From NCBI RefSeq assembly GCF_000143415.4, contig NW_003314281.1, forward strand, positions 360,833 to 424,832: a stretch of DNA of 64,000 nucleotides, read 5' to 3'. The translations under genes and the position numbers were made by a program. Below the pieces are notes generated by a model. The model was not told where the DNA came from. It saw nothing but the letters and a program-made list of their open reading frames with translations, and did no database searches. The first letter of the stretch is position 1, and each line of letters opens with the position of its first letter. Below are positions 1 through 64,000 of the stretch, one piece after another. Source of the DNA: Selaginella moellendorffii (taxonomy: Eukaryota; Plantae; Lycopodiophyta).

Positions 1-365
1 TCATAATTAGTCAATAGAAAGGGCATAATAGCGAATGTATCTTGGCAGACACGGCAAAATACTATATAACAATATTGAGGGACTAAACTCAATTTTGTGA
101 GGGTTCTTGATACTAGCAAGTGCAAGCTAATGACAAGAGTTTCTCAAACCAAGTCAAATCTTCTCAACAAAAAACACATAGGAGTTCCTACCTTATATTT
201 ATCCGATTTAAGTACATGGCTATTGACCAGTTTCTCAACTAACTCAAGTGAGAATTATAAAAGGAACCAATTGTACCAACCTCTGGCCATCATGGTAGTA
301 AGGAAAGAGTGTCCAATGACTAGCCAACAAGTATCTTTTAATACCCGAAGTCACATTCATGATAG
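1..365 (-). repeat. Partial LTR of the ~1.1-kb 'family A' LTR (window-truncated, degraded)
   Basis: Reverse-complement similarity to 9624-10000, e.g. 'gagggttcttgatactagcaagtgcaag' and 'atacccgaagtcacattc'. Confidence 0.75.
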
Positions 366-379
366 AATCCAAGTCTAAG

Positions 380-2610
380 TTCGAGGGTGAAAGCCCAAAG
401 CGATCGTCTCCCAAACCCTAGGGGGTTTGGTGAGCTCCAAAAGTATGGTAGAGGGAGGACTCCAATGAGGCTAAGAGATGTCCCAAGCTTTTTGACTCAC
501 CTCCAACAATGTCGATCGCATTGCATGAGAAAGCATCTATCATATAAATGGTTGATTCAACTGCCACCTTGGGGAAAATCTCTGTGAGCTTAGGAGGAAA
601 GTGTGATGTGGAGCCCATCATAGCATAAGCCTTTTGGGTGTGTTGAGAAAGAGCTCTGCCATGGTTGTTGAGAAACGTGGTGCTATGGGTTCCATTGCTA
701 ATTTCTATTTTGCCTTCTGCGTTGTTGATGGTGCAATGAGCTGCAACTTGCCACGAGCGGCCAAGGATGATAGAGTCTTTCAAAGAGGATGTTCCAAGAT
801 GCTAGTAGTCAGCTACAAGGAAATCTACCTCAGAAATAACACCCTGCACTAAGATCTTGACACCACAACAAATGCCTACACGAAGAATAGTGTGGTTGGC
901 GAAGGTCTTGAACATGATGGAGGAGCTCTCAGTGATCTGTAGCTGTGCTGAAAGGGCAGCTTTGAGCAAAATAATGTTGCTCCCAAAACCGAAATCAATC
1001 AAATCGTCCATCTTGCAAGAGGAAGTACCAATCTGCACCAGGACAAAGAATGGACCAGGATCTCCACCATGTCAATGATGTGCACCTCTTGAGGAGTCCT
1101 GTTGAGAGTGCACTCTGGTGTTCCTGACCGTGCAAACTCCTCTAAATGCTGACCAAAACTAGGGACAAGGCACAACATGTCTTGGAGCGAAAAGGTGACC
1201 AGAGTGTCAACCAACTGTTGAAGAACTAGCTCCAGAACAGGAATAGCTATTGGTGAGATCCCAAGAGGAGAAGAGAGTAGTGACTTGAAGGGGAGCTTAC
1301 AAGCCACCCTTTATGTCACTAGATTTGGTGCCAATAGAGATTCACTCTCAACTGATGCTAGGGGATTTATGATAGGCTGAGCAATTGCCTTCTTCTTCGC
1401 TTGGGCTCGAGTGGCTATAGTTTGCTACTGCTGTCTATAGAGTTCTTCGGCTACCAAGATCATGTTGACTGATGAGGCTAGTGCCTTGCCTTTGCTTGAT
1501 AAAGGGGCTGCCTCAATTGCTTGTTGCTCCAACTGCTCTTGTTATGTCTCTGGACCATGAGATGATGTGGAATTGTCAGCAAAGGGATGTTGCTGGACAC
1601 ATTGAGAAGGTGGAGGCCAAAGCTCTAGGTGAAGCTTGAAGCAATGCTGTGTGTTATGTTATTTGTCTCATAGTGAGTGCACCAATGGGACTTGAATCGG
1701 TGTTCCTAAGCTGCAGCAACCTCTTTCCTGGACACCACCAGCTCCTGGAGTAGCTTGTCATGGTGTGATTGTTGCTAAAGAATGATCTCCTTTAGTTTCT
1801 GCATCTCATTGGCAAAGTTCTCGATAGCCGGAGGTGTATGTTCAATAGCAATGGATGGGCAAACAGTTGCACAAGGTGACTTTGATGGGGTGATGGCTTG
1901 GTCAAAATCAACTCTAGCAATCCCTAGGTTGACAAAAAGCTCTTTTTCCAACTTTGTAGTGAACAAAAATGCCTCATGGCAAGACCCGAATGTCTTCTTA
2001 AAAAGTTTCTACTGCAAGTTCCCACATAGACTTGCTATGAATGCAATGATCCTCTGCTGCTCATCTTGAACCACTCTACGATCCCAACACTACTTCCAAT
2101 ATACTTGAAACTGGGTGATGTAGTCAAGAACAGACTTGTGAGCACCCTGTCGGAATGAAAAGAGGTCAATAAGTAGCTGATTTACGGGTTTTTCTTCAAT
2201 GAAACATTCTCTAAAAGAAGCAAGTGGTGTCTAGAAGTCTGTCTGGTCCTCTAGGAGAAGGAAATCTACCTAAGTTACTACTTTGCCTTTGAGAGACTAC
2301 AAGAAGTCATGGCATATACAATTATCGTTGATCATGTTTATAGTGTAGTAGTAATCAAAACGACTAATATATGATGCTAGAGAGATTGTTCCACACCTGA
2401 GAAGGTTGGCAAATCACTCCCCTTCTGCAAAACATGGAGCTAGGGTCAAGCTAAAGGTGGCTGTGCCATAGCTTGTAGATCTAAATCACTGGAATTTGCC
2501 AAGGATGAAAAAGACTTAGCTCGACAAGGTGCTATGTCATACCTAGCCTACCTCTAGATGTTAGAAAGTTTACTCTGTACCTTAGAGCCTTGAGGTATAG
2601 TAAAAGGGTG
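380..2610 (-). mobile_element. Degraded Ty3/gypsy gag-protease region (non-chromovirus-like)
   Basis: Broken minus-strand ORFs with ILV(Q/D)xG-like and 'LIDFGFGSNIIL' protease-like segments, plus 'IATRAQAKKK'. Related to the remnant at 41000-42600. PBS-like TGGCACCC on the minus strand at ~2606-2613. Confidence 0.55.
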
Positions 2611-2616
2611 CCAATT

Positions 2617-3700
2617 TGTCACATGTCTAATCTGTACCGGCATCAAATACCCTAAACACTACAAATGCCCAGTCAAGGCAATTGGATTGATAGGAGCAGG
2701 AAGACTATAGACTTCTTCAAAGCACAAGGAGAAGAGTCCTTAGGCAAAATAAATGGCCTAGAACCTTTTATTTACTCTATCCACAAATTGCTCAAAATTG
2801 CCAAAAATGCCCATGACAAAAAGAAATAAAGTTGAAAATGGAAGGAGATATATGCCTTAAGCATATATAACTGTTGACCCGTAGAGTAACCGCCGACCTC
2901 TTGCGGTAGTCAGTAACTGGTAACTAGTAACTACGAACTTGTAACTGGTAACTGGTAACCGGTAACCCCTTGCTCTCACTCCTACTCTTGTGCCTACTCC
3001 AACACCAACTCCTACTCGTGCGCCTGCTCCTGCACCTACTCCTACTCCTCTCTGAAGATTGCTTCTTTCCTAAGAAACTTTTAACAAAGTTTAGCCCAAA
3101 AGAGAAAAATGAGTGCTTTGATTTTGATCTTTCACCATTTTGACTGTAAGTAGGCTTGTTGGAAATAGTTTAGCCTCGTCTACCCTCAATTGCAAGAATT
3201 TGTGAAGAAGATGCCTCAATATTCCTTGAGATCGAAGAAAAGATAGCCCAGAACACCAACATTGTGGAAAAACATTTGTATGTCACCACTTTAGATCGAT
3301 AACAAGGGACCATTAGTGTTCTTGGAAACCCTAGGACTAGGAGCACCTTGAGAAATAAACGGCATTCAAAACAAAGCATGGAGCAACATGAATTCTTGCT
3401 ATAAAGATTCCCCTATATAGCCGAAAAAACAAAATCCTTTTGCATGCCATTAATTCACCCAAAACTAGTGCCAAGAATCACCACTACTTGTAGATCTAGG
3501 CCAAATCTACAAACCCAAATGCACTACTTTGAAAAATTTGGCCGAGAATCTAGGCAAGGAAGTGAAAACCCCAAAGTGTTCACCAAACTAAGCCAAGAAA
3601 CATTGTATTCTTCAAATACTACACAGCTTGATTAGCACTATAACTTGCCGAAAAGAAGAGCTCAAAACATACTTGCCATTTTAACATTAATATTTTCAAT
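2617..3700 (-). repeat. Probable LTR of the 380-2610 element, containing GTAACTG and CCTACT tandem arrays
   Basis: TGTCAC terminus sits next to the PBS-like motif. Internal 7-mer and 6-mer tandem repeats at 2913-3050. The right boundary is uncertain. Confidence 0.4.
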
Positions 3701-3704
3701 ATCA

Positions 3705-3998
3705 CCTGTCTTTGTTCTGCATCTGACTTGGGTCTAAACCCAAGTTCCATACCTTGCTAGTTGGTGGAGTACCATATCTTTGTGTTAGGCCACCGGTATA
3801 CTAAAATAACACTAAATTCCATTTGGCTCCATTTTGCATGTTGGTTTTGGCATTGGGATGGTGGATACTCTAGGATTATTCTGAGTTGTTCCATGCTTTT
3901 ATCCCTTTGCTCCTTGGGTTATACACTCATGAGTCACTCTATGCTCTAGTTCCTTCACTCCTTGGCTTTATGCTTGGGAGTTTGGCTCCATTCCTTCA
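3705..3998 (+). repeat. Family A LTR fragment
   Basis: Colinear with 10315-10610 (ttgttctgcatctgacttgggtctaaacccaagttccat...). Confidence 0.75.
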
Positions 3999-3999
3999 T

Positions 4000-6900
4000 A
4001 AATGAACATGTGGTAATGCGAAAAACCATAAGCTATCAAATAGCATAACTAACTATCATAGAAGATCATTAATCATCTCATAAATAAAGAGATGCATAAT
4101 CATCGTTGAAGAAGGAATCTACTATCCCGAAGAATAACAAATCATTCTATATCAACAATAATCAAAAAAAATCTTTGACAAGGATAATTAACTATCCTAG
4201 ATGATAGTCAATTATCTCTAATGATTGCTAGATGTAAAAACCAACTTCAATATCGAAGCTAAAAAGCCAAAATGCCTTCCCCAATAACTTTAAGCAAATG
4301 GACCACAAGCATAAAAACTCAAAAAATTAAAAGCTAAAAGAAGTCATAGCCAAGTCTTACTTAATAATGATCATAAATCTTGCCTAATAATGATCACAAG
4401 TCTTGTATGAACTAACTTTAATACTAAAGAAGAAATCATGGTATAACCAACAATATCATCCTCAACACATCCATAAACTAAACTTCCTAATGCAAAGCTA
4501 ATAAAGAGTATATCTGCATCAATTTAAAAGCCAAACATAACAAAGTTATGCTCAACAAGTGATTATCAAACTGATCCTCCATAAATCCATCTTCTATAGT
4601 AAGACGTAACTCACTTCATAACAAGCACAAGAAAAATCATTAATGATCGATTATCCCAATTCAAATCTAACAAAGAATCAACATCTTTAATATCAATCAC
4701 AACTTTTCATCTCGTAAAGTTAGTATAGTCCATGACTAAATCACTTTTCAAGGAAAAGCCAAAGCTCAATATCTACTGAGCAATCTCGTTTAAAACACAA
4801 CTAACTCAAATTTGCCACTTAGCTTGTTTGAATACTAATATAATTGCTAACTAGCAAATGCACAAATGCTAATAACACAAAGCAACCAAATCATTAATAC
4901 TATCTCCATTGAGACTAATGACACTCAATATCAATTCTACAAAGAGACATCTCATCCCACTTGAATCTCAATATTAATAATGTTAACAACAAGGCATCAT
5001 AATAATGCCATCAACACCAGAATAAAACTAAAAGAAAGCAAGAATGAATCACCACTCAAAACTCTTTAGCAACCAAGCTAACCAAAGTTGAAAATACTTT
5101 ATTTAATATCCAAGACTAATTCTTCAACAAAACTTAATTACAGATAACACATCAGCAAAGAGTAAATCACCATATCCAAGACTCCATGAAATCCAACACC
5201 ACAAACTAAATGTAAATAAATGTAATTGACAAAGGAATCGACATTCCAACATGGAAAAACCATGTAAGCCATGACATGATCCTCCACAACACCATCCAAT
5301 AAAGCAAGTCTACCGCTACTAAATCAGCATTGAGCAAAACAAGTCTCAATAGTCCTTGACGAAGTCTACAAGCAATCACTAGTTGCAAAATAACTAACAA
5401 TCAATCTTTCAACTTACCCTTCACAAGACCCAAACACAAACTCAAGTCATCAAGTTATATACTTGTCTAACAAGAACATAATACCCCAAATACAAGATAA
5501 GGTTCATGGACAAGCACGAACTAAATAACTACTCAAATCTAGTTCAACCACAATAAACTCACCAATATGTTTAACCAATAGCTCTAAGCATGCCTTGAAG
5601 AGGCTAACTATGCATAATCAACACTTAGCCAAAACCAAAGTGAAGACTATGAAATGGACTTATATTGGTACACAACTTTCTCATAAATAAAGCTATAGTA
5701 CAAGTACTAACATCTCAATTACAAAAAACTAAATTGAACATCACCATCATAAACCAAGATGCAAAGTTACCATGACTAAGTCAAGATCAGTGAGAGCACA
5801 CTACTCTCATAGAGTCTAACAAAATGCAAAGTGCAACTTGCCACCAATCATAACATTACAAAAGAAAGGCATAAGGGTCACTTTTCTAGAAAAGTGCAAC
5901 AGCCACTTTTCTACACCAACTTTAGACTCTATCCAATTTAATTGCCTTAACCCCAAGAGTTAGCATCCCTTTTGGGTTGCATCATACAAACTACTTAGTA
6001 AATTTTAAGCCAATTAAAGTTAACTCCAACCCCTTCATTAATTTGTATTGGCTTATGAAAATAGAATGGTTTTCGAGCAAAGTGATCAACAGATCAGCCA
6101 TTGGAAAAACTTAAGAAAATTTCTGGAAAATTTCCATCCTAGAGAAAGAATGACTCTCAGTCTAGGAATACAAACTTTCAAGACTTAATTAACTTCCTTC
6201 TATCTACAATTTCACTTAGGTTCACCTTAACATAAATTCTCATGACCCAATAGCATGCTTAAGCATTGAACATCATGCCCATATTTCCAAATCCAACATT
6301 GACATCTGCAAAATGCAAAATGCAAAATGAACATCTAAGGCTTGATCACGAAAATCATATCTTTGGATATCCACATTGCACTAACACTCCTCTTCAATCA
6401 CATTCAAGATCTAATGTAAAGCTAAAAACACTAACAAAGAAAATGACATAAAAAATCAAGGTCTAAAGAAAATTCTTCATCACTCAACATAACAATACCA
6501 TTTCCACTAACACAAATGTTAGCGATGTTAATGCCTCAACTTTACACTTTCTCCATCCAACAATCTACTCCAAGTGCTAACAGATTAACTAACAAGCTAT
6601 ATCAAGTGAATGCTATAATCTTTTTGAACACCTTAATAGGCAAACTCAAGGAAATAAGGTACTAATTTAAGCTTAGCATAATGGATCACCATTGAGAATC
6701 TAGTCAAGACTACTACAATGCTACTACATGCAAGTAGACTAGCTTCACTATCAACCACTTTGGGGTTGATCATCATTTTGTAAACACATTACTCACTATC
6801 ACATGTATATGATATAAAAATCACAATGATTTGATCATCAATTAAGCAACACCACGAGCAACACCCATGTCATTCAAAATGCAACATAAATACCACACTC

Positions 6901-8963
6901 CATTGATAAAGACTTACAACACCCAACACCACTAACATTTGTTCACAACACAGACAAACTCACGCCACTCTATTTCCGACCAAACTCAAAACTAATCCAA
7001 CACCAAACTACTCAAGGAGCAATAGCAAAGTTTCCTAGAAGAGAATTGAGCATTGCAACCCAAGTCTTTAATAGTAAGCTTAGACAAAATGGTTTAGCAT
7101 TTCACCACTATCCATCCCATGACTCACCACTTGTAAAATTATTATAATCAACATGCATCAAGATAAGGACTCTTGATTGCATATTATGAACACGGGCAAT
7201 GAATTACACCACATTGCGAATCATTTCTCCAAGAAGAAAAGATGATTTACATGTTTGATTTTTCATCCCTGATACCTCTCTTTTCAGTCTTAACTTTGAC
7301 TTAACTTTAAGCTTGCATTCACATTGCTTTCAGTCCAATCCAAGAAAAGTTTATGAGAGAGCACGGCAATGACTACTTGAACCAATAGACTAATCCCTAT
7401 AATCTTGGTTGATCCACTTGTAATCATACTTAAGAAGGATCCACTAGTGCCATGCTAAATAGCACCTATTTGCCACTCATAGCAAACCCAGAGGAGGTTT
7501 ACATTCAACTCATGGTACATGGAACAACTCATGGAACCACTAATAGGCTAACATTAATCCTGCCAACTCAAAGTGTGACCTTGAGTTGCTAATGTGCCTC
7601 ACTCACGAGCCCAAGCACAAACTCATGCAAACGGAACAACTCAATCCATCTTATGAGCCCAAGAACAAACTCACATAATACGGTACAAAAAGGTAACTAA
7701 ATCCATACCCAAGGAACCATTGCGAAGCCTTTGCACCCAAACATGTACCCACTTGGATCATTGTTTTCATCTTTGCATATGCAACAAGATTAGTTGCCCA
7801 ATTTCATTGGATAGTACTCGCTAAGACATATTCCTCTGATACCAAATGTAGCGCATGTGGTTTTCACCCTTTATCCTATGGTGATTTACCATAGGATAAC
7901 CACAAAATGAAACCTAAACCCTCCATGTGTCACATGCCACGTATCCAAAGGACAGTGGTGTGGAACTTAAGTTTCAATGCCTTGGGCCACTGAACAAAGG
8001 AATGGAGGCAAACTCCCAAGCATGAAGCCAAAGAGCAAAGGAATCAAAGTACGAAGTGACTCCTGAATGTACAGCCCAAGGAGCGAAGGGACAAGACCAC
8101 AGAGCAACTTGGAACAGTCCTAGAGTATCCAACATCTCAATGCCAGAACTAGCACGCAAAACAGATTCTGTGCTATTTCAGTATACCGGTGGCCAAACAC
8201 GAGAATATGGGTACTCCACTAGCTAACATGGTGTGGAATTTGGGCTTAGACCCAAGCTGAACGCAGAACAAGGATAAGCATGCAAGTGGGAGCTAAACTA
8301 TGCCTCAGGTTGGTTGGCCATGCCTAATCTACCCACTATCCCTATTATACATTTGGAACCCCCTATATCCCCCCCCCCCCCCTAGGAACACACACTTTAG
8401 GCTTTCACCCTTACCCACCCTTAGTATTAGGAGTTAGTGTCTAGGACAAGCTCAAGACTTACTAAATATAGAATGTTTCTAAATTGCAAATTTGGATACA
8501 AGATGAACACCATTGTGTTTAGGACAATCTCTACATTCTGTAGATATGCCAAATGAGTAGATTTAGACACTTTCCATAAATAACATTTGGGACCAGAATG
8601 AGACTAACACAAAGGGCATGATAGCGAGGGTGTTTGGCAAACACAATAAGCTATCATTCAGTGATATTGAGGGGATAGTTTCAATACACGAGGGTTCTTA
8701 TCACTAGTCAATATAAGATACAACAAAATGTTAACTCCTTACTGGGCTAAGTATGCTTAACTAATAACATGTAGGAATTCCATCCTTATGCCCATTTGGT
8801 CTAAGTATATTCGAAATGCCTAATTAACTCCACTAGCATAAGAGGGATTGATAAAGGGTCCAGCAATACTGACCTCCTACTGTCTTGGCAATAAGGAAAA
8901 AATATTTAAAAGGACTAGTTGACAAGTATTTTTCGATACCCAAAGTCATATTCACAATATATT
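4000..8963 (-). mobile_element. Degraded non-autonomous Ty3/gypsy element (family A): LTR ~7847-8963, tRNA-iMet PBS 7834-7844, decayed internal region
   Basis: ctctgatacca is the reverse complement of the TGGTATCAGAG PBS and lies next to the TGTA LTR end. 6840-7846 is the reverse complement of 10765-11830. Relic RT-like motifs (VTLMPF, VYDGDVQF) occur on the minus strand at ~5730-5885. Confidence 0.7.
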
Positions 8964-8969
8964 ATTTGT

Positions 8970-9620
8970 TATAGTTGGTGATGTTTGATTTGGTAGAGCA
9001 TTTTCCATAATTGACTATTAGTAATTAGTACATCATTATTATTTTTGACTATTTGACTCATTGGGTAGAACTTAGTGCTCTTACTACTATTGTTAGATAC
9101 TTCCTCTTTAATTTAGTGGTTTTCTAGCATTCTTATTTAGAGTGGATTCTTTTTTATAATAGTTCCATATCTTGATATATTGGTTAAAGATACATTTACA
9201 AGTGCTTATCAATCATAGATGGATGGTTTGGTAGAACACCTCATCAGACTTTCAAATGGATGATCATTAAATATGTGAATTTTCAACATTCGGATTGGGA
9301 TAATTATTTGTCATCCTTTAGTATACATATGTCATAGAGGTATAGAGTTCTATTGGTACTTCATCATATGAACTCTTAAATGATCATAATCTGATATTAC
9401 TAATAAAGTTGATTTTATGTTTATGATTGCCACAAGTTGTTAATGCTATATTCTAAGATCAATATTTGATGAACATTCTTCTACTAGTTCAAGTAAAGTC
9501 TATTAAACACTTATGCCATGTATATATGGGATAACAATGGCACTATAACTCTTATCATCATCCACCTACGAAGTATAAAGTGGATGATCTAATCTTAGTT
9601 TGTTTTCTTAATCTTATATG
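8970..9620 (+). pseudogene. Heavily mutated integrase fragment of the same family as the 23482-28491 element
   Basis: Colinear with ~27330-28030, including the shared string 'tttcaacattcggattgggat' and 'aaagtggatgat'. Many stops. Confidence 0.85.
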
Positions 9621-9623
9621 ACT

Positions 9624-10764
9624 TGTTGTCGCGAATGTGACTTCGGGTATCGAAAGTCACCTGTCGCCTAGTCCTTTCGGATATTTTTTCCTTACTTCCA
9701 CGACAGCAAGAGGTTGGTATTGCTGGACCCGTTATCAGTTCCCACTTGAGCTAGTTGAGAAACTGGTCATTGACCGTGCACTTAAATCAGATAAACATAA
9801 GGTAGGAACCCTATATGTTTCTTGCTGAGCATACTCGGCCTGGTTTGAGAAACTCCTGTCATTGGCTTGCACTTGCTAGTATCAAGAACCTCTGCGATAT
9901 TGAATTTTGTCCCTCAATATTTGCTAGATGATAGCTTATTGTGTCTGCCAAACACCTTCATTATCATACCCTTTGTGTTAATCTCATTTTGGTCCTAAAA
10001 ACTATTTATGGAAAGTGTCTAGATTTGTTCATTTGGCATATCTACGGAATGTAGATATTGTCTTGAACACAATAGTGTTCATCTCGTATCCAAATTCGCA
10101 ATCTAAGGACATTCCATATTGAATAAGTTTCAAGCTTATCCCAGAGACTAACTTTTGATACTAAGGGAGGCTTGGGGTGAAAGCCCAAAGCGTGTGTTCC
10201 TCAAGAAGGGGGGGGGGGGGGGTGCTGTGGGGAGTTCCAAATGTATAGTAGGGATAGTGGGTAGGTCAGGTATGGCCGACTAACTTGAGGCATAGTCTAA
10301 CTCCCGATTGCGTGCCTGTCCTTGTTCTGCGTCTGGCTTGGGTTTAAGCCCAAGCTCCACACCATGCTAGCTGGTGGAGTACCCATATTCTCACATTAAG
10401 CCAGTTGTATGCTAAAATAGCACCAGACTTTGTTTGGCTCCATTTTGCATGCTGGTCATGGCATTGCGATACTGGATACTCTAGGACTATTCCAAGTCAC
10501 TCTATGCTCTTGTCCCTTCGCTCCTTGGGCTGTATGCTCGAGAGTCGTTCTGTGCTCCAGTGCCATTGCTTCTTGGCTCCATGCTTGGGAGTTTGGCACC
10601 GTTTCTTCGTTCAGTGGCCTTAGGCCCTGAAACTCAAGTTCCACACTACTGTTCTTTTGACACATGGCATGTGACACGTGGCACATGGAGTGTTTAGGTT
10701 CCGCTTTGTGGTTATCCTATGGTAAACCACCATAGGATAAAGTGTAAAAACCACATGCACTACA
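9624..10764 (+). repeat. Best-preserved family A LTR (~1.14 kb, TG...CA)
   Basis: Starts TGTTG, ends CTACA, and is followed by the PBS TGGTATCAGAG at 10767-10777. Confidence 0.8.
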
Positions 10765-12990
10765 TTTGGTATCAGAGGAATACGTCTTAGCGAGTACTAT
10801 CCAATAAGATTGGGCAACTAATGTCATTGTATACGCAAAGATGAAAACAATGATTTGAGTGGGTACATATTTGGGTGCAAAGGCTTTGCAATGGTTCCTT
10901 GGGTATGGATTTAGTTACCTTTTTGTACCGTATTATGTGAGTTTGTTCTTGGGCTCATAAGATGGATTGAGTTGTTCTGTTTGCATGAGTTTGTGCTTGG
11001 GCTCGTGAGTGAGGCATATTAGCAACTCAAGGTCACACTTTGAGTTGGCAGGATTAATGTTAGCCTATCGGTGATTCTATGAGTTGTTCCATGTATCGTG
11101 AGTTGAATGTAAACCTCCTCTGGGTTTGCTATGAGTGGCAAATAGGCTGGTCCATAGCTGTTTAGCACGGCACTAGTGGATCCTTCCTAGGCATGATTAT
11201 AAGTGGATCAATTAAGATTGTAGGGATTAGTCTATTGGTTCAAGTAGTCAATGCCATGCTCTCTTATAAACTTTTCCTGGATTGGACTGAAGGCAGTGCA
11301 AATGCAAGCTTGAGTTTTAGTCAAAGATAAGGTTGAAAAAGAGTCATTGGGGACGAAGGATCAAACACGTAAATCATCTTCTCTTCTTGGAGAGATGATT
11401 TGCAACGAGATGTTAGCTTATTGTTTATGTTCACATTATGCAATCAAGAGTCCCTACCTTGATGCATGTTGGTTATAGTGGTCTTACAAGTGGTGAGTTA
11501 TGGGATGGATAGTGGTGAGGCTTGCCATTAGAAGATTTGGGTTACAATGCTCAATTCTTTTCCAAGGAACCTTGTTATTCCTCCTTGAGTAACTTGGTGT
11601 TGGATTTGTTTTGAGTTTGGTTGGAAATAGAGTGGCATGAGCTTGTCCATGTTGTGAACAAAAGTTAGTGGTGTTAAGTGTTGTAAATCTCAATCAGTGG
11701 GGTGTGGCATTTATGTTGCATTTTGTCAAGTCGAGTTGACACTTGATACTCACATAAACCTTTGTAGTAGTGACATAGGCATTACTCGTGGTGTTGCTCA
11801 ATTAATGATTAAATCATTATGATTTCTATATCATATCGGTACACAACCTCCTCATAGACAAAGTTATATTATAGGTACCAACATTTCAACCTTAAACAAG
11901 TAAATTGAACATCACCATCCTCAAACAAAGTGCAGGGCCACCAACACCAAATCAAGATTGGTGAGAGCTCATTACTTTCATAAAATCTAATGAAATGCAA
12001 GGTGCAACTTGCCACCAAGTATAATGCTACCAAAGAAAGGCACATGGGTCACCTTCTTTAGAAAAGTGTAATGACCACTTTTTCACAAACTCTAGACTCT
12101 ATCCAATTTAATTGCCTTAACCCCAAAAGTTAACATCCCTTTTAAGACGCATCATACAAATTACATACTAAGGTCTAAACTAACTGAAATCAACTCTAAC
12201 CCTTTCACTAATTTGTATTAACTTATGAAAACAGAATGATTTTTGAGCAAAGTGATCAATAGATCAGCCATTGGAAAAGCCTAAGAAAATTTGTGGAAAA
12301 TTTTCCATCTTAAAGAAAGAATGACTCTCAGTCTAGGAATGCAAACTTTTCAAAACTCAACCAACTTCTTTCTACCAACAATTTCACATAGGTTCACTTC
12401 AACACAGATTCTCATGACCAATAGTATGCTTAAGCATCAAACATCTTTGCCCATTTTTATGACATTTAATACCAACATCTGCAAAAATGCAAAATGAACG
12501 CCTAATGCTTAATCATAAAGACTATATCTTCGGACATCCACATTGCACTAACACTCTTCTTGAACCATCTTCAAGATCCAATATGAAGCCAAAACACTAA
12601 CAAAAAAAATGACATGGAAAATCAAGGTTTAAGGAGAATTCCTTATCACTTGAAATAACAATGCCACTTCCACTAACACAAGTGTTAGCAATATCAATGC
12701 CTTAATTACACACCTTCTTCATCCAACAATCTACTCCAAGTGCTAACAGATCAACCAACAAACTATAGTAAATGAATGTTACAACCCTTTTTCCAACACT
12801 TTAATGGGCAAACTCAAGGAAACAAGGTTTCAACTCAAACTTAGCATAATGGATCATCTTTGAGAATCCAATCAAAGATACTACAATGTTACTATATGTA
12901 AGTAAACTAACCTCACCATCAACCACTTTGGGGTTGATCATCATTTAACCAAGCAACTTCGTAAACGTATTGTTCACTATCACATGGATA
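10765..12990. mobile_element. Family A internal region, rearranged (plus orientation to ~11830, then minus orientation)
   Basis: 10765-11830 is the reverse complement of 6840-7846. About 11880-12990 is a direct copy of ~5725-6810. Confidence 0.7.
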
Positions 12991-12994
12991 TGTC

Positions 12995-13963
12995 AAGCTG
13001 AACCTAACCCGCTATATGCCATGTGTCATATGCCAAGTTAAACTTCCAAGCTTGTAACCAAGGAGTGAAGGAATCAGAACATAAAATGACTCTTGAGCAT
13101 TTTACCAAGGAGCAAAGGGATAGGAGTATAGAGCAACATTAAAACAATCCTAGAGCATCTAACATCTTAATACCAGGATCAACATGTAAAAATGAAGCCT
13201 AACAAAGTCTGGCACTATTTCAACATACTGATGGTCTAATGCAAAGATATAGGTACTATGGTATGGAACTTGGGTTTAGACCTAAACCAGATATAAAACA
13301 AGGATAGGCATGCAGGAAAGAGCTAAACTATGCCTTAAGTTGGTCAGCCATGCCCAACCTACCGTATTATACATTTGGAACCAACCCCCCCCCCCCCCAC
13401 AAAACATATGCTTCAGGCTTTCACCTTCCACCCTTAGTTACCCTTTAGTACTAGGAGTTAGTTTTTGGGATTAACTCAAAATTTACTAAATATAGAATGG
13501 CACTAGATTGTGAATTTGGACATGCTATTATGTTCAAGACAATTTTTACATTCTGTAGATATGCCAAATTAGCAAATTTAGACACTTTGCATAAATAACA
13601 ATTGGGACTGAATGGAACTAACATAAGGTGGACTGAATGGAACTAACACAAGATGCATGATAGCGAAGGTATTTGGTAAACACGGCAAGTTATCATTTGG
13701 TGAATATTGAGGTACTAAGCTCAATATCACAAAGGTTCCTAACACTAGCAAGTGCAAACCAATATATAAGTTTCTCATACCGGGCTAAGTATGCTCAATA
13801 AAAAACACATAGGAGTTCTTACTTTATGTTTATTTAGCATAAGTACATATATAATGACTAATTTCTAACCTAGCTCGAGTGGAGATTAAAAAAGGGTCTA
13901 GCAATATTGACTTCTTGATATATGATAATAATTTTTTATACCCACAATCACATTTGCAACACA
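12995..13963 (-). repeat. Family A LTR copy (degraded)
   Basis: Colinear with 7920-8963, including the poly-C run and 'gctttcacc'. Confidence 0.75.
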
Positions 13964-24860: not shown

Positions 24861-27800
24861 CTTTCTTTCGGGAGTATCATCAAGGGGTTCACTCGGCACC
24901 GGTTCATCCAGTGTTTACTTTCCAAGCTCGTTTTTATAACAAGAGGTCTCCTATTCTTCTCTCCGTGTTGGTTGATACAGGTTCGAGTTTATCTTCTATT
25001 GCTCGACCTGTTGCCACACGTTGTCGTCTACACTTGCGTCGTGCGGCGGATCCAGTTTTCATTCTTTATGGCAACGGCCGTACACATGCATGTGCACGAG
25101 ATGAGGCGGACCTGGTTGTGCGTGTGGGCGATCTCGAGCTTGAGTTGCAGTCGTTGCGGGTGGTGCCGAGTCAAGCTTTTGACCTCATTCTTGGTATGGA
25201 TTGGTTGCAGCACAATCATGCCAAGTGTGACTTTGAGGCTTTTCCCCCTTGTCTCATACTTCCTTATGTTTCATCCATTCCTCTCACTTCTGTACCTCTT
25301 CGTCCCTCTACTTCTACCTCTGCTTCCATTACTTTTGTTCCCCCATTATTTCCTCTTGTGTTTCCATCTTGTTCTGCTCTTCCCTTTTCCGATCCCTCCG
25401 ATGATCTTTGTGTTGCAGCTGTTGATCAGCTCATGAAGGAGTATTCTGATCTCTTTGAATTTGACCTATCGTCTGGGGCCAAGATTGCCACACGTCATCC
25501 CATTCCAACTGGGGATGCTCGTCCAATCAAGGTTCCTGTTCGTCGTCGGTCACCCAAGGAGATCAAGATTTTACGTGCAAACGTCAAGGAGATGTTGGAG
25601 AAGGGTGTTATTCGGAAGTCGCGGAGTCCTTGGGCATGTGAACCTCATCTTGTGACGAAGCCTGATGGGAGTATTCGTTTCTGCATCGACTATCGTCCGT
25701 TAAATGAAGTGACGATCCCGGACGTGTACCCTCTTCCTCACACTGCTGATCTCTTGGATCGTCTGGGGCGAAGTCGTTGGTTCACCAAGCTAGATCTTGC
25801 TTCTGGGTATTGGCAAGTACCGATGGCTGAAGACGATATTCCTAAGACTGCTTTTCGTACACCATTTGGTTTGTACGAGTTTTTGGTGATGCCGTTTGGT
25901 TTGAACAATGCTCCAGCAACTTTTCAGCGAATGATGGACGAGGTTCTTTGCGATATGCCAGAGGTGACGGCTGACTTCATTGATGATGTCTTGATCCACT
26001 CGGAGGGGACGTGGGAGGAGCATGTTCGTGATGTTTGTAAAGTGTTGGATCGGCTACGCGATGTTGGTTTAAAGCTGAAGCGGTCGAAGTGCGTGTTTGG
26101 GTCCAAGGACACAACTTATCTTGGGTACCGTATTTCTCGTGAGGGTTTGCAAGTTGATCCTGACAAACTTGTGGCTGTTCTAAAGTTCCCTACTCCGAAG
26201 TGTGTGAATGATGTGGAGCGCTTTTTGGGTAAGGTGCAGTATCTTGGTCGTTTTGTGGATCATCTTTCCGATCGCACTTTACCATTGCGAGCGTTGCTGA
26301 AGTCATTAACGTCATCTTTCATCTGGTCTCCCGATTGTGAGCGGGCGTTCGTGAATCTCAAAGAGCTATTGACGACTCCTCCGGTTTTGGCATATCCTGA
26401 CTACACTCGACCTTTTATTTTGCGCGTGGATGCTTCTGACATTGGTCTTGGAGGTGTGTTGATGTAAGAGAGCTCGAGTGTGCCTGGTCAGCGCCATCCC
26501 ATTGCATACATAAGCCGTACATTACAACCAGCGGAGATGAACTACTCCACGACGGAGAAGGAGTGTTTAGCAGCAGTCTGGGGTTTCGAGAAACTTCATG
26601 CCTATCTACATGGTTCTCGGACGTTACTTGAAGGTGACCATGCTGCTGTTACTTCATTATTGAAGCGGAAGAACCTGGTTGGTCGTACGGCTCGATGGGC
26701 TTTGAAGCTTCAGATATATGATTTCGATGTTGTTCATCGCCCAGGGAGTTCTATGGCTGATGCTGATGCCCTTTCTCGAGCTCCTCTTCCTTCTCCACTC
26801 ACTTCTCATGTTTCTGATAAACCTGTTGTTCCAGCATCTGTGGATTTTCTAGATGAGGATTCTGTGCCGTCGGCGGTTGCTGTCCTTGACGTTCAGTGTC
26901 CACAGGGCGTAGAGCAAGATCTACCTTTTCTGGATGAGGTTCGCGAGGCTCAAAAGATTGAGCCGTGGATTCGAAGGCTTCGAGATGGGTTTGAGAATCC
27001 TGCATCACTTGCTGATGACTTGCCTTTTCGGCATTTACATTCTCAATATCGCCTTGAAGATGGCCTTCTTTATTTTGTGGGGACGGATCCTGATGCTCAT
27101 TTACGGCTGGTGGTGCCTTCGGTGTTTATTCCGCGGTTTCTCCATGCCTACCATGATTCTCCTATTCTAGGTGGGCATATGGGACACCGTCGTGTCACCG
27201 AGAAGTTGCGCAGATCTTTCTATTGGCCAGAGATGCGACGTGATATTATCCGGTATGTGCGTAGCTGCATTTGGTGCCAAGCTCGTAATACTCCCCCTTG
27301 TGCTGCGGAAGGACGGTTGGAGTCAATTGCAGTTTCTCGTCCGTTTGAGTTGGTGGCGTTTGATCTTATGGGACCTTTTCTGCGATCGACTGCTGGCAAT
27401 GAGTATGTTATTATTGCTTCTGACTACTTGACTCGTTGGGTGGAAGTTGGTGCTCTTGCTAATGCCTCTGCAACTGCTGTTGGATACTTCCTCCTCAATC
27501 GAGTGGTGTTCCAGCATTCTTGTCCAAAACGGATTCTTTCGGATAATGGTCCTGCATTTATGGCTGAGGTATTTCATGTTTTGACATCTCGGTTGGGGAT
27601 ACGCCACACTTTTACGAGTGCTTATCATCCACAATCAGACGGTCTGGTGGAACGGCTCGTTCGGACATTCAAAGGGATGATTGCGAAGTATGTGAACTTT
27701 CAACATTCGGATTGGGATGGTTATTTGCCGTCTCTTCGGTATGCTTATGTCACAGGGGTGCAGAGTTCTGTTGGTGCTTCACCATATAAACTTCTATATG

Positions 27801-28285
27801 GTCATGATCCAATATTACCAACAGAGCTAGGTTTACCTTCGCGATTGCCACGAGCTCCTGATGCTAGGTCATGGGATCAATATTTGACAAGCATTCTTCC
27901 ACTTGTCCGAGCAGAGTCTGCTGAACACTTAGGCCGCGTACAAGTGGGACAATAACGGCGCTACAATTCCCATCATCGTCCACCAGCGGAGTACAAAGTG
28001 GATGATTTGGTGTTAGTCCGTTTTCCCCATCTTACGGTGCGTGGTTTATCTAAGGGGCTCCTTGCGCAGTGGAAAGGACCGTATCGGGTGTTGCGGCAAG
28101 TTGGACCACAAGTTTATGAGGTTCGGCATGACGTTCAGCAGGCTGATCCTCCGGAGATTGTGCATGTGCAACGGTTAAAACGCTTCATACAGAGGGATCA
28201 GGAGCAGTTAATACCGTCTACAGATCCACCGATGCCTCCTCCTGACGTTCCTCCAGATCCCGGCCCATCTACAAGAGAACCCTGA
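24797..28285 (+). pseudogene. Pol (PR-RT-RNaseH-INT) in the -1 frame relative to gag, interrupted by in-frame stops
   Basis: LVDTG, LILGMDWL, MPFGLNNAPATFQ, FIDDVL, VDAS, H-x6-H...C-x2-C, SDNG, AYHPQSDGLVER and WKGPY. In-frame stops at 24803, 26465 and 27953. Confidence 0.93.
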
Positions 28286-29607
28286 CGGCCTTCCATTATT
28301 CCGAGAGGAGGGGATGATGTGAGGGCCAAGTGTACGGCTACGATGCCGTATACTAATATTAGCGTAGTGGATTTTGGTAGCCGTCGGATTGGTTTCAATC
28401 TGGACCACTCGCTCCTGTATATAAGCTAGGGTTTTTGGGTTAATTGATATGCACATTTCTGTATTCCCTTTCTATATTCCATGCACTCACAATATAATAT
28501 TTACAGTTAAAAAATTAAATTTTTAATATTAAAATCACACTTGAGGTTATTTTTGTGAGTACTGACGTATTTCTGAGCTAGAAAAAGGTGAAAAAGGAAT
28601 AAACTCATTGAAAAAGGTTCCTAGGAAAATTCCGACTATTATAATTGCATAGTCATCTTAGAAATGGTATCTATTATAAAAGAACTAAATTAAAATTTTA
28701 GCATAAAATATTTTATTTTATTTTATTTTATATACTTTTAAGATTATTAATTTTCATTAAAATTTTATTTTAGTATTTTTTATATTGAAGAAGATACAAT
28801 AAATAATAATAAGAAATAGAAAACATATAAAATATTTATATATAAATTTAATTAAGATATCTTTGTATTTTGTTTTAATGCCACTCTCATATTTGGTAAA
28901 ATAATTATTATCTAATTATTTTATATAATACACATATATAAATTTTCTAAAAATATTATATTATATTGATATCAATGGTTATTTTTTTATATTTTATTAA
29001 ACTGCCAAAACAAAAAGATATAGTTGAAAGGATTACAAGTGTCTTGTGTATTGTAAGTATTAAACTATTAGTTATTACACAATATGATACATTACAAAGA
29101 ATTAAAAGCTTGCTATAATATTAAATTATTATTATTATTATTATTAATTAAAAGATTTTTATGTCTTAAATTTATATTATTTGATTTCTATCATGAAATA
29201 TTTATTATTTTCTTCTCTAGGAAAATAATAAGTTCTTAAATAATATATTCTTCCTCAATTATTTAAAATATATTTATTAGTGGCATATGTTAAGCAAAAC
29301 ATATTTAAAGTTTCCTTGGATGATTAAACTTTTGTCATCTAAACAAGATTTAAAAAATTTTACCATCTGGAATGCTTATATAAAATTTCTCCATATTTCT
29401 TTTAAAAATTAATTTAGTTTATTTTTTTGTTTTTAATTAAATAATTAATAATATTAATATTTTAAAAGAAAATTTATTATTATTTTAGCTAAGCTAATTT
29501 ATTAAGGCTAAATCCCTTAACTATGTCATTATAATAAAATAAATTCCAAAAATTATATTAACTAATTTATACTTCACATTACTTAAACCATTATTGTTTA
29601 ATATATT

Positions 29608-30516
29608 ATGAAGCTATTATTAATATGCTTATTTTTTATTAATATCTCTAATGCTGATTTACTCTATGGTCCATTTTATGAGAATGGAAGAGTTCTAAGT
29701 CAATCTCAAATGACAATCTTGTTTAGAGTACTAACAACTACATTTTTAAGATCTATATTACCAATTGATAGTCTGACAAATCCATATACAAGTTTTGATA
29801 GTATCATTCGTGTTCCTAATACTAATAAAAGAATTATTGTAACTCTTTATCTTCATAATGCTGGTATTAATTCTTTTAATCCTGCCCCTGGTGTTGTACA
29901 AATCTATAATAACGGAGCTTTTGACACAATTTTGCATGCTTTTAATTACATGCGAGATGATTTCATTAATAGAGGCTCTATGTATTCAATTTTTGGAATT
30001 GCATCTCCTTATGGAAGGTTTATTTTTCAATACCGGGTTTTAAGAATTCCAATTTCCCATCAGCCACAATTATCGGCAATTTCTATTTCACAACAAGACA
30101 TTTCTTCACCTTTTCAGTATACTCTGTTACCAGGGAATAAATATGATGTTTTTGCAAAGCTTGACAAGAACAGGAAATTAACAAACACTAAGCAGCAGTA
30201 TTTCTTTGTGATGCTAGACAACTGTAATCTTGTTTTAATTATCAAGAAGACAATAGGGTGGAGTTCAAATATAGTAGATATCAGCTTTGATTGTGAGGTG
30301 ATATTGCAACCAGACGGTAATATGGTAATTTACAGTGCATTCCATATAAAATCAGTTTGGTCTACAGTTACTTATTGCGAACCTCTTCCAAATTGTTATG
30401 CAAACTCAGAGTTATTACTCCAGGATGACTGTAATGTAGTTTTATACAGAACTGGTGACCCACAAGAACCTGTATGGGCGACACAAACAAATGGATGTTG
30501 GAGATTTACCTACTAA
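29608..30516 (+). CDS. Secreted protein with a C-terminal bulb-type (GNA) mannose-binding lectin domain
   Basis: Signal peptide, QxDxNxVxY motifs (QPDGNMVIY, QDDCNVVLY), MLDNCNLVL and PVWAT. Intronless, 302 aa. Confidence 0.85.
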   Translation: MKLLLICLFFINISNADLLYGPFYENGRVLSQSQMTILFRVLTTTFLRSILPIDSLTNPYTSFDSIIRVPNTNKRIIVTLYLHNAGINSFNPAPGVVQIYNNGAFDTILHAFNYMRDDFINRGSMYSIFGIASPYGRFIFQYRVLRIPISHQPQLSAISISQQDISSPFQYTLLPGNKYDVFAKLDKNRKLTNTKQQYFFVMLDNCNLVLIIKKTIGWSSNIVDISFDCEVILQPDGNMVIYSAFHIKSVWSTVTYCEPLPNCYANSELLLQDDCNVVLYRTGDPQEPVWATQTNGCWRFTY

Positions 30517-30659
30517 AAATAATGCAAGATTTACCATATATATATATATATATGAATTATGACATTAATTACATGCAATGCAAAGTTTTACTCTCTGGTA
30601 GCATCTTCTCACAAACCCTGTCCTATACCAATATTTATTAGTAAAAGTAATGCCTACGG

Positions 30660-31760
30660 TTTGTTCTTCTAGGAATGCGCGAGCGCTCCCGACATTAGGA
30701 AGACGGGATCGAGGCAAGAGATCCTTGCGCTCCTGATTTTCCCGAGCGAAATCCAGGATCTTCTGTCGATTTCTTCCCGCCACATGCCGGTAAGGCAAGA
30801 GATCTTCCGGCATTTGCAGGCCATACGCATCGTGCCATGCCGCCAGGATTTTGTTTGAATCGATCATCAACAGCCTCGAGGAGCGCCGAAATGGCTACTC
30901 CAGCGCGCGCAAGTGTGAGAGATCCTCGGATTTTGTGGAATGTCTTCCAGATGCTTGCGAGGAGGCTGTTCGTCTTCCAGAGTACCACATGTTTCTTTTA
31001 TCTTTTATTTGTTCATTTCTCTTGACATTTTTGCGGTACAGAGCTGCTCGTCTCCATCAAACGGCAAGTCCAGTGGCGAACTATGTTTGGCAACTTGAGC
31101 TGGTTCAAACGAGAAACAGGGGTTGTCTACCTCATCATTGAAAACATTGATCAGGAACTGGAGTGGTGGACAAAACCTTTTATCCGTTTTGTTCCGGCTT
31201 CCCGGTTTCTCCAGTGCCGTGTTGAAGCCGTTTAGTTGAGCTGTCCCAAGAAGCTGCGAACGTGTGGCTTGATAAGCGTGAAGAGATTTTGTTTCCCTTG
31301 CTTGTCCGGAAGCATTGCTCCCGAGAGCACCAGGAAAGTTATTGGAGTCACCAGGTGGAGGGTCACCAGCGATTTACAATTTTTGATGCCCGCCACGCAG
31401 TGGCTCAAGGAAACAAAGGAGAAGGTGAAGCTCAATTTTTCTTGTCTTCTCTTACGTGTTTCAATTACAGGAGTTCTCTTTCAGCCACGTAAGAAACAAG
31501 TTGGAGAGGCAACTCAAAGGTCCAGGCAGACAAAGCATCTCTTTGGAGAGGCTCCTGACAATATTCTCGTGCATTGCAACCGGCCAGGATTTCCATGACA
31601 ACAAACTGGATGAAGACGCAGGAATCCAATGTTCTAAACGCTTGTACTCCCAATCCACTTGAAGGATCTCCAAAGTTTCGGTGCAATGTGGAGGAGGAAG
31701 CCAATTCCTTCTTTTTGGCTTTGTGGATCGTTAGGAGCATTAATATTGGCCAACAATTGT
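30660..31760 (+). pseudogene. GC-rich gene-like fragment of unknown identity
   Basis: Sharp GC rise within AT-rich DNA, short intron-like segments (gtaag...gcag, gtga...ttcag) and broken reading frames. No recognisable domain. Confidence 0.35.
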
Positions 31761-32749
31761 TAGTAGATCGACGCAGCGATGCAGTGGCCTCCTCTCCGCA
31801 TAGATTTATTTTCTAAATCAATTGTGATCTATATAATTTTACTTGAGTATTATTCAGCTGATTATTATAGTCTTGCTGCAAGTATGTGCCCAACTACAAA
31901 ATTGTAAGCACCATGCTCAAATGTGAAGGATTTCTTAAGTTTTTTTTTCTTTTTGGAAAAGATAAATCAGTTTTCTTTTCTTCACAGCTGATTGGGAAAT
32001 TAATTTGAGAAATGGCAACCATGGGTTTGTAGATCTTGTTGAGATATGTGATTTAACATCAAGAATTCCTGGATTTGATGCAAAAATCAACACATATAAC
32101 TTCCATTTCTTCACAGTGTATATAATAACAACTTTGGAAGCTTAGCATAAATTAGATATACTATCATTTCAACCTTTTTTAGGCTCTTCTGATAGATCTA
32201 CTCATGTGCTTTCTTTGAAGGGTTTGCATGTGAGATTTGAGTCAATTTGAAGTCATTTCGAGTAACTTTTCCCTCACACTTGTTTATTTCAAACATGGGG
32301 AAAAGTTTTTAAACTACTTGTTATTTCTTGAAAAGAATTTTTTAATTTTTTCCTACATGGAGCTATAGTGAAGGTTGAGGGTTTTCTTCCAAGCCCAAGA
32401 GCATGATTTTAAGAGCTCTATAATTTGAGACTTATGATGTTTTTCTCTTGAGGTAAATACTTGCTATGATTGAAAGAATTGAGTGAATTTCTTTGAGTTT
32501 TTCGTAAATGTTACTTTTAGAAAAAGTTTCTACATAGTATTGGGCTTCATTTGCATCCATTTGCATTCTAGGCATTTTCTCAAGTGTCCTAGAGTATGTG
32601 GCAAGTATTTTACCCTCAAAAGCAATTTATTTCTGCTTGGGGTTACTTTCAGACTTATCTTACAATTGAACATTTGTTGCACCTTGCATATTTCATGCCT
32701 ACTCAAATAAGAAGTATAGGAAAGAGGTTAGTTCTTGGTTCCTTCTTGG

Positions 32750-33560
32750 CTCTTTATATTTGCTCCAGGCTTCAATAAGAGCTGAATTATCACACGGCCT
32801 TGTTAGAGAGTGAGGATTCACCATTTGTTACAAATACCAAGTTAGCAGATTCATATAATGCATCTTTGCCTAAATTTTTTTCTCAAATTGCAAATCCACC
32901 ACTTCCAGAGAGGCCAAAAGATGTCCCTAGAGATCTTGAGGACCAACCAATAGCTACAAATAAACAAAGGATAATGCAGCAACTTGCACCACCTCTACCA
33001 TCCATGCCAATGATGCATGTGTTGTAGTGTGGCCTTGAGCTCCCCTTCTTCAAGCCAAGGATAGCATTTTAGTGGAGGATCACCTTGTAGCATTCTTTTC
33101 TTACTGTGTTAGCAACTAGATCATAGATGATATGACTAAGTACTAGGTGTTCACTCAATTGATGCATGGGCATGCATGGCAATAGGTACTTGTGCTAAAG
33201 GCTGCGGAAAAGTGGGACTTTGAGACTCTCCTCAAAATGTTTAGGAGCATGTTCTCTCAGGAGGCACAAGCTTGTCCAAGAATTGTTCTAGTTTCAACAA
33301 GGTGTGAATAAATCCATCTTCAACTATATAACGCAATTCAAGGCTTTTTGGAAGATCTACCGTGACAAGAGAGCAACACAAGAGGAGTCTATTAGAGTGT
33401 CAACATTTATACAAAGCCTTAAGCTCGGGCTCTAGAGGAAAGTTGTCAAGTGCTGGCACTAGTGATGCCACAACACTTATACATATGTTATAAAGCTTGA
33501 ATCGGAGATGTTCTGCAAGCTCTATGTCTCATTCATTGAGAAGCTTGTGAATGAGACATC
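32750..33560 (+). mobile_element. Degraded Ty3/gypsy gag remnant (target of the chromovirus insertion; continues at 40990)
   Basis: Gag-like relic peptides. Sequence continuity across the ACATC target-site duplication. Confidence 0.55.
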
Positions 33561-33649
33561 TGTAAGGAACCGACTCCCCGAGATGTCGTAGGCTAAAGGA
33601 TCCCCAAAAGCTGGACCAAAATGACAAAGAGTTCATCGGATGGGACCAA

Positions 33650-33872
33650 GTCGAGGATCGAGTCCGAGACCGACTCGGAGACCGAGTTCGAGTCCGACTT
33701 CGAGACCGAGTTCGAGACGGAGTCCGGATCCAAAATCGGGTCCGAGACCGAGTCCGAGGTCGAGTCCGAGGTCGGGTCCGAGGTCGGGTCCGAGATCGAG
33801 TCCGTAATCGAGTCCGAACCCGAATCCGAAGTCGGATCCGAAATCGGGTCCGAGATCGAGCCAGAGACTAAG
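33650..33872 (+). repeat. Degenerate CGAGTC/CGAGAC/CGGGTC hexamer array in the LTR (second copy at 39986-40173)
   Basis: Directly visible 6-bp periodicity. Confidence 0.9.
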
Positions 33873-34719
33873 TCCAAATACTAATACGGGTCAAGGGGTG
33901 AAAGCCCAAAGCGTGCGTCTCCCAGGGGGGGGGGGGGCTGCAGGGGGTTCCAAAAGTATAGTAGGGATAGTGAGGTCCAGGAACCAATTTAGAAGGGACT
34001 CTCCAGTTGGGCTTCCAAACCGACTTGAGGTTGGGACTGGGACCGAGGGGCCTTGGGTGGGAGTGAGCACGGACTTGGCTGGTGCCGGAGGGGCCATCCA
34101 AGGAAGTGCTCAAGAGCAGCTCCCACTCCCGAAAGGGAAACCGATTGCGGTGCTCCCGGCTCAGGTGGAGTGGTGCCCCACTTGAGTACCTTGTGGCTCA
34201 TTGGTCCTCGCCCTTCCGGGGGCTTGGGCCTTTCCTTCGGGATGGAAGTGGGGGGTAGAGGTACCCATACCGGGCCGTTAGGCCACGGTGTTTCACCCCG
34301 ACGTCCCGAAGCAAGTGCTGCACCCAAGGCTTGGGATTTAGAGGGTCCCATGATCAAGCCTTGTGGTACCTTGGGGTGTTAGGAATCTAGAGGCTTGGTG
34401 TGCTTGGCTGCTTGTGCCTGCGGGGAGTGTAGCCGAACCTTAAGTCCAGTCTAACCCGGGGAGGGGGATTGGGAGAGATTTGGGAATCCGTAGATGGATG
34501 GCTAACACTCCGTTGCTCGTGCAGTGAGTAGCTGAAACCAAGTAGGAGCTGGTACCATAGGCGAGAACCTTGGCGAGGGAACTTAGCAAAAGCCAAGGCA
34601 GTGTTGGACGGATAGGCGAGGTAAGCTGGCAAAGTGGAAAGGAAAAATTTGTGGCTTACAATTTGGTATCGGAGCCTTCTCCTCAGTTCTAGCGAAGGAT
34701 AGAGGCGGATTGCTGGGAG

Positions 34720-37700
34720 ATGGCAAGGGCAGGGCGTAAGCGAACCCAGGCGGAGACAGAACCTCCGCCAGAGCTGGAGGCTCCGGTCGAACAAGAGGCT
34801 ATGGATGAGGAATCCTTGCATGAGGAGGACTCTAGTGAGGAAACTTCCAAACAGGAGTCCGGTGGCGAGGTTCGGTCGTCCAAGGCTCGATTGGACGTTC
34901 TAGAAGGTCAATTGGCGCAGACCAATGCCCTGCTGGAGACTCTCGTACGCAAGCTAAAGCGTGACGAGAAACGGAAGAAAAGGCGAAAGACTGCGGATGC
35001 TGGCAGCGCAGAAGGTGCGGACCCTTCGGCAGGGACTGAGGCAAAACCAGACAAGGTCGAACAGACCGAAGTGGAATCAGTCCCTCAGGCAGTTCCCAAG
35101 TACAAACCAAAGCCCCCACCGGTGTTCAAGGGAGTGAACGACTATAAGGTTGTGGAGGATTGGTTTTACGATATGGAGGACTACTTCCGAGCGTTACGGT
35201 TACCGAGCTCGGAGAAGGTCCCATGTGCAAAACCATACTTGGCAGATAATGCCAAGTCTTGGTGGAGAACAACGGAGGCCAACGAAGGACCGGTGGCCAC
35301 CTGGGACATGATGAAGGCGAGGATCCGCGCGACATACGTTCCTCCGAATGCCACTCTGCATCTGAGAGATGAGCTGAGTAGGCTGAAGCAGACTGGAACC
35401 ATCCAGGAATATGTGAATGGGTTCATGGCAAAGAGGATACTTGTCACGGACATGGGGGATATGGATGCGTTCCATGCCTTTATATCAGGTTTGCAAACCT
35501 GGGCTCGCGGTGAGGTGATGCGCTGGAACCCGACCAACTACAAGGAAGCGTTGGATGCGGCCATCAAGGTGCATTTCAACGATAACCTGCGAAAGGGGAA
35601 CACGACGGGGTCGGGATCCACGTTTCACAAAGGGGCCAAACCGAGGGGAACATATAGCAGGGGGAAGTTCAAGAAGAGTTTCTCTAAGAATGAGTCCTCG
35701 GGATTCCGGAAAGGCAAATCCGGTGGCCAGCGAGCAAGTACGTGGGGGAGTCAAGCGAAAAGAGACAAACCCACGGATAAGAAGGTCAAGTCATATAGCA
35801 GCGTGGGAAACAACGTATGCTACAACTGCGGTGAAGCGGGACACTTTTCGAGGGAATGTCCCTACCCGAAGAAGGCCAGAGCGAATATGGCCATCAAGTC
35901 GGGTGAAGTCCAAAATGAGGTATGTGATCCAGTCCCTAACTCAAAGTTACTCATTACACGAGCAACTTTGGTAGAGAGTCGTTCGCGACATCTACTAGCC
36001 CTCCGAGGGAAGCTCGGAGGTAGCTTTGTTAAGATCCTTATTGACACGGGTGCTTCGGATAATTTTGTGGCTGCAGACATAGTCCGGCAAGCCGGACTAA
36101 CGGTGCAGCGGCTAGGCGAACCAAGGACTATAGAGTTTGTTCAAGGTAGCCAAAGCACCGATGAGGTACTTCGACAAGCGAGAGTCGAAGTGGGGACTTG
36201 GAAGGTGGACATGGATTTCACCGTGTTGGACATGGCGGGATTTGACGTGATCTTCGGAATGGACTGGTTCAATCGATTCGTGGTAGCCCTGCATGGTTAA
36301 GGTAGAAACCTTGTGGTACTGGCGAATGCCCAAGGAAGAAGATCTAGGGTGGAAGCCCAGGATCTAAAGGTAGGGCAAAGCAAGGCCAAAGAATCCTGCT
36401 TAAACCTGGTGTCCACGAGAGGACAACTCACTAAAGGAACTAAGGCAGCCTTTTTGTGCTTACTCTCGGTGAAGAGTGACAAAAAGACAAGAACGGAAGA
36501 AGTGCCTTTAGTGATCCAGCGAGTGTTGGACCAATTCCAGGATACCATGCCGGAGGAGCTACCGGCGGGGTTGCCCCCCGCACGACCGATAGAACATAAG
36601 ATTGAGCTGGTCGAGGGCGCTGAGGCAGTGGTTCGTCCACCCTATCGTTTGAACGAAAAGGAACTCAAGGAGCTCAAGTGCCAACTAGAGGAGTTGGTGG
36701 ACAAAGGGTATGTTAGGTTGAGCAAGTCGCCGTATGGGGCGCCGGTATTATTTGTGAAAAAGAAAGATGGATCTATGCGCATGTGCATAGATTACCGGTT
36801 GCTCAACAAGTATACCAAGAAGAACAAGTACCCTTTGCCAAGGATTGAGGACCTGTTCGATAGGTTGGGAAAGGCAAAATACTTCTCGAGGATTGACCTA
36901 AGGTCAGGATACTACCAGATCAGGGTAGCCGAGGAAGATGTCGAGAAGACAACCTGTCGAACAAGGTATGGGAGCTTTGAGTTTCTAGTGATGCCCTTTG
37001 GGCTGTGCAATGCGCCGGCAACGTTTTCGGCGTTGATGAACCACATCTTTGTACCCTATCTGGATCACTTCGTGGTCGTCTATATTGACGACATCCTGAT
37101 CTATAGCGAGACGCTAGAGGAGCATGCCGAACACTTGGCGAAGGTGTTTGAGAAACTAAGGGAACACAAACTGTATGCTAAAGAGAGCAAATGTGACTTT
37201 GCTCAACAAGAGGTAAAGTTTCTCGGGCATGTGGTGGGCCAGGACGGGCTCAAGGTGGACCCGGAGAAGGTCCAAGCGATCCAGGAATGGGAGCGACCAT
37301 CGAATGTACATGAGTTGAGGGCGTTCCTGGGGCTATGCAACTACTATCGAAAGTTTATCAGACACTATTCGAGAGTAGCCCTGCCCTTAACAGACCAAAC
37401 AGGAAAAGGGAAGATGGTATGGACAGCAGAATGCGAGGCGGCATTCGTCCACCTCAAAGGGAAGTTGAGGAAGGCTCCCGTATTGGCATTACCAGACTTT
37501 GGTAAGGACTTTGAGGTAGAAACGGATGCTTCGGACTTTGCGTTGGGCGCAGTTTTGAAGCAGGACAACCATCCGGTAGCGTTCTTCTCGAAGAAGCTGG
37601 ACAAGGCTCAACGGAAGTGGCCTGCCCACGAGAAGGAATTGTTTGCGGTGGTCAAGGCACTCAAGGAGTGGCGACACTACCTTGGGAGACACTTCAAGGT

Positions 37701-39491
37701 TTACACGGACAATGTGGCAACGAAACACTTCTTGTCACAGCCCGACCTAAGAGGGAAACAAGGTCGGTGGGCCAATGCCTTGGCTGAGTTTGATTGCGAG
37801 ATTCTGTACAAGCCTGGGAAGAGCAACATCGTGGCGGATGCGCTAAGTCGAAAAGCGAGCTTGAGGTTGGCAATATCCAGCGCAACAGCAACCTTCTGGG
37901 ACGATGTGCGGACAGCATATGAGAACGATGGTCTAGCACAAGAAGTGTTGCTGAGGAATCTAGAGGCGCGGGAAGCTCACCAGAGAGGTGAGCTGCCAAC
38001 GGAAGAGAAAACGGGCTATGCGGAACGCAACGGACTCATCTATTACAAGCAAACGAGGGTGTATGTTCCAGAAGGGGAACTAAGGAAGGTGGCCTTAGAA
38101 GAGTGTCATGACGGACCTCTTGCGGGACACGGCGGAGTGCCCAAGACAATGGGCTTACTCAAAAGGAAGTACCATTGGCCAGATATGGCTAAGGACGTCC
38201 AAGACTATGTAAAGACATGCCCAACATGTCAGCAGGTAAAAGCCGTGACTAAGGCTAGTGGGGGCTTGTTGCAAAGCATCCCCATTCCAGATCGCCCGTG
38301 GAAATGTCTTACGATGGACTTCATCACGGGACTCCCCCCAAGCGAGGGGTTTGATGCGATATTCGTGGTGGTGGACCGATTTTCGAAAATGGCACATTTC
38401 ATACCCACCACAACGGACGTGGATGCGGAAGGTGTGGCGAAGCTGTTCTTCGAACAAGTGGTTCGAGTGCGGGGAAGGCCGGAAGAGATTATCTCAGATC
38501 GAGATAAGATCTTCACCAGTAGGTTCTGGAGGACTCTCCTGGAACAGTATCGCACCAAGTTGAAATTCAGCACAGCCTATCACCCACAGACAGGTATGGG
38601 GTATTGAGTCAAGTTGTTGGCACTAACACTTCTTGACAGACGGACAAACGGAAAGGGTGAATAGGCAGCTGGAGGATTATTTGCGATGCTATGTCTCGGG
38701 AGACCAGACCGATTGGGTAAGTCATTTGGGACTTGCAGAAATGTGTTATAACAACTCACCACATTCGAGTATCGGGGTGAGTCCATGGGAAGTCATCAAT
38801 GGGCGAGCTATTGAAGGTCCTGTGGAACTCGGCGTGGCCGAGTATCATGGAGAGTTGCCCGCAGTGGAGGCATTCACGGCGGAAAGACTCAGCATTTGGA
38901 ATCTAGTGAGGGATTCCTTGGAACGGGCTCAACAAAGGCAAACCAAATACGCGAACCAGAAGCGTCGGGATGTAGAGTTCCAAGCTGGGGAGAAGGTGTG
39001 GCTGAACACCAAGAACCTCAGACTACCAAGTGGGATCAGCCGAAAGTTGACCCAAAGGTAAAGATGCATGTATTCCCGTAAATGAATTGATCTTGAGTTC
39101 CTTAAGCAGGTTCGCGGGGCCTTACGAGATTGAGGCACGAATCGGTAAAGTGGCTTACCGACTCCGACTTCCTCGAGAGATGGGGAAGATGCACCCAGTG
39201 TTCCACGTGAACTTACTCAAGCCGTACTTTGAGGATCCGCTTCGCAAGGACCAAGTGAGACCTTTACCTGAGGTTATCCAAGGGGAAGAGGAATACGAAG
39301 TCGAGGCCATCCTCAATGCGCGCAAGAGCAAGCGACAAGGACGCGAGGTGAGAGAGTTCCATGTGAAGTGGAAAGGATTTCCACACTGCGAAGCAACATG
39401 GGAACCGGAGGAGAACCTAGCGAACGCGCGAGATCTAGTGGAGGAATTTCTGCAAGGCAGAACTCTATGTACTTATGCAAAATTCAATTAA
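34720..39491 (+). CDS. Gag-Pol polyprotein (gag-PR-RT-RH-INT-chromodomain), join(34720..38593,38640..39057,39110..39491), one in-frame TAA at 36298
   Basis: [43 protein letters not shown] and HHCC. Splicing restores [14 protein letters not shown] and KLTQRFAGPY. Chromodomain YEVEAIL...VKWKGF...ATWEPEENL. Spliced length is 4674 nt, or 1558 codons. Confidence 0.9.
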
Positions 39492-39584
39492 AAATATATC
39501 AGTTTGCAAAGTTGAGCTAATGGCATATGTTGGGACCCGAAGGCGCGCCAAAGGTAAGCTAATTAGCATGGGTTGGATAGGTCG

Positions 39585-39880
39585 ACCAGGCGTAGGGCAC
39601 TACGCCCGACTCCCTGCGGGGATGTCGAATCCGTAGACGTATTCTACGGAGGTTGGGTTCGAGTCCCAACCCCCTAGTAAAGCAAGGCTGGGTTCAAGTC
39701 CCGACCCTATACTAGGGCGTGGTGAGGTGAGGAATATAGGGACACCTATATTCCGTTGTCATGGGCTCTTGGCCGGGGAGGCTAACTTAGGCACACCGCT
39801 AAGTGGGGGGATGCCCCCGGAGACATGGACAACAAGTCGTAGGATAAAACGAGACGTTCGATGTGGGCATCGAACTTCTT
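39585..39880 (+). other. Highly structured 3' UTR RNA element (hairpin array with two tRNA T-arm/B-box mimics)
   Basis: At least 7 consecutive stems. GGTTGGG-TTCGAGT-CCCAACC at 39651-39671 and GGCTGGG-TTCAAGT-CCCGACC at 39686-39706. Confidence 0.7.
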
Positions 39881-40989
39881 CTATGGGTGGTGGAGTTGTA
39901 AGGAACCGACTCCCCGAGATGTCGTAGGCTAAAGGATCCCCAAAAGCTGGACCAAAATGACAAAGAGTTCATCGGATGGGACCAAGTCGAGGATCGAGTC
40001 CGAGACCGACTCGGAGACCGAGTTCGAGTCCGACTTCGAGACCGAGTCCGAGACCGACTCGGGGGCCAAGTTCGAGTCCGAGTTCGAGACCGAGTTCGAG
40101 TCCGAGATCGGGTCCGAGATCGAGTCCGGAATCGAGTCCGAACCCGAATCCGAAGTCGGATCCGAAATCGGGTNNNNNNNNNNNNNNNNNNNNNNNNNNN
40201 NNNNNNNNNNNNNNNNNNNNNNNNNNNNNNNNNNNNNNNNNNNNNNNNNNNNNNNNNNNNNNNNNNNNNNNNNNNNNNNNNNNNNNAGGGATAGTGAGGT
40301 CCAGGAACCAGTTTAGAAGGGACTCTCCAGTTGGGCTTCCAAACCGACTTGAGGTTGGGACTGGGACCGAGGGGCCTTGGGTGGGAGTGAGCACGGACTT
40401 GGCTGGTGCCGGAGGGGCCATCCAAGGAAGTGCTCAAGAGCAGCTCCCACTCCCGAAAGGGAAACCGATTGCGGTGCTCCCGGCTCAGGTGGAGTGGTGC
40501 CCCACTTGAGTACCTTGTGGCTCATTGGTCCTCGCCCTTCCGGGGGCTTGGGCCTTTCCTTCGGGATGGAAGTGGGGGGTAGAGGTACCCATACCGGGCC
40601 GTTAGGCCACGGTGTTTCACCCCGACGTCCCGAAGCAAGTGCTGCACCCAAGGCTTGGGATTTAGAGGGTCCCATGATCAAGCCTTGTGGTACCTTGGGG
40701 TGTTAGGAATCTAGAGGCTTGGTGTGCTTGGCTGCTTGTGCCTGCGGGGAGTGTAGCCGAACCTTAAGTCCAGTCTAACCCGGGGAGGGGGATTGGGAGA
40801 GATTTGGGAATCCGTAGATGGATGGCTAACACTCCGTTGCTCGTGCAGTGAGTAGCTGAAACCAAGTAGGAGCTGGTACCATAGGCGAGAACCTTGGCGA
40901 GGGAACTTAGCAAAAGCCAAGGCAGTGTTGGACGGATAGGCGAGGTAAGCTGGCAAAGTGGAAAGGAAAAATTTGTGGCTTACAACATC

Positions 40990-42600
40990 CTTGTGCCTTT
41001 GCTCACATCACAACATCATAGTAAGTTACCAAAAAGATGCCTACTGTAGTAGAGTTTGCCTTAGCGGAGTTTAACAAGCACAAAGCGATCCTCCAACAAT
41101 AGTAGGAACAACAGATCAAGCTCATAGAGGAGCTTTGAGCATTGAAGATGGCTATATAGGACCACCCTCGGTGACAACCCCATTGGTGTGAGGAGTGCAA
41201 GGTCTAGTCACATAGCACAACTCATTGTTGGTGGCTACATTCGGAGTTGCGCATGCAAAGATAAATGCCATGTGAGTAGAAATTCCAATGTCAACCATTT
41301 GCAAACAACACAACCCTAGATGTCTCCATGATTGAGTACTATGAGACACTTCATTAGCGTGCTATTAAAGCACTACTGGCAAATGATTGCAACAAATTTC
41401 CAATTCATGTGGCAAAGGAGTTGATAGTAAAAGTGGTTACCTGAGCTCAGAAGAAGTCACAGACAATAGTAGAGGAGAGCTCCAATAGTCCTTTCCCCTT
41501 TAATTTTCATTACTTGCTAGTTGCCCTTCTTGAAGGCATTTGCACCAGTGCTAGTGCCCTTGTTGATATCTTGCATGCATGCCAAACTTCACCAACATGC
41601 AGCCTAGAGGGTCTCTTTCAATGTTAGGTGGTCATTCAAGCAATTGTATTGACCAGGTCATAGCAACTCCAATCATGACAACACTTAGCACTTTTTGTTA
41701 TCAATTCTTGGCTTTTCTTCAGCAGCTTGAGGTCCCAATATGAGCTCTTTGTGGAGTGGTACCCTCTTCAGTCCCAGACATGACTCCCATTCCTATTGTC
41801 AATGCCACAATGGCTCTTGATCTTGGTGGCAATTGCAAGCATTGATGTGGAGGCTCTTACTAACTCCAGCTCACATAAACATTCTCTCCTCCACTCTTGC
41901 TCAACAAGTAAGCTTTCAAGTCCAAGAAATTCCAAGGTCATATTGGAAACCTTTGTAAATCACACTGTAACACCCGTAGGAATTTGCTGAAGTGTCCATG
42001 TTTTTATCCATGGTCACAAGTCCACAGCCAACTTCCTTGTCGTGGACTATATTGCTTTAGGAGCTTCCTTATAGGAGAAGTCCGTCATCTTGGGATAGCC
42101 ATGGTTAGATGCAAAGCCTTGTGTCTTCAACTTCGAGCATGAGCAGCTATAGATTGGGAGAGGAAACAACTAAGTGACAATTTTCAATACTAAGGGGTAA
42201 GCCTTGGCATCCTAGAACATGGATAAGGTTGCAAAAGTACCACTAAGCTCCTTTCCACAACGATCTGTTGGTTCTTCATCACTTGCTAACATAGCAATGG
42301 AATCTTAGTCTTTGTAATGTAGCATAGTCAATTTTTTCCACATAGATTGGACAACCTTGTCCCTCAACTTTTCCTCCATCCACTCTACATCATCGTGCTC
42401 ACTTGAGCTCAAGGAGGTAAAAGATCCAAGCAAGATTTTTGAGATTCCACAAATGCCTAAGTTGGAGAACACAATTTTCATGGTGCCTTTGGTGAGTAGA
42501 TTTCTTGAGACAAATCCTATTGTAGGGACACAAGAGGACACTTTACAACATATCTCATACAACTAGAGGTGCTAGATTTAGTTTTTCCTAGCTAAGAGAT
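40990..42600 (+). mobile_element. Continuation of the degraded Ty3/gypsy (gag C-terminus/protease relic)
   Basis: Zinc-knuckle-like relic, 'VVT*AQKK' matching 'IATRAQAKK' of the 380-2610 remnant, and stop-riddled frames. Confidence 0.5.
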
Positions 42601-42879
42601 TCCATACAAATCTATCGACGAGAGTAAAATCTGCATGAGTTTTCGAGTAGAAGCAAAAGCTTTTGAGCTTGTGGAGCATAATGTTAGCATCATATTTTTT
42701 GCCCTAAAATATGCTACTAAACACATGAATCAATTAGAAACTAACTTGAAACCTTCAATCCCCAAGAAAGCTCATGCAAGAGGTCATAAGTAAGGATAGA
42801 TTTGACATCACTAGAATATTCTGAGTTTTGAATATGTGGATGTGCATTGGTGATAAGCTAGAGTACAATAGAGATAGGG

Positions 42880-44000
42880 GATAGGGATCAAGTGCTAACT
42901 CTCCCCCTTAACTACTCCTACATAGTGGCAACTACCACTTCTTCTTGAATCCTAATTGTCAAGATTGTAAGCTTGAGTGCCAAGGTTATAATCTTGACTG
43001 TCAGGAAAATGCTTGAATGCATGGTTATTCAACTGTGTATCATCTTTTGCAATCACCAACACTTCACTCAACCACCAGATTCCCGAAAGTGATTCAGGCT
43101 GAGTTTAGCACATTAGAAGCACTCCTTCACAACATACAATACTCCACCTTATAACACATAGCTAAGCTCTATCTTTTCTCATAAACACACACTTTCACCT
43201 TAAACCTTCCCACCATCTTGTGCCCACATTGCATGGAGAACTAGGTTGTTTTAGTGGCATCCCAAGCCTTCTCTAGGATTTTTTTGAAACCTCTTGAACT
43301 TGTTCTAGCAAGGAAGGAGTAATTCTAGCTTAGTTGTGACATCTTAACATTTTAAGCACTAGTGAATGCCAACTTTTGCATCAACTTTCAAAACACTTAT
43401 TTTTCCATTTTATGAGTGGTGTTAATAGTCTTCTAAGATTGCACACTTCTATGGAGATAACATAATAAACAAACTTGTCTTTGTTTTAAAATTAAGTTTT
43501 ATTATAGATCACTAAAGCTTCCTCCAAAAGGACAACTTTTATCACAACATAATGCCTCTCTACTAATACTTTTTATCCTCTCAAACTAAGTATTTGACTT
43601 TGGATGTGATGCTTTTTTAAGTGGTGATTGCATATTGTGTTGCCTTGAAATAGGTGGAGACTTTCTCAAAGATTAAAAGGGAAATTAGGGAAGTTGCTTG
43701 GAGCAAACTGTGCATTTTCACTAGACAAAGATTGCACAAAATCCAATCCAAAATAAGACTTAATCAAGCTAGCCAAGTTAAGTTCTCAATTTGGCCAAGA
43801 AAAGCCAGTATAACTAAGGAAGGCTACACACACATGGTGCATGATGAGATAATTACTAAGGAGTTCAAGGCTAGAGTGAAAATCCAAGTGTGGGTGGCAC
43901 TATTTACTTTGATATTTTGTATATCTCATCAAAACCTTACTCTAGCCACATGGCTAAGGCACTCTAGTGGTGGAAAGTTGAAAATGTACCTATAAGACTC
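42880..44000 (-). mobile_element. Possible hAT-like transposase relic
   Basis: Only a weak 'NVGTRWW' motif on the minus strand near 43215-43235, resembling the hAT TRW motif. Confidence 0.2.
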
Positions 44001-44629
44001 ATGTTGGAGTGTTTCAAAATGTCATTCTAAAGGAAGAGGAGTGGTCTTTTTGCTTAGTGACCACGTGGTAAAGAAGTCCCAGAGGTTAGTAGGATTTAGT
44101 GGATGGGCCTTCAAGCCCTAGACTAGTGGTGGTGTTGATGAGCATTGCTATAGACAGAGAGAGATTTAGTGGGGATCAAACAAGTGATATTAAGGAATGG
44201 TGTTCCCCACTTCTAAGGGCATCATAAGGATGCTAATGGGTGGTCATAAGATGACCATTCATAGATGGATTGTTGTAATGCATATAATTATGGGATGAGA
44301 TTTAGATATATTATCAGCGTGAATCTTTACAATATTGGGGGATAAATGGGGATAAAATAGCTACTAAAGGCTTTTTTATTAAGCAATTGCCCCTTTTTTC
44401 ATTTGGCTTAAAAAAAGAGAAATAGGGTGCACTACAATGGCATAGTCTTTGGGAGATATAATTATGGTATAGGTCATCTTAAATTATTAATGAGACTAGT
44501 GTGAATGGACATGGCCTTACCATAATAGGCTAGTATGTCGATGGTACATTTGGGTGTTTATAGTGGGATTGGATACGTGGAGCACTTAGACCAAATGGTT
44601 CCATTGCACTCTTCCCCCTATTATCTCAT

Positions 44630-45468
44630 GTTGGTCCTTTAATATTCGCTAAATGATAGTTTATTGTGTTTGCCAAGACATTTTCACTATCATACGTTAT
44701 GTGTTAGTCTTGTTTAGTATTAACTATTTATGAAAAGTGACTATGTTTGCTAGTTAGACATATTTACAAAATATAAAGATTATCATAAACACAATGGTGT
44801 TATTCCCACATTTAGATATGCAATCTAGGGCCATTCTATATTTAGTAAATTCTCGTGATTATCCCAGAAATTAACTCTTGGGACTGGGATGAAAGCCCAA
44901 AACTTATGATCCACAAGAGGGGGGGGTGCAGCTATAGGCAACCCCCTATAGCCAGTTTAAAATAGTAGATAAGGATAGTAAATAAATAAGGCATGGTCGA
45001 TCAATTTGAGGTATAATTTAACTTTTACTTATGTATCTATCTTTGTTCTATATCTGGCTTGGGTCTAAACCCAATTCCATACCATACTAGATTATAAAGT
45101 ATTTATATCCTCATGTTAAACCATTAGTATGCTAAAATAATGTTAAATTCTCATTTGGCTCTATTTTGTGTGTTAGTCTTGACATTGGGATATTGGATGC
45201 TCTAAGAATGTTCTAATGCCACTTCATGCTCTTATCCCTTCGCTCATTAGGATATACATTTGGGAGTTGTCTTATGCTTTAATTCTTTTGCTCTTTGGTT
45301 GCATATTTGAGAGTTTAGCTTTGTTGTTTTGTATAGTGGCCCAAGGCCATAAAACTTAAGTTTCACTCCATTGCCCTTGGCTTATGTGACCAAGGGTTAT
45401 GATTCCACTCTATGGTTTTTCTATAATAAATCACTATAGGGTAAATGGTGAAAATTATATATGCTACA
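44630..45468 (+). repeat. Family A LTR copy (old, AT-drifted)
   Basis: Colinear with 9905-10764. Contains gggatgaaagcccaaa plus a G-run and ends gctaca. Confidence 0.7.
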
Positions 45469-46003
45469 AATATAAGAAAATCCTAAAGGTTAATGGGATT
45501 TAGTGGTTTTAGGCTTTGACCCAATGGCAGTATTGGCAAACATTGTCATAGATAGAATGGGATTTGGTAGGGACTAAAGGAAGGATATTAGGCAATGGTG
45601 TTCTCTATATTTTAGAGCATCCTAAAAATGCTAAAGTGTAATTATAAGGTAATCATTTATGGATGGATGGCCTAGTCTTTAGAAGACGAGATTATGGTAC
45701 AAATGGTTTCAAACTATTAATAAAAAATATCCTATAAATAAACCAAAAAAAAAACAATTCAAGAGATGGTTTATAAAGGTTCAAATATAAAGGAAAAAAG
45801 CCCATGAACAAGAGTGTTTTTTCAATCAAATAAGGGTTTTTGGATATTTGAGGTTAAATAACCTTAGGTTTGAATAATATTAAGCTAGGTGACTTCCTAG
45901 GAAGTCTAAATTCAAGAGCTTACACGTGCGAATAAATATAGTGTTAATGTAATAAGCTGATATGTGAAGGATACCCTTGGGCATCTATAGTGGAACTAAA
46001 CAT

Positions 46004-46606
46004 TTGGAGCACTTCCACCAAATGCAAGATGGTATGGCAAATCCCTAAGTCAGGATTAGGATGTAAAGAGGTTGTAAGTAAGATTTTTTTAAGTGGTCAA
46101 AGATATGGTTAAGTGACTAAAGTAAAATGGAAAAATTAGTCATTTACAAATACATCACTAACAAGTGTATTATTATGTCCAAGACTTAATATAATTTAAC
46201 ACTATAGACTAGTGGAGCACTTCCACCAAATGCAAAAATGGTATGGCAAATCCTTAAGTTGGGATAAGGATGTATAGAGTGTAAGCTCTTAAATTTGGAC
46301 TTCCAACCTAATACTATTCAAACCCAAGGACGTTTAACTTCAACTATCCCAAGACCCTTAACCGATTGGAAAAGGGGGTGCACTCTTATTCATGGGCCCT
46401 TTCCCTTTATATTTGAACCCCATGGACCGTCTCTCGAGTCGTTTTCTTTAGTTGCTTATATAGAGGTTGTGAGTAAAATTCTTTTAAATGGTCAAAGATA
46501 TAGTTAAGTGACTAAAGTAAAATGGAAAAATTAGTCACTTATAAATACATCACTAAAGAGTGCATTATTATATCTAAGACTTAATATAATCTAACACTAT
46601 AGACTA
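46004..46606 (+). repeat. ~208-bp tandem duplication; the second copy is interrupted by a solo LTR
   Basis: ggagcacttccaccaaatgcaa at ~46006 and ~46214. 46067-46211 matches 46462-46606. Confidence 0.85.
46280..46460. mobile_element. 181-bp solo LTR (or small TIR element)
   Basis: TGTAAGC...GCTTATA termini, a TAGAG duplication on both sides, and absence from the sister repeat copy. Confidence 0.8.
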
Positions 46607-46889
46607 AATGCAACCAAACAATATTTATAGATGGCAATATAGAAAATCAAGCAAGGCACAATACAATCAATGAGATCACATTTAATTGTAAATCATCTCT
46701 CAGAGGAGAAAAAATGATTTATTGATCACATATACTATATATAGCTAATAGAGTTGTTTACATAGTAATGCCCTTTTTAATGAAAAATAAGGAGAGAGGG
46801 GGGAGAAAGAGAGAGGTTATGTGATTAGTTTATAATAGTTACTCTATGATAAAAACCATATAGACAAAGTATTGAAATCAGTTTATCTA

Positions 46890-47400
46890 TATAATATAAA
46901 GTTTGGGCTTAAACCCAAGTTAAATGTAAAATAAAAAACAATACACTCATTAGAGAGCCAAACAATGTCTCAAATGGTTAACCATACTTTTATCTTACCC
47001 TTTATCTCTATTATACACCAAAATTGGTAAATGCCCTATTAAAAGCTAACTTTAGGTTCTTTGGGATAAGTTTGAAAGCTTATTAAATATGAAATAATTT
47101 TAGATTATGAATTTAGATTATTCAAGACTCTTTACATAAGCCTAACTAGTAGATATATACCCTTTACATAAATAAGTAATAAGACCAAAATGGAATTAAC
47201 ACATAAAAATGATAGTAAAGACATGTTAATCTATTAAGGGACTAATTCTCAATCCATAAAGGTTCTTGCCAAGCTAGTATAAGTTAAAGCAAAAGAGAAT
47301 TATTCTTAGATAAATAAACACTTAGGAATTTCTTCTTTATCCTCGTAAAAAATAATTTGCACAAGTTTAAAATAAAAAAGAGAAAGCTTAATTTCTGGAT
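46890..47400 (-). repeat. Very degraded family A LTR
   Basis: tttgggcttaaacccaag and other strings colinear with 8240-8800. Confidence 0.55.
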
Positions 47401-47782
47401 GTGATAAAGCACCAATACTATCCCATGATTTTTGTTCCATAACTACATGTAGAGGACACATAGATGGCTTCCATGACACCAAGACACTCATCGTGCTGTG
47501 CTTAACCCACATAAAGATAATTGACCTTCCGTAAAAATCAAGAACCTAGAAAAGCTAAATCTCTTCTAATTAAGGTAAAATAACTAACATTTTTCTTTTT
47601 ACTTGTATTGTTGAGACAGACAATATCCTTTATGCCCTAACTATGCAAATTTAGTTGTAATGGCTTTTCAAGCTCAATTGTGAGCTTCTCAACGATGTAG
47701 CAGTTCTAAAATGGGCATAAACATTGGAGTCCATATTGTGTCAAAGCCCTTACTATGCTCAGATCTTGATTGCCCTTGCTCA

Positions 47783-48668
47783 TCATGTCATTCCCAAGCC
47801 AATCCTCTCCCTCAGTCCTAGCTCCTGCCACCCCCTTTTCTTGCCTCTGCTGTTGCCTCCCAAGAAGCTCCATCACCCATAAACTCATTCTTCCTGCCAC
47901 GGATTCACTTGTGTCCATGTCATTGTCTCACCTCACTTTGTTCTATGGGCTTATTATTGACTGCTACAGCTGTAGTGGTTCTCCCCTGGATAAATTAGAG
48001 ACGCTTCCATGCATTTCCCTTTTGCAGAGGGGGCCCAAAAATTATATACCACTTTACTGTGGTCCATCCTCGTGCCAAAACTAAGGTCCCAATTCATGCT
48101 GGACAAGAAGGGCACCATAGCCCAAAATGTCCCCAACACCTAGGGTGGATCACCAAGATCCCTATCACTAGCCTCCTTGGCCTCTTAGCCCCTGGCTAGA
48201 TGTGGGGTGGCTCCAACCTTTGGATGCACATCCCCAGCACCTGGGGTGGATCACCAAGAGCCCCCATCACTGGCCTCCTTGGCTCAAGTCATTCCTCAGC
48301 CCTTGGCTGAATGTACTTTTGGATGCCATACCCTGTGACCAAACCTCCTTAGGTCACATTGGCTGTCCTAGCCAGGAAAGTCCTTTTGGCGATGTGAGAG
48401 ATAGAAAAACAAAATTCAATTATACCAAAATTGAAAATAACAACAAAGAATTCATACAGACTCCAACTTGCCTAAGGTACCTCTCATCTCCACCATAAAA
48501 TGGGCATAAGCCCGAGCAAGGCTTATTGGAGTCCACACCATGTCGTCATGTTGTTCCCAAGCCAATCCTCTCCCTCAGCCACCCCCCTTTCTTGCCCCTA
48601 CTACTGCCTTCCAAGAAGTTCCATCGCCCACAAACCCATTCTTCCTGCCACATCAGATTCACCTGTGT
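47783..48668 (+). repeat. Pair of diverged ~130-bp direct repeats (47783-47915 and 48547-48668)
   Basis: Shared ttcccaagccaatcctctccctcag ... cattcttcctgccac. Confidence 0.7.
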
Positions 48669-48805
48669 ACAACGAAGAACCCTAACGTAGGCCACATCAG
48701 ACGCGTTGACAAACACATATCTGAAGAATATTCGTGAGGGCCCCTTTCCCTTTTAGTTGGCACTAAAACCTAGCCCTAAAACCCTTCTAGCTAGCTCGTG
48801 AAAGA

Positions 48806-50485
48806 ATGAAGGCGCATTTTCCAGAGTGTGCGCTCTCTGTGGACTCGCTTCTTCCTTTCCAGGATATGGAGGCGCAGATCATGTAAGTCCTGAGCGAGCG
48901 CTTGATCGATCGATCGCCAGAAAGAAATTTCTTCGTTTGATCTTGTCTTGCCGCCCAGAAATGTGTGCCGGGCCTTGATCCCGGAGCTTCAAGACGCCGA
49001 TGATTCAGATTTTGACGTTTGCCGGATCAATGGAGGGATCACAAACATTAGTGAGTTGGAGAATTGCAAGTTCCATCTCTCTTTTTTTTTTTGCTTTTAT
49101 GCAACGGGCGTGTTCTTTCGTTTGCAGTGGCTAAAGTTTCCAAGAAGGATCAATCTGTTGTTGTCCGCGTGTTTGGTCCTGCCACCGAGGGTGTGATCGA
49201 TCGGGATCGAGAAATCCAGGTTAGCATTGGGAGTAATCTTTGAGTAATTCCTTGATCTCAACTTCTTTTTCTTCGCAGGCAACCTGTCATTTTTCGCGAG
49301 CTGGGTTTTGTCCAGAGCTCAAAGGCGTCTTTAAAAACGGGATCATTCAAACGTTTGTCACGGCAAGGACGCTCACACCTGAAGGTTTTTTTTCTTCGTA
49401 AAGCTACTCTTTATTCTTTTGTTCATTTGAATTAGTTTGCCTAAGCTGGCAGATTTTCTGGACGATGCAGTCGTTGCAAAAGTTGCAAAAGAACTTCGAC
49501 GCCTTCATCAGCAAGAAGTTCCGGGCGAGAAGGAACCCATGGTCTGGACCGAGATTAACAGATACTTTGAGCTCGGTATGGCAACTTCTTGGGTTTCTTT
49601 CATATTTTTTTCGGTTGTTTGTGTAACAATGCTAGTGCTGCTGCTCCAGCGTCTGCTGTTACCAAGTTTGAGAATCCAGAAAATCAAAGGAAACTGGAGG
49701 CGGTGTCATTTGACGAGCTAAGGCAAGAGATCAATACATTGAAGGTTTGCGTTCCCAAAGCGATAGTAGTCAAGCCTACATTGGTTGATCTTTGCAGGAA
49801 ATCGGCGCTCGCTTGAAGGGACCTGTCGTCTACGCACACAACGATTTGCTTCCCGGCAATGTCATGGTTGATGCGCAAGGTGATAAATGTGTTTGAAGTG
49901 GAGGTTTTCAATATTTTTATACAGGGAAGTACTATTTTATCGACTTCGAGTACAGTGGATATAACTATCGTGGATTTGACATTGGAACTCACTTCAACGA
50001 GTATGCCGGACTCGATTGCGACTTTTGCGCGTAATCCACAGGCATTTTGGATCTTATTTGCGTTCTTATCCAAGCAATGCTCTTGTTTTGCAGCTATCCA
50101 AGCAAAGACCGGCAGCTAAACTTCTTGAGGCACTATTTGCGACCAGATGATCCTGAGAAGGTATTTTCTTATGATCTCGTCAATGTGGAAACGCTCGTGA
50201 ATTAACAGGCGACACATGAAGAACTGGAAGAGCTGTTTGTTGAGGCAAATTTCTACGCGCTTCCCGCTCATATTACATGGTCGGCTTGGGCAATTGTCCA
50301 GGTAAAAAGCTTTGGATATTTTTTTTATAGCGCTTTGAAATAACCCTGGCTTGCAGGCAACATCTTCAGCAGCAATCGACTTTGACTACATGTCATACTT
50401 TTTCAAGCGGATGAAGATGTATAGAGAGCAAAAGGCGAAGTTTTTGCCGGTGGTGAGAGGCTTCCTCGCTGGTAAAAGCAAGTAG
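48806..50485 (+). CDS. Ethanolamine/choline kinase (CEK4/EMB1187-like), multi-exon
   Basis: INGGITN, Brenner motif HNDLLPGNVM, YFIDFEYSGYNYRGFDIGTHFNEYAG, and IDFDYMSYFFKR. Confidence 0.92.
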
Positions 50486-51065
50486 CATATGGTTTGGATC
50501 TTGATCTCGTGCATGGGAACATAAGCTCTCGTTTTTAAGCTTGGCTGACAGCTACTTCTGGAATGAGTGGAAACTTATCCCTTCGTACACCTCTGTGCAA
50601 ATTGATCAGCACAAATTTAGAGACAACTCGGAAACATGCTGCGACATTATTCACCACGAACTCGTACGTCGATGGCTTTCAAGTTGACACCGCAACACAC
50701 ATTCTGCTGTGTTGTCCCACATGAAAGAATTGACCATCTTGACATTCTTGGACCAAAATCGAAGCATCACGATCAGGAAAGCTACAATCTCACCACTTCC
50801 ACCATCAAATGCCTCTTAGAATGAGAAATCAAAAGCACAGCACCCAAAAGGAACAGTAAAAGCAACGACAAATTCTCATAAACCGTATAGCTTTTGACCA
50901 ATGCGTTCTTGTCTAAATTCGTTTTGTTATTTACAATTTGGATTTTTACTCTCAATTATAGAATTTCAATCTTCAAAGTGAATGACAGGATCTTCATCCC
51001 ATCAAACCACATTTGTTGTTGGTTTGGTTGTGTTTCTCCTGGTAAACGAAAATGGCAGCGCTGGC

Positions 51066-52678
51066 TCACCTTTGCATGCACAGCGCTGCCTTCCAGGTGG
51101 ACAGGGGCGGCGTGGAGACGCACTGCCACGTGTAGAACATGTTCTTGACACGCTGGCCGATTACCTCGCACGCTGGCACCGCTGCCTCAATCTCGCGAAT
51201 CTCCTGCCGCGTCAGCTCCATTCCCACCGCCACCATGTTCTCCTCCAGGTGCCCAAACCTGGTGGTCCCAGGGATGGGGACCACGTCATCGCCCTGACTG
51301 TGCAGCCACGCCAGCGCCAGCTGGCCCGGCGCACACTTTATTCTCCGCGAGATGCTGTGGACTCGATCGAACAGCACCTTGTTTCGTGCCAAGTTCTCGG
51401 GAAAGAATCTGGGGATGGCAACCTGTTTGATCAAAGAGAAAGAATCACTCCACGGTTCTTCCACTCCAGGTACAGAGCTTGACTGCAAACAAACCTTGCG
51501 GAAATCGTTGGGGACGAGATCCTCCGTCACTGCTTTCCCCGAGAAGAATCCCCGCCCCAGCGGGCCATAAGCGACGATCCCGATCCCGAGCTCTCTGAAA
51601 GAGACAAAGTTTGTGAGTGAGAAAGAGAGAGAGAGAGATGAGTGAGACAATCGCCGACAGTATATCTATGGCGAGCAATGACACAGACGTGAGGTCTGTG
51701 TGCCATCGCCGTGTGTGTTTCTACGGTGAGATCAGAGAGTTCTTCAAGCCAAATACCTGCAAGTCGGGATGATCTCGTCCTCCACGTCTCGTACCCAAAG
51801 AGACCACTCGATCTGGACGGCAGTGATGGGATGGACTGCGTGCGCTCGCCGGATTGTCGATGCCGAAGCTTCTGAGAGGCCTATGTACTTCACCTTGCCT
51901 TCCTCTACGAGTTTTTTCATCTCTCCCACCTGAGAGGCAAGAATTCGACGTGAAGAAAATCATAGTAGACTATAGGAAGACCGAAGCAAATCATAGCTCA
52001 TAGACTATAGCAAGAAATATAAAGGTGAAAGTTCTACGAGGAACAAAGTTAAAACTAAGGACAAACGACCAAAGGACTGACAAACAAGGACGAAATGGAG
52101 AGAGCAAAGAAAGAAAAGGTTGTGAGAAAGAGAACTTACCGTGACCTCGATCGGGACGTTTGGATCCACCCGGTACTGGTAGTAGAGATCAATGTAGTCT
52201 ACATTGAGCCTCCGCAAGCTCGCCTCACAGGCAGCTCTCACATACTTTGGATCGCCGCGGATCGTCGCGGTCTTGCTCTTGTCCAGGCCAGCCACCGCGA
52301 ATTTCGTGGCGATCTGGACCCTGTCGCGGATCCCTCGGATTGCCTGGAAGAGAATCGATGAGTTCTTGGGGGAAACATGCGAGAGCGGGGTGTGTTCTTG
52401 GAAGGAAAACCTCGAAATTTCCAGAGGCATGCGAGAAATCTCACCTTGCCGACGAGGATTTCGTTGGCGAAGGGGCCGTAGCAGTCGGCGGTGTCGAGGA
52501 AGGTGATCCCCGACTCCACGGCACGGCGGATGAGCTCGATGGATCGCTCCTCGGGCGGGCTGGCGTGGTAAGCGCCGGACAAGCTCGCGCATCCCAGGCC
52601 CTGCTTGGACACCTCGAATCCCTGCGACCCCAGCTTCACTCTAGGGACATGGGGCAAGTTTAAATCCCAGCATCCCAT
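51066..52678 (-). CDS. Aldo-keto reductase (AKR13/IN2-2-like), multi-exon
   Basis: [59 protein letters not shown] and VPIPGTT. Confidence 0.93.
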
Positions 52679-53419
52679 GGCTAGAGCAGCCCCAAAACCC
52701 TGATCGAATCCGCGAATTCACCACCAGTAGGCCGAGCAGATCCACATGAGATTGGCGAGCAAGGAGCGAATTGACGCGGGGCGGGGCATTGGACTGGAGC
52801 GAGCGAGCGAGCGGCGGAGTGATCCAAGAAGAATTCCTTTGTGGCGCTTTCCCGACCTAGGTAGAGCAAATGCTGGACAAGGGCGAGAATGCCGCAGCGG
52901 TGGATCGCTTCGTGGATCACGCTAGAAACTTCGATTCAAAGCGCGAGGATGCAAATCAAACTCCTACTGCTCCCACGCCACCAGATTTGGGGGAAGAGAG
53001 AGAAATAGAAAAGAGAAGAGAAGAGGAGAGATTTAGATTCCAGCCAGCATTATTGACAAAAATTCCCTCTCTTTGTTGTTCGTTGGCACACCTCCTCCTC
53101 TTTCCCTTGTAAACAATTTTATCACTACTGGCACAGAGGAGGAGCTAGAATTTGGGGAATCTTCCCGGGCGAGCTTGGACAGAGGCATCACGCTATAAAC
53201 ACTGGGAAATTCCTAGTCTTTTTACTCCAATTTTCCGGAGAGTTACTTTTGTTTTTGCTTCTTCTAAGAACAGCACCACCAACCAGTTTAGCCAATGGAG
53301 AACTCGCAAAAAGCTTCACCCAAAGTCAAACGAATCTTTGCTGGTCTAGTTTGGTTTCACACGGGGCAAAGAAAAAAAAAAAATTAAAGGTCCACCAAGG
53401 TGGTGGAGTGAATCCAGAT

Positions 53420-54605
53420 TTGTCAAGCGTTTAATCTGTGAGTCTCCATGGTTTCTACGCAGCAAAAGGTGGTGAAGTTTGTGTGTTGTTCCACGAGAAT
53501 CTCAAAACCATGGGAACTTGGCGAGCGATTCTCGGTGGGTTTTTTTCTCAACGTACAAGCCTTGCAAAGCTTGCCGGCTACGAATTTAATCACGCGCAGC
53601 TTTGCTGGTCTAATAGACATTAGCGACATAGTTAGAAAACATGACAAGCAAAGATCATACCTCTTTCCTCGCTTTTGTCTTGCGATATCAAACGTTTACT
53701 TTCGTGCCACCAGTAGAAGCTTCTTCCACTGTTCCTGTTCCACCCTGCCTGGACGGAATGGACTGATTAGAAAACATCCTGTAGAAATTTCTCGCTACGT
53801 CTGCGTGCCGCAATCCGCAACAGTTGAGTCTCACAACTTCCATGAAGCAGCTCCGCGGATCTCTTTCCTTTCCGCGTGCTTCTGCATAAGCTTTGTACAA
53901 AGCACGAATGGAACCTTCCTTCGTGCAGTCTTTGAATACACAAAATGGCTCTTAAAGTTCTCGTCACTGCCTGGAAGACGAGTTTTAAAGTTTTCGCATA
54001 AGTTTGAGACTCTCCCAAATCTTGTACCTGGAGTTCGTGTGGTTCAAAGCTCGCGGTCGCGTGTTTCCAGTCAACATATCTCGTGAATAGTGACATCTTT
54101 CCTCCTCTCCAAAGAGTCGTTGATCAGTTGCCAACATTTCCACGCTGGGCAGCGACATTAATAAGTAGCCTCGACCCTGTGTCAGCTTCTTCTTCTTCTA
54201 GAAGATTGAAATCTGGGAAAGAGAAAATCAAAAGGAGAGAGAAAAGAAAATAAAAAGCAGGAAAACGATTCCCCGAGACGCAAAACATCTTCTAGAAACA
54301 TCACTGTACACTTAAGTGGGGTCTCTGTATGCTTCCTATCAGAGCACAGCAAAACACTTATTAGATATTCTTCCACCCCCAACTCTCCTTTCCAACCAGA
54401 GAAAATGAAATACGTACCTCAGCCGTAGTTTAAACAAAAGGGAGTGTACATTCTCTTGTTGCCAATGCCACCTAACCGTCCAATGAGAAAAAAATTCAAG
54501 AAATAAAAGACAGATCACATACTTTCTGTGTACAATGATCTGTCCCTCTTTGTCCATATGATGTGCTTCGATTGTGGCCACAGCATAAGGCTCTACACTT
54601 GTCAT
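53420..54605 (-). CDS. Possible multi-exon hypothetical gene
   Basis: ATG at 54605 divergent from tubulin, short intron-like pyrimidine tracts and partial ORFs. No recognisable domain and the exon structure is unresolved. Confidence 0.3.
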
Positions 54606-54846
54606 GCCTATCGCAAAAAACGATTTCTATAGAAACAAAAGAATTAAAACTAACCAGCGAGACCAGCGGAAATTTACGTAGAATGACGTCGAGACCACGT
54701 CGGTTCCGTTGTCACGGAAACGGGATTCACTAACTGGTCGTTAGCGGTTCCAGCGGTTACTTGCGGTTGAAATCTATAGCCCGTGTCCGTTGTTTACAGG
54801 TTACTTCGTCCATCGCCACAACCTTAAATTCCACACCGTTAATTGA

Positions 54847-56527
<1,681 letters not shown>

Positions 56528-56647
56528 AAATCTAGCTACATTGGAAGAAATGTGACCTAGCTCTTGTGTAATGAGAGAGAACTTCCCAAGAACCCTAAAA
56601 CTAGGTCGAAGTATGTTTTTGTAACGCGCAAGGGCGCGATTTCTCGC

Positions 56648-57705
56648 ATGAAGCGGAGCGTGGCGCCGATCAGGGAATACGCGCGGCGGAAGCGGCGCCT
56701 AGGTATGATCCTGCTGCCTGATCGCTAGCTATCTTGAATCGAAAATGCTGCTTCTTGAGGAAATATTGCAAATCTGTGCTCGATCTTCTCGATTCGTTCC
56801 GAAATATTCGATTGTTATGCTTGATCCTATCGATTTCTTTCCTTGACCTTCTGTTCTCTACAGAGCTGGAAAGATCTCGCCACTTGTATGATATTTTCTA
56901 CTTCCTGTGACTTTATTCCTTGCAGGGAGCAATGGAAGCAACGGGAGTGACGAGCATCGCATCGCTGCTCTTCGTAAGTACTCTTTATTGTATGAAAGTT
57001 TTTCTACACGCGTGTCCGTTTTCAATGGATCTAAGATGATTTTCTTTCCAGGTAGGCTGTCGAGGGATTCGCAGGCGCTTTCAAGCAATTTAACAGTTCT
57101 GTGATTAATTAAAATGTTCAAATTAATCTGGTGATACTCGCAGGAAAACCACGAGAAGGATGGAAATCTCAGGTACGAGTTAAAATCTTGTCATCAATCT
57201 TTATAAATGTTTTCCTTGTAGAAAACTCTCCAAAACCGAGGTTGCTCTTTATTTTTCTTGGAGAGGTCTATGGACTATATAATACAGGCTCAAATGAGCG
57301 GCCATGACTTGGCACCAGGAAGTCCATCGCTAGAGGAATTTTCTCGTCTGGACGAGTTGACAGAAAGCTTGATTTCTGCCATTGCAGGAAGCTCAGGTGC
57401 CGCCACTAACGAAAACGACACGCACCTCGCTTCTGGTACGCAGTTTTCTTTCTTCAAAAGTGTATGATTTATTTTCTTCAGGTGAACTGGCGCAACTGTC
57501 GGAAGATTGTCGGAAGGCCTTTGCCTACACAGTTTTGTGCTTAGTGTAAGCATAGCTCAAGTTAAAATTTTGACTTATCTTGTAGGTGATGGACGATGAG
57601 GACGATGCTGCGACTTTGAAGTACGTGTCAAAACCTTGCTCGTAACTTACGTCCTTTACTATTCTCCCAACAGGGAACTTCCTAGGCACGAGATCGTTCA
57701 TCTGA
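56648..57705 (+). CDS. Hypothetical small multi-exon gene (basic N-terminal motif YARRKRR)
   Basis: Regular series of small exons bounded by GT/AG with ~50-60-nt introns. No recognised domain and the ends are approximate. Confidence 0.45.
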
Positions 57706-58038
57706 TACTGCGCACAGTGCAACAGGTCTTAACTGTTTTTATTTTGTAATTTGTATTCGTTTTAACTCTGGAGACTTTCTGTGTGTTTAGACGATAGCAT
57801 TGCTGAAGAGAAAAGTTTCTGGCTAGAATAATAGATCAGAACAAGAAATGTACATAACACTCTATCGTCTAGATTTAAAGTATCGCGTGCAACTAAACAT
57901 AATAAGGTATGAATCCTGACTTTCTTATGGAACCTAATTTGCTTAGTATGTTGTACAGTCCCACGTTTTTCATCCTTCTACAAAAGTAGAGTTTTTATTA
58001 AAGAGTAAAGTGCCTGTGAACCCCGGAAGGAAGCTGAT

Positions 58039-59308
58039 ATGGATGTTCCAAGATTTCTGCTGTTGCTGGTAGCAGCCTTCTCATGTAAGGTAGCAGCGTG
58101 GGGCGATGTTGGACACATTGTTACCTGCCTGATCGCAGAGGTATGTTTTCAATGAGATATTCATCACCGTTTCTCTTATATGCACATTTCTCAGTCCTTT
58201 TTCAAGGCGCCGACTCAGAATGCAGTCACAGATTTGCTTTCCGCTACTGGCTTGAACTTCTCACAGAGCTGCACTTGGGCAGATCAAGTCAAACGCTCGT
58301 ATGCCTATCGTTGGAGCGCTCCCTTGCATTTTGCGGATACGCCCGACAACGTTTGTGGATACGACGATGAGAGTAAGGTACTAGAGTTAGACTGCGTAGG
58401 CTGACATGAAGGTTGGATGTTTCCAGGGGATTGTCACTTCCTGGGATTTAAAAACGTATGCTGCACTGCGGCTGTCTACAACTATACTTCGCAGCTTGAG
58501 AATCAACGTTTGCTCGCCTGTTAGTATCAAACTCTAAACTGCGTACTCTTTTGATTATGATTTGACAGATAATCGCACCGAGGCACTTATGTTCTTGTCC
58601 CATTACCTTGGAGATATTCATGAGGTTGTTTGTATTTCTGCTTGTTTTTAGTAAACTTCCTGATTTTCTGGACTGATTGCAGCCAATGCACATGGGATTC
58701 CTGGTGGCAATCGAGTCCGTGTTAGTTGGTACAATCGCTCAACCAATCTTCATCAGGTAAAAAATGGCTACATTTTGTTCGAGTCTGATTAGAATGCGCT
58801 TACAGGTGTGGGACGAAGATATTATTCACACGGCTATACAAAGGTACTATGGCGGCTCAATTGGGGTGATGGAACATAATATTAGAATGAGTATCACTGT
58901 AAGTCCTACTATTTATTTGCTTAGCTTCTCAGTCTCTAATTTTTTGTTCAGGCAGAAGAGGTTGCAAAATGGAAAAACTGCCGCGGTCGAAAGTTTGGCT
59001 GTCCACTGAGGCAAGTTCATACTTCCTTCAACTGAGAAAAATACCAATAATTTGAGTCTAGGTACGCTGAAGAAGGTGTCAAAATCGCTTGCGCTTGGGG
59101 TTACAAGGACGTGTCTCAAAACTTCACATTGGCTGGTTTGTGGTTACCCAATTGTTTTTCTCTATAAGATTCAGTTTGCTTTCTGGCAGATGAGTACTTT
59201 GAGACGCGCTGGCCGATTGTCAAAATGCTCCTCGCACGCGGAGGTGTTCGACTTGGTGGAATACTCAATGAGGTTTTCAACGAAGGGGCTGTTCGTAATT
59301 ATGAGTGA
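58039..59308 (+). pseudogene. S1/P1 (ENDO/BFN1-like) endonuclease copy 1, frameshifted
   Basis: Signal peptide, WGDVGH, WADQVK, LHFADTP and HYLGDIHEPMH. A 10-bp deletion at 58702/3 removes the D of DxGGN and shifts the frame. Confidence 0.85.
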
Positions 59309-59578
59309 TCGATCTGATGGTCGGTGAAAGCTATGAGAACAATATTTCTGTGAGTATGGTCTTTTATCCCGACAAGGCTATTACCAACTTTTAATCTTTC
59401 TTAGAGAGTAAGCTTTGCGGTAGCAATGCACTGTTCATTTCTTACAACAATAACATGCTACACTCCAATGTGCCTGTCTTGTTGGTTAGCTGGATTCCAG
59501 TGACTGTTCATACGGAAAAGAGGAATATTTTTCATTGCGAGCTTCGTTCTGGTTATTTGCAACACTCGCTTCTCGATT

Positions 59579-60849
59579 ATGGTTACCTTAAGGAGCGTGG
59601 TGTTGCTGTTGGCAGCATTCTCAGCCGAAGTTGCCGGTTGGGGCGACATCGGCCACATTGTTACCTGCACTATCGCACAGGTATTTCAACTCTAATTTCT
59701 ATCACTGTGTTTATTTCTTCTTCTTTTTCTTCAGTCTCTTTTCAAGGCACCGACTCAGAGCGCAGTCACTAGCCGTGACTAGCCTCAACTTCTCGCACGC
59801 CTGCTTATGGCCAGATCAAGTTAAACGTTCGTATGCTTATAGCTGGAGCGCTCCTCTCCATTTTGCAGACACACCCGACAACGTTTGTGGATTTGCTGAT
59901 AAAAGCAAGGAAAGAATTACTTCAGGTTCATTATAAGCTCACTCTAATATGCGCAGGGGATTGTCACTACTTTGGAGCTAAAAACGTGTGCATAACTGCT
60001 GCTATCTACAACTACACTTCGCAGCTCGAGCATCAGCACAACGTCACCTGTTAGTGCTAACTTTTGCTATTGCATTTCCACCTCACCAGTGTGATCTCAC
60101 AGATAATCTCACAGAAGCACTTATGTTCTTAGCTCATTTCTTGGGGGACATTCATCAGGTTCGCTCTTTGTCCTTTTTCTTTGTCTGAAACAGTGAACTT
60201 CTTGCAGCCAATGCATTTGGGATTCCTTGGCGATCTCGGTGGCAACACTATACTTCTGACTTGGTACAACCGCTCCAGCAATCTTCATCGGGTAAGTATG
60301 AAGCTACATCCTACAGAAGGTGTGATGCCGAAGTTGAACTTTGTAGGTGTGGGACTCAGATATCATCAACAAGACTCTGGAAAGATTTTATGCGGGTTCC
60401 ATTGCAAGCATGGAACATGATATCAAGAAAAGCATCACTGTGAACAACTTAGTTGCCATTTCTTCCCAGGTTACTTATCCGTGTTTAGGCAGAGGAGGCT
60501 GCAAAGTGGGGACACTGTCCTGGTGAAGAGTTTACCTGTCCAGTAAGGTAAGTGAGTAATTTGGTCTAAACTGGCAGAACAATCAGCACTGTGTCATTAT
60601 CAGGTATGCGAAGGAGAGCATCAAATTTGCTTGTGCTTCGGGTTACAAGGATGCACCTCAAAACTCTACATTGGCTGGTTTGTTGCTTGCACTTTTTATC
60701 CTTTCGTAAGTGACAACTCTTGTTACACAGATGCGTATTTCGAGACGCGTTGGCCAATTGTGAAACTGTTGCTTGCACGAGCTGGTGTTCGTCTCGCTAA
60801 TACTCTCAATAAGGTGTTAGACAAACTCGTGAACATTGTCCATGAGTAA
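59579..60849 (+). CDS. S1/P1 (ENDO/BFN1-like) endonuclease copy 2 (apparent frameshift near 59771)
   Basis: WGDIGH, WPDQVK, HFLGDIHQPMHLGFLGDLGGN, NLHRVWD and LARAGVRLA. An 8-bp deletion relative to copy 1 lies in exon 2. Confidence 0.8.
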
Positions 60850-61061
60850 GGAACTTATCTCTTGAATTAAAGGTTTCATTTTTACAGAGAAAGCATACTT
60901 AAAGAGACGAGTTTACTTAAGGCCGCGAAATGGCCACGTAGATATGGTCTTTCCAAAAATCCAATTGTGGATATGGCGGCGTGTGGAGTGAAGAATGAGG
61001 CTGTGGAGCTTTGGCGGCTTGTTCCAATCGTCGCCTTGGAGCTGGATTTGTAGCCCTCGCC

Positions 61062-64000
61062 ATGGCTTTGCACGCCAAATTCGTCTTGGCGTGCAAGGAT
61101 CCCTACGTCAGATTGACTGGATTCCCGGTAAGTTCTTCATTCCTTTTCTTATCTTCTCGAGACAAGTATTCGTTTCTCTTGTATAGGTGCTAGCGCATTG
61201 TAAAGAAATCTGCGCTGCAAGGCCTGGAGCTGGAGTGGCATCCACGCACCACGAAAAAATTGTTAGCAGCTTCTTTGGTTCTCTGCTGCGGCAAACGAGA
61301 AGTTTTCGACGTAGACCGCGACAGGCAATTGTTATTCATGGAGCCATGGACGTAAGTCTGGAGACAATCAACGACCTTGGATTGGACACGCTTACTTTCC
61401 TCGTCGCCACAGTGCTCGTCGTGCCTTCATTCAAAGCCTTCAAAGCAAGTCCTGTGAGTATTATTTTTCTCAACATGAAGCTCGAAAACTTTGTCTTTCT
61501 TTTGCGTAGATTTTGGGATTTCTCTTGTCTGGAGTAGTGATGAACCAGCTCGGACTTATCAGAAACGTGACGGACATCAAAGCTCTATCTGAACTAGGTA
61601 TACTTTTCCTTGTAAGTATTTTCGCTGTGAGCTTTTGTGATGTTTTCCTGATCGAATTTCTTTTCATTTCCAACAGCTCTTTGAAATGGGATTAGAATTG
61701 TCTCTCGCTCGTTTAAAAGCATTGGCCAAGTATGCATTTGGCATGGGATTTGCACAGGTGCTTGATCGTTTTCTAGCCTTTCGTTTGATATTTTTTGGTT
61801 TCCTATGCCAGGTTTTACTATCGACAGTAGCGTTCGCAGCATTTGAGCTTCCACCAAATGGAGCACTGGGAACTAGACTTCTCGAATTTCTTTTCCATTC
61901 TCGACCGGATCTTGTAAGTTTTGTGGGCAAACGGCCATCTTTTAACTGTCCTTTTAACAGGTAAATATTAGAACTGTAGACGAAGCTGTAGTTATTGGAG
62001 CGGGTTTATCATTGTCTTCTTCCGCATTTGTCTTGCAGGTTTGTTGTCCAAAATGCTTCTTTGTTAATTTGTTAAGTGCTGTATTTTTGCAGCTTCTTTC
62101 AGAGAAGGGAGAACTTCCAACAAGATTTGGCTCTGCCACCCTTGGAATTCTTCTCTTTCAAGTACAAAATGCGCAACAAACTTCTTTTACTAACATGGTA
62201 TTCCTAGGACATTGCTGTCGTACCTTTGCTGGTCATTCTACCAATTCTAGAAACCGGGGTATGTTATTCTGATATCTCATCTGCTCGTATCTTCATATCG
62301 ATATTACAGAATTTTTCACAAGAGAGTCTCTGGCCTGTAATGGCGGCTGAAAGTCTAAAAGCCTTGGGTGGCTTGGGAGCACTGTCCCTTGGTGGACAAT
62401 TACTTCTTCGTCGTATTTTTGAGGTTGGCCACCCCTCAAATCGCTTTATTTAATCGATTCAAATTGATACAGGTCGTAGCAGATGCAAGGAGCTCCGAAG
62501 CTTTTGTAGCTCTTTGTTTGCTTACAGTCACTGGAACGTCTCTGCTAACGCAAAAACTTGGGTTCAGCGACACGGTATGTGTATTCATACTCAGGAGATG
62601 CTTTTGTGCTGAATATTTCGTTGTGAAAGCTTGGAGCATTTCTCGCTGGTGCACTTCTAGCGGAGACAAATTATCGCACACAAGTCGAAGCAGACATTCG
62701 TCCTTTCAGAGGATTATTGCTTGGACTGTTTTTTGTAACGACGGGCACATCGATCGATCTCCAGGTGAGGACAGAGCATTGTTTTTGACCGATTTTGATA
62801 CTGTTCTATCCATTTTGCAGCTTTTAATTCGAGAGTGGCCAAATGTTTTAGCACTCCTAGGTGGCTTAATCGCGATAAAAACACTAATCACTACCGCCAT
62901 TGGCAAGAAAGTTGGCTTGTCACTGCCAGAAAGTGTTCGTACTGGTCTGCTTCTCTCACAAGGTGGAGAATTTGCCTTCGTGGTTTTCGCCCTTGCAAAC
63001 AGGTACTCACAAAAGCGAGCTTTAGTGCCACTTTCTTATTACTTTTGTTGCTGTACAGGCTTGGAGTATTGCCCTTGGAGCTCAACCGTTTACTCATTAT
63101 CGTGGTTGTATTGTCGATGGCTCTCACTCCTTTCTTGAACGAGTTTGGTCGCAAGCTTGCTAACATTATTGAGTTGAAAATTCAACAAGATTCCACGGAG
63201 GTATACTGGCTTTTCACGTTGAAGCTGATCCAGGTAGTCTTTACAGATTAAAAAGGTGGAAATTCCTAAAGTTGCTGAGCCGGTTGTTATTGTTGGATTT
63301 GGTCAGACTGGCCAGGTTTCTGATCTACAGCATAGCTTAGTTTGCTTACTTTGTTTTTCCAGGTTCTAGCCAACTTCCTGTCTACACCTCTAGCAAATGG
63401 TCCTGGCGGTGATGTTGAAGGCTGGCCATATCTAGCATTTGATCTTGATCCTAACCGCGTGAAGGCAAGCTGAAGTTAGAACTACAAGAAGCTTTTTGTT
63501 TCTCATCTCTTCTATCAGGTGTCTAGAACGCTGGGCTTTCCTGTCCTGTATGGAGATGGATCACGGCCATTGGTGTTACAAACTGCTGGGGTGGTGAAAC
63601 CGAAGGCACTCATGGTGATGTACACTGGCAGAGGAAGTGCTGTGCGAGCAGTGGAGAGGCTGCGACTAGCATTTCCAGAGGTATTTTCATGTTTTTTTTT
63701 TTTTTGCACTAACCACCTGCGTGGACAGACGCCTATATTTGCTAGAGCACAAGACTTGGGACACTTGCTCGAGCTTAAACAAGCCGGCGCTACTGATGCT
63801 ATCTTGGAAAACGCTGAGGTATGCAAGCCTTTGCTTTTCTCAGTGTTAAAAAAGCTTTAAAAACCATCAGACGAGCTTGGAGCTTGGGTCTGTGCTACTC
63901 CGGGGCCTCGGAGTCATGCCGGACGACGTCAACTTCTTGAGACGCATAATGCGCGAGTCTCTGGATGTCCAAGCGCAGGAAGCACTGGAGAAGAAAGCTG
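61062..64000 (+). CDS. KEA3: Thylakoid K+ efflux antiporter 3 (CPA2 plus KTN domain), runs off the window end
   Basis: INDLGLDTLTFL, LFEMGLELSLARLKALAK, LSLSSSAFVLQ, GILLFQDIAVV, LLSQGGEFAFV, GFGQTGQ and YGDGSRP. Confidence 0.93.

Follow-up and report, generated by a model that had tools for sequence, protein, structure and literature searches.

An LTR retrotransposon of Selaginella moellendorffii raises the question how introns can be kept inside an essential enzyme of an element that passes through RNA in each generation. An intron put into a retrotransposon normally disappears when the element is copied, which is the principle of the classic retrotransposition assay, and plant LTR elements are generally without introns, with Ogre and EVADE as notable exceptions (PMC12786077, in its available part). 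The element is located in a stretch of 64,000 nucleotides (here called the window), and two small introns in its integrase, together with transposition in their presence, had been predicted from the letters of this DNA (the original prediction). Here, the element was compared with contigs of likely RNA and of DNA from its family, with related proteins and with the literature. The reading favoured, with a probability of roughly 80%, is that of a chromovirus with three GT-AG introns (A, B and C), which likely-RNA contigs skip and DNA contigs retain, with host splicing likely sorting the RNAs into different jobs.

Materials and methods

Four likely-RNA runs (X15, X17, X18 and X19) from four studies, taken from 24 listed runs with six of this guessed kind, were used for the analysis of spliced forms; their RNA nature was guessed, as it is not recorded, and the data consist of assembled contigs only. 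On the DNA side, X1 and X3 stem from one sample and X4 and X7, whose kind is unrecorded, from a second. A likeness threshold of 82% was applied, and 49,684, 20,800, 184 and 341 contigs were compared in the four DNA-side runs. RNA-side and DNA-side runs come from different samples, and summed contig depth was not taken as copy number or expression level. Differences were counted as 66 distinct places among the best-supported rows (40 per comparison), with none listed in exon 3. Of the 12 indel rows, 8 were used; the other four, all from X3 and with letters of the GATC type, were set aside since ligation likely produced them.

Architecture of the element and its family

The element (33561-40984, forward strand, as are all of its features; 7,424 bp in total) is flanked on both sides by the target-site duplication (TSD) ACATC of 5 bp (33556-33560 and 40985-40989) and is bounded by LTRs of the form TGT...ACA. 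The 5′ LTR (33561-34660, 1100 bp) holds a 12-mer tandem array and a tract of 13 G, and the 3′ LTR (39897-40984, 1088 bp) contains a gap of 113 N at 40174-40286. With the 12-mer array and the N gap left out, a single one of the 849 compared positions differs between the two LTRs. The 12-mer arrays themselves (33657-33870 and 39990-40173) differ between these otherwise near-identical LTRs (91% over 289 nt), and the diverged array yields long low-complexity ORFs in several frames. A 13-nt primer-binding site (PBS) is located at 34664-34676, which we take to be the complement of initiator tRNA-Met, and a purine-rich tract just 5′ of the 3′ LTR (39884-39896) is the likely polypurine tract (PPT).

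The internal region starts with a gag exon of 400 codons (34720-35919, Pfam Retrotrans_gag and zf-CCHC), followed by intron C (35920-36076) and the protease region. The part of pol up to intron A (36301-38593) comprises reverse transcriptase (RT), RNase H, the integrase zinc finger and the integrase core with both catalytic Asp residues. Between introns A and B lies integrase exon 2 (38640-39057, 418 nt) with the catalytic Glu, the end of the core and the start of the SH3-like domain; exon 3 (39110-39491) encodes, according to Pfam and the reading frame, the remainder of SH3_Tf2-1 and the chromodomain and ends with a stop at 39489-39491. The Pfam order is thus gag, zinc knuckle, protease, RT, RNase H, integrase zinc finger and core, introns A and B, SH3_Tf2-1 and chromodomain. 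TG...CA LTRs, a 5-bp TSD, the order gag-PR-RT-RH-IN and a C-terminal chromodomain place the element among the Ty3/gypsy chromoviruses, and the closest solved structure is Ty3 Gag-Pol (7Q5B). Identity with the GingerRoot/Ginger DNA transposons (PMC6839031, partial text) was rejected, since LTRs, PBS and RT are present.

The element is likely a copy of SM1-Galahad of S. moellendorffii, matched on the published description and not on an exemplar sequence. According to the available text of PMC3350952, which gives a consensus for a family with hundreds of copies, SM1-Galahad is about 7.5 kb long, with LTRs of more than 1 kb that carry an 11-25 bp poly-G and with a 13-bp tRNA-Met PBS; the 7,424 bp, the LTR lengths, the 13 G and the 13-nt PBS of the studied copy agree. 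The same source gives three ORFs, of which ORF1 (3885 bp, 1295 aa) ends in the integrase core and is without chromodomain, ORF2 has 316 bp, and ORF3 (309 bp) contains a group I chromodomain. In the studied copy, the ORF up to the stop in intron A measures 3885 nt (counted through the private stop described below) and the last ORF 309 nt, whereas the middle ORF has 318 nt from its first ATG versus the published 316, which is not a multiple of three. As the published consensus of many copies shows the ORFs broken in the same way, the breaks concern the family as a whole. The placement of SM1-Galahad in the Galadriel clade is taken from PMC3350952, and a few Selaginella chromoviruses are left unclassified in the available part of PMC6317226. 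The main text of PMC3350952, as far as available, reports the split ORFs and yields no match for 'intron' or 'splic'. Its authors did not find any SM1-Galahad copy that is putatively intact; they describe the sister family SM2-Galahad as intact and intronless, with one ORF of 1577 aa.

An in-frame stop interrupts the protease region of the studied copy at 36298-36300, where about 99% of the family depth in all four DNA-side runs reads non-stop letters. This stop is private to the studied copy, which is therefore unable to make Pol itself. The copy is thus dead for Pol and likely moved with proteins of sister copies, unless the stop post-dates the insertion or is an assembly error. A further intron hiding the stop was rejected, as no likely-RNA joint falls there and the stop is private to this copy.

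Introns A and B in the integrase

Intron A (38594-38639, 46 nt, phase 1) reads CAG|GTATGG...CACTAAC...GACAG and contains a stop at 38605-38607; intron B (39058-39109, 52 nt, phase 2) reads AAG|GTAAAG...AAGCAG, with AG|GT at both ends and a stop at 39059-39061 if retained. Both are 3n+1 long, and direct repeats of 5 nt (GACAG) at A and 4 nt at B are located at the junctions. The CACTAAC in A is a candidate branch-point motif by its letters. The T content of A and B is 33%, compared with 19-21% in the exons. GT...AG ends, exon context, a T-rich body and host-like size give A, B and C the appearance of U2-type introns, C being longer and coding. Coordinates, lengths, GT..AG ends, 3n+1 lengths and stops of A and B were all as originally predicted.

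Upon removal of the introns, the exon ends read HPQT|D|GQTER at A and KLTQ|R|FAGPY at B, exon 2 is free of stops and the joined frame continues to the stop at 39489-39491. Among 206 relatives compared, exactly one residue stands between the exon ends in 190 of the 194 that can be aligned at site A and in 57 of the 66 that can be aligned at site B, and the spacer in HPQT-x-GQTER is one residue in all 161 motif matches. In the alignment with Ty3 Gag-Pol (7Q5B), the last residue matched by exon 1 is 1267 and the first matched by exon 2 is 1269. The exact removal of A and B thus restores the conserved motifs and one frame to the chromodomain, as had been claimed. With the triad residues assigned as is established for DDE integrases (D,D-35-E), the second Asp and the Glu are exactly 35 residues apart once A is removed; A therefore cuts the D-35-E, and both Asp residues are parted from the Glu. 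Intron B is placed inside the SH3-like/GPY region, ahead of the chromodomain.

A neighbouring transporter gene contains six introns of 46-56 nt, the removal of which gives a stop-free frame of 263 codons versus 9-18 stops in the unspliced sequence. A and B are therefore host-sized, in line with the original prediction. Tubulin introns in the window, read by position, are longer (60, 81 and 82 nt).

Intron C and the predicted Gag-only product

Intron C (157 nt, phase 0, GAG|GTATGT...GCTGCAG), delimited by likely-RNA joints, a DNA contig and the frame, follows codon 400 and covers the protease active site, the DTG being inside it when retained. Unlike the stop-bearing A and B, C is coding when retained. 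Splicing C out shifts the frame to a Thr followed by a stop, which predicts a Gag-only protein of 401 aa. A protease intron, a frameshift and a stop just past the junction are the features of the shGAG type of splicing. In EVADE, this splicing is coupled to premature polyadenylation; the C-spliced contig of X15 continues for about 760 nt past the junction, contigs being unable to show RNA ends. The original account with two introns thus stands for A and B, and it had overlooked the third intron as well as the stop at 36298.

Splicing in likely-RNA contigs

Three joints were found in the 5,226 nt compared in the likely-RNA contigs, all of them with GT..AG ends and coinciding with C, A and B. 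Exact skipping was seen in two of the four runs for each intron, namely in X15 and X19 for A, in X15 and X17 for B and in X15 and X18 for C, so that the spliced sequence expected at the A and B junctions is present. The exon side of the joint is short in two cases (25 nt in X19 and 28 nt in X18). In X15 record 3, a single contig of 2,500 nt, A and B are both skipped; since it differs from the studied copy at 52 of 2,500 letters (~2%), splicing is shown for the family and not for the studied locus. No joint between PR and RT, the position of the Ogre intron, is among the three joints found in these contigs.

Retained forms were observed as well. In X17 record 5 (38560-39359), which is of high depth, foreign sequence forms a long 5′ part joined to a 5′-truncated family piece in which A is kept and B is skipped; it is probably a host transcript reading into a family fragment. 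X19 holds both the spliced and the retained form of A, and in X18 record 13, A is retained with an additional letter. The mixed forms of X17 and X19 are the partial pattern expected of splicing. The C-spliced record of X15 ends at 36839, its A/B-spliced record starts at 36841 and the interior of C is uncovered, which means that the RNA of X15 may be the fully spliced, Gag-only form. The claim that integrase and chromodomain come only from spliced mRNA is supported by the skipping of A and B in X15 record 3; no contig of the four likely-RNA runs combines retained C with spliced A and B.

Selection on the exon behind intron A

All 10 differences listed for exon 2 affect the third base of a codon in the post-splicing frame (P about 2e-5); upstream, 46 of the 53 listed differences do so. 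By contrast with this constraint, length varies in the introns: five of the eight indel rows (two of five distinct places) fall inside the 98 nt of A and B. Protein-level constraint in exon 2 together with variation in intron length is expected only if the introns are removed before translation.

These data bear directly on the explanation that competes best with the favoured one, namely that the introns are spliced incidentally, in Gag-only or read-through transcripts, and that the family, never making a full integrase of its own, is moved by an intronless relative such as SM2-Galahad. Several observations agree with it: the missing combination of retained C with spliced A and B in the likely-RNA runs, the private stop of the studied copy, the long foreign 5′ part of the B-spliced X17 contig, and the published contrast between SM1-Galahad, for which the available text of PMC3350952 reports no intact copy, and its intact, related and intronless sister. 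Incidental splicing would, however, leave the third-position pattern in exon 2 and the clustering of indels in the introns unaccounted for, as both indicate purifying selection on a frame that exists only through splicing, and the catalytic Glu, the SH3-like domain and the chromodomain are intact. We therefore consider it improbable, and splicing that serves the element itself remains the preferred reading.

Retention of the introns in family DNA

Contigs of the DNA-side runs bridge intron A (X4 record 23, X7 record 30 and X3 records 13 and 14, the last 83% alike), intron B (X4 record 24, X7 record 32 and X1 record 7, the last 85% alike) and intron C (X7 record 25), gaining or losing no more than 1 nt overall. 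A, B and C are thus each removed precisely in likely-RNA contigs and present in DNA contigs. Due to the fact that contigs of only 83-85% likeness keep A and B, these introns are old within the family. Loose contig ends include diverged intron variants that still start with AG|GT at A or have CTAAT in B. No DNA joint at A, B or C is among the 15 listed of at least 180 joints, and the listed X1 joints have depths of 140-305 versus summed depths of about 110,000-624,000 inside A and B. One or a few intronless copies are possible, given that 15 of at least 180 joints are listed and that contigs drop rare variants.

Such copies are central to a second alternative. Under it, the genome holds intronless masters that are the genuinely autonomous elements, and the joined contigs derive from transcription of these masters; copies with introns would then form a defective, if successful, subfamily. 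The limited number of listed joints, the loss of rare variants from contigs, the difference between RNA and DNA samples and the 2% difference of the X15 contig from the studied copy would all be compatible with it. Against it, a joined form in DNA would have to rank lower than the joints with a single deletion, whose depth is 140-305, and the mixed patterns of X17 (A kept, B skipped) and X19 (both forms of A) would not be expected from intronless transcripts. Moreover, intron C, which any autonomous copy needs, is skipped too, showing active splicing of family RNAs, and copies of 83-85% likeness keep A and B. Masters of this kind are thus somewhat less probable still than incidental splicing, and retention of the introns by the replicating family is preferred. 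Copy-specific insertions or assembly errors that mimic introns, or inserts bypassed by ribosomal recoding, are very improbable: the short direct repeat at each insert junction, of 5 nt for A and 4 nt for B, is common in DNA insertions, yet the inserts are family-wide in two DNA samples and in the ORF layout of the published consensus and are removed exactly in likely-RNA contigs. Changes of 1 nt in the length of A are also tolerated, unlike what fixed recoding would permit.

The possibility that most family copies lack the inserts is contradicted by their family-wide presence in the DNA contigs seen, together with the same ORF breaks in the published consensus. Transposition with introns had originally been deduced from near-identical LTRs and an intact TSD. 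Both observations are correct, with one LTR difference in 849 positions and ACATC on either side; taken alone, they are weak as proof, since the studied copy, with its private stop, is not able to produce its own Pol. It is the family-wide DNA data, and not LTRs and TSD, that carry this inference and support it.

Surroundings and origin of the introns

A second young Ty3/gypsy element is located in the window at 23482-28491 (+), with 174-bp LTRs that are 99.4% identical; its gag and pol are in different frames and seem to overlap, with a pol stop at 26465-26467 and a frame break near 27955. A very AT-rich island at 28500-30516 contains an intronless frame of 304 codons, unlike the surrounding host genes; at the end of the frame is a B-lectin match that is weak (E 8e-4) and falls short of the curated cut-off. 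Regions 3700-13920 and 44070-45670 hold several retroelement remnants (64-81% alike) that are nested, inverted and diverged, some of them weakly similar to the poly-G part of the Galahad LTR. A sequence of about 1.1 kb at 17176-18312 recurs in inverted orientation, 85% alike, at 48896-50212. Ordinary host genes are found at 51050-52690 (-), 54952-56527 (+), 62300-63400 (+) and 21472-22644 (+). They are an aldo-keto reductase-like gene and alpha-tubulin, these two by eye, a cation/proton exchanger (introns of 46-56 nt) and a slowpoke-like RCK channel gene.

An insert at site A is absent in the compared relatives and in the second gypsy element of the window. This suggests gain, and the second element further indicates that such introns are not general to gypsy elements of the host. 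No match of more than 15 nt to A or B, and hence no donor, was found elsewhere in the window. The junction repeats of 5 and 4 nt would fit proto-splice-site or DNA-level insertion, and reverse splicing was also considered. Protein searches gave no close relative (best match 57% over a short stretch), and among viral contigs no relatives were found. Metagenomes contained four distant loci (L001-L004), of which L002-L004 are intron-free at site A, with exons 2-3 alignable only in part, and L001 has no exon-2 match.

Proposed mechanism

In the proposed mechanism, each RNA form would have its own task. From C-spliced RNA, only Gag would be translated (400 codons, then Thr and a stop), which would supply an excess of Gag. 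RNA with C retained and A and B spliced would encode the only complete Gag-Pol with active integrase and chromodomain, predicted at 1557 aa and thus close to the 1577 aa of intronless SM2-Galahad. Unspliced RNA could yield no more than Gag-PR-RT-RH plus an integrase without the Glu, and RNA with A spliced and B retained would stop at 39059-39061 and lack the chromodomain. Unspliced RNA is likely the packaged and reverse-transcribed form, which would explain the persistence of the introns. Spliced RNAs would keep the PBS, PPT and LTR ends; as they hold all replication signals and are yet absent from DNA, a sorting is implied. By analogy with the translated pool of BARE1, spliced RNAs are likely kept out of particles. 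That unspliced RNA serves as the genome had also been claimed originally; DNA copies that keep all introns support this, the identity of the packaged RNA itself being inferred.

A further-reaching proposal, for and against which we see about equal weight, is that de novo host-type introns in the integrase were made obligatory, that genome RNA and integrase mRNA are fully separate, the packaged form being unable to encode a functional integrase and Pol being supplied in trans, that a C/A/B splicing code sets the levels of Gag, RT and integrase, and that retention of B can drop the chromodomain with its chromatin targeting. If true, the family would be a natural system for the choice of an RNA between packaging and splicing, and it would show how new introns arise and stay in a genome that passes through RNA in each generation. 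Three introns are kept across hundreds of copies, and A and B, inside an essential enzyme, seem to be without a Gag:Pol benefit. Spliced RNA would be a ready-made intronless element, and the persistence of the introns in spite of this points to near-complete exclusion of spliced RNA from replication. Intron retention makes the rule of RNA sorting testable. Furthermore, the introns explain the odd three-ORF structure published for SM1-Galahad, and ORF-based screens will call such intron-bearing families broken.

Comparison with known systems

Foamy viruses express Pol from a spliced mRNA, i.e. from an RNA other than the genome. To our knowledge, neither these viruses nor Penelope-like elements have introns inside an LTR-type DDE integrase. 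Both belong to other classes than the studied element. Penelope-like elements carry spliceosomal introns (PMC4209133, partial text), and sunflower elements produce short multi-intron isoforms encoding truncated proteins (PMC7730604, partial text). Integrase introns are not mentioned in the available parts of PMC2864245, PMC7197481, PMC5718144 and PMC6839031. No report of introns inside the integrase of an LTR element or of Galahad splicing was found in a search of the openly accessible literature.

For intron C and the proposed sorting, the closest parallels are found in Ty1/copia elements. BARE1 of barley has a 104-nt intron at the gag/protease border with a CAG/GTAT donor, the splicing of which leads via a frameshift to a stop and to Gag only, as predicted for C; its packaged pool is unspliced and separate from the one that is translated, which makes BARE1 the nearest model for sorting (PMC3735527, partial text). 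In EVADE and Arabidopsis Ty1/copia shGAG, splicing likewise removes the protease, and a frameshift gives Gag only; no such conserved splicing was seen for Arabidopsis Ty3/gypsy, according to the available part of PMC5580714. Intron C provides a Ty3/gypsy example of predicted Gag-only splicing. In contrast to the studied family, whose unspliced RNA cannot encode a complete integrase, the unspliced RNA of BARE1 and EVADE encodes complete Pol, as far as the available parts of these sources describe it. The studied element itself is not Ty1/copia, its integrase being downstream of RT-RH by Pfam.

For introns A and B, the parallel is Ogre, a Ty3/gypsy element of the Tat lineage in pea and Medicago, the genomic copies of which carry an intron that is spliced from a subset of transcripts to give the whole polyprotein (PMC6317226 and PMC3735527, partial texts). 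The Ogre intron is located between GAG-PROT and RT, and the Tat lineage is non-chromoviral (available part of PMC6317226). The studied family is unlike Ogre in having two host-sized introns inside integrase domains, one of them within D-35-E, a separate Gag intron and a chromodomain. The principle on which the original prediction relied, that a retroelement may retain introns which must be spliced, was thus already known from Ogre, BARE1 and EVADE, and a must-be-spliced pol intron from Ogre itself, whereas the position of the introns inside the integrase and their number, three, are new with respect to the literature searched. The studied family works like Ogre and is not an Ogre.
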